The notes under the pieces were generated by a model, which was given only the letters and a program-made list of their open reading frames with translations, was not told the origin of the DNA and ran no database searches. 64,000 bases of DNA from Lama guanicoe. Taxonomy: Eukaryota. Below are positions 1 through 64,000 of this stretch, piece after piece (position 1 is the stretch's first letter; every line of letters starts with the position of its first letter). The position numbers were made by a program, and so were the translations under genes. The stretch is from contig MU053065.1 in NCBI GenBank assembly GCA_013239625.1, positions 1 to 64,000 on the forward strand, written 5' to 3'.

Positions 1-1167
1 CCCTCAACAGCCAGGCTTGTCTTGGGTCTTTGCTGTGGAAGATGTGCACCAGGGTGTCAAAACCGCCTTCCAGAGACCAGAGCGTGTCTTGAGTAGAATC
101 CTTCTTGTTTCCATAACCAGTGAATTTTTACTTTACAGTGCAAATCCAGTAAACATTCCTTATTTTGTTTTGTGCATTCCGCTTAAAAAGAATTGACCAC
201 AGGTGCCAAGAAGAAAACCTGGTCTCCTAGCCCACGTGCAAAGCCGCTATCACGGTCACTGGTTTTGCCAATGTTCATCGCGTGTTAGGTTTTGCTTCCG
301 TTGGCATAATTTCATGCCACAGTAGCCCAGTGAGGGATTCATGGCAAATGATACCCAGCAGTTTCAATTAGCGAAGATGCCAGATGTGTGGTGTCATAAA
401 ACTGGAACGGGAAGATACTAACCTTGTTCACAGAGCACCCTAGTTACCCAAAACATTATTTTAACATCTGTTCGAGTCACATTCATTAGCAGGCATTTGT
501 AGGATTGTGAATGGAATACTGATTTCCCAGGACGGGGCAATCGACAGTTGCTGGATTTGGAAACCAAATGGTTCCTGTTGTTGAGCGTGACAGTGTCACA
601 ATGTGGCTGCAAAGAAGGCTGCTCTGGTTTGACTAAGGGAAAGTGGAGCTGGCCTCAGGGTTCTCTAGAAATCTGGGAGGCTAGGCGGGACAGCTCGAGA
701 GGCCCGGCCTCTGCCCCTCACCTCCCGGCCCTCACCAGCCCGCCCCTCCATCGCCCTCTCTGCCCACCTTCTTGTCGCCCCACCCTGGTTTGGCTGCGTC
801 CATTCTCACCTGGGCGGACACGCAGCCCCCTGCCTGTCCTCCCTCTAGCCGCGTTCCCTCCAGTGGTTTCCCCACATCGCTCCTGCCTGCCTGAGTTTCC
901 TAACACGCACATCTGTTTTACTTCCCAGAGCAAGGTTACTCAGTGGCTCCCTGCTAGCCACCACGAGGCCACTGGAACTCTTGGGTTGGGTCTACCAGGC
1001 CCTCCGGTGCCTCTGCCCTCCCGTGGTGCCTCTTCTCCCTCTGTTCCCGTCCATACAGTACATTCCCTGTACACACCCTTCACATTTCTGCACGACTGCT
1101 TTGCTCCTTAAAGAGTCTGCTCCACCTGGCAGACCCAGGGGGGCTTCCCTGTGCTCCGACAGCACTT

Positions 1168-1325
1168 TGTAATGCCAACCAAAAATATAACGCAGGAGGC
1201 TGCAAATAAGAGGTTTATTTGGGGGCCTAAGAATTACAATTTGGAGGCACAGATTTGGATAACCCCAAAAGAGTGTTCGGGGGGAGAGAAAAAGTCAGGG
1301 GCTTACAAAGACAAAAAGCCACTAA
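1168..1325 (-). mobile_element. Probable ERV LTR fragment
   Basis: Begins tgtaa with a nearby tttatt (minus-strand poly(A) signal), LTR-like layout; no other end identified. Confidence 0.35.
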
Positions 1326-1354
1326 AGACTTAAACATAAGAATATAGCTCAGTG

Positions 1355-1467
1355 ACAATGAGTGTATATATGTCCATGAATGACTGAAAAATTGTGCTGA
1401 ACACTGGAATTTGACACAACATTGTAAAATGATTATAAATCAATAAAAAATGTTAAAAAAAAAAAAA
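1355..1467 (+). mobile_element. Short 5'-truncated young L1 3' end with poly(A) tail
   Basis: L1 3'UTR-like sequence, AATAAA and A-tail; perfect 17-bp TSD aagaatatagctcagtg at 1338-1354 and 1468-1484. Confidence 0.85.
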
Positions 1468-1600
1468 AAGAATATAGCTCAGTGGTAGACTGTGTGCTTA
1501 GCATGCATGAGGCCCTGGGTTCAATCCCCAGGACTGCTGTTTAAAAAAAAAAAAATCCCACGAAAAAACACTAATTACTCACCCCCGCAAAAAAGCATAA
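1468..1600 (+). mobile_element. tRNA-Ala-derived camelid SINE (Vic-1-like)
   Basis: tatagctcagtggtagac...gcttagcatgc...ggttcaatcccc (A and B boxes), A-rich tail, ctaattac motif. Confidence 0.85.
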
Positions 1601-1689
1601 AAATTAGAACAAAAATTTTAAAAACCTAGTGGGCCTGATATCTTCTTTGCAGGAAAAATTGAAAACAGACAAACAAACAAAATAGAACA

Positions 1690-3030
1690 CCACAAACCTC
1701 CTAGAAGAGAACACAGGCAGAACATTCTCTGACATAAATCACAGCAGTGCTCTCCCAGGGCAGGCTGCCCAGGCAACAGAAACAAGAGCAAAAATTAGCA
1801 AATGGGATCTAATTAAACTTACAAGATTTGCACAGCAAAAATACCGTACATAAAACGAAGACAACCTACAGACAGGGAGAAAATATTTGCAAATGATGCA
1901 ACTGACAAGGGTTTAATTTCCAGACAGAACATATGAACAGCTCAGGCAACTGAACAACAACACAAAAAACAATAAAAAATGGGCAAAAAAAAAAAGGGCC
2001 AAAGACCTAAATAGACATTTCTCCAATGAAGACATACAAATGGCCAATAGGCACATTTTAAAAACTGTTCAATATCGCTAATTATCAGAGAAATGGACAT
2101 CAAAAGTACAATGAGGTATCATACCACACCAGTCAGAATGGGCATCATTAAAATGTCCACAAACAATAAATGCTGGAGAGGGTGTGGAGAAAAGGGAGCC
2201 TCCTACACCGCTGGTGGGAATGAAGTTTGGTGCAGCCACTGTGGAAAACAGTACAGAGATTCTTTAAAAAGCTGAATACAGACTTACCATAAGATCCAGC
2301 AATTCTACTCCTGGGCATATATCTAGAGGAAACTCTAATTTGAAAAGACACATGCACCCCAATGTTCATTAGCAGCACTATTTACAATAGCCAAGACATG
2401 GAAGCAACTTTAATATCCATTGACAGATGAATGGATAAAAAGATTGTCATACATAAATGACACACACATATATATAACACACACATATATAACATATATA
2501 TAACACACATGTATATATACACATATGTATACACACATATCCTATTATCTATATATTTAATGGAGTAGTATTCAGCCATAAAAAAGAATAAAATAATGCC
2601 ATTTGTAGCAATATGGATGGACCTGGAGATCGTCATTCTAATTGAAGTAAGCCAGAAAGAGAAAGAAAAATACCATATGATATCACTCATATGTGGAATC
2701 TAAAAAAAAAGAAAGAAAAAATAGGACTCTAATGATCTCATCTACAAAAAAAATACTTGCAGACAAAGTAAACAATCTTATGGTTAACCAGGGAAAGAGG
2801 GTGAGAAGGGATAAATTTGGGAGTTTGAGATTTGCAAATGTTAACCACTATATATAAAAATAGATTTTAAAATTTCTTCTGCACAGCACAAGGAACTATA
2901 TTCAATATCTTATAATAACCTTTAATGAAAAAGAATATGAAAACTAATATGTGTATATATATTCATGATGGAGACATTATGTTGTACACCAGAAACTGAC
3001 ACATTGTAACTGACTTTACTTCAAAAAAAT
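1690..3030 (+). mobile_element. L1 LINE 3' portion (ORF2 C-terminus plus 3'UTR), with an internal TA/CA microsatellite at ~2450-2560
   Basis: ORF 2093..2275 [15 protein letters not shown]...[12 protein letters not shown] matches the L1 ORF2 C-terminus; typical 3'UTR; A-tail. Confidence 0.92.
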
Positions 3031-4051
3031 TCAGCTTAAGTTCACACAGCTTAAGAAAAGCGTATGGGGATCTCCAGTGATAAGAATGTTTCAGTTTTGA
3101 TGTAAACTTGCACCAAGAATTCTAATTCACATGCATTCATAGGTTGAGAGGTGATGACATATAATTCACTCTTGTGACAGTTCCTAACAAAAGTGATGAA
3201 AGTGATTTTTGTTGAATAAATTTTAGTCAAAGAAACCATCTGAAGAGATTGCCAAGAATCGTCCTTGTGTCAAGTTATTTGGTAATGACACACAAAGTGA
3301 TGGAAAAAAACATTCCTTACTCACTTGAGGCTGCCAAGGGGATTGGAAAAACACAAGAATCCTTTTTTTCATTAAGTTGTTTGAGTCTCTTTTTAGTTCA
3401 AAATTTTCTTGGCAAGATCTTTGGCTGAGTTCAAAACCCATGTGTTCAACTAACAAAAGGAATCAAGCACTCCATAGTCAGAGGGCCCCTCCCTGGGACC
3501 AGTTTTATGGCCACATGGACATTCTGCCTTGCCTGTGGACCTCAGCTTTGTAGGAATAAATTCAAGCTGTTTGGATGAGCAGTTGTAATTACAAAGTCAT
3601 CCAACCATGCAAGTTAACTCAGAGAATAAGAGGTATCTTTCAGAATGACTTTCTCCTCCTAATTTGGATGGACACTGGGGAAAACACAAAGCTTCAATGC
3701 GAAACAGAAGCTGTTTGGAATCACCGCCCATCTCTGCACAGAGCTGGACAAAGTTAAAAGGGAAAAACTCAACCATTTAAACAGCTTGATTCAATTCCTA
3801 AGTACTTCTCTTTATCTCCAGACATTTGAAGACTTCTCCAGATTCCTCCCAGTGCACAGATTTTAGATTTTACCTCTGAAATGATAGCTTGAACAGATGG
3901 AACAAGTCCTCCTGGCTTTAGCCCTAGCTGGGGTCACCACGTGGGCACTGATGTAACTGCTCACACCAGTGACCCGGATCCACTGTGTTACCCTCTCACA
4001 TGTGTAAAGAATTATGGTGAGCAAGTCAGTTACTGGCTATGTAAACTATGG

Positions 4052-4265
4052 CGTGTGGTGGACAGAACCATGACCCTCCAAAGATGTCCTCGTGCTCATC
4101 CCCAGAACCTGCGCATATGTTATATGGATAGAGAGACTCTGCAGATGCGATTAGGGTTAAGGACCTTAAAATAGGAGATTAAACTGGATTATCTGAGTGA
4201 ACCCAATCTAATCCCATGAGCCCTTAAAACTTGAGACCCTTTCTTGGCTGTGATCAGAGAGATGC
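4052..4265 (+). mobile_element. MaLR (MLT1-type) LTR 5' fragment
   Basis: tgtggtggacagaac...ccaaagatgtcc...cccagaacctg...gcagatgcgatta...ggattatctgagtgaacccaatctaatc. Confidence 0.7.
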
Positions 4266-5624
4266 AGCTTCATTTATTTGTATGAAACTTGACCAAAAGA
4301 GTATTTGACCCCTAATTGTTACCAAACAAGATAAAATAATGAAGCTGATGGTAATGATCACCCACTATGCCTCTGACTTAGCTTAAGAGGAAATAAGCCA
4401 GTTAAACCCGAAGTAACAGCTTTAGAGGGATGGACTGAGGATGGAGACTCCATTTTCTCTGTGAATGAGAACCTGTTCTGGCTGAGAGGACAGATGGCCA
4501 AGGAGGTTAGGAGCCTGGAGGAGGGTCAGGAGGATGGAGGTGGGAGCTGGGCAGAACAGGAAGCAGGAGACTGAGCGGAGCCGCAGATGCAGCTGAGGTG
4601 GGAAACCATGGGTGTGAGGCGTGGTCACATCGGTCAAGACAGGACGTGGTTCTACTTGACGCATCTGAGGCACGTGGCAACCGTGGATGTTTTACAGAGA
4701 TAATGAGACTTTGATGTACAGTGGTCGTGATGGCCCTGAAATTGTGGCTGATTGACTTTGTACTCTCCTGAGTCTTTCTATACCTCCTTGATGGGTGTGA
4801 GCAAAGCTTTACAATCCAAAACTGGTCTGCAGCCTGAAAAATGGCTGAAGAACTAAGAGGCTGGCCTGTGAGAAGGGATATTTACATGAAACCTCCCAGG
4901 ACCATGTCTGGAGTTGAGGTGAACGTAATCAGGAGTCCATGAATGAGACAAGGAAGATGGTGCCAGGTGTGGTAGATGGCAGGTGGTGTGGGTCTCAGTA
5001 GCTGGGAGATGCTGACAGCTTGAAGGCCCCTTGAGATGAGGAATGGAGGAAGAGAATAAATATTTCATTGTTAATGAATCAGAGACAAAGGAATGCTCCT
5101 TGGCTCTTATCTCTTGCTTCTAAAGTAGCAAAGAGAGAGAACAGTCCTAGAAGGGGAGACACTGGTGAGGTGGGTTTTTCAGTGGGTCCAGGTGGCCATA
5201 AAACACATGCTTCCCGGAATTTGCAGAAGTCCTGGGGAAGTCTTTGATAGTAAGCAAGGATGTGACCTAAAGTTATACTTTAAACACAGCTCAAAGCGCA
5301 GAGCAGGAATCCCCAGCTGACCTCTGGGGTACTGTCTAAGAGCAGGACATTTTCCACTTGGTAGTTCATTTCTAGTTCCATCCTGGTAAATAACCAACCG
5401 TTCCCTCTCTTTTTTCTGATTCTCTCACAGAATCTGTGCTAGATCATTTCTTCTATCTTTGACCTACTGTTTGTCACCAGAGGTTATCAAATACAGTGTA
5501 TGTTTTTCCTTCATCCTGGTGTTCTCTTTTTGAAACTGTTTTATGTCATTTCCTTTTTTTTTTCTTCTATTTTTGTAGCAGGTATGTCTCTCAGCCTATA
5601 ATTTAAGGGGTACAAGAAATACTA

Positions 5625-6195
5625 TTTTTGGAACATGCACCTCAATATTCAGAGCAGCACTATTTACAATAGCCAAAACATGGAAGCAACCTAAATATCC
5701 ACAAGATGACTGGATAAAGAAGTTGTGGCATATTTACACAATGGAATACTACTCAGCCATAAAAAAGAATGGAATATTGCTACTTGCAGCAACATGGATG
5801 GACCTGGAAATTGTCACACTAAGTGAAATAAGCCAGAAAAAGAAAAATATCATATGATATCAGTTATATATGGAAATAAACAGACAAAAAGACATATGAG
5901 CTTATTTACAAAAGAGAAACAGACTCACAGAAAACAAACTCATAGTTACCAAAGGAGAAGGGGGGAGGGATAAATTGGGAGGATCTGATTAACAGATGCA
6001 CACTACCATATATAAAACAGATAAACCAACAAGTTTCTACTGGGAACTACATTCAATATCTTGTAATACCTATAATGAAAAAGAATATGAAAAGGAATGT
6101 ATGTATGTTCATGTATGACTGAACTATTATGCTGTACACCAGAAACTGACCCAACATTGTAAACTGACTATATTTCAATTTAAAAAATGGGGGGA
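5625..6195 (+). mobile_element. L1 3' end fragment
   Basis: gcagcactatttacaatagccaaaacatggaagcaacctaaat...ggaatactactcagccataaaaaagaat...ctgtacaccagaaactgac. Confidence 0.9.
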
Positions 6196-6568
6196 AAAAA
6201 GACAAAGTGAGTCATGTAGCTGATGGAACTGAATACACACAGGGGACTTACAGTGGCCAGGTCCAAAAAGTCTATCAAAACACACATTTTTTCCTGTGTG
6301 TTAATATAATCTGGGAGGTGTATCCTTGAAGCCAAATAAATCCTGTTTCTCAACTTTTTACTTGATGGCTTTAGCATCCATTGATATCACATTGGAAGGT
6401 ACAAAGCAGTTATTTTCTATTTTATCATTCCTTCTACATTTATTAGCTGGCATTCAGTAAAGACAAAAACTCTTATTTTCCCTCTCTTTTCTGTATCTCT
6501 TCTGTGACTGTTACTATGAACTCTTGGAATTTTTAAGTTCAATATGTTATAATCCATAACCTTAAATC

Positions 6569-7012
6569 TGTAACAGAACGCAAGTCTGTGCCCGATGCAC
6601 AGTGAGACCAAAGGATACTGAAATGTCAGAGTTTGGAGCAAAGAAAAGTTTACTGCTGGGCTGAGAAAGGTGAATGGGTAGCTGGTGCCCCCAAGCCCCT
6701 AAACTCCCCAGAGGCTATCTGCTGAGCATTTTTAAAGGCCAGATGAGGGAGGGGCGTCCCAGGGTCTGATCAGCTGTGCACAGTTCTCTGACTGGTTGAT
6801 GATGATCAATCCTTGGGCACTAGGACATCTGGGGGCTCTGGGCTCTTGATCATCAAGTAGTTAATTTCTTCCATTGGGTGATTTTGAGCATCTTGAGCAC
6901 TCAGGAAATCTGCGTGAGATGCTATGATGTGGGTCCTACAGAGAGGAGCTGCCGCCGAGGGTCTGGGGGAGGGGTCAGTCCGGGAAGGCCTAAAGGGTTC
7001 TGCTTGGCTACA
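6569..7012 (-). mobile_element. Solo ERV LTR (~445 bp)
   Basis: TG...CA termini (tgtaacag / ttggctaca) and a minus-strand AGTAAA signal at ~6650; TSD not clean. Confidence 0.6.
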
Positions 7013-8344
7013 GTTCAATTTCCTTTTTTTCTTCTTAAAACTTTTTTCTTCCTCTCTTTCTTTCTTGGCTCAAATTGTCTCACATGTGGCTGTGGGATGT
7101 CCTTCACACTGACTTCTCTGTCCTTTGGACGTTACCTCACTACTTTCGATCCTTCCTTCTCTGGGGACAAGATTTCGATGCTGCATGTTCCCTTGGACTT
7201 TCCCTGACTTGGGTTCTGGAATCAGCCAGAGGCTTCCAAACTTCCAAAGATCACTAATTCTTTCTAATGGGCCATGGTATTTAGGAACTAGGAACTAGGC
7301 ATCAGCTACGTTCAGTGTTATATAGCATGTTGTCTTCAGCCCCTTTCTGTGGACACAGCTGAGTAGTAAACACACACACAATCATGAATTGATACTGATA
7401 TCAGCAGTCAAACCTGACAGGCACGATTCTCCTTCACTTTTTCCATTTCCTATCCAGGCATGTGATGGAATTTAGCTGGTGATAAAGACACCACGTCAAG
7501 TCGGTGAGGAAAATACGGTTCATTCAGTACTCTGGGGGACACTTGGCTATCAGTCTGAAACCAAATCCCTACTTAACACAAAACAGACTCCAGAAGAGTT
7601 GGTAAAAGGGGTACGAAAATATTAGAAAAACACTGGAGAAAAAAATGTATAATCTTGGGGACACAGGAAGCCCTTCTTCAGAAAGATGAAAGCCAGAAGT
7701 CACAAAGGACAGGCTGACAGCCTTGCTGGGGGAGCATCCTGCACAGCACCCCTGTAAGTGCGAGGAGCGAGGTCACCAAGTCCCACTCCCCATAGTCTCC
7801 AATTCTGAGACAGTGTCACCTTGTCTTCTGAACAGGAAGAGCATGTTTCAGTTTAAAACTGAATACCATCCAGTAACCAGCTGTCCGCTTGAGGGCCTTG
7901 ATGGAAGGTCAGGGACCAGAGGTTAGGTCCCAGACAACCACTTTACAGTGAGCAGAGCAAGACCCACACACACGCAGGCAGCGGGGTGAGAGCGTCCGGC
8001 AGGGCTCACCGGCTGTCCTTTTGCACCTTTGAAATCTTGCACCTTGTCCAGGCCTCGGCCACCTGCGCCAGCCTCTGCCTCTAGGAATTAGTTTTCTTTA
8101 CTGAGCCCATTCAGCTTCCCTGGGAGGGGAAGGGCGTGGGGTCCACCAAGGACACTTCTGTGGGGCTGACGGGTCCCCCAGTGGGCAGCACAGACTAAGG
8201 ACTGGAGATGTGGGACACATTCCAAAGACAGAAGGATGGAATTCTCCCTTTATGACCCTGCCAGGGGCAGCCCAGGGTTGAGGTGAGGTGATGGGTCCTT
8301 AGAACCACATGTCAACATGTGCCCTTCGTTCAAAAGTCTAAGGA

Positions 8345-9150
8345 CACAGGGTGGTTCTTCAATAGAGCGATCATGGAATTTCCATTTGAGGCAGCAATCC
8401 CACTTCTGGGGGTGATACACAGAGAAGAACCGAAACCAGAGGCTCTGGACACCAACGTTCATTATTCACAGCAGCCAAGTGATGGAAAAACCCAATGTCC
8501 ATTAACAGATGAATAAATAATCAAAATGTGGTGCATCCATACAATGGGATGTTATTTGGGCTTAGGAGGGAATGACCTTCGTGACACTCGAGGACATTAC
8601 ACTAAGCAAAATAAGCCAGACGCGAAAGGACTGTCTGATCCCTCTTACACGATGGTATGGACTGAGCTGCGTCTCATGTTGAAGCCCCAACCCCCAATGT
8701 CAGTATTTGGAGGAAGGGGGTCCTTATGAAGGCAACTCAGGTTAAATGAGGTCATAAGGGTGGGGCTCTTATCCAATAAGATTAGTGTTCTTTTAAAATG
8801 AGACACCAGGTCGTTCTCTTTCTGTCTCCCTCCCTCCCTCCTTCCATCTCTCACGCTCTGTCTCCCCTCCTTCTCTCTCCCTCTCCCTCACGGTGTATCT
8901 GGAGTAGTCAGAGTCACAGACATTGAGAAGTAGCCAAACAGTGGTACCAGGGGCTGGGGAAGGGGCTGGGGGTTCTCGTCTGATTGCTACAGAGCTTCAG
9001 TGCAGAATGAGGAGACGGTTCTAGAGCCGGGTGGTGCTGATGGTGGCACAACAATGTGAATGGACTGAATGCCACTGAACTTCTGCTTAAAGAATAGTTA
9101 AAATGGTAAATTTTATATTATGTGTATTTTACTACAATTTAAAAAGTAAA
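8345..9150 (+). mobile_element. Old L1M 3' end interrupted by an MLT1 LTR fragment
   Basis: gcagcaatcccacttctggg...aatgtccattaacagatgaat...; resumes at ~8890 and ends gttaaaatggtaaattttatattatgtgtattttactacaatttaaaaa. Confidence 0.75.
8652..8885 (+). mobile_element. MLT1-type LTR fragment nested in L1
   Basis: tggtatggactgag...gttgaagccccaacccccaatgt...gttaaatgaggtcataagggtggggc. Confidence 0.7.
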
Positions 9151-10649
9151 ATTTTTTAAAAAGTAAGAGGAAAAAGTCCAACAACCATGACACCGAAAGA
9201 ATCTAAGGAGCATCTTGTGGCCCTTCTGAAACCCTGATTCTGTACGGTCATCCCAGACCAAGGGGCCACCTCTCCCACCACCCTGCCGTGGACACGATGA
9301 AGACGCCTTCCTACCAGGGCCCCTGGGACGCACTCAGGTCAGCAGAAAACAAACTGGAGGGCATTTCAAGTTCTTTCTGAATGGGCTCTGGAGTTCCGCT
9401 GTCATTGCAGTAAAAAGTCTTCTCAAGAGAGAAAGAAACATTGAGAAGAAAAAATGTTGGCAGCTGGAGCCTGAATTAGCATTTTTGTCTCCAAAGACCG
9501 GAAAACACCTGGTCCCAGCAGACTTTCTATTGAATTGTATATGGCTTTCAAAAATAGACTAATTCTTAGCTGACTGGCAAGATTCAGTTATGTTTGGCTG
9601 TCTAACACAATTTCATCCAAGCTCAAGCAATCACACATTATTTTATTTATCTTTTTAGCAGGAAGAATATACAAAATTACTGTTATCGCTTTCCTAGGTC
9701 AAGTTATAGTTTTGATGGATCAGGAAGCTTATAACAGAGCAAAGCACGTGGTCTCAGAGAACAGGGGAGTCAGAGAGCGTGAGTCCAGGGCTCGGAACCA
9801 GGGAGCCCCACTTCTCTGAGCTGGTCCTGGGACCAGCGGTGTTAGCACACGCTCAGAGCTTGCGGGAAGTGCAGAACCTCCCACCTGACCCGAACCTTGT
9901 GATCCAAAATGCGCGTTTTATCCTCTGTGGGGTGACAGGGAGCTTAACACAGATGTTCTAGATTTAAAGCTTAAGCTCTGAAAATTCTTTTTTAAAAAGT
10001 TGAAAGATCTAGAAAATGCAAAAGCGATCCAGCAAACACCTATATTCCTGCCACTTAGAACCGTGAATGCTTCGCCATATTTGCTTTTAAGGCTTTTTTT
10101 TAAAGCAAACAAAAACTAGTCATAACTTAAATTCCCCCCCCCCATTTCATTCCAGTGCATCTCTTTTCGGATGTTTAGATGTTTAAATACCATATTTATA
10201 GATACACGTATCATCTTTATGTGTTTTTTAATTGGCATAAATGGTATCATATTGTAAGAAAAAAAAACTGCACAATTTAACAAGTCCCTAGGAACGCTTA
10301 TTAAAGCTTGAGAAGCTCTGCTCCAGGTCACTTGTCCTCAGAGGGTGGCCCTCAGACCTCCCTCCGCACAACTGCCTGGAAATACTGACTACAAATGCAT
10401 ATTCCTGGGTCCCGCCCAAGACCCGTGAGTACTCACATGATTCTTAGGCAAACGAGAGTGAGAGCCGTTTCTGCAGTTCTCCCCAGAAATAGCTTAGAAA
10501 GCTGCTCTGAGGATTCGGGTTCTCCTCCCGTCCCCCCACCCCCCTTTGCAGCCCCCTCCTTCGGGAACCTCGGACCAGGCCGTAGGTTTGGGGGTGGGGA
10601 GTGAAACTGTACCAGAGGGATTCCAGGTGGCTCTGCCTCCGGTTTGGAT

Positions 10650-10930
10650 GATTTTTTTTTTTTGATTGAAGTCTCGTGGGTTTACAACGTTGTGTTAGTT
10701 TCTGGTGCACAGCATAGTGATTCAGTTCTACGTGTAAGTGTTCTTTTTCATTGTAGGCTATTACAAGCTATAGGCTACAGATTCCCGTGCTCTACAGTAG
10801 GTCCTTGTTTATCTGTTTTATACACAGATAGGTTTGTATCTACAAAATCCCGAGCTCCCAATTTATCCTTCCCCACCCTCTTCCCTCCCTGGTAACCACG
10901 TGTGTTTTCTATACCTATGAGTCTGTTTGG
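10650..10930 (-). mobile_element. L1 3' end fragment
   Basis: poly-T then gattgaagt...tttacaacgttgtgttagtttctggtgcacagcatagtgattcagt. Confidence 0.85.
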
Positions 10931-10984
10931 ATGGCTTTTAAAGGACGTTTCTATCTTTCTTACTTCATTCTATCTCAGTTTCTG

Positions 10985-12430
10985 TCTCACGCATGTGCAC
11001 ACGCGGGCGCGCGCGAACAGACACACACACACACACACACACAGGCGCACAAAAATACTGAGATAAGAAACGGAGTCAAGAGAAGACCTTCGCACGTCAG
11101 TCTTGGAGGAATAAGCCTGGCCCTGAGGCTGAGACCTTCCACCCGCTTATCTCTGAGTTGCCGGAGCCTCCAGACTGGGCGTGGCCGTAACCGCCGCCTC
11201 CCTCCCGCTTTGCGCAGCGGTGTTGACGGCCGGGCGGCGGCTCCCTGCAAGGCCCGGCTCTGAGCACAGACCAGCGCGTGATGAGACCGAAGGGCCCCCC
11301 TCAGCGGGCAGTGGTGTCTGCCCCCGTCTGAGCGTCCGCGCCGCCCTGCTCCAGCCGGGCACGTGCAAGCGTCCTGGGGCCTCCGGGGCACACGCTCTCA
11401 GCTGACGCTGCAAAGTGGGCTTGTCATCAGGTCCTCCCGAGCCGGGCACAAGCTGAGAGCGAAATCTCAGCGGCCCGAGAGAAAGGCCAAGAGCCTGGGG
11501 TACAGGGCGGGCATGTGCACGAGGAAGGGGGGAAAGAAACGGTGAGAGGCGTCACTGGCTCCCTGGCTCTGAAGACCCACCTTGGGGGCCTGGGGTGAAA
11601 GCGCATCGTGGAGACGGCCCTCACCCCGCCCCCCAGCCGCCGTGGGGCCTGGATGAGGGTGACCAGAGGGGAACTGAACGCCGTGCCCGAGCGGGAACAG
11701 ACAGCATGCCTGTCCTGCCCGCGGTCCTGCCACCGAGGGCGCCGCGGGCCCAGCGTGCTGCGGTCCTGTGGGGAAGGAGGCCGTCGGAAGCACGTGGCTG
11801 CCGGCCGATCGGCAAGCTGCACCGGCCACGGGAGGCTCCTCGTCCCGCCGCGGTCCTTGGAATGTGCCGTCGCGACTCTTCCCGCGCCAGCATCCGCGGC
11901 AAGGACACAGCCGTGAGGGAGTGAGGTGTGGTGAGGCTCTCTGGGCTGGGCCCCGTTCAGGCCTGCAAATAAACGTTTGAAATGCTGGTGGGTGGGCGCG
12001 GGGATCCGCTTGCCTTTTGTTCCCCGCGCCCGGGACAAGTTGCCAAGCTTGTGGCCCTGCCACCTCCCCGCCTGGAGCGCGCGCCTCTCTCTTCGCGGCC
12101 CCTGGACCCCCAGCCCGGGGCCAGGTTCAGAGTTCGTCCGGGAAACTGTCCAGGTTGCGAACCAACGAAGTGCCGAGGAGTGGCTGTGAGGGACTCTCAG
12201 CGCGGTGCTCTCCCAGCTGTGTCTCTCTGCCTTCCCGGGAGAAGCCAGAAAACAGGGTCTACAAGAGCCGAGTCTTAGTCCTGCGTGTAACAGTGAGTTC
12301 TATGTCTGCAGCCAGGTGGCCGGCAGCACCGTAACTAAGAGCATGGGCGTCAGCAGCGGAGGTGGGTCCGGACTTGGCCTTTCTGCTTGCTCAGGAGCCA
12401 CGAGGCACCTGCCTTTCCGTCCCCGCGTCA
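10985..12430. promoter_or_regulatory. Intergenic CpG island-like region (possible enhancer or non-coding promoter)
   Basis: ~1.4 kb of visibly high GC and dense CpG; CACGTG E-boxes near 11360 and 11791; no recognisable protein in the overlapping ORFs. Confidence 0.6.
11020..11043. repeat. (CA)n microsatellite
   Basis: acacacacacacacacacacacaca. Confidence 0.95.
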
Positions 12431-12504
12431 GTACAATGTGGCCAATACTGTCTGAACTGTAGTGTTGTTGGAAGATTTAATGAGGTAATATGAGCAACGT
12501 TTGA

Positions 12505-12655
12505 TGTTTCTCAAACTTGAATGAGCCTTTGAATTGCCTGAGAATCTTGTTAAACTGCAGGTTCTGGTTCCGTGCTTCTTGGGAGCCGCCAAGAACCTGC
12601 GTTTCTGAGGAGTTCCCGGATGCAGCTGGTCCATGGACCACACTTCAAGCAGCAA
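12505..12655. mobile_element. MER5A-like hAT-Charlie DNA transposon
   Basis: gtttctcaaacttgaatgagc...cttgttaaactgcaggttctgg...gatgcagctggtccatggaccacactt. Confidence 0.75.
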
Positions 12656-13053
12656 GGAGGTCAGGTGCATACTTACCAAGTGGAAAGCTTTTTTCTTTTC
12701 TTTTTTTTTTTTAACGTTGTAAATTAAAAATTTGAAATAACTTTGTATTTGCAAAAACAAGTTGCCAAAAAAAAAATAGTGCAAAGAATTCCTAGAGACT
12801 CCGTACCCACTTCCCTCAGTGTTAACACCATATATGTCGTCTTGGTACAGTGATCAGAATAAGGACGTTTTAAGCTGAAATACAGTTGATGTACAATATC
12901 GTGTTAGTTTCAGGCGCACCACACAGTGACCTGACATTCGTGTAGATCATAAAGTGATTACCACTGCAAGTCCAGCAACCACTTCTGCACATACAGAGCG
13001 ACTACAGTATTACCAGATTCAAATACAAGGACATTAACGTTGAAGCAATACTA

Positions 13054-13214
13054 GGGGGAGGGTAGCCCGGGGTAAAGTGCATGCTTAGCATGCAAGAGGC
13101 CCTGGGTTCGGTCCCTGGTACCGCCATCAAAAATAGTGATAAATAAATAAATCTAATTACCTACCCCCCAACAAAAAAAGGACAACTTAAAGTTATTTAA
13201 ACAACAGAAGCAGC
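13054..13214 (+). mobile_element. tRNA-Ala-derived SINE
   Basis: gggggagggtagc...gcttagcatgc...; TSD agcaatacta at 13044-13053 and 13215-13224. Confidence 0.88.
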
Positions 13215-14699
13215 AGCAATACTATTAACTGATCTTCATACGTTTTTCAAATGTCATCCATTGCCTCACTCATGTCCTTTTCCTGGACCAGAATCCACCC
13301 AGATCACATAACCTACCTAATGACCCTGCCTCTTCGGTCTCCTTTGATCAGGGACAGAGTACACGAGAGACTTTCAGTGAGAGGCAGCTCGGACAACAGT
13401 GGCCACTGCTTGAATTTCTTGCTCGTCTTTGAATTCACGTGGTTCTCAAACACCAGTGTTCATAAGCTTGTTTCACACGTTCACTCCGAGACAAACTGAA
13501 TCTGTCAGGTGTGGGTGCTGTATGGGTCTGTGCATTTTGATCAGCATAGTGGGGACTCCGATGAAGGTGGTGTGATGGGGACCACACTGAGCCACACGCC
13601 CAGGCGAGGTGGACATAGCCTCAGTTAACACTTGCTGTGTGATCTCTCCTTATACAAGGACAAGCTGCCTCTGGTTCTTAAAAACATCTTCCGGAGCATG
13701 ACATTGACTTGGCACATTTCCAGAGAGAGTGTGGCCCTGCTCCCACCCCTCCCCCTTTCACAGCACAAGTGCAGCCCAGCCACTCGCCCGTTCCGCACCT
13801 GAACTTGTCACCTGACATGCCCTTTCCTTTTCCACCTTTTCTGGGCAGCTCCAGGTTCGCTCTTTCTCAGAGCTTGCCACGAGGGGGCACCAGTGACTTC
13901 CAGCTCGTGCTGATGTAATAGCAGTGCTCGCCAAGGTTGCCAAATTAGCAAGCAATTAGCAAGAGTTTGAAGAAAGAGACAGAGGACGTCTCATCAGCCA
14001 GACCTCGCCACTTGTGGCCTCAAAGGTCTGGAGCTTCTGGCCTCTGATTGCATTAGGATGCATCCCAGAACAACTTACCCTGGGCTGTCTCTCTGCTGGC
14101 ACAAATTAAAGAGATTTAATTGCGGGGAACTGCGGGGTGTGTGGGCTTGGCTTTCTTTGCAGGTTTCTCTGCAGGTCTGGGTCGTCCTGAGCAGCAAGGA
14201 CACTGTGAATCAGGGAGCAGCTGTGTAGAGGCTGAAGCACAGAACTGCAGGCTTGACGCACGTTCCCCATCAGGTCCTGGTGGTCTTTGATTTACATCCT
14301 TTTCCCCAGGGTCCAGTGAACAGAAGTGACACTTCATGTGTTTCAAAGCCCACCCTCATCGTCTCTGGCCCTGTGCCCGCGGTGAGTTTACTGTCCAGAG
14401 TGCTGGTAAACAAAGGTTCAGCCGCCAGCCCTCCAAACAGGCGAACAAACACCTTTGAGTGTTTGCCGACTTCTGTGGGGGTAGGTCCTCCAATCACGGT
14501 CGACGTCCACTCTCAACGTGACGGCATCGAAAGCTGAGCTGGGCAGCGATGTGCAGAAGCCCAGCTGTGTGTAGTAGGTCCGCCACGTGAACACCACGGC
14601 TGCCACCTCAAGAGCATGGACCAGGGTGGACAGAGCAAAGTAGGATGAGGATGAGGGAACGGATGAGGTCTGAGTGTTTAATATCCTTGTTTAAAAAAA

Positions 14700-15600
14700 G
14701 TTTTTTGACTGTGGTAAAACACACAGTATAAAATCTACCAAGACCATTTTAAGTGTGTGATTCAGTATGTTCAGTATATTCACATTGCCGTGCTGTCCCC
14801 AGACCTGTTCTCATCTCATAAAACTCAGTCTCTACCCGTTAAATGACGTCTCCCCCTCCCTCCTTCCCACAGCCCCTGACAACCACCATTCTACTTCTTC
14901 CTATGAGTTGGCCTGCTTTAGGTCCTTTGTGTGAGTGGAATCATACAGTATTTGTCTTTGGTGGCTGGTTTGTTTCACGGAGCATAATGTCCTCAAGACT
15001 CATCCATAGTGTAGCAGCTGTCAGGATTTCCCTACTTTCTGAAGGCTGAATAGTATTTCATTGTATGTATATGACACATCTTCTTTATCCAGTCATCTGT
15101 CGGTGAACGCTTGGCAGTTTCCACCTCTTGGCTATTTGAATAATGCTGCTACAAATATGGGTGTACAGATACCTATTTTGTTTCTGATCTCAGAGGAAAA
15201 GTTTTCAGTCTTTCATCACTGAGTCTGATGTTAGCTGTAAGCTTGTCCTGTAGGCCTTTATTATGTTGAGATAGTTATCTCCTATTCCTATGTTTTTATC
15301 ATAAAAAGGTGTCAAATTTTGTCAAATGCTTTTTCTGTATCGAGACGATCCTGTGTTTTTTTTCCCCAGCATTCTGTTAATGTGGTGAAATATACTGATT
15401 GATTTTTGTGTGTTGAACCATCACTGCATTTCAGGAATAAACCCCACTTGGCCATAGTGTATAATTCTTTTAATGTGGTATTGAATTCTGCTTGCTAGTA
15501 TTTTGATGAGGATTTTGTATTAATATTCATCGGGGGGAGGGTATTAAAATTATTCATCAGAGATTTTTTTGTAATTTCTTTCCTTGTATTATTATCTTTG
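14700..15600 (-). mobile_element. Old L1M fragments (3'UTR and ORF2)
   Basis: cagcccctgacaaccaccattctactt...ggaatcatacagtatttgtcttt...; ctgatctcagaggaaaagttttcagtctttcatc...gttgaaccatcactgcatttcaggaataaaccccacttgg. Confidence 0.8.
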
Positions 15601-15644
15601 TTTTTATATAATTTATTTACTTGTAAGTTTATATAATTTACTTT

Positions 15645-15777
15645 AAAAAAATTTTTGAGGGGGGGAGGTAATTATGTTTTAAATTTTTTTTTAATTTAAT
15701 GGCAGTCCTGGGGATTGAACCGAGGACCTCGTGCATGCTAAGCATGCGCTCTACCACTGAGCTATACCCTGCCCTCC
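15645..15777 (-). mobile_element. tRNA-Ala(AGC)-derived SINE, near-intact head
   Basis: Reverse complement GGGTATAGCTCAGTGGTAGAGCGCATGCTTAGCATGCACGAGGTCCTCGGTTCAATCCCCAG plus SINE tail. Confidence 0.9.
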
Positions 15778-15787
15778 AATTTAGTTT

Positions 15788-16255
15788 TTTTGAAATATGT
15801 ATGTTTTTATTGACGTGTAGTCAGTTTATAATGTGTCAATTTCCGGTGTGCAGCACAGTACTCCAGTCATATAGGAACATACATATATTCGTTTCCATAT
15901 TCTTTTTCACCATTAGGTACTACAAGATATTGAATAGAGTTCTCTGTGCTACACAGATAAACTTGTTGTTCATTTTATATATACCAGTCAGTATCTGCAA
16001 ATGTCGAGCTCCCAGTTTGTCCCTTCGCACCCACTTCCCCTCCTGGTAACCATGAGTTTGTTTTCTATGTCTGTGCGTCTGTTTGTGTTTTGTAAATAAG
16101 TTCGTTTGTCTTTTTTTAGATTCCAGGTATAAGTGATATTATGTGATACTTTTCTTCCTCTTTCTGGCTTCCTTCACTTAGAATGACAATCTCCACCAAC
16201 AGGCGACTGGATAAAGAAGTTGTGGTATATTTATACAGTGGAATATTACTCGGCC
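15788..16255 (-). mobile_element. L1 3' end with a short inverted 5' segment (~16195-16255)
   Basis: Minus-strand L1 3'UTR up to gaatgacaatctcca, then plus-strand L1 sequence gactggataaagaagttgtggtatatttatacagtggaatattactcggcca. Confidence 0.85.
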
Positions 16256-16639
16256 AACTTACTTTTTAATGATGGCTGTTTAACAATCAGTTCGCAAAAT
16301 TCCTGAAAATTTGACGATTGATTTTCATGAGTTAGTGTGAGCTGGTTTCAGTGTATTGTTGTCTGGGCTTCATGTGTCTTTTCCTTTTGCAATGTGGACC
16401 ACAGTGCATTGGGAGGTTTGCTTAATTCCTCATAATAACAGGAAGAGCAAGAAATGAAGGCTACAGCTGTATGTCACCCTTTTCTGGCAAAAAAAATGAA
16501 ATAAACAGAACAAAACAAACAGAACAAATATTAAGCTGTGAGTTATTTTCCCAATCCCCACCTGACTGCATCATCTTGAAAAAATGAAATTTTGTCATTT
16601 TTAGGGGAAGGTGCTTTAATCTTTATCTTTTTTTTTTTT

Positions 16640-16810
16640 AACGTTGGCCTGAGTAAGTGCTGTGCACGCACATCTCATTTCAGTCTTCCAACAATGTGGG
16701 TGCTATTATTTTCCTCGTTTTAGAGACAAAGACACTGAAGTTGAGAGAGGCTACTCACGGGAAGCCGCACCGTTAGGGCTGCAGCCAGAACTTGAACCGG
16801 ATCTGCCTGG
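16640..16810 (-). mobile_element. MIR SINE
   Basis: atctcatttcagtcttccaacaa...tattattttcctcgttttagagacaaagacactgaag. Confidence 0.65.
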
Positions 16811-16899
16811 GCTTCCCCTGTCACCTGACCACACGCTGGCGTGTGCTGGGACACACGCCGCCCCGTCTGGTCCTGGGCTGCTGATACGTAACTGTGCGC

Positions 16900-17545
16900 C
16901 TTGTCTTCCAATGCAGAGTCTTGAGTTCTGTCTGGGAATTATTTGGAAATGACTTGGTTCGTGTGAGGTTAGCTTTTAAGATTTATCAGGCAGGGCCAGA
17001 GCAGCCTTAATGTGCCCTTCTCTGGTGGCAGTTCCCTCCTGAGGGCTCTGCCTGATGCTGTGTGAATGTGAGGGTTCCCACTCAGTGGCCAGTGGGAAGA
17101 AATCTGTTTCCAGCTCTGAGCAACCTTTAAGAGTCGTTCCCTTTGGATTTTTCTGGTGGTTTTCCCTCATCTTTGTGCAGTTTCTTCAGACATATGTTAC
17201 TGTTCAGTTTCCAACTAGTCCAAAGGGGACCTCTGCAAATCTCGAGTTCGCCTCCCCTTCAGCACTCTGCGAGCTGGTCCTGCCCTTGGCTGGGACTCCC
17301 AGCCCCCACCTCAGCTCTGAGACGCTAGCCGCCTCCTCCCCTCCGCGGCGCATCCTCGGGACCCCTCCCGGGGACACGCAGGGGGGCTCCCCTCACCTGC
17401 TTGCTCTCTCTCGGGGCTCCCTGTCCTGCACTGCCCATAGCTAACATCTCAAACCCAGTGACTTATGTCTTTTGTTCAGATTTTCTATCAGGTGAGAGGA
17501 TATACCTGATCTTTGTTACTTCATCTTGGCCAGACTTGAAAGTCC
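16900..17545 (-). mobile_element. Probable ancient L1M 5' region
   Basis: Ends gttacttcatcttggccagacttgaaagtc, the reverse complement of a typical L1M start gacttcc...tggccaagatggagtaac. Confidence 0.45.
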
Positions 17546-18263
17546 ATATTCAGAGCTTTTAAGCCTAAGTTTTAAAAATCTTTAACGATTTGACTTAGGA
17601 GTAAACACCAATTTTATAACGTGTCTTTCTATATTCCTGATGAATAAGTGAATTTTTGTACAAATTAAAGTTAATTAAATTGGTTTACAACCAGCTTTAT
17701 GACTTCACTCTAATTTTATCATGTTATAAAAATACCAGTTTATACACGACTATGTGTGTGTGTGTGTGATTTAAATTCTCTGAATGTCCTACCTTGGTTT
17801 GGTGAATCTAGTACTTTATGCTTTCTTTTTTTTAAGATCACACAAAGTAAGATTGGTTTCAGTAAATGAGATTTAATAATTACGTCTCTGTTTTTTGCCT
17901 TTGTCAAATTCAGGCCCCACATTCAGTACAATCAAACGGTTAGGATGCCACAGAGGCCTAAGCTGTCACGGGTTCCCAATCGGCCACAAGCAGCACAAGG
18001 GTTATCGCTTCTGCCTGTAAGAGGGCAGTTTTGAAACCTTCTTCCACCTTCCAGTCTCATAAAGTGAGGGGGAACGTTTCTTTCTAGAAGTGAAGCCTTC
18101 TCGGTTTTTACAGCCCTTGGCTTTGAGCCCACCGCCTCGCACCTGTGGTTTGCGTTACTTAGTCACGGATGCAGGGCTTTGCACCTGTCCTCACCGAAGC
18201 CAACCTGTTACTTAAAAATGTGGCCTTTAACTGCCTATGTGGACAGAAGAGTTAAAATAGTTT

Positions 18264-18360
18264 GGGGGGTGGTAATAGCTCAGTGGTGGAGCACATGCTT
18301 AGCATGCATGAGGTCCTGGCTTCACTCCCCAGTAACTCTAAACAAACAAACAAACAAATA
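18264..18360 (+). mobile_element. tRNA-Ala-derived SINE with (CAAA)n tail
   Basis: atagctcagtggtggagcacatgcttagcatgcatgaggtcctgg. Confidence 0.88.
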
Positions 18361-18399
18361 GATTGGAGACACACCCCACCTGGGGCAGGTTGCTTCCTC

Positions 18400-19160
18400 C
18401 CTCCAGGTCTGATTTCTCCGCTGTAAGCTGGGGAACAGGAGGATGTGCCACTTACACGGGAGCACAGAGTCCACAGGAGCATGGCCTGAACAACCACACC
18501 CAGTGGCCTTGGTTAGGACAACTATGCGAGGCAAAGCAAGCAAAGCGCCTAGAGCAGCGCCGGCACTTAGCAAGTGCTCGGGAAACGCGAGCTGGTGCTA
18601 GAGGCTGGAGGAGAGAACGTGACGAGGAAGGTGGCCCATCAGAGTCTTTGTAAACCATGTGGGGAAGCTTGGACTTCACCCCATGGCATCCTGTAAGTAT
18701 AGTCGGATTTGAGTCTTAGGAAGACGCTCCACCAGCAGAGCGAGATGGGGAAAGGTTGAGCATTAAGGCTGGAAGCAGGGAGGGCCGTCAGGGGACCGTA
18801 GCTGTGTCTAGAAGAGAGAGTGGCCTGGACCGATTCAGCAGCAGAGATGGAAAGCAGGACACTGACTGAGCACACGTAGTGAGTGAAAAAACCATTCATA
18901 CCATTTTTTGCCTGATGGGTGTGGGAGGTTAGGTAGAAGAGAAAAATAAGAATGACTCAGGTTTCTGGCTCAGTAAGATATGCAAACAGTGGTGCCATTT
19001 ATTAAGACAGAGAACACCGGGGGGGAACAGACCTACCTGTGTGGGTTTCAAGGTCGTGGAGGAAAAGGAAAGATGACCTTGGTGTGGAACGTGTCGAGGT
19101 TCCGTGTACTGAAGACATCCCAGTGGACGTGATCAATGAACACAGTTGCGTGTGGCATTG
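18400..19160 (-). mobile_element. L2 LINE fragment
   Basis: ctttgtaaaccatgtggggaagcttggacttcacc...aagaatgactcaggtttctggc...gtggtgccatttattaagacagagaacac. Confidence 0.65.
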
Positions 19161-19165
19161 GAACA

Positions 19166-19360
19166 GCACTGTCCAGGGGAGCTTTCTGCAGTGATGTCAG
19201 TGTCCTTTATGTCCAATATGGTGGCCGCTACACCACGTGGCTTCTGAGCATTTGAAATGTGGCTAGCATGACTAAGGAGCTGGCTCTTTAATTTAATTTT
19301 GATGAATTTACATGTAAGTAATCAATCATGTGGTTAGTAGCTTGAATAACCGAACAGCCC
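19166..19360 (+). mobile_element. MER3-like hAT DNA transposon
   Basis: cactgtccag...ctttctgcagtgatg...gtccaatatggtggcc...gagcatttgaaatgtggctagc. Confidence 0.75.
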
Positions 19361-20021
19361 AGACTTGGAGTTTAGAGTCAAGAGTGCAAATGATAAAAAA
19401 CAAAGTTTGGCTTAAGGCAACCAGAGTAGTCTGAGGGGAATTAAGGGAACTCCTCTGGGTTTTATGATGGCTACCTTGGAAGTAAAACTGGTCTTAGAGA
19501 ATCCCTAGTTTGATCATAACAGCATATTAGTTTCATCATATTCAGCCTGTTGTGAATGTGTCATTTAGCTAACTTCTAAGCACAGTCAGTACCTTAAATT
19601 CATTCACTGTAAACGTACAAATTCCTCCTCCAATCGTAAATATCTGCCCAGAGTCAAAGGTGCGTGTGGATGCATGGGGCGGAGGGGCTGTCTTGCTTCT
19701 AGAATTGCAGTATTTGGTGAACAAAACCACTGATCACTCTAGGCACATCCCTTGAAATGACTTCAGTCACACCCCGTCTCATCTTTCCAGACCAGAGACC
19801 AAGTGTTTTCAGTCTATCCACATATCTCCATGATCATTCTGGATGCTTTTTCTGGAAACCAAATAATTTTTTTCTGCAAATAGACAAACCAGAATTTTAA
19901 AAAAAAATTCCAGCTACTTGTAACAATGGCTTGATATAAGGGTAAATATATTTTTTCGTTTGTACTTTTCTTTTTTACTAACGTTTTTGGTTAGCTATTT
20001 GGAGGCACAGAAATACCACAG

Positions 20022-20611
20022 TGTGGCACGTTGAATGGTAGCCTCAAAACTAAGTGCCAGGTGGGCAGGGCACAGCTCAGTGGCAGACGCGAGCTTAGCA
20101 TGCATGAGGTCTCGGGGTCAGTCCCCGGTGCCACCATTAAAGAATAAACAAACCTAACTACCTCCCCTCCTCAGTAAGTCAAGTCCTAACCCCCAGAATT
20201 TGTGAACATCCCCATGCATGGCAAAAAATGTGGTTCAGTCACGGATCTCGAAGGGTTTGTCGTGGACTTTCTGGGCAGGCCTTAGATGCAATCCTATGCA
20301 TCCTTGTCTGAGAAAGGCAGAGGGGGTTTTCAGACACACTCAGTGGAGAGGGCAACGTGAAGACAGAGGCAGCTTGGAGTGACACCACCGTACACCAAGG
20401 ACAGCCGTGCAGCCCGCAGAAGCCGGAAAAAGTAAGAAACAGACTCTCCCCTAGAGCCAGCGAGGGGAGCGCGCGCCTGCTGACACCTTGATTTCAGCTC
20501 AGGGAGACTTACTTTGGGCTTCTCGCCTTCCAGAACTCTGAGAATAAACTTCTGTTGCTTTAAGCAGTCATTTGTGATAGTTTATTACTGCAGCCACTGG
20601 AAACCAACGCA
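20022..20611 (+). mobile_element. MLT1-type MaLR solo LTR (interrupted by a SINE)
   Basis: tgtggcacgttgaatgg...ctgacaccttgatttcagc...ccagaactctgagaataaacttctgttgctttaagc...gcagccactggaaaccaacgca. Confidence 0.8.
20061..20172 (+). mobile_element. tRNA-Ala-derived SINE nested in MLT1
   Basis: cagctcagtggcagacgcgagcttagcatgcatgaggtc...aaacctaactacctcccc. Confidence 0.85.
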
Positions 20612-21214
20612 CGTGGTTGGAAACGAAGCCTCAAGGAAAGACCAAGGTTCTGCAACACCAACGATGGTCCTGAGCACAAGCCCCTTTGTGTTTCCTTTAA
20701 CTACAAGAGCAGGGCAGATCGTTCTAAGACGGCATTTTCTTTCAACATAGTTTTACGCTTGCCTGTATGAAAACTTTTTTTCCCCACTTTTATACCTAAT
20801 TTGTTCAGAATATACCCTGGTGAGAAAACGCTGGAACTATCATCTGTATTCCACAGATAGTTTCCAAAGCTGGATAAATGTTACGTTTCTTTTTTTAAGT
20901 CTCCATTAGATTTTTAAGATAAATCCATTAGACATTTTATCTAATGTTAATTCTAATGTTAACCTCATGTTTACCAGTGCTCAGCTTTTTTGCTCAGTGC
21001 ACGTTCTCCTGGAACGCCAGCTGCGCGACGGCAGGGACTTGGACCACTGCTGAGATCCCAACACCATCATGACCGACTGCCTGGCATAGTCTTTGTTGAA
21101 CCAGTGTGCTCTTTGCCTATTGCTCCTCTTTGCTATTGTTTTCAAACTTTAAAAAAAAAAAAGTAGAATCCTTATGTTGAAGGAATTCATACAGAACATC
21201 AATATATGGCTGAC

Positions 21215-21348
21215 TTTTGTTTTTGGTTTTTTTGGGGGGAGGGTGGTAATTAGGTTTGTTTATTTATTTTTAATGGAGGTGCTGGGGGTTGAACTCAGGA
21301 CCTCGGCATGCTAAGCACACACTCTATCACTGAGCTGTCCCCTCCCCC
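21215..21348 (-). mobile_element. tRNA-Ala-derived SINE
   Basis: SINE body; flanking direct repeat caatatatg. Confidence 0.87.
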
Positions 21349-21767
21349 TAGAATGCCAATATATGAAAGCAGGTCTGTTCCATGTATGAGCAAGTGTGAA
21401 GTCCTGCTCGCCTGTAACATATTGCGTATTAGTACTGTAGCGTATTTTACACTGCCATAATATGCTTGAAAAACACCCACTAAAGTTGGAAAATACTGTT
21501 CATATAGTCTTTCTGGAAAAATGAAGTTTATATCTAGGGTAAAAAGTCACGGTTTGGGAGATTTTTTTGGCTCCTGCACATGAAATGGACCAGAGTAACA
21601 GAAGTAACAAAACCGATTTCTTTGGGAACACAACCAGAACAAAAGTTATTAAGAAGTTAGAATAGAAACCTGCTTCCAGGGTTATCCAAAAAGCAGGGAC
21701 AGGCAGACAGCAGTAGCTTTGGGATCCAGCAGATGAGTTCAAACTCTAGTTTGAACTCTAGTCCAGA

Positions 21768-22365
21768 ACTCTAACATGAAAAGATACATGCACCCCAGTG
21801 TTCATAGCAGCACTATTTACAATAGCCAAGACATAGAAGCAACCTAAATGTCCATCAGTAGATGACTGGATAAAGAAGCGGTGGTATATTTATACAATGG
21901 AATACTATTCATCCATAAAAAAGAATAAAATAATGCCATTTGCAGCAATAGATGGACCTGGAGATTGTCATTCTAAGTGAAGTGAGAAAGAAAGAATACC
22001 ATATTATATCACTTACATGTGGAATCAAAAAAAAAGAAAGAAAAAGAAGACACTATTGAACTCATCTACAAAACAGAAACAGACTCAGACATAGTAAACA
22101 AACTTATGGTTACTGGCAGGAAAGGGGGTGGGAAGGGATAAACTGGGAGTTTGAGATTTCCAAATATTAATAACTCCATATAAAATAGATGAAAAAACAA
22201 ATTTCTTCCGTATAGCACAGGGAACTATATTCAACATCTTGTGGTAACCTATAATGAAAAAGAATATGGAAATGAATATATGTATGTACATGCATGACTG
22301 GGACACTGCTGTACACCAGACACTGACACATTGTAACTGACTGTACTTCAGTTAAGAAAATAAAA
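21768..22365 (+). mobile_element. L1 3' end fragment (same family as 1690-3030)
   Basis: gaaaagatacatgcaccccagtgttcatagcagcactatttacaatagcc...ctgtacttcagttaagaaaataaaa. Confidence 0.92.
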
Positions 22366-23159
22366 GTCCTGGTCTGTCCATCACTGGAGAACCTCCAGTG
22401 AATCTCACTTAGAACACGGTCACATCACGACCCTACCACCTGCTCTAACGGGTTACTCTGAGGACACACTCAGGGAGCGGGGGTCAGTAACTAGACTAGA
22501 TGTCAAAGTTCCCTTGGTGACTTGCTTCTCCCTTTCCCTAAGATGTATGCTTAAATTCCTCTTTTAAGTCCTTCACTTCAGGCTACTACAACATTGGTAG
22601 CGGAATATATGCAAATACGGCAAGATATTTAGAGGCCAAAGACTCAGTTTTGTGTGAATTTCCTTAAAGAGCGAATGATACCAGTTGGTACGGTCTCTGC
22701 ATCCTGTGGCTGGTGGTCAAGTAGGAGTGCTGACCACCCACCACCACCTGCTCCTTCTCTAGGCCGAGCAGCACGAGACTCGGCTCAAAGTCCCACCTGG
22801 GTGGGCTCGGGGAGGACTCAGTTCCTTTTCCCATCACTTGTGAGCGTCCTGCTGGGAAGGAGGGAAACTGGGCAGCCCTGGCCTTGTTCCATCTGCTAGG
22901 TTTCACGTAGAAATTTTTATCCAAATCCGAATTACTCTTCAATACATTTAAACCAGCAGCTTGAATTTTAATCACACTGCTTAGCCACGAGAACCTTGCA
23001 AGGCAGCTTTTGTCATTTCTCCTGACAGCATGCAGCACAGAACACAAAGCAGCTACCCGAAGTGGAGATCCATCCCTCTGAGACAGGCGTGAAGGCCTCT
23101 CACCCCCCATCAGTGGCAGCTGAACTGATTACATCAAGATGTGAAACCACTCTCTCGGT

Positions 23160-24130
23160 GATCCTGTCCATCAAGTCCTGGTCTCCAGCCCAGGCCTCTC
23201 CCACCGCCTACTGGACAGCTGACTGGATGTCTAATGGACAACTCAAACTGTCCCGGATCGAGCTTCTCCCAAACCCCACCCCGCCCACAATGCTTTCCAG
23301 CTGGGGCCAGTTATTCAGGCCAAATACTTTGGAGTTTTCATTTAATCTCCCTCCTCTCATGTACCTCAGTCTGTCCAGTGAGCAAATTTTACTGAGTTGA
23401 CCTTTGAAATAAAACCAGAATCCATTATCTTATAGTAACTTATGGTGAAAAAGAATATGAAAACAAACATACGTATGTTCATGTATGACTGAAGCATTGT
23501 GCTGTACACAGAAACTGGCATTGTAAACTGACTGTACTTCAATAAAACATGTATATACCAAAACAAAAACCCCAAAACCTAGAATCCAACTACTTCTCAC
23601 CACTGTCCTTGTCACTGCCATCTCTCACTTGGACGATTGCAATCTGCTTCCTAACTGGGCTCCCCTTTTAGTCGATTCTGAACCCCAAAGCCAGAGTGAC
23701 CCTGTTCTGATCGCATCACTCCTCTGCTCCGAAATCCTCTTGAGGGGAGGAGAAGCCAGAGTCCTTAAAGTCACCTACCAGAGCCCTTCGAGGGGGCCCC
23801 CACTGCCCTCTGAGCTGCCTGCTCTCCTCTCCTGCCTGTGCCCCAGCCGCACCGCAGCTCCTCCCGCAGACCAGGCACCCGCTTCCCCTCCCAGGTACTA
23901 GTGTGCACCTCTCCGCCACGCCCCCGGCTCTGTGCGGGCCCCTCCCTGCCCGACCCGCTGGACACAACTCCCACCCCATCCTGGTGCTGCTTCTCCCCCT
24001 CCCTTGCTATACTCCCTGCCCCCCGGCCCCAATACTCCACACAACACAATTTAAATTTTACTTACTCATTTTGTTTTTATCACCCAGTGAGACTAAATTC
24101 CAGGAGGGTAGGAATTTTTTTCACTGTTGT
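23160..24130 (+). mobile_element. L2 LINE fragment (interrupted by a short L1)
   Basis: ctggatgtctaatggacaactcaaact...ccatctctcacttggacgattgcaatctgcttcctaactgg. Confidence 0.6.
23425..23573 (+). mobile_element. Short L1 3' end inserted in L2
   Basis: L1 3'UTR; TSD aaaacc(t)agaatcca at 23411-23424 and 23574-23588. Confidence 0.85.
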
Positions 24131-24329
24131 AGGAGCCAAAAGACCCCCAAGCGCAGGAAGTAATTGTGCAGTAAACACTGGTTGTAAAGGTGGACATCAA
24201 TTCCGTTCCCCTGTCCCACCCCCCCCAAAACACCCCCCCCCACCCCCGCCTTACTGATGATTTTAATGAAAGTCACTCCAAAGTTCTTGGACTGAAAATA
24301 AAAGCAAAAGACCACTACACATTAGTTTG

Positions 24330-25607
24330 TCAACATGTAATGCCCTGGGTTTATTTTGTGAGAACTCTATCACAATTTTTCCAGGTGGGATTAAAAACCT
24401 TAAGGATAACGTATGCCAACGGCCTGGGCATTCAGACTTCGGTGCTGGCGAAGCTCTGGTAGTAGTCTGTTAAGTACCACTCTCTTCACAGAAGAGAAGT
24501 CATGTATTTCCAAAGGAAGGCACCCGATAGTTGTGGTTCTGGCCTTGCAGCCTTCTGGAGAATCTTAAAAGGAAAAAAGCTGGCTGGCTGTTTTTAGAAA
24601 CTGGAATGATGATACACGTACAGCAATTACTGCGTTCTTCTCCCTTATATCCTTTTCCTAAGAACAAGGAAAGAATGAAGTCTTTTAAACAACTCGACAA
24701 TAAAAAGTACAATTTTCCTCTTGTGCTAAAAAAAGGGCAAGACAACATAAACTCCAGTTGTAAGGACTCCGTCTGCAGCCCTGACTGAACGCGTTCCGGC
24801 GTGGGAGGAAAGGGGCTGCGGGCCGTGTGCAGAGCAGCGACGTAACGTTAGTGCTGTGAGTACCGGAGGGGCCCGCGGCGCTGCGGGCAGGCGGGGACGG
24901 GAAGGGTCAAGAGACTTCATTTTTAGCTTGTTACTTGGCCTAATGATGTCAGACCAGGAAGATCCCCATTTAACAGTACATTCCCCGTTTTTTAAAAAAT
25001 TGATGCCTTTTTTTTTTTGTAAAATTCTGTATGTATGTCACCATTTTTTTCACATGATACACAGAAAACTCATGGACCCAGAGGGGAACCAGGTTATGTT
25101 CTACCATTTACAAAACACCAAGGAGTCCACAGCTACCTAACACATTTACTACAGCACAGGAACCAGTGAAGGTACAGTGTACAAAACTGTAAACACGGCA
25201 CAATAAATAGATAAAACAGCAGGCTCCACACCATGCGCGTGTGATGAGACTGCATCTCGACACAACCTCACATCTCACACTCTTTGTTGCAATTTATCTC
25301 CCGCCCACCCCCACCCCCAGTGCAAAGCATCACAAATGAACACTTCCGTATTCAAGGAACATATATACAAGGGTATTACAAATAGCAGTACTGTACAGAT
25401 AATTGCTGTATTCTTAATTTACAGGTGTTGATTTTTTTTTTCCTATTAACAGTAAGAAAAGAAAAACAAGCGTGAGAGATGAGCACTGCTGTCAACTCCT
25501 CACAGCTGCCACGGAAACGCACGAGCTGCATTCCATCATCCCCTGCATCCAACGCGACGATGCATAGCACCTAACCACGTCCGCGGGTGGCGGCCCCTCC
25601 GGGGCGG
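24330..25607 (-). other. EPC1: EPC1 3'UTR (~1.3 kb)
   Basis: Repeat-free sequence, U-rich on the minus strand, between the stop codon and an AATAAA. The end coordinate is approximate. Confidence 0.7.
24350..24355 (-). terminator. Polyadenylation signal AATAAA of EPC1
   Basis: Plus-strand tttatt, followed on the minus strand by GU/U-rich sequence (tgtgtagtggtcttttgctttt). Confidence 0.7.
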
Positions 25608-25680
25608 CTACGTCACCTCCATCGCTACTGTGTTGTCTGCGATGTTGTTCAGGGCTGGCTTTTCCGATTCGTGATTTTCC
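25608..25680 (-). CDS. EPC1: EPC1 last coding exon (73 coding nt): ENHESEKPALNNIADNTVAMEVT*
   Basis: ccacag|GGAAAAT ... GTGACGTAG; C-terminal AMEVT motif of EPC proteins. Confidence 0.96.
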
Positions 25681-27353
25681 CTGTGGAAATACGGTTCAAC
25701 AGATCACTTATTTGCTGTAAGCTGAACCAATCAAGATGACCTTCCCAGTAAAAAGCTGAAACATTTTTAATAACAGAAGGAGACCTGACTCTTCCGGGAC
25801 AAGGCAGCAGATGAGGAACATGAGCCTTTGCAGTTTGTTATCAGGAAACACCCCTGAAGTCAGGCTCATGTCACCATAAACTCGGTGGCCGATGTGGCAC
25901 CAAGAAAACTGTAGCAGCACCCAAGCAATCGAGGTGCCTAAAAACACATAATTTCTGAGCTTTGGTTTAGTCTCAATTCCCTCATTAAACCTTTCCTAAG
26001 GGTTTTAAAAGGAAGCACGTGACAGGTTCACTAAGGCCAGGACTTTCAGTCAGGGTTCCTCCTGCGTGCGGAGTGGGGCCGCCGGAGACCCGACCCGCTG
26101 CTGTGCCTGGGGAAGCCAGCCACCTTCTCTGGGCCTCAGTTTCCTCATCCTTAGAACAAAGGGCCTGAAACAAGGCATACAGAAGCTCCCACAGACTGAG
26201 TGCCCCGCGGTTCTCTAACTTCACAGCGGTGAAAACCACAGTATTATGTACTTAAGTAAGAGCTGTAACTGGCCACTTAGCTACGAACAGGCCCAGAACA
26301 CTGACGCAGCAGGTCAGCGTCAGTGCCGAGCAGCCACGACGTCGGTTCAGACGCAGTCGGGGACGCGTGCTGCAGTCCGCGGTACAAACCCTGCTCCCTG
26401 CTCTGGGCGCTGCGGGCTGAGGAAGCCTGCGCGTCAGGCCGGCATCCAAGAAGCCCCCAAGTCCACTCCCTCCTGTCACTCCGACACCAGCTTACCTTTT
26501 AACCTCTGAGCACACTGACACTCCCCCCACTCTCTCTCCTCCTCTGTCCAACCAAGATGAAACCTGATCTCACTCTGTAGGACAGTCCCAGGTACACCCC
26601 GGAGTGAGACTATTTCTCCTCATTTTGAAATAAGAGCCATAATCCACACAACTAATTTGACAAGTACGTAATACTCTGATGCCTCTAGGACAGTTTTCAC
26701 CCGTTACAATTAATATTGTTTACCTTTTCATGCTTGTCTGCTCGCTGAACTGAGAACTCCTTGTCTTTCCCTGGTTCCCCCCAAACAACTTGTAGACAGT
26801 AGGATTTTAACTATCATTAGTATTTAAAACAGAACAGAGCCTGAGGAACCATTCTAACCCATCTTTTGAAACCTAAGAAGACAAGTCAGCATAACCAGTA
26901 ACGGCTTGATGAAATGCTGACCGGCACGAACACCGGGCCCTGCACGTGACCGCAGCAGCAGCAGCAGCTTGGCTCACTGGCCGCGGGGGCTTTGGTCCAC
27001 TCTGCCCACATGAGGAGCCGCGACGGAACTGCAGATAGAGAGACAGGCTAAAGAGGGCACCCTCCACGCAAAGGTGGAAGGGAAGCCAGAGCAGTGCAAG
27101 CTCTCGCTTATACTGAGAAAGTGGCGCCAAATTGTGTGTGAGTACCCACTCTGCGCGCTCAGCTCAAATTCTCAGCAACACTGAATTACAACATTTATCT
27201 GTTTAGATCTTAACTAAGGAAGTCTCATCTAGACATGTTTAATGTATGTAAAGAAAAGAGCACAAACACCAAGAAATAAGTAGAGATGAAGGCCAGAGAG
27301 TCTGAGTCAGGCCTCCTGCTTTCTGATCACCCTAGGCCTCCGTGACTACTCAC

Positions 27354-27717
27354 CGTGGGACCGAATCTACGGAGGGTGAGGACGGGACCTTGGAAACTTG
27401 ACAGTTTGCTGCGGCAGCCAGCTTTAAGGCAGACGATGGCACAGCACTTAAAGTCCTGGGTATATGTCGTGCATTTATAGGGGCAATAGAGTTTACAGTG
27501 GCAACTGATGAAGGTACAGTCAATCGAATGTTGTTCCCAATCAGAACCTGAGTTGGTGCAGAGTTGGCAGCAGTCACCTGGTGACTCGGCGCGCTGTGGG
27601 GCCCTGGAGTCTGGGTCAGGCTTGCCGGCTGCAACAACGCCGAGGCCGCCGTCGACGGGCTCGTGTGGACAAGCGCTGCAGGCGCCGCACTGCCGAGGTG
27701 TAGGCCCTTGTACACGC
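27354..27717 (-). CDS. EPC1: EPC1 exon 14 (364 nt): VYKGLHLGSAAPAALVHTSPS...KVPSSPSVDSVPR
   Basis: ccgcag|GCGTGT ... CCCACG|gtgagt; ORF 27350..27715. Confidence 0.96.
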
Positions 27718-27804
27718 CTGCGGGGAAGAAAGGACAACTCTCTGGTTTGCCTCAGACGCGGGTTACAAATCTCAGCAAACCACTGTGAGCGCCCCTGTCC
27801 TCAC

Positions 27805-27946
27805 CTGAAGCTGGAAGGACGCCGTTCACCCCAATTCCAAGCACCACGTCATCCTTCATCTTGAATCCCATCAGCTGCTCTGACGTCACCAAAGCAGAAG
27901 CGGCGAACTGAGCACTAGCAGAATCCAAAGTCTTGGAGACAAAACC
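27805..27946 (-). CDS. EPC1: EPC1 exon 13 (142 nt): GFVSKTLDSASAQFAASALVTSEQLMGFKMKDDVVLGIGVNGVLPAS(G)
   Basis: ttgcag|GGTTTT ... CTTCAG|gtgagg; ORF 27752..27979. Confidence 0.96.
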
Positions 27947-28752
27947 CTGCAAAGAAAACAAAACCAATCTCATCAGCATCAGTCAGCCTCAAACTGATGT
28001 TAAAGCCACACAGGTCTACCAAAACCAGTCTGACTGTAAGTCAGAGTGACAGACCACTGGAGTATCTTCATCCCTCTGACAGTCATAAACCTGATCGGTG
28101 TCCAAGCAACCCTGTAACTCAAGGATTACGAATTCTGATCTTCTTATGTGATAACACACATAAACCTTTTATAACATGGAAACAGTGAACCTCCAATGCA
28201 AAGTACTGGAGAAGAAACATGCTAGGCAAAACATTTCGGTGATTTGCGATGAATCAATGAATGAAAAAATGCACATAATGAATAAATGAGTACGTAAACT
28301 TCGTTCACCTGACCTACACCCACATACACACAGAACCAAAGGCACCTTTGGGACAGTAAGATAACCATCCTTTTAGAACAGAAGTTACACACATCACATC
28401 CTAACTCAGCCTAGAAATTAAGAAGCCCCTTGAATTTTTTTAAAGGATTTTTTTCCTTTGAGATGCTTAGAGGCGCAAATCTCAGCCTTAAGTAAGCCTT
28501 AAATATGCTTAAAAATGGCAAACATTTATCATGCTTTAGGTTTAAAAGTGATTTCTTTTATTAGTCAAAGAGGCTATTTTAGTGTGACATTTAAAATAAT
28601 TAAGGTTCCCCATATAATGAGCTGGGTGGGGTTGTTGAGGAAAGAGGTACCTTTACAGACTGCAGCCCAGACTGCAGGATGGGGCTCCGCCTGCCGTGAC
28701 CGTGCTTTTCAGTTTCACGTGTTAAACCCGGGAGCACCCCTCCCATGCTCAC

Positions 28753-28838
28753 CTGTCGTGCTCTTTTTAAACCCTGCACAGAATGGCTATAATGGAGATT
28801 CAGGCGAAGGCCACGTTCCTGCTGGTTAGATGCAGGCT
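28753..28838 (-). other. EPC1: EPC1 alternative exon 12 homolog (86 nt from the CAG acceptor, frameshifting; 84 nt from the adjacent GAG, in frame)
   Basis: tcacag|AGCCTGCATCTAACCAGCAG...GCACGACAG|gtgagc. One frame reads ASNQQERGLRLNLHYSHSVQGLKRARQ, resembling the human long-isoform insert NLASNQQKSGFRLNIQGLERTLQ (recalled). Confidence 0.75.
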
Positions 28839-28918
28839 CTGTGACGAAGGCTGGTGATCAGAGATGAATTCCGGTGGGAAACAACGAGGGGTAACCGCCA
28901 AGACAGACAGCTGCTCAC

Positions 28919-29037
28919 CTGTGGAGTGCTGGCAGCGGAGCTGCTGCTGGCTTGCTGCTGCTGAATCTGTGCGAGCTGCTGCTTCTGCATCAGTGCCAGC
29001 TGCTGCTGATGGTGCTGGTACTGCTCGGCTGTAAACG
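28919..29037 (-). CDS. EPC1: EPC1 exon 11 (119 nt): AFTAEQYQHHQQQLALMQKQQLAQIQQQQASSSSAASTPQ (Gln-rich)
   Basis: gttcag|CGTTTA ... CCACAG|gtgagc; ORF 28826..29101. Confidence 0.96.
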
Positions 29038-32000
29038 CTGAACACAGAAGAGAAAACGCTTTACAAAAACGCACAGCCATCACACACATCTTGCAATACA
29101 CTGAAACAGATCAGCATTTAAAAAAATACGTGTGCAAAATTAAAGCATTTTAGCATTCTGCTTTATAAAGATCACTTTCAAATGAAAATTTCAGCAGTTT
29201 TATAACCACACTTAACAAGAGTGGCTTGAGTTTAAAGAAAAACAAAATTAAACTTTCTGAGTTACACATAGGAAAGAGAGGTGCTCACTTCCCACGATTC
29301 AAAACCATTATCTTTGTAAGCTGTGACCCTCGGGCTGGCTTGCGTAAAAGGTAATACCAGCTTTTTTTTAAATCCACGTAACTGAAATTCAACTTGGCAC
29401 TGAGCTTGAGAAGAAACCTGACAATTACCATCTGGTTTCTAGTTCGCTCATCTTACTGTCCCAGTGGTTCAGACGATCCCTAGCTGTTCTCTGCATAAAT
29501 ACGTAACTGCTCGACACACTTCCTGACTTCAGTCATTACAAACATTTCCTTTATATGAAACACAAAGTTGTTGGGTTATTACCTTTTTCTTTTCTAATTA
29601 AAAGAACCCATCCTTTAAGTTTAACAGGAAGAAAAGAGGATCCAAAGGTTAATTAATTTCCCCACCCAATTAACCCACCTGGAAAAAATCCAGTCAATAA
29701 GAACGGAGTGGTTTATGTTGGTTACTGTACAGAATGATGTCTGAGGAAAGACACTGTGTTATGCTACTTATGTTTGTCTATGGAGAGCTCAGTTCTAAAA
29801 AAAACAAACAAAAAAATGTTCATTTATTACCCCCCAAAAAAGTGTGTGCAGTTTTTAAAAAAGGAAACCTTTTTTCTTTTTTTTTTCTTTGCCAATTTAA
29901 AAAAAAGCAAAAAAAAGAGCACATACAATCACAACATGACTTTACAGGCTTCTTTAAGAAGCCTGTGACGTTTGGGTAAGAATTATTTCAAAACAATTAA
30001 AAAAAAAGGGTTATCATGCACCCCTGGGTATTAGGGAATCTACAAATCATGCATATTTGCTCCATCTAACGTTTAATGCTTTCAAAATACTGTCAGCTAA
30101 TTTGTTACTGTCTTTAATTGCATTTTGATAATTTAGTTAGAACATTACTTCACCAAGTTTTATAATTTTCATTTAGCGCTCACGAAGAATCTTTCTCTCC
30201 CAGGATACGGCTTCTGCCTAGGACAATTGCAGAATGTTCAGACAGATGTTAGGTAGAAATTCTAATATATTCTGAATGGATCAGAAAACTGTGAAATAAC
30301 ATTTAAGAAAACTCCAGGTGTTATCAGTATTCACACAGGCTCTTATTCTTGAGCTGAACTAATTTCTTGGGCTAAAAAGGCAAAAAATAAGTTGTTGGAG
30401 AAATTCTATTATTCATCTTCTTATTTTGGGTGTTACAAATCTGTTTAGTTGATATCTGTCCTTTGATGAGTTTCTTTTCCTACCATGTTTGTAATCCTTG
30501 GATCTGAATTCTACAGGAAGACTTTTATTGATAATAGGATAGTCCCTAAATATTGACATTAAAGTAACTTTGTCAACATGACCATTTCCACGTAACAGAA
30601 ATGTGTTAAATCAGAACTTGAAGAAAATTAAATTTAAAAAATGCTGCTGCTCTGAAAGAGTGTTTATAATCAACATAATATTTATCTTTATATTTAAAAA
30701 AATCTATGAAAAGCAGTTGTTTAAAACTACAGATCTTTAACTTACTAGTTCAGCTAATATATTTTTGAAATTTATACTTTAATTTTCTAAGTTTGAGTGA
30801 GTTACTTAAATCTTGAATTTCCTCTTGAGATGCTTAGTAAACTTTTAAAAACAAAAAAAGGACTGTTTCTGGAAGGTCGTATCATTATACACCTAGAAAA
30901 TAATTTAGCATTCACTATAAAAATCTATATACAAAACTCCATTTATATAAGTGAAAATATTCTTTCATCTAATTTTGCCTGGGTCAGTGTGTTCTAATAA
31001 AAAAACAGCAATATTAAATTGGAAATCAATTTGAATAAAGGTTCCAAATATTTTTGCTCTATTTAAATCAACATTTTAATCCTCAGTCTCTGAAGGTTTT
31101 ATAAATTTCACTTTTTGAACAACTGTTAACTTCCTCCTAATACAGATTTAGAAATAAAAATGCAACTGACTTTTTAGATCCTGAACACTCATCAGATTTT
31201 AGATCCCCAAGTCAGACTATTTCTTACCTCTCTCTATGCTCCAGAGCCTGGTTATGAAAACTCCCCTGAACATTTCTGATAAATGTTCCAGAAGAAACAC
31301 ACAGAGCAATGTGTAAGCTAGAAGCGATGGTAATAAAACCATGGGTCTCGGGGCCAAGAGAGCCTGATTTTTTCTAAGTTCTCAGCTCTGTCATGACCAG
31401 CGGAGCAAACGTGAGCAAGTGACATAATAATCTTTTGGGGCTCAGTACGTTCATTCCAAAATACAAGAGAGATTAAAATAGCTGATCATGAAAGCCCTTA
31501 AGCTGTAAGAAGCTGAAAAGGAGACGACCTTGGATATGACTGTACTTCGAAGTCCAACGAAATGCTAAATGGGAATAAACAAAGATGACCATATTCCCCT
31601 AAATTTCTATCACGGCAGAAAGTTTTTAGGTCGTATGTCTATCTCCAGATGGGGCGTAGTAGTCAGGTTTGCAATTTACACAAAGACAGGCAGGCTGATT
31701 CTGTGGACAGATCACCAAGCCTAGAATCAGAATCATTTCACAGAACCAAAAAACTTCAGATCAGGAGGGATGCTTGGCGATTTCTTCCTACCACCTCACA
31801 CTCGAGATGAAGAACCTGTCATCCGAGGTCACGAAGATACTGAGTAGTGAAAAGGGTTTGGAACAAACCCTCCCCCAAACCAATGAGATTTTAAATATAT
31901 ATATAAAAAATAGACAAAAGTTTGTTTGAGATTTAATACTGTTCACAAAAAATTATCAAACTTTTTACGTGTCAACAGTATGCATCAAGTGCTTTCACAG

Positions 32001-35000
32001 GAATCTCAGGCCCAGACCACCTGACAGGCAGGACTCCGGGAGGGAGAAGAGCCAGGGGCTGAGGGAGGAGGGCATGGACAAGGTGACAAGCTGAGAACAG
32101 GGAAGGGCGGGCCAGGACTTCAGGCATGTGGAGGCCACTACGATGATGGAGCTCAGGAAACCCAACAGTGTGCCTCCGGGACACACAGGACCTGTGCGTT
32201 TACACGTTTAAGGAGGCAGCTTTTGTTCGACGGACAAACTTTCTAAACGAGATTCCCAGCTGGAGAACAACCTGATCTAGGAAGTTGCTGGATTTTAATT
32301 TGCCCCGGAGGTGTCTAGGCAGAGGTCAGATACTACTGTTGCTTTGGGAGCTTCTAACAATTCTCTGGGGTAGGAATTTAGATGAAATAATCTACGACTT
32401 CACGAGTCCACTTCTTATGCAAGGACCCAGTATGCGGGACACCAGCACCTGCAACAGCCTGAGTTCAGGCTGCTGCCCTTTAAGTCACGTTCCCGAAGCA
32501 GGAGTGGACGGGGTGGGCCCACTAAAACAAACTATTTGAAAACTCAGTTTCAGAAGATGGATTCTAGATTACTAAAATGTGTATTTCTTATAAAAACAAA
32601 AACAAAACCCAACAAACCCAAACCCCTATTTCAAAAGATGCTCCACAATGAGAAGTTCCTTTGAGCAGTACACAGGGAGAAAACTATCTTAATACAAAAA
32701 AAAGGGTACCTTTAAAGAAATATAAACTGAAATGACTGCAGACAGTAATGTGACCCCCTAATCAGCTTGAATTGACAATTTGGAGGTTCATAAGTGCTTA
32801 TAAGTTACCTAAAAAACCAATCTGTGAAAACAAATCTTTATTACAATTCATTTGATAGCAAATTATGGCCAAGTCTGTATCATTTGACTGCAAGTGATTT
32901 GAACATGAGATTATCTGTGGTCAACTTTCCGCTCAGTGTGGACACTGCTGCACGTCACATAGCTGTAAAAGCATGACTGTATCTGACTACGGGCGCTGCT
33001 CCAGACTCTGCTGAACGTGTGATTCTCATTCTGAAACACATCTGGTTAAGGATTAAGGTCCCACAGAATGACAAAGTCTAACAATGAGAATATTCAACGT
33101 TCAAATCTAGAGTTCCTTTCCCACAGCACTTAGAAAAGTGACTGAAAGTGCTGATGAAATTTCACTGGGAATTCAAATCCTGAACATATTAGGGTCATTT
33201 AAAAATCATTTTTCTGTTTTTAGTCTTTCTGAGTTACAGAGTACATTCTAATTATGGAAAAAAGGTATGAATTCTGAATCTGATACCCCCCAAACTCAAA
33301 CACATGCAAATGAATATTAGTTGCTGAACAAACACTAAGTTTTCAAAGGTGTTTTTGTAGATTAAACAACATCAAAAAAATGTATTTGGAAACTGTCCAA
33401 ATCACGTATTAATTAAAGACTATTCAAAATACACAATTTACCCTTAAGTACTAGAAAGCAGCCCTAGAGATTTTAACGCTGTGTCATTCTGCCGCGCAGC
33501 ATCCAGAGGACCGAGCACTGCAGCGCCAGACTAACCAGGCCTCCACTCGGTCGCACAACCGTGCAAAACGGACAAGACTGGGAAGGCAGCAGACAGACTC
33601 AGAGCAGCTCGATCAGAGGCGACAAAAGCTGGTGTGCTCAACTCGTGCCCTTCACCAAAAATGATGGGCTCACGATACCCTCATTTAGAAACTCCTACTT
33701 GAACGTGAGAACCGGCCCTTATGGAGGATTATTCAGAAAAGGAAAAATCAGTCCAGAGGGCACCACTATGTCAACGGCACACATGTAAACACTAGCATTT
33801 AAAACAATTACAGAATAATCAAAAATGGCTGAATCAAAACCCACATATCTGGCCAGAGCAGCAGGCAAGTTCCCCAGCTGACCTGCAGGGCATGTAACGG
33901 CTAAGTTCTGAAGTCGGCACAATAGAAAACTAAGCCCTGAAGACTCCGTCAGCGTGTCCGTGAGAGACCCACCTCCTTCCAAGCCCACACAGCCCACCTT
34001 CCTCTGATAGCAGACTAGATCGGAGTGTCTGCGGCTGAATACCAGGTTCGTATTTGGGGGCTACGCTACATGAGAAAACCTATCTTTAGAAGAACTACAG
34101 TGACATGGATGGAGGCAAGATGGCAGCAGCGCGAAGCAACAGCACAGGCAGCGGCGCCGCAAGGGGGACGGGGCCCGTGGAGGCCCGCTCGTTCAGGACA
34201 GCTGTGTTCACAGGCTTGTCTAACGTCTGAACTGCTAAAATTCTAATTTTTTCTCCACAGGCCTACAGTTGAATTCACTTAAGTTAAAGGTATATACAGT
34301 ATGAGTCGACTGCTCAATACTTTATATAGAGCACGAAGATAGAGCTTTAGGTTTCTGGAACATTCACAAACATGAAGAATAGAGCGTTACCCTAGAGCAA
34401 TCTGCAGGTTTCCATTCTGTAAGAAGATCTAGTAAAATTTAAGGGAAAAATTGAAAACAATGAAATGCAGCAGGAAAAAAACTGATAAACCCATGTAAAA
34501 ACAGTATTATATATATAGGGGAAGGAAATGACTAAAAAAAATTAGTGTTACTAAAGAGTTTTTTCAGCTAAACTTTTGGTAATACTACTGTATGATGTTC
34601 ACCTTTCAGTATTCTCTGGCAAATACAAATCAAGTCAGTTTTACAATATCCAAGCTTAGGTCTACGTATTGCTGAACAATTTTCATACACGGATCATGAC
34701 AAATCCTTAGAATATTTACACAATTCAGCTTTAAGAGGTAGCAAAGGCAAGAAATGGATAGAACAAGCCAATTTTCTACGTGTGGTTGCAAAGAACTTTA
34801 AAAAACTGGAAAATATTTATCAGGGGAACACATTATAAGTTTATACTAAAATCTCTGCACTCACACCATACATAACTCCTCCTTCATACTGAAAAGTTCT
34901 TCATTTTGAATCTTAAGACTATAAAAGCAGAGAGAAACACTCTTCATGAAACAGACTCTGAAACTAATGGGATTATAAATAATTTGCTAGATTTCAGAAT

Positions 35001-35905
35001 AATTTAGATTATCTTCAACTTGATTTCTGAAACGTGATGATCTTTCTTATGAGGCCAAAGACTTCCATTTCATAGAAATACTTTATTTCTAACCACAAAG
35101 TACATTAAGTCTATGGAACCTTTCCTGGAGGTCTTTAAGAAGAAGAAGCATATTTTCATATTTACTAGGTTTAACTGTAGCCTTAGCAGACAGAGGGACA
35201 GATAAATACTATTACAGCCCTTTCAAAATCTATACTTGAATTATTTTTATAAAAATCTGTAGTAACATAATTTTAATAGTGAATTTCTATAACCTACATG
35301 CCTCAAACAACAGCTTTAAGATAGAAAACTAAAATTTGAGAATACTTTAAGGAGACAGCATTTATTTTAGACACATTTCACCATGTAGCCATAATGCTGA
35401 AGTAGGTATTACCTGAAAATGTCCCCAAATTTATTAAAATAATCTTTTAATTTAAATGTTTTTCTCTGAAAAATCAATTTCCCTCTTACAAATTATTTTG
35501 AATTACTGTGTCATCAGATAAGGCTTTGCACGTCTATCGACTTGCTGGTCTACTTTTAAGCAACCTAAGGAAAAGACCAGAAAAGTGTCCAAACATAATG
35601 CAGTATCAGTTTATGGTCCACTGTCTTTTCACATTACTTGTAAAGAGTTGAATTTTGTGGTTCTCAAAGGGTATCCAGGAAACAAACCTCCTACATTAAA
35701 TAACAGTGAACACCCTACGCATGTGGGCATGTTTAAATGAAGACACGTGTACAATCAGGACTCAAATAAATACTTAAACATAGATTTAAAAAAACTACTA
35801 CTAAGAGAAAGGGACTTCTAGCGCTAAGTATAAGAGGCCACACACTCAAAACCTTGATGAACCGGGCGCTGCCACGGAAACACACCTCGTAATGAACGAA
35901 CATAC

Positions 35906-36258
35906 CGAAGTGAGCCGCGCCGCCGCCGCTCTTACTCTGCGTGGAGGTACTGCATGTCTGGGTCCCGGGCGGTGCTGTTCCTATTCGGTTCACACTCCTA
36001 TACAGTTTTCTACAGGAGAGTTCATCATTGTCACTGTCATGTAGGGACAGTGTCCGAGGCCTGAAGTGTCGCCATCTACATGATTTGATATTGACTAGTA
36101 TCTGACTGAGGTCTTTAGAGAAAGATGTGTCCGAGGTATTTGTTTCTGAGGTATTGGCAAACTGATTGACTGGAGAACGCTGTGGAGAGGAAAGCATTTC
36201 CAAGTCCAGATGGCGAAACACACTGTCATAGTCTGAGTGAGCTCTGTCCAGCAAGACC
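35906..36258 (-). CDS. EPC1: EPC1 exon 10 (353 nt): VLLDRAHSDYDSVFRHLD...CRWRHFRPRT...SKSGGGAAHF
   Basis: tgatag|GGTCTT ... CTTCG|gtatgt; ORF 35733..36302. Confidence 0.96.
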
Positions 36259-36428
36259 CTATCAAAGTAATGCAGAAACACACGTGTAAAACAGCTGTTC
36301 AAAAATCATACAAACAACGCTTCTCTTTCTCTCCCCAACTCCCAAAAAGCCATCTCATACTGGATATTTAAAAGCTTTAAATTTGGTTATTTCAGTATTT
36401 GGTTCTATGGGCTAAAATCTCAATTTCT

Positions 36429-36530
36429 TTTTCTTTTTTTTTTTTTTTAATACAGGTACTGGGGATTGAACCCGGGGCCTTGTGCATGCTAAGCACACGC
36501 TCTACCACTGAGCTACACTCTCATTTCCCC
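36429..36530 (-). mobile_element. tRNA-Ala-derived SINE in EPC1 intron 9
   Basis: Perfect 13-bp TSD aatctcaatttct at 36416-36428 and 36531-36543. Confidence 0.92.
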
Positions 36531-37811
36531 AATCTCAATTTCTGATAAAGGTTCTTTGACTTTATAATGATCCGACTAAAGAAGGAAGTAATCACCTTAG
36601 AAAATAAGGTGTCCATTTTACAACAAGCAGCAAGTCTCCTAACCCTTCTACAGGTTGGCCTAACAGTGTGTCACTGACACTGGACAGGAGAATTTGATTT
36701 TTCACTTCCATTACAAAGCACCAAAACACTTCATGAAATATTGCTAACCTATCTGTTCTTCATTTAAGCAAAAACTTAATTTTTTTTTAGGGGGGGTAGG
36801 TAGGAGAAAAGCAGTAAGAGGTATGCATTCCATGGATATTTCACATCATTAAAATTTCTTGCAGACAAAATAACTCAGCCACTACTTACTCTCGAGGATA
36901 TATTTTCGTGTTACGTATGTATGTAAACTTTATAAATGACTCCATCTTAGAATAATAATGCTGATTAATGCTAGTAAGAATAAAATATAGCCAACAGAGA
37001 ATTTTCACTACTACTGATGTCAGCATAATGATGGGACTGGAAGTGTTCTATAAAATGTCTTAGTGCCTGGATAATTCTAAACTAAGGATTAAGTGATTAA
37101 AAGTTGCAATTAAAATTCAAAAACGAAAGTAATGTATGCATAAGCCATTAATTTACCATAAATTATATCCTTAGGCTTCTTCCTGAAAGCACCTTGATAT
37201 TGTCTCTTTTGCCTTTGATTTTTTTTTGATTTTTTTTTGACATTATACATGGGTGTCTTTCTTTTTCTTTGCTTTTCTGTGTTCTGAGATTTCTTCTCTG
37301 CCCTACACCTTCACAGAAAGACACCTGGAGCACGAAGGACTTCCACCAGGTTTAAACGAAGGAAGTGCTGGCAAACTGGATGTCAAGATCAGGTCCCGCA
37401 GCCTTTCCACAGATGAGTTAAACAGCTCAGTATTTATATGACGTTTCTTGGCCTATTTTATCCTCTCCCCCCAGAACTCCTAAAACAATTCTGTGTGGTT
37501 TTTTCAACTTAATTTATACAGTCATGTTTAACCCTTGCCTTCATCTGCTGCCTTTTCTCAGAATTCTACCTCTGAGGATAGATATCTGAGGTTTCCAGTC
37601 TTGGGAAGAAAAGCAGACCCACTAGGGAACTCTTAGTTACGCACAAAAAGCTCTTGTGTAAGAAACAGCAAAGTGGCAAAGTGTTTCAGTCAAGAAACTC
37701 AGCGAACAGCAGGCGGGAACAAGTGAGCTGCTCAGAAGGACTACCTCACCTTAAATGTCAGATGGTTGCCCCACCTGAACCCCCTGCGCCAGGAGCGCAG
37801 AAGCGCCTTAC

Positions 37812-37960
37812 CTCCCTCCGCGCCCCAGCCGCCTACGTGCGAAGCCGATGCACCTGCGGGGCACGGTCAGGGTCGTCAGGCAGTATCGGTAACGCGCGTC
37901 CCCGAGGCCCCCATCTGCAGGGCTCGTCCAAGGCCAGTTGCCAGTTTGGTCTAAGTGAGG
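37812..37960 (-). CDS. EPC1: EPC1 exon 9 (149 nt): PHLDQTGNWPWTSPADGGLGDARYRYCLTTLTVPRRCIGFARRRLGRGGR (EPcB region)
   Basis: tttaag|CCTCAC ... GGGAG|gtaagg; ORF 37808..38008. Confidence 0.96.
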
Positions 37961-38042
37961 CTTAAAAAGAAAAATCCCAATTATTTCGTTTTGCCAGGCA
38001 AAAACCAACAGTCTGTGCTTAGAAAGAGAAACGTAAACTTAC

Positions 38043-38132
38043 AGCGTAGTACTGACAGCCTGCCTTCCTGCGGAAAGCAAAGGGGCCGTCGGGGTCGTTC
38101 TCTTCCTCCGCTTCCGAGGAGCCAGACAACAC
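38043..38132 (-). CDS. EPC1: EPC1 exon 8 (90 nt): VLSGSSEAEEENDPDGPFAFRRKAGCQYYA
   Basis: gttgaaag|GTGTTG ... TACGCT|gtaagt. Confidence 0.95.
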
Positions 38133-38164
38133 CTTTCAACAGAAAGATGGAGTCAGGCACAGGC

Positions 38165-38510
38165 CCTCCCAGCCCTGCCTCTGCCCCCACAGCCCCTGTC
38201 TCTGCCCCCGCAGCCCCGTCTCTGCCCCCCAGCCCCCGNNNNNNNNNNNNNNNNNNNNNNNNNNNNNNNNNNNNNNNNNNNNNNNNNNNNNNNNNNNNNN
38301 NNNNNNNNNNNNNNNNNNNNNNNNNNNNNNNNNNNNNNNNNNNNNNNNNNNNNNNNNNNNNNNNNNNNNNNNNNNNNNNNNNNNNNNNNNNNNNNNNNNN
38401 NNNNNNNNNNNNNNNNNNNNNNNNNNNNNNNNNNNNNNNNNNNNNNNNNNNACCCGCAGCCCCCGTCTGACCCCGCAGCCCCCGTCTCTGACCCCCACCC
38501 GCGCCCCCGC
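38165..38510. repeat. GC-rich ~20-bp minisatellite (cagccccgtctctgccccc-like unit) in EPC1 intron 7, spanning an assembly gap
   Basis: Units start at 38170, 38190, 38211 and 38230 and resume after the gap. Confidence 0.85.
38239..38451. other. Assembly gap (213 N)
   Basis: Run of N. Confidence 1.
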
Positions 38511-38516
38511 GCTCAC

Positions 38517-38693
38517 CTGGGACAGGGGCTCCTCATCCGAACTGGGGAAGTCGTACTGGTTCAGATCTTTCGCGTTGAAGCCGGGCAGCGCGGCGGGGCC
38601 GGCCTGCGGGGGCGCGGCAGCCGCGGCCGGCGGGAAGACTTTGGGCTTCTTTTCATATTTACGCTTGGGTCGGATGAGATCGGCTTTATCTTG
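38517..38693 (-). CDS. EPC1: EPC1 exon 7 (177 nt): QDKADLIRPKRKYEKKPKVFPPAAAAAPPQAGPAALPGFNAKDLNQYDFPSSDEEPLSQ
   Basis: Translated by hand; ctgcag|CAAGAT ... TCCCAG|gtgagc. Confidence 0.95.
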
Positions 38694-39708
38694 CTGCAGC
38701 GCGGGTAGGAATCAAACATGAGAAACCATGTTCAACAAAGTTTTGGAGAAGTTCTAAAAATAAGTTTACTGCTAACATGCAGGCATGCGCACTCAAGAGA
38801 CAAGACCCTTACAGTCAGTCATCTTACACGGTAAAGTCTTAGAGGTCGGTCTCTGAAAACATGAGGGTGCTCCTACAACCTACACATAATCAGCAGTATT
38901 CTGTTTTAATTAAAGTAAAAGAAGAGAAGTTCTCCAGCTTCTGAAATCCTATAATTGCAATTGGTATTCACTGCGGGCTTCTGTATCTTTTTTCTTAATT
39001 TTCTATGAAAATTCTAGGAGAGAATTTAAAAATGGGACGTCTAACCTTTATTCCAAAGAATTAACAAATCAGTACTGGGAAGGTAATAATGAAAACGATT
39101 TTATGCATATACAGCAAACTTCAGATAAGCATTAACACAGTGAAAGATAAATCCATAATGCTAAGGTACTGAAAAAATACAGAGCAGTAAGGACTTGCTG
39201 GCTGAACAACGAAGGCCCTTTGGAGCGGTGGATTTTGAGCAGTTGGACAGGTAAAGATATGAAATCACTCAACGGACGCACGGATAAAATACAAAGGCAG
39301 GAGGGACGGAGCGACGAACACAGGGAGGTCAGAACCGTGCAGGCAGGGGGGGCAGAGGCCGGGAGAGGTGCGTCCCATGCGAGGCCAACAGGCAGGAAAA
39401 GAGCAGAGGCAAAAATGTTTGTCCGGAAGAAAAAGATCACAGCAGGTATCACGGTTGTGTAAATATGCTAACTGTGTGTCAAGTTCTCTGCAGTTTAGGG
39501 CCTTCCCGTCCTTAAAGGAAAGTCGATGATGACACTAGAAGGTCGCTCTCTCCACAGCTGCTCCTGCCGCGCCCACGGGCCAGCCTGAAATCAGAAGCGC
39601 GCTTTGCGCGTCCTTCCTGGGCTTACATGTGCTTTCCTGTTTCCCTGATTCCGTGACAAGACACCACGCCCACGCTATGAGCTACTGTCACCGCAGAGCC
39701 CTTCTCAC

Positions 39709-39868
39709 CTTGCTGCCTTTGAACTCCTTGGCGTCCACCGCTTCCTGGTGTCGGTACTGGGCGCTGTTGGCGATGGGGGCGGCGGGCGCGGCGTACGCGG
39801 GCTTCCCGGGCTGTCTCTGCGCCAAAACCTCGGACACGATCTCGCCGCTGTAGTCGCCCAAGTTATAC
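39709..39868 (-). CDS. EPC1: EPC1 exon 6 (160 nt): YNLGDYSGEIVSEVLAQRQPGKPAYAAPAAPIANSAQYRHQEAVDAKEFKGSK
   Basis: Translated by hand; gacgcag|GTATAA ... AGCAAG|gtgaga; phase fits exons 5 and 7; unusually GC/CpG-rich. Confidence 0.93.
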
Positions 39869-40758
39869 CTGCGTCACCGGAAACGCAGCCTGAGAAGTTC
39901 GTTCCCTAAGCACTCATCCTCGCGACTGCCAACAACTAACTGAGACACAGTGACGAACACTGACGGCGGTGAGCGTGCGATGAGACCGCAGCTCCCCCCG
40001 GGCTGCTCGCTGAATGCTCATTAAAACTAAAGACTATGTAATTCCTACAGTCTCTTTCTTTTACTTTTTGGCTTATAGCTTTATCTCGGCACCATTAATA
40101 GACAACTGTGGGGAAAAAACAAAGGTTTAAATTTTAACATAACAATTCTGGTCAAAGATGTGGTGGAGATGTTCAAATTCATGCCTCAAATGGCGCTGAG
40201 GGACTTACTGCTAAATTCAGTTGCCTGTGCTATAAAACTAATTTTCCTGAAATGAACTGCAGGAAATTTAACAGTGGTTTTCCCTGGGAACAAGGACTAG
40301 GAAACAGGGGAGAGAGGCCCTCCCTGCTGAAGGGTCATCTGAGGGTTAGGTGTACATCATGGGCCTTTCCCCTCCCCCTCTCTATCTCCTTCTCTGTTAA
40401 AGAAACTCAGTAAGTGTTTAACATAAAAGTCAGTGCCATCTAGTGAATAAAATAAAAACTTTAAAAGTGGCAAGTGTTCTCTCCTTCACAGCCCTGCACA
40501 CAACTCAAGTAAGGGCAAAAGAACATGATTTCAAAATGGAAATACCTGGCATGTTTCACTTACTCAACCCAGTCACTTTCAAAGGAAATAAAGACAGGAA
40601 TTCACATAAAATTACACAGTGTGTCATCCTACACATCTCAACGGTCTCTGATTATTATGACAAGAATGTATTTCTGAAGTTACACACAAGTGCTTAGGAA
40701 ATAAGTCTACACAAAACACTAATGGTACCATACTTCTAATGCTATTAAAATATTTTAC

Positions 40759-40907
40759 CTCTTTTCCATAATTTCCAGTGTTAAGTGCAATAGCTCCCTT
40801 TTACTCTTTTCTCTTCTTTTTATCATCTCTAGAATAGTAACAGCCCGACTGAGATCTCGACGCAGCTTAAGCATTTTTTCGTAAGAGGCTTCATCATTTT
40901 TGCGATT
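40759..40907 (-). CDS. EPC1: EPC1 exon 5 (149 nt): NRKNDEASYEKMLKLRRDLSRAVTILEMIKRREKSKRELLHLTLEIMEKR
   Basis: ttgcag|AATCGC ... AAGAG|gtaaaa; ORF 40755..40946. Confidence 0.97.
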
Positions 40908-41293
40908 CTGCAAATATGAATTTGCTTGTTTAATGTCCATAAGCATGTCTAACTAGTGGCATTCTGAGTACAGCTGCTGATATAGAAGAATACATATATT
41001 TGAAGGGTTAGATTAGAACTTAAAGACACTGAAAAGGAACATGGATCACCAGGAAATCAACTATGAAAATGGTTTTTAAATGGATTAACCTTAAAATATA
41101 ATCATTAATAGCTCTGTAATGAATCTTAAGGTCGACTCACTTTAAACTGATACTTTTTCATTATATTGGATAGAAAGTCTGTCTAAACACCAATTAAAAC
41201 ACAGCCTTCAGATAACTGAGATATTCATAATCATAGACACATTTTCTTACATCAAAAAAAAAATTACAAAGAAATGTCCCCAGGGTCTCTTAC

Positions 41294-41500
41294 TTTTCGA
41301 GTCTGCATTTTTTCGGTGCGTCTTCTAAAAGCCACATAGGGGTCATTTGTGCTGGAGCCGTCTCGTTTCTCCTGTTTCACTGATGGGATGAGAGACGGCC
41401 CTCGACAGCTTTTCCTCTTTTTAATCCAGTATTCATAAACTTCTCTGATTAATTCATCATCTTCTTTTAGCAGTAGTTTGGCTTCCTGCAGACTGACTGG
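41294..41500 (-). CDS. EPC1: EPC1 exon 4 (207 nt): PVSLQEAKLLLKEDDELIREVYEYWIKKRKSCRGPSLIPSVKQEKRDGSSTNDPYVAFRRRTEKMQTRK
   Basis: Translated by hand; atttag|CCAGTC ... CGAAAA|gtaaga; contains the conserved DPYVAFRRR EPcA motif. Confidence 0.97.
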
Positions 41501-41589
41501 CTAAATGCAAAATCATTATGTCATTTTCACATAATATAAATAGAGGGTTCAAAAGTACTTCTAAATTTAAATAATAATCAGAACAACAT

Positions 41590-41800
41590 TAACAATAGCA
41601 AGCATGCTGAGAACCTTATACATGTCAGACAGTGAGCTAGATGCTTCATTTCAATTGTTTTAATTTTCACAACGAACCCTGTAATGCTTCTCCTCTCTAT
41701 CTCACAGATGGGGAAGCTGAGGCAGAGAAATTTAAACATATTGCTGAGGTGCTACAGGTTAGTAACGGACAGAGACAGCCTATGAACTCATGCTTGTCCG
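41590..41800 (-). mobile_element. MIR SINE
   Basis: tttaattttcacaacgaaccctgta...acagatggggaagctgaggcagagaaatttaaacatattgctgagg. Confidence 0.7.
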
Positions 41801-41896
41801 GAGCCTGCCCGTGTGCCCTCTCCCCAGTGTTATGCTGTTTCCACATAAAGATTTATACACACACACACTCTTACTATATATACAGTGAAGATCTAC

Positions 41897-42042
41897 CTGC
41901 TGACCACTGCCTTTTTCTAGACGGTCAATCATTTCCTCAAATTGCAATGGGCAGATGTCCATTTTCTTCTTCAGTTTATTCACAAACACTTCATCTTCAG
42001 AATCCAAATCATAGTCGGGCTGTTCGGCATCCAGGCTAAAAG
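41897..42042 (-). CDS. EPC1: EPC1 exon 3 (146 nt): FSLDAEQPDYDLDSEDEVFVNKLKKKMDICPLQFEEMIDRLEKGSGQQ
   Basis: tgtcag|CTTTT ... CAGCAG|gtagat; ORF 41780..42085. Confidence 0.97.
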
Positions 42043-43779
42043 CTGACAAAAGAAACCATAGCCAACATTTACTACGTGAACGCACTGACCAAGGCCTCCC
42101 ACAGGTGTCTGGATAATTTCTAAAGGAATAAGAAAGACTTTTTTTAAGATTTTGTTTTCAGACTCACAACGTAAACTTCCCACATTTAAAGTTTAAGAAA
42201 GAAGATCATCTTTACTGTTAAGATAAAAGTAATGCACAATATGGGTGTGACCCCTCCCCCACGCCCCAAAGAAACTAGAAGCCCATTAAGAACATAAGGA
42301 GACTGTTAAATGTCCTGGGCTGAACTGTGTGAAAAATTATGTAGCTCAGAAATGAGGCAGTATCAGTAATTCCATGTAATCTGACACAATGATGAAAGGA
42401 GAGGCTCTCTAAGCAAGATCGTTCCTAGAATATTTAGGTCCTGCTTTATAGATCACTTAACGACTTTACCAAAAGCTCAGGGAGTGGCATTTAAAGCTGA
42501 CACATCAGAAGCCATTGCCAACAGCGCGCAGAGCTGTCTGCGGGAGAGTGCGTTCCCGCCACGGAGGCGCATCCGCTGGTGAGAATCGTCCCCTGGTGAG
42601 AATTGCTCTCATGGTGAAACGTGGGGTGTTCCTTAGACTTGCCAAGAGTTGAAGAAAAGGGCAAGAACCACTGCTTCATACTATTCCACCAAATGTCATT
42701 CAATTCCTTACCAAAACTAAACTAGTTTGATAATAAGTAAAACATTAAGAAGCTTGATATCAAAGTCTGTCTCACACCTTTCCCTGCTTTAACTCCTCCC
42801 TCCTAATTCCCCATCTCCTTCAAATCCAAATCCTTGGAATCGTAGGAGCCCCCTTCTGACCCAGGCTCCTCAGCAAATTTCATGTATTTCAAACAGCAGG
42901 CTCCTTCATGTCTTCAGGCCTTTCCATTGGCTACTTTCCACCTGTCCACCTAGCAAAGGACTATTCAAATCTTCTCAGAAACCAGCCTGACAGCTAGTCC
43001 AGTGAAGTCTGACCACCCTCCACCCAGTGAGCGGTTCCGTACCACATTCATCTTTTGTAGAAGCTATGAACCCTCTCCCCAGAAAAACAGCACAAGCACA
43101 CAACACTCAGCACAAATTACAAGCAATTCAGACGTCCCTAAAAGCTTGTGGCACCAAGGTGAAAAATCCTGTTCTAGATCACCCTCCTCCTTTTGTACTG
43201 TTTTTCGCACATACTTTATAACCTGCTTGTTAAGCATTCGAATGTGCTCGATGTCCTTGAGAGGAGGCACTTTGTCTTATTTTTGTTTCTCTCTGTACCG
43301 CCAGTGCAGAGACAGTAAATTCATCATCACGCCCACTCTGCTCGCAGTCCTCCAGTGAAAAGCATTTGGATTGACTCTATTCAAGCGGGGAAAAAACCTG
43401 AAAAAAATCCGCTGGGACAAGAGGGGGCTGTCTGGCACCCCAAATCTGCCATCCCTGACTCAAGTTTAACACAGTATCTGGACCACACGAATCCAGTACA
43501 CATTTGTAGAACTGAACACACTGTACCACTGTTTCATTTTCATTTTGACCTGTATCACACTTCTGTAACATCCCTAACTGAATGAATATTCACATTCCTT
43601 CATAAAAACCTCTGTATTAACATCTCTGTACTCATGTTTCTTGCAACCATAGGCCCTCCAATGATTTTCCATCATCTAATTCTGTTACTGCTATAGCAGT
43701 ATTTGGAGATTTCAAAGTGGATTAAAACTCTGTTGGATTAAACACAGTTGTTTTTCTGTCCTTAACCAAAAAAATTCGT

Positions 43780-43985
43780 ATCTCTGTTGTTCAACAGTCA
43801 CACTAGCCACATGTAACTACATTTAAATTAACTTAATGAAATCAAAAATTCAGTCCCCTGGTTACAGCAGTCACATTTCAAGTGTTAATTAGTACATGTG
43901 CTAGTGGCCAGTGCTGTAGCAGACACTACAGATTATTAAAACATTTCCATTATCACTGAAAGTTCTACTAAATAACGGTGACCCA
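43780..43985 (-). mobile_element. MER3-like DNA transposon
   Basis: cactagccacatgt...aaaattcagtcccc...cacatttcaagtg...aacatttccattatcactgaaagttcta. Confidence 0.7.
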
Positions 43986-44253
43986 GATACTCCAGAAAGC
44001 CAAACTGACAGGGACCAGCCATCAAAGTTCCTCCTTCTTAAGGGTGCATTTTATATGTTTTTAGGTATCATGTGCACGTCTGAGATACTTCCAGCATACA
44101 CTGTATCACCAATGACAAGTCACAGCCGACCAACCAGGGAATGGAATCCAGACAGGAAAGGAAGGCTCCCACCCTGGAGACCTCTGTGTCTTTCCCACCG
44201 AAGTCGACACGCACCTGGGGGTCAGACTGCTCTTGCCTCTGCAAGCTTTTCTT

Positions 44254-44295
44254 AATTCTGTTTTCTGTTTTAATGGAGGTACTGGGGATTGAGCC
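44254..44295 (-). mobile_element. 5'-truncated tRNA-Ala SINE (B-box half plus tail only)
   Basis: taatggaggtactggggattgagccc; perfect TSD caagcttttctt at 44242-44253 and 44296-44307. Confidence 0.85.
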
Positions 44296-44955
44296 CAAGC
44301 TTTTCTTTAGTTAGTGCAAACACATCTAAGATCTTAAAATATGAGGAGAACCAAATCTTGTTCAGATATAAAATATCACAGCCCTAGAGAAAAGCTACCA
44401 TGTAAAAATTCACTTTAGGATTTCATCCGCCCAAAAACCCACAGCCGGTGATTAAAGTGCAATTTGGCTTCAGCCAAACCTGAAGCTTCCAAACTGACAG
44501 CTCAACCACAGCTGCAACACACTTACAGCGAGTGGTCCTAGAAGCAGGAGCATCTTCAAATTCCCTGGGCCGTGTTACTGAGTGGAGAAGAGGGTCTGAA
44601 GAGAAAGGGAAAGGAGTCGCCTCTTCTAATTAAGCTCTGCCATTGCACGTGAGACCCACCCGGCCAGTAACTGGTGAACAACAGGAGCCGTACTGGAGAG
44701 GCTGACTCCTTCAAGAATGCCCGGATAGGGATAAACCCAGGTACGTGCACAGCCAAACAAAACACAGCACTCCACACAGGAAAAAAGCCTAAGCAGAAGG
44801 AACACAGCAGCACATAGCGGCCGACTGTTTAAAGGAGACACAAAGAGGTGAGACCGCTGGTGAAATGTACGTAAACGTCCACGTAACAGACGCCTCCTTA
44901 CGGCTCAGGCCAAGTGCACGTGGGTGGGACGCCCATAGCGCCAAACAGCACTTTT

Positions 44956-45095
44956 GTTTATTTTTTGGCAGTGTTTGTGTGTTTGTTTGGGGGGGGCTAA
45001 GTTTATTTACCTATTTATTGTGATGGCAGCCCTGGGGTTTGAACCCAGGACCTTGTGCATATGCACTCTACCACTGAGCTACACCCTCCCCTCCG
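44956..45095 (-). mobile_element. tRNA-Ala-derived SINE
   Basis: SINE body; TSD aacagca(c/t)tttt. Confidence 0.87.
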
Positions 45096-45739
45096 AACAG
45101 CATTTTTAAACTACAGGAAGCAAATAATGAAAGGGCATTTGAGTCTGTGAAACAGCACAAAATGTGGATTAGGAACAGGATGTAACTCCTGACTGGAAAG
45201 AAGGCGCATGCGTCAAGGCGGAGGAGAAACCTCGCCCAGCGGGGATGGCAGAAGGTGTCAGTTCAAGTGCCAACTCAGTGACCGGTAATACCGATTCGCC
45301 AAGCCCAGGAGGCAAATTCTGGGCAGCAGAAAAGACTGTCATAAAGGTGGCACTTAGTGCGGGGTGGTAGGTATCTGACCTCTTTGCTTAGACCTAAGCA
45401 GACAAAGCATCACTGGCTAGCCAGATCATGAAACTCTTCAGCTTGTTCACATTTATAAACAACAGAGCTTGGAGTCACTTCAAGGTCGTACTCAGGGAGA
45501 GCAAATGGAGAAGCCCTGACGTGAAGGACCTGAGATCCCAGCTGTGAAGTCCTTTGTGATACAGCAGTGTTTGATGCTATGGGTGCTGTCTGTGAGAAAG
45601 CAGAACCAGAAGAACGCTGGGGGGAAGTGGAGGCAGGCAGAAGGAAGGAGAAAAAGGAGCCTTTCAGAACCAGGGCACACAGGCTGTGTCTGCTCTGAGA
45701 GGTAGTAAAAAAGTAGGTTCTACAAGGATCTATTTTTAA

Positions 45740-47000
45740 AAATATTTTTATTCAGAAATAAATTCAAACTTATAAAAGCTTCAAAATATAGTACAAGGAA
45801 CACCTGCATATCCTTTACCCAGAATCACCTGCTGTTGAAATTTTATTCCACTTTATTATTTGCATGTGTGTCCCCCCCACACACACACGCGCGTAGACAC
45901 CCGCACACACATCTTCTGAACCGTCGCAGAGTAAACTGCCTCCCTAGCGCCTCTGCCGCCACACTTCAGAGTGTGTTTCCTAAGACAGAGGGCCTCTCGC
46001 GCAGCAGCAGCAGACATCAGCTTTCCGTTCCCATCCTGCCAGCCGAGCCGGCCGTTCGCAGGTCCCCACTCCAGCACAGGACCAGCCAGGGACCAGGGCT
46101 TACTCTCCACTCTCCTTCTTGTCTCTTTAGCCTCCTTTAATTTGTAACATCTCCATAGCCTCTGTCTTTAAGATGTTTCCTGAAGGACACATCCCTCTCC
46201 CCAGGATTTTATGTTTGTTTGTTTAGGTGAAGTACTGCTGACAGACTGCGTTCTGTTAGTTTCAGGTGTTGCTAGCAGCACATTCTTCACTCCGTGGGTC
46301 TGATTTTCCTGGCACAGTGAACATTCAACTTCTTAGTCCTTCTCAGGGTCTCCGACCTAGAGGCACACAGTGTTCATCTGTTCCTCATCAGTGGTGGTAA
46401 TTTTGATCATGAGACAAGGAACTACCCAGTCACCCCATTATGTCCCTGCTGTCCCATGCCGCCTGTAACAGATAAGCAGTTTGTGGGGAGAGTTAAGGCC
46501 GTGCAAATACCCTGCTCTCAGCAGAACCTCCTCCCATACTGAGCACACGCTGGAGTCTCTTGTGTGACTGCACCCCGACCGTGAAGGCTGTGAGCCCAGC
46601 CTCTCTTCTCTCCACACCACACCACCCGGCTACAGGAGTCCTCTGCTGCAGAACCACGTGACTGCTTAGTACCAGGACGGACTCAGGAACTCCCACTTCC
46701 TGCGGTTTATGGTTTGTCACTGTGCATAATTACTCCGCTTCTCAGGATGTCCCAGAATCAGCCAGTGGACAGGCCTCTGCCATTTTTTAAGTGCTTAATT
46801 TCTGGCACAAGATGTTGCAGGTTATCCTGTACTTACCCTGCCCCAGCCCTGGAATTGGCCATTTCTCCGCATAGTCCTGGCCTTCTTTAGTGGGGAACAG
46901 GTCAGAGAGCAGGCACTAGGTATGCACACTGCTACTCAACACTTTTGCTTCTTGGCCCAACCAGTGGACAGAACTGGAAATGCACGTGTCTGTATCTGTA
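45740..47000 (-). mobile_element. Ancient L1M(C/E)-type 3' region
   Basis: ttttattcagaaataaattcaaacttataaaagcttcaaaatatagtacaaggaacacc...; ttctggcacaagatgttgcagg...cagccctggaattggccatttctcc. Confidence 0.55.
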
Positions 47001-47849
47001 CACGCACGTACTTACACAAATGCACACCAAGACTGCTCCTTTAAAGAAGGCTTCCTTTGAGGATTAACAGGAGAAAACCTTGAGAACCAAGTTCAAGGGG
47101 AAGGGAGAGAGAACTGCTCTGTCCTTTCTTCCAGAAGGAAGAGGAAAAGGGGAAGTCCCAGCTGTATAACCTGAAGCCTTATGGATCACCCATCAAAAAG
47201 AAACCACAGTAAGACCCTCTGGATCAGGAGATGCTGAATAGCACCCTGAGATATTTTGGAAAGTACCCACAGTCTGGAACTAAAGGCGGCAATAATGGTT
47301 TTAATACAGGTTTCTTCCTGCACAGCTCTGACTGGGATAAAAGAGAGAAAATTATGATCTCTTTCCTAAGCTGGCTGAAGACAAAAATAAAGTCGAGATT
47401 TTCCAAACAAATGTTCAATGAAATGTTAACAGATACATGTAATGAATACATTTGAAAACTGCTGGGTTAAAATAAAGTTTTTTTTTTAACTGCAAGATTC
47501 CCAGAGCCCATAAACATAGTAATATGCGTTACAACTCTGGGAGTGGAAAGGGAATTTATATGCAATAATTCTCAAACGTGTTTGATCATGACTTTTTTAG
47601 GCAATACTAATTACCATCCTAGAAATTCCATGGAAGTTTGTGTAACATTAGCTTAAGAGTTTTATAAAATTGAAATTAGGAGAATTGAAATGAACCAGTC
47701 TATATATATATAATTCGAGGCAATTACCCATCATAAGCAATTTCTTAGACCACCTGGCAGTCAAGATTCAATTTTAACTTCACAGAAATTTACAGTATAA
47801 CTAGCTTTTCTGTGTATTATAGTATATTAAAAAGCCAGTATCAATTTTT

Positions 47850-50320
47850 AAAGAATTAACATCAGTTTTACACAATCTCTTCCAGAAACCAGAGTAAAAG
47901 GGAACACTTCCAACCTGGTTTTTGAGGACAATATTACTTTGATACCAAAATCTGACAAGACTGAGCACACACACAAAACAGACTACCACCAGTATTTTTC
48001 ATGAACTCAGATGCAAAACTCAGTAAGATCCCAGCCAACAACATATCAAAAAAATACACACGACAGCCAAGTGGGATTTATTCCAGGTATGCAAGGCTGG
48101 TTCACTATTCAAACCCAACCAATGCAACCTACCGTATCAACAGGCTAAAGAAAAATAATCACATGACCTTATCAACTGATGCAGAAAAGCATTTGACAAA
48201 CTCAACAGTCATGATAAAAACTCTCAGCATACTAGGAATAGAGGGGAAAAGCAACACAAAAAAACCTACAGGCGGCATGACACTTAGTGGTGGAAGGCTG
48301 AATTCTTTCCCTCCAGGACCAGGGACAAGGCAAGGATGTAGGTTCTTAACACTCTTATTTTAACATCATATTCAAGTTCTAACCACGATACTAAGGCAAG
48401 AAAGAGAAATTAAAGACATACAAGTTGGAAAAGAAAAAATAAAACTATCTCTACTTGCAGACTACAACATGACTTTCTATATAGAAAATTCCAAAGAATT
48501 TGCAAACATCTTCTAGACCTAATATGTAATTTCAGTTAAGGCCACAGGACATAAGCTCAATACACAATTCAACTGCATTTCTGTCAGTGAACAAGTGGAA
48601 ACCAAAATCGAAAGTGCAATACCATTTTCAATTGTTCCAAATGCATAAAACAGGTATAAGTCTTCTAAAAAGTACGAAAAAGATATGGATCTGGATGATG
48701 AAAATTATCAAGTGTCAACGAAAGAAGTCAGAGCAGATCTGAACGCCTGGAAAGTCACACAGTGGTCACGGATTGGGAGACTCAACATAGCAAAGATGCC
48801 AGTTTTCCCTACGGTGACCTGTAAGTTTCATGCAATCCCCATCAAAATCTCGGCAAATTCTCTGCACATGCAGATGAACTTATTCTAATACTTACAGGGA
48901 GAAGCCCTCAAGCACCCAAAGCAACTTTGAAGGAGGAAAATGAAGGAGGAGGCCCTCTCCCTGACGGCAGGGCCATCACACAGCTGCAGGGGTCACGGCA
49001 GCGGCACCGTCCAGGACTCAGAGGTGAATGGAGCAGAACCCAGAACCAGGTTCACACCAATATCCCTAATTAATGTTTGGCGGAGAAGCAAAAGCAATTC
49101 AACGGAGGAGGGATCACTTTTTCAATAAATGGCGCTGGAGTAATCAGGTATCGGGGGTAGGGGTGCGGGGCGGGGGGCGAGAAACACCATGACCTAAACC
49201 TCACACTCAAAATGACCATACACTTAAGTGTAAAGTGTAAAACTGTGATATTTCTAGAACAGGTCATAGGAGAAAGTCTTGACACCCAGAGCAAAACAAA
49301 GAGTATTCTTAGAGTTGACAGCAAACTCATGACTCATAAGACGAACATTGGTAAGTAGATCTCATCAAAATTAAAAACAACCTCTGCTCTGTGAAAGGCT
49401 CTGCTAAGAGAATCAAGACAAATTACAGCCTGGGAGAAAGTATTTTCAAATCATATATATGACAAAGACTTGTGTCTAGAATATGCAAACAAAACAAAAT
49501 GCTTAGCACTCAACATTAAAACAATCTAATTGGAAAATGGGCAAAAGACATGTGCAGTCATTTCACCAAAGAGGATACAGAGATGGCAAACACACAAAAG
49601 GACGGTTAACCTATCAGCCATTTAGAGAAACACAAACTTAAAGCACAATGAGGTATCGCTGCACACCTGATGAGAATGGCTAAAACGAGTGACAGTCTCA
49701 GACGCTGGCCAGGGCACAGAGAGAAGCTGGATCACACACACACTGCTGCTGCTAACGTGAGACGGCACAGCTGCTCTCAGGCTTCACGCACAAGTTCTTG
49801 TCAAACTGGAAACGGATGACCCAGCAACTACACTCACAGGACTCTGTCCCAGGGAAATAAAATTTATGCTCACACAAAACTCTGCGCATGGGTGTTCACA
49901 GCGGCTGTATTTGTAATGGTTAGAACCTGGAAACTACCCAAAGGCCTTCCAGTGGGTGAACGGTGCAACACTGTGAGGCACAGGCACTACGGGAGGACCA
50001 CTCAGCAACAGGAAGGGAGGATCTGCCGACACGAGACAGCCTGGATGAACACTGAGGGCGTCACGTGAAGTGAGAGAAATCCCACCTCAGAAGCACAGGC
50101 ACTGCATGACTGCCTTCACGTTACGATCATCAGCTAACAGCTACAGAGATGGAGAACAGATCAGCGGCTGCCAGGGGCTAGGGATGGGCTTAAAGGAGCA
50201 GCAAGGTGGTGTCTCGTGATGGTACAACTGAGTGTCTCAGTCACAGCAGTGCTTATACAAGGCTTCACATATTGTTCTGTGAATCTATAATCATTCAAAA
50301 CAAAATGTTAAAAGAAATTC
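47850..50320 (+). mobile_element. Old L1M, ~2.5 kb (RT through 3'UTR), antisense to EPC1
   Basis: ORFs 48001..48363 (INRLKKNNHMTLSTDAEK, GTRQGC) and 48685..48888 (WSRIGRLNIAKM...IPIKI) are degraded L1 ORF2. Confidence 0.9.
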
Positions 50321-50761
50321 AAAGGCAGCTAACACTAATTTAGCTTACTGTCTTTATTAATATTCCGATTTTTCCAAATGTCTATCTTTTCAAATGTGTA
50401 CTGATTAAAAATTTTTTCCCAAATAATTTATAATTCTGTTTCCGTTTTATTACTATTAGATTACAATGTCAGCAAACTCAATTCCTCTTCCGATACAGCA
50501 CCCTTCGACTTTTCTGACCATAATTTAATCTACTCGTTACCAATAAAATGTGATCTGTGTCCCAGTACCCCCATTAAAATAAATACATACATGCCTAATT
50601 ACCACCCCCCCACCACCCAAAAATGTGTGTGTGGATTTTGGTCATCAATAAGCAGTTATTTGTAAAACCTGCATTCAGAAATTTTTTATAGTAATGATAA
50701 TGTAAATTGATTAATGTAATTTTATCTTGCTCAATCCTGCTTTAACTTAAAAGCATGTATT

Positions 50762-50905
50762 TTTTAAAAATTATTTATTTTACTTTTGGGGGGAGGGGAG
50801 ATAATTAGGTTTATTTATTTATTTTTAGAGGGGGCACTGGGGATTGAACTCAGGACCTCCTGCATGCTAAGCACGCGCTCTATCCCTGAGCTACACCCTT
50901 CCCCC
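50762..50905 (-). mobile_element. tRNA-Ala-derived SINE
   Basis: SINE body; TSD aaagcatgt. Confidence 0.9.
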
Positions 50906-51984
50906 AAAGCATGTTTCTTACGCGCACGAGATGTAAGATGACACAGCCTGTGGCCGTGGAAAATGACGTGGCTCTAGTTAACACATATAAATAGGAAGGA
51001 TCAGCTCGTAACTTTCACATGGATATAATTTTCCAGAGAATTAATTTTTGGGTCTCAACATTGATCAAATTCGTTTAGAATGTCTGTGTGTGTCTCACAT
51101 GTAATTAAAAATGTGAGTTGGGCAAGAAAACACAAGCCACTTGTTTGGTTCACTTCAAAGTAGCCTTTAATAAATTGCAAGAATTTTGTTTTTTTTTTTT
51201 TGTAAAGGAAGTCAGTCAGGCTAGGTACAAGTTAGAGGGTAAAGATAAAAAATATCACAAGTTAAAAACACCAAATGCCAACACAGAACTGGTAAAAGCC
51301 AGGATGGGCATTATGTTTACTTTTGGTTTTCACATTCAGGAAACAATAACATAAACACTTAGAATCCAGGACAGAAATAGATCACATGGATAGAAGGTTA
51401 AATGAGTTAGAAAAGTAGTTAACAGGTTAGAAACTAGTTAAAGCTAGTCTCTCTATGTCCTTAAAAAGAACAACAAAAACCATTTGGATTTATGTTGCCC
51501 TGGGAAGAGCCACACAGGCCCCTGGAAAAGCCTCCCGACCACCCAGGCTGAGACGGCCACGGCAGCCGCAGCAATCTCACCTCCGTAGCCCCCAGGCATG
51601 GTTCTAAGCTGCCAGGTACTTGGGGTGAGTGAACGAAATCTATTCTCAGAAATCCACAAGCTCTCAGCTGTTCACCATGAAGCGTGATTAGCTACCAGAG
51701 GGTTACTTCCAGTGGAGGGCCTGTCACTACCACACACTTCATCCTGCTTGTCTAAAGCAGCGTGGGACTCCATGCTGAGATGAAGCTAAAAGTCCAGGGT
51801 GAAAATACTTTTTCTGTCAAGCAGAAATCTCAAGCACAATTTTAAAACATGAAAATGGGCTAATAACTCAAGCTGATGCTGGTCAATAAAATGGGTTCTG
51901 AAAATGGCCTTGAACAGATCAAAATCTGTCAAGTTACACAAGACGGTAACACACGACATGGTTGTCAGAAGAGGGATTACTTAC

Positions 51985-52144
51985 GCTGTATGTGAATGAG
52001 CTGCTTTGGCATCTTAAATTCCCCGGGATATATGGACTCGTAGTAAGCAATGTTGCTCTCCGCCTCCGGGACTGGTATAACCATGTTATCCCTCTTCTCA
52101 CCATACACCTGCTGTGCTGAAATAGCCCGCTGAAGATGGTGCTC
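51985..52144 (-). CDS. EPC1: EPC1 exon 2 (160 nt): EHHLQRAISAQQVYGEKRDNMVIPVPEAESNIAYYESIYPGEFKMPKQLIHIQ(P), EPcA domain
   Basis: ttccag|GAGCAC ... ATACAGC|gtaagt; overlaps ORF 51977..52174. Confidence 0.97.
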
Positions 52145-52996
52145 CTGGAAAGAGGGGAGAAGAGATGAGTTCATGTATTAAAAAACTAACAAACAGAACA
52201 CATAGCCTTATGGAAAGGTTTCTGTTCATTAGGCTTTAAAACAGAGGGAGTTTAATCGTCTTGCAAGGATACTAACAATATAATTGGTGATAAAGACATT
52301 TTAAGTAGAAACAAGAAGATTGTTAGTACACTGTATATTTCCTCAATTTAGGAAAAGGTACTCACAGAAATTGAGAGTTAAATTATACAAAAGATCCCCC
52401 AAAGTTCACTAAAACTGTTATTGAAGTTTGCATTTTACAGATGGGACTTAAAAACAGAGTTAAAACATTTGAACTTATTGTATGAAGAAAGTGGGCGATT
52501 TTGTTGATCCTGATTGCTCATTCATACAATGCTGCATAAATGCCGTACAACCAGTGCCACCTTTTCAAAGAAGGGTAGAGACTACTATCTCCATTTTCAG
52601 TTGGTGAAACTGACACAGATTCAAACTTGGTCTTCTGTCTTGAGCAATAACCTTCCTTATGAATTTCCAGAGAAGTAAAGCACAGGATTGAAAGCACAGC
52701 CTTCAGAGTTTGTGGCTCCTGGCAAGACACTTCACTCTTCTGATCTGATTCCTCCAGTAGGAGGAAAACAGAACCTACTTTACAGGCTTGGTTGGAGACT
52801 TAAGTGAGATAAATGTGCACCACATGTTTAGCGTAACGCCTGGCATACAGCAGGTGCTCAACATAAGCTTTGGTTTAGCTGCCACACAGATTTTACCAGT
52901 TTGTACTACCACCAGCTGCCTTAAAAATACCTGTTCTCACTCAGCCCTGTCGTCACTGAATTTTGGTAAACATTTCATTAAATTTAAACTATTTTT

Positions 52997-53099
52997 TATG
53001 AGGTTTATTTATTTAGTTTCTAATGGAGGCACTGGGGACTGAACCCAGGACCTCATGCATGCTGAGCATGTGCTGTGCCACTTAGCTATACCCTCCCCC
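52997..53099 (-). mobile_element. tRNA-Ala-derived SINE
   Basis: SINE body; flanking taaacta repeat. Confidence 0.87.
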
Positions 53100-54479
53100 T
53101 AAACTAATTTTTAAAATACTATATAAAATACAAGTTCAAGGAAACATTTCAACAGTATGAAAACAAAACATTCCGGTCTTCAGAAGTAGCCTGTAATTTT
53201 ATATGTATTATGTATATTCTTTAGTTGTATTCTACTACACAGATGTACCATAACTTATTTAAGCAGACACTAATTGACAGGAGAAAGAACCCTGCCAACA
53301 ACCTAAATGCCTAACCTTTTCCCTAAATGCTGCGAAAACCAGTCCTGTCCTATCACACGCCCATGAAGGCACCTGCAGATGGCAGTGCTCAAGAGGCCTA
53401 CGAGGTCACAACACATATTGCCACCATTCCTTGCGAAAACTTCTCTCTTCAATTGTAAAATCGCCCATCTTGTTATTTTAGGTTAATTTCTTTAAAATTA
53501 GTTTTTCTTCACTGTCTGCTCATCCTCAAAAGTACTGCTTTCCTTTTTCTAACTGATGTTTAAATATGTGGATTATTTCCTCTTTAACATTAAGGAAATT
53601 AACACCCATGTAATAAATTCTCACAAATATCTTCCTGCAGTTTGACTTCTGATCTTTGTTTAGAATATTTGTTCCATGCAGGAAAGTTCTGTTAGTGAGT
53701 TATTAATCTTTCCCTCTATGGTTCTGTCATCCTTAGTAACAGGTGTAAGCTGTATAGTCACAGATAGGGTGTGTAAACAAACCTTCCACTTTGAGAACTC
53801 AGTTTGATCTCTGACTCAGGCTGCTCAGTGGCTCCTGGGAGGACGGCTGAGGCTGTGTCTGCTCCCCCTTCAGCATGGTCTGTCATCCAGTGGACGGTCC
53901 CTTAGTGCCCTGACCCAAGGCGCTGCTGAGCCTGGCTGGGCCTCAGCCCCAGGTGTCCTCTTCTACTCTCAGATACCCTCTAACATCAAAGGAGGTTTCC
54001 TGGGACCTATGCCTCCTGCTTACAGGAAACTCAAGGAGGGGGTGGGGAAGCTGCACATTAGCCTCCACTTGCATTTTGTTCTTAACCTATTAGCATGTCT
54101 CTGTGTAGGTGTATATGTGAGAGACGGCTTATCTTTTTATTTTTTTGTATAAGCAGAGATAGCAAGTCACCTGTCCTAATGTCACGTATAAAATCACCTA
54201 TTCCCTTAATGAGTAAAAACGTGCCTTTATCGTAAGTTACACTTAGGAGTACTTCCAAGCTCTTTTTCCCTATCCCACTCAACTGCCTCCTACGCGAGTA
54301 TTTAATGTGTTTTTAAAAGCAAAGCCTCATACTACATTTTATTGTCTGGTGCTTACTAGATACTAAATTCACTCCTACAATTCTTCAGAAATTTCCTGGC
54401 CATCTCATTTATTCTTCTAGACGAACCACAATGAAAACTACTTTCTGGGTGTGACATGTTTTGATTCTTACAGATACCA

Positions 54480-54680
54480 GAATGTGGTTAAGAACATGGA
54501 TCTGTAACCAGGAGGGCTCCGGATCTGAATGCTGGCTCCACGATTTACCAGCTCTATGATTTGGGACAAGATATTTACATCAGTATGTTTTGTTACCTAT
54601 AAACGTGCATCGTGTACCTACCACGTGGAACCGTGGTTAAGATAAAGTGCCCGAGACACACTAACTACTGAAAACATGGT
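54480..54680 (+). mobile_element. MIR SINE
   Basis: gtggttaagaacatggatctg...ctgaatgctggctccacgatttaccagctctatgatttgggacaag. Confidence 0.65.
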
Positions 54681-57300
54681 AGCAAACGTGCACCTCTCAT
54701 CATCAGAGCCTCTGCAGAGCTCTCCACGTGCTTGGTACCAAACACATTTCCTGCAGTGTTTTAACACTGCTCTGCAGAATGATTTTCCCTTATGTTTATA
54801 TCCATTTTCCCATAATTGTGAAATCAAATTTTTGTCTATCAATATTGCAGTAAATACTTACTGCTTAAAAAAAATCTTACGTGTGGTCTTATGTGTGGGC
54901 TTTTTGTTTCATTAAATATTTGACACAATTTCCTCATATTGAAACTAAGGACCCAAGATGTATGTAATATACAGCAAATGTGGTTAAGTTCTTCTAAAGT
55001 CTTAAAAATCATTCCTCAGTAACTAGTGTGTAACTGTAACCGTACAGGGTCCTATTTACCGTCTCCCCTCATCCAGACAAGGACTCAGAGGTGGAAGGAG
55101 AGCGCCCAGAGGAGCCAGGGCAGCTGGAACCTGCTGGTGAGGGGACCTGGGGTCAGAACCAAATCACACAGTCACAGGGCATGTGAAGGAGCTGTCCTGG
55201 TACTAACAGTAATAGCGCCGAAGAGTGAAAGATCACCCTGGTTGCTGTGTAGAAAATGGACCACATTCTACAAAATGGAATATGCATAGCCTTTAAATGG
55301 TTCAGAATAATATTTAATGAAATGCGAAAAAAATCATCTTATTAGGTAGGAAGATCTGAAAACTGTATGTTCAAGATACTTGTGTTTTAATGTTTTTTTA
55401 AAAGAGAAAGACATAATTGAGCATACGCATAGACAGGAAAAAGTCTGCAAGAAGCTGACCACATGAGTCACAGTCCTTCCCTCTACACTCCTTCATTCCT
55501 TCCCTGTTCATTCATTCCCCGTCTTGTCAACACTTGTTTGTTTCCTGTTGTCACCTCTTCCTCCCCACCCCAATCTAAGCATCGTGAGGGCAGAGATTTC
55601 TGTCTGTTTTGTTCACTGCTAAATAAATAGCCACTGGAAAACAGTGCTGGGCACAAAGCTTAGTCCTTAAATACCTGTGGAATAAGTGGATCTATATGCA
55701 TGTATCTGTGTATGTACGCGTACACACAGACAGAGAGCACAAGATGCATCAAGTTTCAAAGTCTGTACACCAGTTAACAGATCACCTCCAGTGGTACAAT
55801 TTTGAAATGCTCTTCTATAATTTTCTTTATTTCCCTTAGTTTCTAAAACGTAGTTGCAGTTTTTTGACAAAAAATATGAGTGCATTTCACTAAGTGATTT
55901 CCTAAAATAAAGGTAATTTCTAAAAGACACTGTTTATTTAGTTCAGTAAAACCCTTCCCATTTAAGTCAGTTCAAGAGTAAAACATGCTTGCAGCTTTCC
56001 AGGTAAACCCCAAACTATATAAATCTATTTCTAAGAAGCAGAGCGTTAAGTTATAAATGATAATGAGGCCTCTGCTTTGAGTAGAGATGTAAAATGATGA
56101 AGCCAAGTTAATACATGAAACAAATTAGAATAAGATGAGCTATGAATTAAATTCAGTAATTATTTACTGAATGCCTTAACTAAATGGCTAAGATGATCCA
56201 ACCTTACATTACAATTACACAAAAAGTTAGCTGTTCCCTGAAGATAATAGCTGTCAATGAAATCTTTAAATAAACCTACTTGCAGCACTGAGTAAGCCAG
56301 CCTTCCCAACCTTTGTCACTGAAATACTTCACTTCAAATTATCAACAGGTAGTCCAATACTGAGTTTGACAGTTAAAACAAAAACAGAGAGAGAGAGAAC
56401 TCTGGATTTTAAACTTAAGGACTGAAAGCGTCTGACATGTTAATGTAAACTGTGGTTGCTCTTAAGGGAGGGTACAGTCGTTCCAAACCTGTGACCACAG
56501 AATCCTTTTTTCAGAAAATGTCTAGTAAGAGCTCACGGAGGACTTCTGTAACATGGTTTGGGAGATGCTGGTGGAGAACAACTGGAGATACAGAGCAGGA
56601 CACGGGGCTCGAGTCTGCTCACTAGCGAACGCTGCCCGTGGTTACCGAGTGCCGACCGCGGGCCTGGCCTGGGAACACGACGGTAACTGCCACAAGCCTG
56701 CTTCCTGCCACTGCAGCAGGGAGGACGGACACTAATAAAACCTGTCCTAAAAATAAACTGTGAAGTGTGATAGTGCTATAAAGGAAAAGGACAATGTGTT
56801 ACAGGAAATATTCACCGGCGAGGGGTTGACTGCAGGGACAGCATCGCTCTCACTAGCACAGTGACCTTTAAACTAAGAGCTGCAGGAATGGGAGTTAGAA
56901 GATTATTTTAAGAAAAGGGAAGGGCTATGTTTGAAGACCACTGGCCAGTCTGACATCTAGGGTGGGTAAAGTTTCTTTATACTGTACAGTATTTATAATA
57001 ATTAGGCCCAGTTGCAATTTAAGAGTTAATCACCAAAACACCACAAAGAATTCCACTTTTTTATAAAATAACAGAGGCACACCCTCTCAAATAAATCTGA
57101 TCTTACAGGAAACAAAGTAAATAAAATTAAATAAAGAATTCTTTAATGTTCAATCTTACATTAAAATAGGATCAGATGAACCATGACATGACTATGCAAA
57201 TAACTTTTAAAAGCCTCTTGCACTACAAGTAATTATAGATGATGTTCTCTATACACAGCAATGTAAACAGTAAAAAAGGGGATCAGAAAAGACTGAAGAA

Positions 57301-57460
57301 GGGGGGAGGGTATATAGCTCAAGTGGTAGAGCACATGCTTACCATGCACAAGGTCTGGGTTCAATCCCGGTACCCCTTCTAAAACTAAGCAAATAAATAA
57401 ACCTAATTACCTCCCCCCTCCCGGCCAAAAAACAAAAACAAAAGCAAGTATATAAAAGAC
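57301..57460 (+). mobile_element. tRNA-Ala-derived SINE
   Basis: ggggggagggtatatagctcaagtggtagagc...; TSD aagactgaaga at 57289-57299 and 57461-57471. Confidence 0.92.
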
Positions 57461-59229
57461 AAGACTGAAGAGTGACCTCCAGAAAGTTCAGAGGCACACT
57501 TTCACGTCTCCGTGAGCCCTGCGGTCGTGGCCCTGGGCCCGGAACGTTCACTCCCGTCACCTCAGCTTGCCTCTTGCGTCGGAAGAGCAGGGGCTTTGGA
57601 GACAGAGGACCAAGTAAGAATCTCAGCTTCCTCATCAGAGCAGAAGTCTCGCAAGTCACTCTGCTGCTTATTTTTATTATTTGTGATACATATATACTTA
57701 TATCTTTCTTCTTACCCATCTTTCCTTTTCATCTCTCCAGCAGTTAATCTTCTTTCTTTTACTTTCCTCTTTTTAATTTTTGCTTACCCCTAGAAAAATT
57801 TTTGCCTTTTCAGATGGCTTTCACTGGTCTCTTTGCTAAATGTATCGGTAGTTAATTTTAAATGTATTAGTAGTTAATGCAAATTGGTTAACTGGTTATA
57901 AACAGGGCATATCACTTATACTTGGGCAGTCAGAAATACAGTTTTCTTGATTAAGAGTGACACGCCTATCTGTAGGTGAGACCCACCTGAAGGGACAGTT
58001 CTGTGTGTCTTAAACACCTGTTCTGTGCCTCTGTTCACGGGGGGGGGGCACCACTCACCATGCGCCTCCCACCTGCCCCTCCAAGTTTCTACTTGTTCTT
58101 CAAAGTCTGGTTTGAGATGATCGTCCCGCCGCCCCTTCCCCCGCCGCCAAGCAGCGCTGCCCCCTCACCTGTGCGTTTAGTCTCTGCTTCAGCTTTGTTG
58201 TACTCGCGTGTTTGTTTACACACTCATCTCCAAAATGTGAGCTCCTTAAAATTAGATGCTACATCTAACTAACTTTTGTATCTTTTCCTTTAAAAGATGA
58301 ATTCTCTCGTAGTTATCAGGGGACTCCAGATTCTTTTAAGGATGAGGACTAAAGATTATCTTTGTAATCTACCCCACATCTGGTACTATATGGCAGATAC
58401 TCAGTATCTTATCAAGTATCACTATAGAAAAATGAGAAGGATAAGTCTAAACAAAACGCGTGAAAAAAATGAAGAATGTACTTCCACCTGCTCTATAGTA
58501 AGTTCTAATAAATATTACCAAGGCAGAAAGAGCTATTCAAGGTAACATTGTGCAAACTCCTAGACAAAGATTAAATTATATTCACTTATTCATTAAATAT
58601 TTATTTAAGCAAATACTGACCTTAACACTTAGCCATAACAACTAAGACCACATTTAGAATTAAAAACAGCTCATTAAAAGCAACCATATTGTGTAAGATT
58701 ACTTCAGTGATGCCTAATTTGTAAAAAGCTACTTAAGCAGTTTAAGCCCTGATGATTGATGCACGTAGGGCTTGACTCCACTGCCACGGGAACAAAGGGA
58801 TGAGTGAACGACTTCCTCTCCTCTTTCTAACGGCATTTCTAAGAACCGAGCGTCGATGCCTGTTCAGAACACCGCTCCACACGCACCCCAAGCTCTCTTG
58901 TAGACCCCCACCTTCACCCGGCTCATCACTGCAGCCCCCCAGCTGGCTGCCCTGCTCCCACTCCTGTCTCTGCATGGAGCAGCCTGGTCATCTGTTGATA
59001 CACAAGTCAGACCACGCCATCCTTCCATTCAGAGGACTCCAGTCACCTCCCACCTCACCAGAATAAAAGCAAAGTTCTTAAAGCTGCTCACAAGGCCCCC
59101 TCCTTTCCTTGCTTCCTCTCCTGTGTCATTTCCTCTCCTCTCCACCCCTCTGCTCTGCTCACACTAGAGTCCGTGTTCTTTGTCACACTGTCACCTTCTT
59201 CAAGTCCTCGTGTACAAGTAACCTTTGCA

Positions 59230-60140
59230 GACAAACTACAATGAGCGGCTACAATGGGGTACGGCGGTAAGGACCCGAACACACCGTCAGGCAGGAAGAG
59301 GAGCGGCAGGTCTTCCCGGAAAACGCGCACATCCACGTGGCCTGGCAACCCCGCTCCGAGGCAGCTATCCAAGAGAGATGAAAACACAGGCCCATAGAGA
59401 GATTTGGACAAGAATGTTCACATAGTTCCAGTCACAACAGCCCCAGAGAGGAAACAACCAAATGTCCATCATCAGGTCGGATGAGCAAACCAGTTTAGTG
59501 ACACGAGGGAATACTACTCAGCGGCAAAAAGGAGCCAGCGATCTATACACACAAGCAAACAGCAAAAAACCCTGGGGTGAGGAAAAACAGCTCTGCACGA
59601 GAGTCCACACTCTTTGAGTCCATTAATGTGAAGTTTCAAAACAAGCAAATTCATCTATGGTAAGAAAAAAAAACCAGAACAGTAGCTGTCTTGCAGGAGG
59701 GGCAAGGATGGCTGGGAGGGGAATGGGGGAATTTTCTGGGGTGGTGTAATCATGTTCACTACCTCAGTGGGGGTTGGGTTATACAAGTACACGAAGTTGT
59801 CAAAATTCAGCTAATATGTACTAAATATTTGCGAATTCCGTTGCATGTAAATTTTACCTGAAAAGAAAAAAAAACAGTAAACGAATACTACACTCTAGTT
59901 AATGATACGTACACTGAAGTACTTAGGGAAGCATGCCCTGATACTTGTAGTTCACTTTGAAACGCATCGGAAATGAAGACGGACTGACAGGTGAGGGGCT
60001 GACAGACAGACAGGTGGACACGTGTGACAAGGCAGGTGGAGGACAATAACGGTTCGATCTGGCTCCTGGCTACACGGCAGATCACCGCAAAACTCCTGAC
60101 CTCACTGTACATTTGATATTTTTCATAATAAAATGTTGCA
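59230..60140 (+). mobile_element. Ancient L1M 3' end (GC-shifted in its 5' part)
   Basis: tatccaagagagatgaaaaca...gaaacaaccaaatgtccatc...ggaatactactcagcggcaaaaagg...gcatgtaaattttacct. Confidence 0.75.
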
Positions 60141-60149
60141 AAAAATATG

Positions 60150-60365
60150 GAATCTCTCCCCCTCGACCCCACTCTATCCTGTACCCTGCTTCATTTTGCT
60201 GGGCAGACTACTGAATTTCTTCATCGCTTTATTCATTGTCTGGCTCTTCTCCCCAGAATATGAGATTTATGAATGTAGGAATTTGTTTTTTGCTTTGTTT
60301 ACTCCAGGTCTAGAATTGTGCTTAACACATACAAGTATCCAGTAAATACTTGTTGAATGAGCCAG
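60150..60365 (+). mobile_element. L2 3' end
   Basis: ctagaattgtgcttaacacatacaagtatccagtaaatacttgttgaatga. Confidence 0.65.
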
Positions 60366-62499
60366 TGAAATTTTACCAGTTATTTGAGGTCCACAAATTG
60401 TTCTGGCTTGGAAGAGACGTCATTAAAAAGTAAGATTAAATTTCATAAAAGCAAAAAAAATTTAACACAAATACATTTTGCTTTTGTATTTAAAACACTA
60501 AGGGTGAACAGCTGAAGACTGATTAGACTATTTGGCAAGAAAAAGAGCAATTCGATACTTAGATTTTCTACATGAAATAAATGGTAGAAAAGTCTCTCTG
60601 TGGCCTTCTACTCCTCCCACTTAACTCGGTGCTCTGAAGTCTTATTTCCAGAGTGTGAAACAGTAAAGGAAGTCCTTTGCTAAGGTAGAGTTCAAACAGT
60701 CCAGCCTTGTTATTTCTCTTCAGTGTGAAGTATCTGTCACTTCAGTACTTTTCCTTATAAAATATTCAGGACCGCAAGTTACTAAGCCGCACGGGGAAGG
60801 CAGCCGTCAGCTAAACGGCATCTACTTTGAGCCCTGCCTCCGCCCGCCCTGGGTCAGTGCCCCCACATCCTGGAGCCGGGGCTGCTGGGGCCGCATTTTT
60901 GAGAGCCAGGCAGCACCATGGGGGAGGGACTAAAATTAGTTTCTTTCTTCCTTCACAGAAGATACAATCTGATCAGAATATTTCCCTAAAAATTAAACCT
61001 AAAACGCTCAACAAGCCCTCACTTCCGTCTGCCGTCTCCAGCTGAGCATCTCCCCACCGCCAGTGCACCCCCAGGAGCGGGCTGTCTGCCATCGCCTGGT
61101 GCCTTGTAACCCATGCAGTCACTTAAAATGCAAATGACGGCTCTCCTTCTGGGGGTCAGCACCCTAAAGCAACAGCAGCGAATACGCTGAACATCTAGTT
61201 CCAACTTGTCTAAAACTAAGCACGTTTATGTGATCGAATACCAGCGCTTGGTCATTGGGTCCTTGTATGTACTCACTCCTGCGACGTCACCACCTCCACC
61301 ACCACCTGTATGCTGACGACGAGACTCCATCTTCCTCTCCCGCCCAGATTTCTGCTAACGTCAGGCACACGTGTAAAGACCTCTTCCTGCACGTCCCCCT
61401 GACATGCAAGACGTCAGCCTCCCTCCTCACGCAGCGTTGATTTCAGGAACCACGACACCGCACATCCAGGTCACCGGGTCAGAAGCCCTGACTTTCCCGC
61501 TCGCTTCTGCTTCCTACTCTCCCATTTCCAGATCAGGCACCAGGCCTTTAGATGTTACTCACGTTCAGTCTAGGAGGTACTCGGAGCCTTCCCACCCGCT
61601 ATTACGGTTCAGGCTGTGACAGCCTCCTTCCCTCCATTCCCTTCGACAGCTCCTGCCAGTGGTCCTTCTACAAGAGGGTGGTCCCAACACTCCCACTCCG
61701 CCCTGGCTCCCCCTGCCTTCGTGACGATGTGCAGACTTCTGGGCGCGGCCAGCAGGCCCCTCAGTGATCCAGCTCTAGCTAACTCTGCCGGTCCACACCT
61801 CACCATGCCGATTCCACACCCCAGCCGCAGGGAGCATCCAACAGAGCTTTCTAGAAACCCCTACACGAAACGCTCTACATGTGATTTATAATTCCACTAG
61901 GATGTCCGCCCCTCTTTTTAAAAGTCTCACCAGTTATGTAACACTCACCACAGCAACACCGAAAACAGGTACAGGAAACAGGTACAGGTGGCTTTTACAA
62001 TGTCTATCTCACACAGATTCAGTTAAGCTCTTTGTGAAATCGAGCAACTCCAAACTCAAAAAAAGGCCTCCTGATGGGGGTTCACCCCTAAGCCACCTGC
62101 CTCGCACACACCAGAAGGGGCAGGGAAGAACACCCAGAGAGAGAGCAGGCTCCCTGAGGAGGCTCTCCAAAACGCACTCACCTTGGACAAAGCATCTCCT
62201 TGGAAGAAATGATCCTGTGAAGTCTTTTTTAGCTTTATAAAGTCGTAGACCTTATTGGTAAGCTTATTAATTCATATTTCCAGAACTAAAATAATAGCTA
62301 ACACATGCTAAGCAAATATTTATTTCATGCCAGGGCTGAGCTTCACACCTTATTCCATTATTTCCTTTAAAGCCCACATACATGTGTATTCTCTACTTCA
62401 CAGTTAGTAAACTTGCCTAGGTTCATACAGGCAGCTGGATTCAAACTCAGCTGTGACTTGAGTATAAGCCACTATATCAACTCTCAAAAGGGTGTAGAC

Positions 62500-62996
62500 C
62501 CCCAGATTGCTTATCAGGGGAAAACCAGCAACTCTACAGTGGAGGGACTGGGCCCCAGCTTGACTGGGTGATCGGAATGAACACTTCCAATGAGGGGCAG
62601 ACAGATACGCATGCCTCTAGATGTGATGCCACGAGAATGCAACACCTCACGGAATGTGTTAGCCGGGAATGCAACACCTGAATCTAACTGAGAAAACACC
62701 AGACAAACCCAAAATGGGATCACCCTACTTAAAAAAAAAAAATTAAAGGGACTCTAATCTTCAAAAATGTCTATACCATAAAAGATCAAACACTCACTGA
62801 AATATCTGGGTGTAAAGGGCCATGACACAGGGAACTTAATCTCAAATGGTTTAGAAAAAACCCATGCGTGTGCAGGACAGGAAGGGTGTGTGGAAAAACA
62901 AAGCAAACGGGACACAATGTTAACACTGAGTGTACGGAAGGGTGTACTCCTCTTTTTCTTGCAACTTTTCTGTAAGTTTGAAATTATTTCTAAATA
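62500..62996 (+). mobile_element. Ancient L1MC-type 3'UTR
   Basis: ctctacagtggaggga...cctgaatctaactgagaaaacaccagacaaaccc...ttcttgcaacttttctgtaagtttgaaattatttctaaata. Confidence 0.65.
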
Positions 62997-63208
62997 CAGC
63001 TGACCCTCGAACAAAGCAGCAGTTAGGAGCACTGAGCCCCATCAGTCCAAAGTCCAGGTGTAAGCTGACAGTGGGCTCTCTTCACCTGTGGTTCTGCACC
63101 TACGGATTCAACTGACCGCAGAGCCGCAGCGCTGTGGTTTTTACAGAAAAAAATCCGAGTGTGAGTGGGCCCACACAGCTCAAACCTGTGTTGTTCAAGG
63201 GTCAACTG
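62997..63208 (-). mobile_element. Tigger2-family (TcMar-Tigger) MITE
   Basis: Terminal inverted repeats cagctgaccctcgaacaa / ttgttcaagggtcaactg; TA on the left; ~212 bp. Confidence 0.8.
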
Positions 63209-63210
63209 CA

Positions 63211-63232
63211 ATATATATATATATATATATAT
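63211..63232. repeat. (TA)n microsatellite
   Basis: atatatatatatatatatatat directly after the MITE. Confidence 0.95.
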
Positions 63233-64000
63233 TTTAAAGCTAAAGGAAATTGAAGGGAAGAACAAGTAGACTCCGTAAGCAAGAGGAAGAGATGGACGCT
63301 CTTCTTCCAGGATTGCTGCCAAGTTCCCGCCGTCTCCACAAGCCAGGGAAAGTTCTGGTTCTTAATCTCCTCATCTAAAGCAGACAGCCTCAGAATACCT
63401 TCTACTGAGCAGTAGTTCTAGGGGCATAATTAGGTGTTATGTGAGGGGTTCCATGATTACATCATTTTAGGGCATGAAGAGGCAGTAACAGACAACGCTG
63501 GGCAGTTTCCTTACAGAAATATCCTCAGCAATCTCACATTTGCCAAAACGCACAGTGATTTCCCAAATGAACAACACACAAGTCAGCATTTCCCAATTAT
63601 GCACTGACCACTGTTAGTGCGGTTTATATAAATGTTTGGTGGGCCAAGTCTTTAATTTTCAGTATTAAAAAGGTAAGCATTAAAATAAAGCTGTAACGTT
63701 AAACTGTGACAGATAAAAACCATTCTCTTCTACAATAATATCTTATCAGTCTGGGTAAACATAACCTCCTGACTCCACTGTTCAACTCACAGTGAGGTAT
63801 TTTCTTTTCACTAAGTTTATTTTTAAAAAGGAGGGCAGCATTAAGACTATGAAAGCTCGGACAACAGACCCCCGTGCACAGACAATAAAGCGGATCAGGT
63901 GCTGGCAGACCGTAGCCCAAGGGGACAGACCCGGTCCGCCTGCTCTGGAAACAGCTGTATTAAAAGACAGCCACACTGGCTCCTCTCCTACCGTCCGCGG

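Follow-up and report, generated by a model that had tools for sequence, protein, structure and literature searches.

How did EPC1, which encodes a core chromatin scaffold, come to carry a dense block of amino acid replacements in GC-rich exons of a single mammalian lineage, next to exons of the same gene that hardly changed? The question is raised by a stretch of 64,000 nucleotides of Lama guanicoe DNA (the window), for which a preliminary description had proposed a burst of AT-to-GC changes caused by GC-biased gene conversion (gBGC). gBGC at a hotspot that is now extinct or saturated is, in our analysis, the best explanation of the burst, and we give it a probability of roughly 0.7.

The minus strand of the window carries EPC1 exons 2-14, 13 exons with GT-AG at every junction; the junctions were solved against camelid proteins, and all coordinates are given on the plus strand. 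Spliced and translated, the 762 codons match the Vicugna pacos EPC1 models X8 and X4 at 100% identity, and the Pfam domains of the camelid protein are PF10513 (residues 7-148) and PF06752 (residues 582-718; the isoform truncates this domain, which spans 582-813 in the Bos protein). Its EPL1 and E_Pc_C domains, its exon structure and its identity over the full length mark the gene as the EPC1 orthologue, and the paralogue EPC2 is located on another contig of the same genome. The exons under discussion are exon 6 (39868-39709, residues 273-325), exon 7 (38693-38517, residues 326-384), exon 8 (38132-38043) and exon 9 (37960-37812); the interval 37812..39900, singled out beforehand, begins at the last base of exon 9 and ends shortly upstream of exon 6. 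Exons 2 (52144-51985), 3 (42042-41897), 4 (41500-41294) and 5 (40907-40759), spanning 40759..52144, served as internal control. Exons 10 (36258-35906), 11 (29037-28919), 12 (27946-27805), 13 (27717-27354) and 14 (25680-25611) follow at 25611..36258.

Changes on the camelid branch were determined by Fitch parsimony on 27 outgroup proteins (23 placental and 4 sauropsid), in a tree without pig, whale, hippo, horse and full-length human, so that ruminants were the sole cetartiodactyl outgroup; a bear protein was used for the raw difference count only. Exons 6-9 acquired 24 changes in 192 codons, compared to a single change in exons 2-5, which have 221 codons (Fisher p = 7e-8; p = 2e-4 against all other exons), and no other mammalian branch sampled shows more than six changes in exons 6-9. 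Most of them fall in exon 6 (14 changes on the camelid stem in 53 codons), followed by exon 7 (6 in 59) and exon 9 (4 in 50, at positions 429, 436, 449 and 459). Exon 8 is without any amino acid change over 30 codons, and the burst, previously described as running through exons 6-9, is one of exons 6, 7 and 9. The expected differences to the human protein were accurate: 16 of 52 aligned residues of exon 6 (about 16 of 53 had been expected) and 8 of 58 of exon 7 (about 8 of 59) differ from human EPC1 (PDB chain 8qr1_C), and the single change in exons 2-5 agrees with the expectation of about one. Strictly camelid-only are 15 of the changes in exons 6-9; all 23 placental outgroups are identical at seven of these sites, and at four of the seven the 4 sauropsids share the same residue as well.

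The Ala/Gly-rich sequence of exons 6-7 is absent elsewhere. Among 393 proteins matched by exon 6, only five entries are 100% identical, all of them camelid (two of Camelus ferus and one each of C. bactrianus, C. dromedarius and Vicugna pacos), and the best non-camelid identity is 74% among the 120 of the 393 matches listed. C. ferus EPC1 X1 differs from the translation of the window at 5 residues, none of which is in exons 6-9, and dromedary EPC1 X2 has one further difference, in exon 8. As alpaca and C. ferus are alike across exons 6-9, the burst is older than their split and has not continued since.

The composition of the DNA follows the same boundaries. Exons 6-7 had been described as GC/CpG-rich next to an AT-rich exon 5 and AT-rich introns; both GC-rich strings quoted in support are present on the minus strand, and exons 6, 7, 8 and 9 have a GC content of 0.66, 0.63, 0.61 and 0.68, respectively, compared to 0.38 in exon 5 and 0.42 in all EPC1 intron sequence. 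The CpG observed/expected ratio is 0.84-1.12 in exons 6-9 and 0.43 in introns. A 200-bp profile resolves two peaks of ~0.8 and 1.2 kb with AT-rich intron between them. The first, peak A (39201..40000), comprises exon 6 and reaches ~500 bp into intron 6 and ~130 bp into intron 5, with a GC content of 0.51-0.62 (0.32-0.38 in its surroundings) and a CpG ratio of 0.69-1.14. Peak B (37601..38800) comprises exons 7-9 with introns 7 and 8; its GC content is 0.51-0.72 in four 200-bp bins (37601-38200 and 38401-38600), and its CpG ratio is 0.86-1.03 in three of the five bins read. Clustering at a scale of ~1-2 kb is expected of a gBGC tract, and exon 5, ~0.9 kb away, is unaffected. The hot region and the remainder of the window have no interspersed repeat in common, and the genome contains a single copy of intron 6.

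The excess of weak-to-strong (W>S) change does not appear to be limited to replacement sites, as indicated by the compositional evidence from fourfold sites and intron flanks. At fourfold sites, G or C occupies 21/23 positions in exon 6 and 28/31 in exon 7, together 49/54, compared to 36/74 in exons 2-5 (p = 4e-7) and 102/191 in exons 10-14; exons 8 and 9 have 10/14 and 21/31. The 200-bp intron flanks of exon 6 show GC contents of 0.52 and 0.57 and CpG ratios of 1.09 and 0.84, against intron means of 0.42 and 0.43, and the intron flanks of exons 2-5 have 0.29-0.45 GC. The acceptor of exon 6, which had been called eroded, contains few T and is unlike the tract rich in T that one mammalian ORF implies; with 11/18 pyrimidines it is, however, no poorer than the acceptors of exons 4, 5 and 14.

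For the outgroups, intron flanks were read at codon positions 1-2 from the translations of ORFs that run from exon into intron, and the comparison rests on composition and on splice-anchored bases; the silent and intronic evidence is accordingly compositional. Read in this way, the outgroup flanks at exons 6-7 are AT-rich. The first 64 bases of intron 7 have a GC content of 0.81 in the window (0.76 when only codon positions 1-2 of the exon frame are counted) and of 0.21-0.63 over 17 outgroup ORFs, with 0.36-0.46 in the ruminant-type ORF. At the start of intron 6, G or C occupies 15/53 determinable positions in the ruminant-type flank and 28/53 at the same offsets in the camelid. A manual count over the last 15 bases of intron 6, anchored at the acceptor, gave 3 W>S and 1 strong-to-weak (S>W) differences to the outgroup consensus. 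Site-wise alignments of back-translated outgroup flanks beyond the splice sites had negative scores in five of six cases and a score of 1.6 in the sixth. Outgroup EPC1 DNA was also sought in prokaryote genome contigs, where none was found, and in metagenomes; of the 376 pattern stretches that four aligned outgroup segments of exons 6-7 matched there, none was a relative. One metagenome locus found by a scan with exon 7 of the window (44% identity, residues 22-56) was taken as a chance match of Ala/Pro-rich sequence.

Nearly all changes had been claimed to move toward GC. The nucleotide changes, reconstructed from the ancestral residue and the codon found in camelids, bear this out: in exons 6-9 they sum to 25.0 W>S, 0.33 S>W, 2.7 S>S and 2.0 W>W, polarised only at codon positions that are fixed by the amino acids. 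An amino-acid-only control for the same exons gave 20.7 W>S vs 0.8 S>W on the camelid branch and 57.2 vs 51.9 on all other branches summed (Fisher p = 8e-5), a strong excess on one branch as is characteristic of a gBGC tract. The bias is not confined to exons 6-9, as had been implied, but is gene-wide on the camelid branch, extending to exons 10, 11 and 13; exons 10-14 carry 24 camelid-branch changes in 349 codons, mostly weak-to-strong. Other lineages show the W>S skew in other EPC1 exons, for instance Eulemur with 27.8 vs 1.8. As a side observation, similarly skewed bursts are seen in the C-terminal EPC1 exons of lemurs, murid rodents and emballonurid bats.

The burst is specific to one lineage, clustered, directional and, judged by composition, spread across site classes, and it did not continue after the camel/lamine split. 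The preliminary reading is thereby supported, and of the conditions named beforehand as refuting it, none was borne out as far as each was tried. Under gBGC, meiotic recombination would have been initiated repeatedly in EPC1 exons 6-9, in two segments, with exon 6 at the centre of one and exons 7-9 at the centre of the other. Mismatch repair in heteroduplexes would then have favoured G/C over A/T alleles, and weak-to-strong mutations would have been fixed whatever the type of site, at fourfold sites and intron flanks as well as at replacement sites that tolerate change. The episode would later have ended or become saturated. Most replacements probably fell in a flexible tether that joins the acetyltransferase-binding EPc-A domain to the EPc-B anchor, and this, in our proposal, is why the gene remained functional. 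According to the part of a study of human TIP60 that is drawn on here (PMC11330486), residues R290-P398 of EPC1 are a predicted unstructured linker and residues 400-440 a disordered loop; set against these boundaries, 18 of the 24 camelid changes in exons 6-9 lie in the linker, 2 in the loop, 2 just before the linker and 2 in structured EPc-B. The basic KRKYEKKPK patch and the FNAKDLNQYDFPSSDEEPLSQ block of exon 7 are unchanged, save for the preceding V363G.

The same pattern might also arise without gene conversion, if mutation was locally biased from weak to strong and drift fixed the additional G/C mutations. The cause could be error-prone repair or conflicts between replication and transcription at a G-quadruplex-prone minisatellite in intron 7 (38163..38500; unit ~20-21 bp), which is G-rich on the gene strand, the minus strand, and is interrupted by an assembly gap at 38239-38452, with G-quadruplex-type motifs on both sides. 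A search of this genome with the minisatellite returned the self-match only. A locus-specific repeat of this kind in the middle of peak B would suit a mutational cause, as would a regional effect that hits all site classes, and the present data do not separate fixation bias from mutation bias. Mutation in mammals is, however, biased towards A/T. Peak A lies ~1 kb from the minisatellite with AT-rich intron between, and 24 changes in a strongly constrained protein, some at sites invariant in the outgroups, are harder to obtain by drift alone than with a fixation bias. We therefore consider this explanation unlikely, and recombination with gene conversion, rather than local mutational bias, appears to have been the driver. 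The minisatellite may instead be linked to the hotspot. No telomere repeat was found in the window (the scaffold comprises 170,919 bases). The records bearing EPC1 are 29-36 Mb long in camelids and ~83 Mb in bovids, which is the only hint on historical recombination.

A second alternative starts from the CpG content. Intragenic CpG islands may have arisen and been maintained as regulatory elements unmethylated in the germline, such as an internal promoter or enhancer, with their composition kept by hypomethylation and selection; the amino acid changes would then be collateral. CpG islands are usually required to extend over >=200 bp with a GC content >0.5 and a CpG ratio >0.6. These composition thresholds are passed at 39601-40000 (GC 0.60-0.62, ratio 0.92-1.14), 37801-38000 (0.60 and 0.95) and 38401-38800 (0.51-0.72 and 0.86-1.03). 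The CpG ratio has stayed at ~1 although no residue of exons 6, 7 and 9 has changed since the camel/lamine split and the burst had ended before it; an unmethylated island, or a process that is still active, accounts for this better than a hotspot that died long ago. Nor does a simple uniform tract predict so large a gap between exon 6, with a fourfold GC of 0.91, and its intron flanks, with a GC content of 0.52-0.57. Hypomethylation, however, preserves CpG and does not make G/C from A/T. A W>S driver is still needed, and the island is therefore an addition to gBGC and no rival to it; as an explanation in its own right it is very unlikely. A combined scenario goes further: gBGC made two new intragenic CpG islands (exon 6; exons 7-9), which camelids kept and which are now germline-unmethylated regulatory elements (internal EPC1 promoter or enhancer), and the Ala/Gly/Pro-rich tether with its shortened side chains measurably changes the hold of camelid NuA4/TIP60 on the acetyltransferase module. 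Taken as a whole, this scenario is unlikely.

Adaptive remodelling is a third possibility, in which positive selection replaced bulky or hydrophobic residues of the camelid EPC1 tether by Ala, Gly and Pro and would thereby have altered the holding of the acetyltransferase module in NuA4/TIP60. A single branch with 24 replacements in 192 codons, at positions that amniotes otherwise conserve, could be taken as a sign of it, as could the clustering of these replacements in one functional element, the R290-P398 linker as delimited in the human structure account. Selection on the protein does not, however, explain a fourfold GC of 0.91 in the same exons or intron flanks rich in GC and CpG. The replacements are almost only W>S, and the same skew is seen in other lineages in other EPC1 exons, Eulemur among them. 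A positively selected segment would have a replacement rate above the silent rate and no compositional driver; here, the driver is seen at silent and intronic sites. Among the matches listed for literature on EPC1 with camel, none concerns EPC1 in camelids. Searches for EPC1 together with biased gene conversion found no literature, and a further search on this locus gave nothing among the matches listed, judged by titles and the starts of abstracts. Adaptation is, on this evidence, a decidedly improbable cause.

An artefact or non-orthology, be it through an error of the assembly, the collapse of a paralogue or conversion by EPC2 or a retrocopy, is hardly credible and already largely refuted, in spite of the gap in intron 7 and of four older camelid gene models (three aligned) in which exon 7 is absent or garbled, since same-genome EPC2 matches exon 7 at 47% only and exon 6 not at all, no EPC1 retrocopy was found in the same genome, and both sequencing runs and independent gene models agree with the window. 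Run support was measured as the share of sampled words of 38460-39900: 14 DNA runs from seven studies each contain at least 0.90 of them, and five RNA runs contain 0.26-0.39. Exons 6, 7 and 9 are identical in three newer, independent gene models, which come from alpaca, wild Bactrian camel and dromedary. The defects of the older models are attributable to the GC-rich exon 7 together with the gap in the minisatellite.

With gBGC as the preferred reading, camelid EPC1 is a clean, dense and datable case in which biased substitution overrides purifying selection in a core chromatin scaffold, some of the 24 replacements having hit sites that had not changed since the ancestor of amniotes. The burst left the basic patch and the EPc-B contact residues untouched, and the gene can be regarded as a natural experiment on which positions of the tether (R290-P398, with the limits taken from the human structure account) tolerate change. 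The bursts in lemurs, murid rodents and emballonurid bats suggest that the process recurs in this gene. Branch and branch-site tests would flag camelid EPC1 as 'accelerated', and scans for adaptation should therefore treat it as a gBGC false positive.

Camelid EPC1 adds a clear new case to a process already known; its burst most likely arose as a side effect of recombination, by gBGC, and not as an adaptation. In Mus musculus, Fxy/Mid1 moved into the pseudoautosomal region, where recombination is obligatory, and this move is the known cause of its change. Fxy and camelid EPC1 share a sharp boundary within the gene, between unchanged 5' exons and GC-rich 3' exons, and a gain of GC in a single lineage that takes in replacement sites and, for EPC1 as judged by composition, silent and intronic ones; in EPC1, in contrast, recombination is a proposed cause, and the affected tract is ~2 kb long and internal to the gene. 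Hotspots of biased nucleotide substitution in human genes were described by Berglund et al. 2009 (PMC2631073). As far as the portion of that paper used here goes, they resemble camelid EPC1 in their W>S clusters, which appear in one lineage in exons of otherwise conserved genes, and in a raised amino acid rate that can be mistaken for positive selection. Camelid EPC1 differs from them in the branch (the camelid stem), in the gene and in the very high density within a single exon (14/53 codons), and protein parsimony and composition, in place of a polarised nucleotide alignment, make up its case here. GC-biased evolution has also been described near human accelerated regions (PMC2873926, PMC3278478). 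According to the parts of these accounts used here, both they and camelid EPC1 show tracts of ~1 kb with accelerated, GC-biased substitution in deeply conserved sequence; the human accelerated regions are, however, mostly non-coding and belong to the human branch, whereas the tract in EPC1 is coding and camelid-specific.

The minus strand of the window carries EPC1 (enhancer of polycomb homolog 1, the scaffold of the NuA4/TIP60 acetyltransferase module) from exon 2 to exon 14. The junctions, solved against camelid proteins, are GT-AG throughout, and exon 1 is found beyond the window on the same assembly scaffold. At all 762 codons, the spliced translation agrees with two EPC1 models of Vicugna pacos; it departs at five residues from the Camelus ferus model X1, and the window is accordingly assigned to a lamine camelid. 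With junctions taken from the camelid proteins, the region for which the preliminary description proposed a burst of AT-to-GC amino-acid changes comprises exons 6 (39868-39709), 7 (38693-38517), 8 (38132-38043) and 9 (37960-37812), all on the minus strand. Intron 7 is interrupted by an assembly gap (38239-38452), located inside a minisatellite that is GC-rich and repeats every ~20 bp. An alternative exon of the long isoform (841/842 residues; 28753-28833, minus strand) matches the bison protein at no more than 18 of 27 residues; it diverges as much as exon 6 does, with changes in mixed directions.

Compared with human EPC1 in the solved TIP60 structures, 16 of 52 aligned residues differ in exon 6 and 8 of 58 in exon 7, the same numbers as claimed initially. 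When exon 6 was searched against a protein collection, 393 proteins matched. Entries from Camelus ferus (two), C. bactrianus, C. dromedarius and Vicugna pacos were 100% identical, while the Ala/Gly-rich sequence was at most 74% identical in non-camelids among the 120 matches listed, which included turtle, birds and lizard. From these 120, 27 near full-length outgroup proteins (811-818 residues) with a wide taxon spread were aligned with the window translation (5 ruminants, 6 bats, 1 lemur, 8 rodents, 1 pika, 1 sloth, 2 elephant shrews, 1 turtle, 2 birds and 1 lizard; the tree is without pig, whale, horse, carnivore and full-length human), and changes were mapped by Fitch parsimony with the camelids as focal branch. 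Exons 2-5 are nearly unchanged, as had been stated, with 1 change in 221 codons, compared to 14/53 in exon 6, 6/59 in exon 7, 4/50 in exon 9 and 24/349 in exons 10-14. Exon 8 carries none (0/30), which corrects the burst first claimed for exons 6-9. The enrichment in exons 6-9 is significant against exons 2-5 (Fisher p = 7e-8) and against all other exons (p = 2e-4). In the whole-tree mapping of exons 6-9, all other mammalian branches have six changes or fewer, and the lizard terminal branch, with 19, is the sole branch near the camelid count. A stricter filter, requiring that the camelid residue occurs in no placental outgroup, left 15 changes in exons 6-9; seven of these hit sites invariant in all 23 placental outgroups, and at four of the seven the same residue is also present in the four sauropsids. 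In exon 7, the camelid-like Gly at 363 also occurs in Mus pahari and in the ORF-type proteins P0206, P0207 and P0212, P0206 having Gly at 357 as well; these weak-to-strong (A/T to G/C, W>S) replacements arose independently and are convergent with those of camelids.

As alpaca and C. ferus show no differences in exons 6-9, all 24 changes are placed on the camelid stem and none later. The dromedary model X2 has one added difference, located in exon 8. An excerpt of PMC13751797 gives 'more than 11 million years' for the independent evolution of the camelid lineages. Exon 10 holds the two clearly lamine-specific strong-to-weak (S>W) changes, T556I and the CpG transition P534L.

The direction of change was determined by comparing the camelid codon with the nearest codon of the ancestral residue, leaving third positions unpolarised. 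The asserted GC-ward bias is evident on the camelid branch, with 25.0 W>S, 0.33 S>W, 2.7 S>S and 2.0 W>W changes in exons 6-9, and 45.7, 2.3, 6.0 and 2.0, respectively, in the whole gene. In a control using amino acids only, the summed non-camelid branches are balanced in exons 6-9 (W>S 57.2, S>W 51.9), in contrast to 20.7 and 0.8 on the camelid branch (Fisher p = 8e-5). In exons 10-14 (25611-36258), Eulemur has 30 changes (W>S 27.8, S>W 1.8), and W>S also exceeds S>W on the murid stem (22.2 and 1.5) and the emballonurid bat stem (17.8 and 3.4); W>S-biased episodes seem to be recurrent in EPC1.

In base composition, GC enrichment extends to silent and non-coding sites. Exons 6-9 have a GC content of 0.61-0.68, compared to 0.38 in exon 5 and 0.42 in the introns, and an observed/expected CpG ratio of 0.84-1.12 versus 0.43 in introns. 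At fourfold sites, GC amounts to 21/23, 28/31, 10/14 and 21/31 in exons 6, 7, 8 and 9, respectively, versus 36/74 in exons 2-5 and 102/191 in exons 10-14. The enrichment spills into the introns, forming peak A (39201-40000), which takes in ~500 bp of intron 6 and ~130 bp of intron 5, and peak B (37601-38800), which takes in introns 7 and 8, separated by AT-rich intron (GC 0.32-0.38). Several copies of a tRNA-derived SINE, recognised by recurring translations, e.g. GIEPGALCMLSTRSTTELH, lie in EPC1 introns (36440-36545, 44939-45109, 50768-50941, 57233-57400 and others), none of them inside the GC peaks. About 13 kb past the 3' end, a CpG-island-like segment (11001-12500; GC 0.60-0.69 in 500-bp and up to 0.735 in 200-bp windows, CpG ratio 0.78-0.94) could represent a neighbouring gene's promoter. 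Searches yielded no outgroup DNA, and outgroup intron flanks were therefore read from ORF-type proteins that continue past the ends of exon 6 or 7 into intron sequence, their residues determining most codon positions 1 and 2. At the start of intron 7, GC at these positions is 0.76 (32/42) in the camelid, compared to 0.21-0.63 in 17 outgroup ORFs (0.36-0.46 in the ruminant-type ORF). Where intron 6 begins, G or C occupies 15/53 of the determinable positions in the ruminant-type ORF and 13/36 in a bat-like ORF, versus 28/53 and 20/36 in the camelid at matching offsets; on the upstream side of exon 6, the corresponding ORF-type reading gives 9/41 versus 19/41. Since a frame that stays open is depleted in AT-rich stop codons, the outgroup values err, if at all, on the high side. 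Because alignments past the splice sites are poor, this evidence is compositional; the exception is the final 15 bases of intron 6, anchored on the acceptor, where three W>S changes and one S>W change were counted.

The observation itself is real. In 14 DNA runs from seven studies and five organisms, 0.90-0.99 of the sampled words of 38460-39900 were recovered, arguing against an assembly error; five RNA runs contained 0.26-0.39 and a sixth 0.14, the exon share of this interval being 0.23. Exon 7 (38517-38693) is skipped, truncated or frame-shifted in four older camelid models (P0003-P0006, three of them aligned), while three newer models encode it exactly as in the window; these faults are attributable to a GC-rich exon beside the minisatellite gap, evidently difficult to assemble and annotate. 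EPC2 (G000:C55231:59846149-59929008), on another, large contig of the same genome, is rejected as a source, with a 47% match to exon 7 and none to exon 6. No retrocopy was found in this genome, where intron 6 and the minisatellite gave self-matches only. Contig C6462 contains a weak EPC-like match of 39 residues with four stop codons.

Exons 6-9 encode the region between the Pfam domains EPL1 and E_Pc_C. In excerpts of a study of human TIP60 (PMC11330486), R290-P398 is a predicted unstructured linker between EPc-A and the core, D399 is the first resolved residue, 400-440 form a disordered loop, and EP400 is contacted by K407 and H416. Of the 24 camelid changes, 18 fall in the linker, two immediately ahead of it (283, 287), two in the loop (429, 436) and two in structured EPc-B (449, 459), while the basic patch KRKYEKKPK, the acidic block past residue 364, K407 and H416 are kept. 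Hence, purifying selection seems to have screened the outcome of the W>S process.

Lineage, clustering, direction and composition support the proposed GC-biased gene conversion at a recombination hotspot, to which we assign a probability of roughly 0.7. A hotspot would drive conversion and thereby W>S fixation at all site classes, including deeply conserved residues; the lineage-specific, episodic and near-exclusively W>S changes, in two ~1-kb peaks, seen at replacement sites and, from base composition, at fourfold and intronic sites, correspond to this pattern. The intron 7 minisatellite, which is G-rich and has G4-type motifs to either side of its assembly gap, may plausibly accompany such a hotspot. 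A pure mutational bias acting without gene conversion is an unlikely source of the W>S excess. Adaptive remodelling of camelid EPC1 is more improbable still, leaving the silent and intronic shift unexplained. A hotspot that simply died out is at odds with two findings: the fourfold sites of exon 6 are much richer in GC than its flanks, and the CpG ratio is still near 1. Peaks A and B may now act as CpG islands, or the biased process may be ongoing at saturation.

The literature searched gave no pairing of EPC1 with biased gene conversion; among the matches listed, those for EPC1 and camel concern other subjects, and those for biased gene conversion and alpaca do not treat the EPC1 locus in the portions available. 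The locus is a caution for selection scans in camelids and a natural tolerance test of the EPC1 tether. It is a new case of an already known process and resembles that of the Fxy gene in the house mouse. Events of the same kind are described for biased-substitution hotspots in human genes (PMC2631073) and for biased substitution in the neighbourhoods of human accelerated regions (PMC2873926, PMC3278478).
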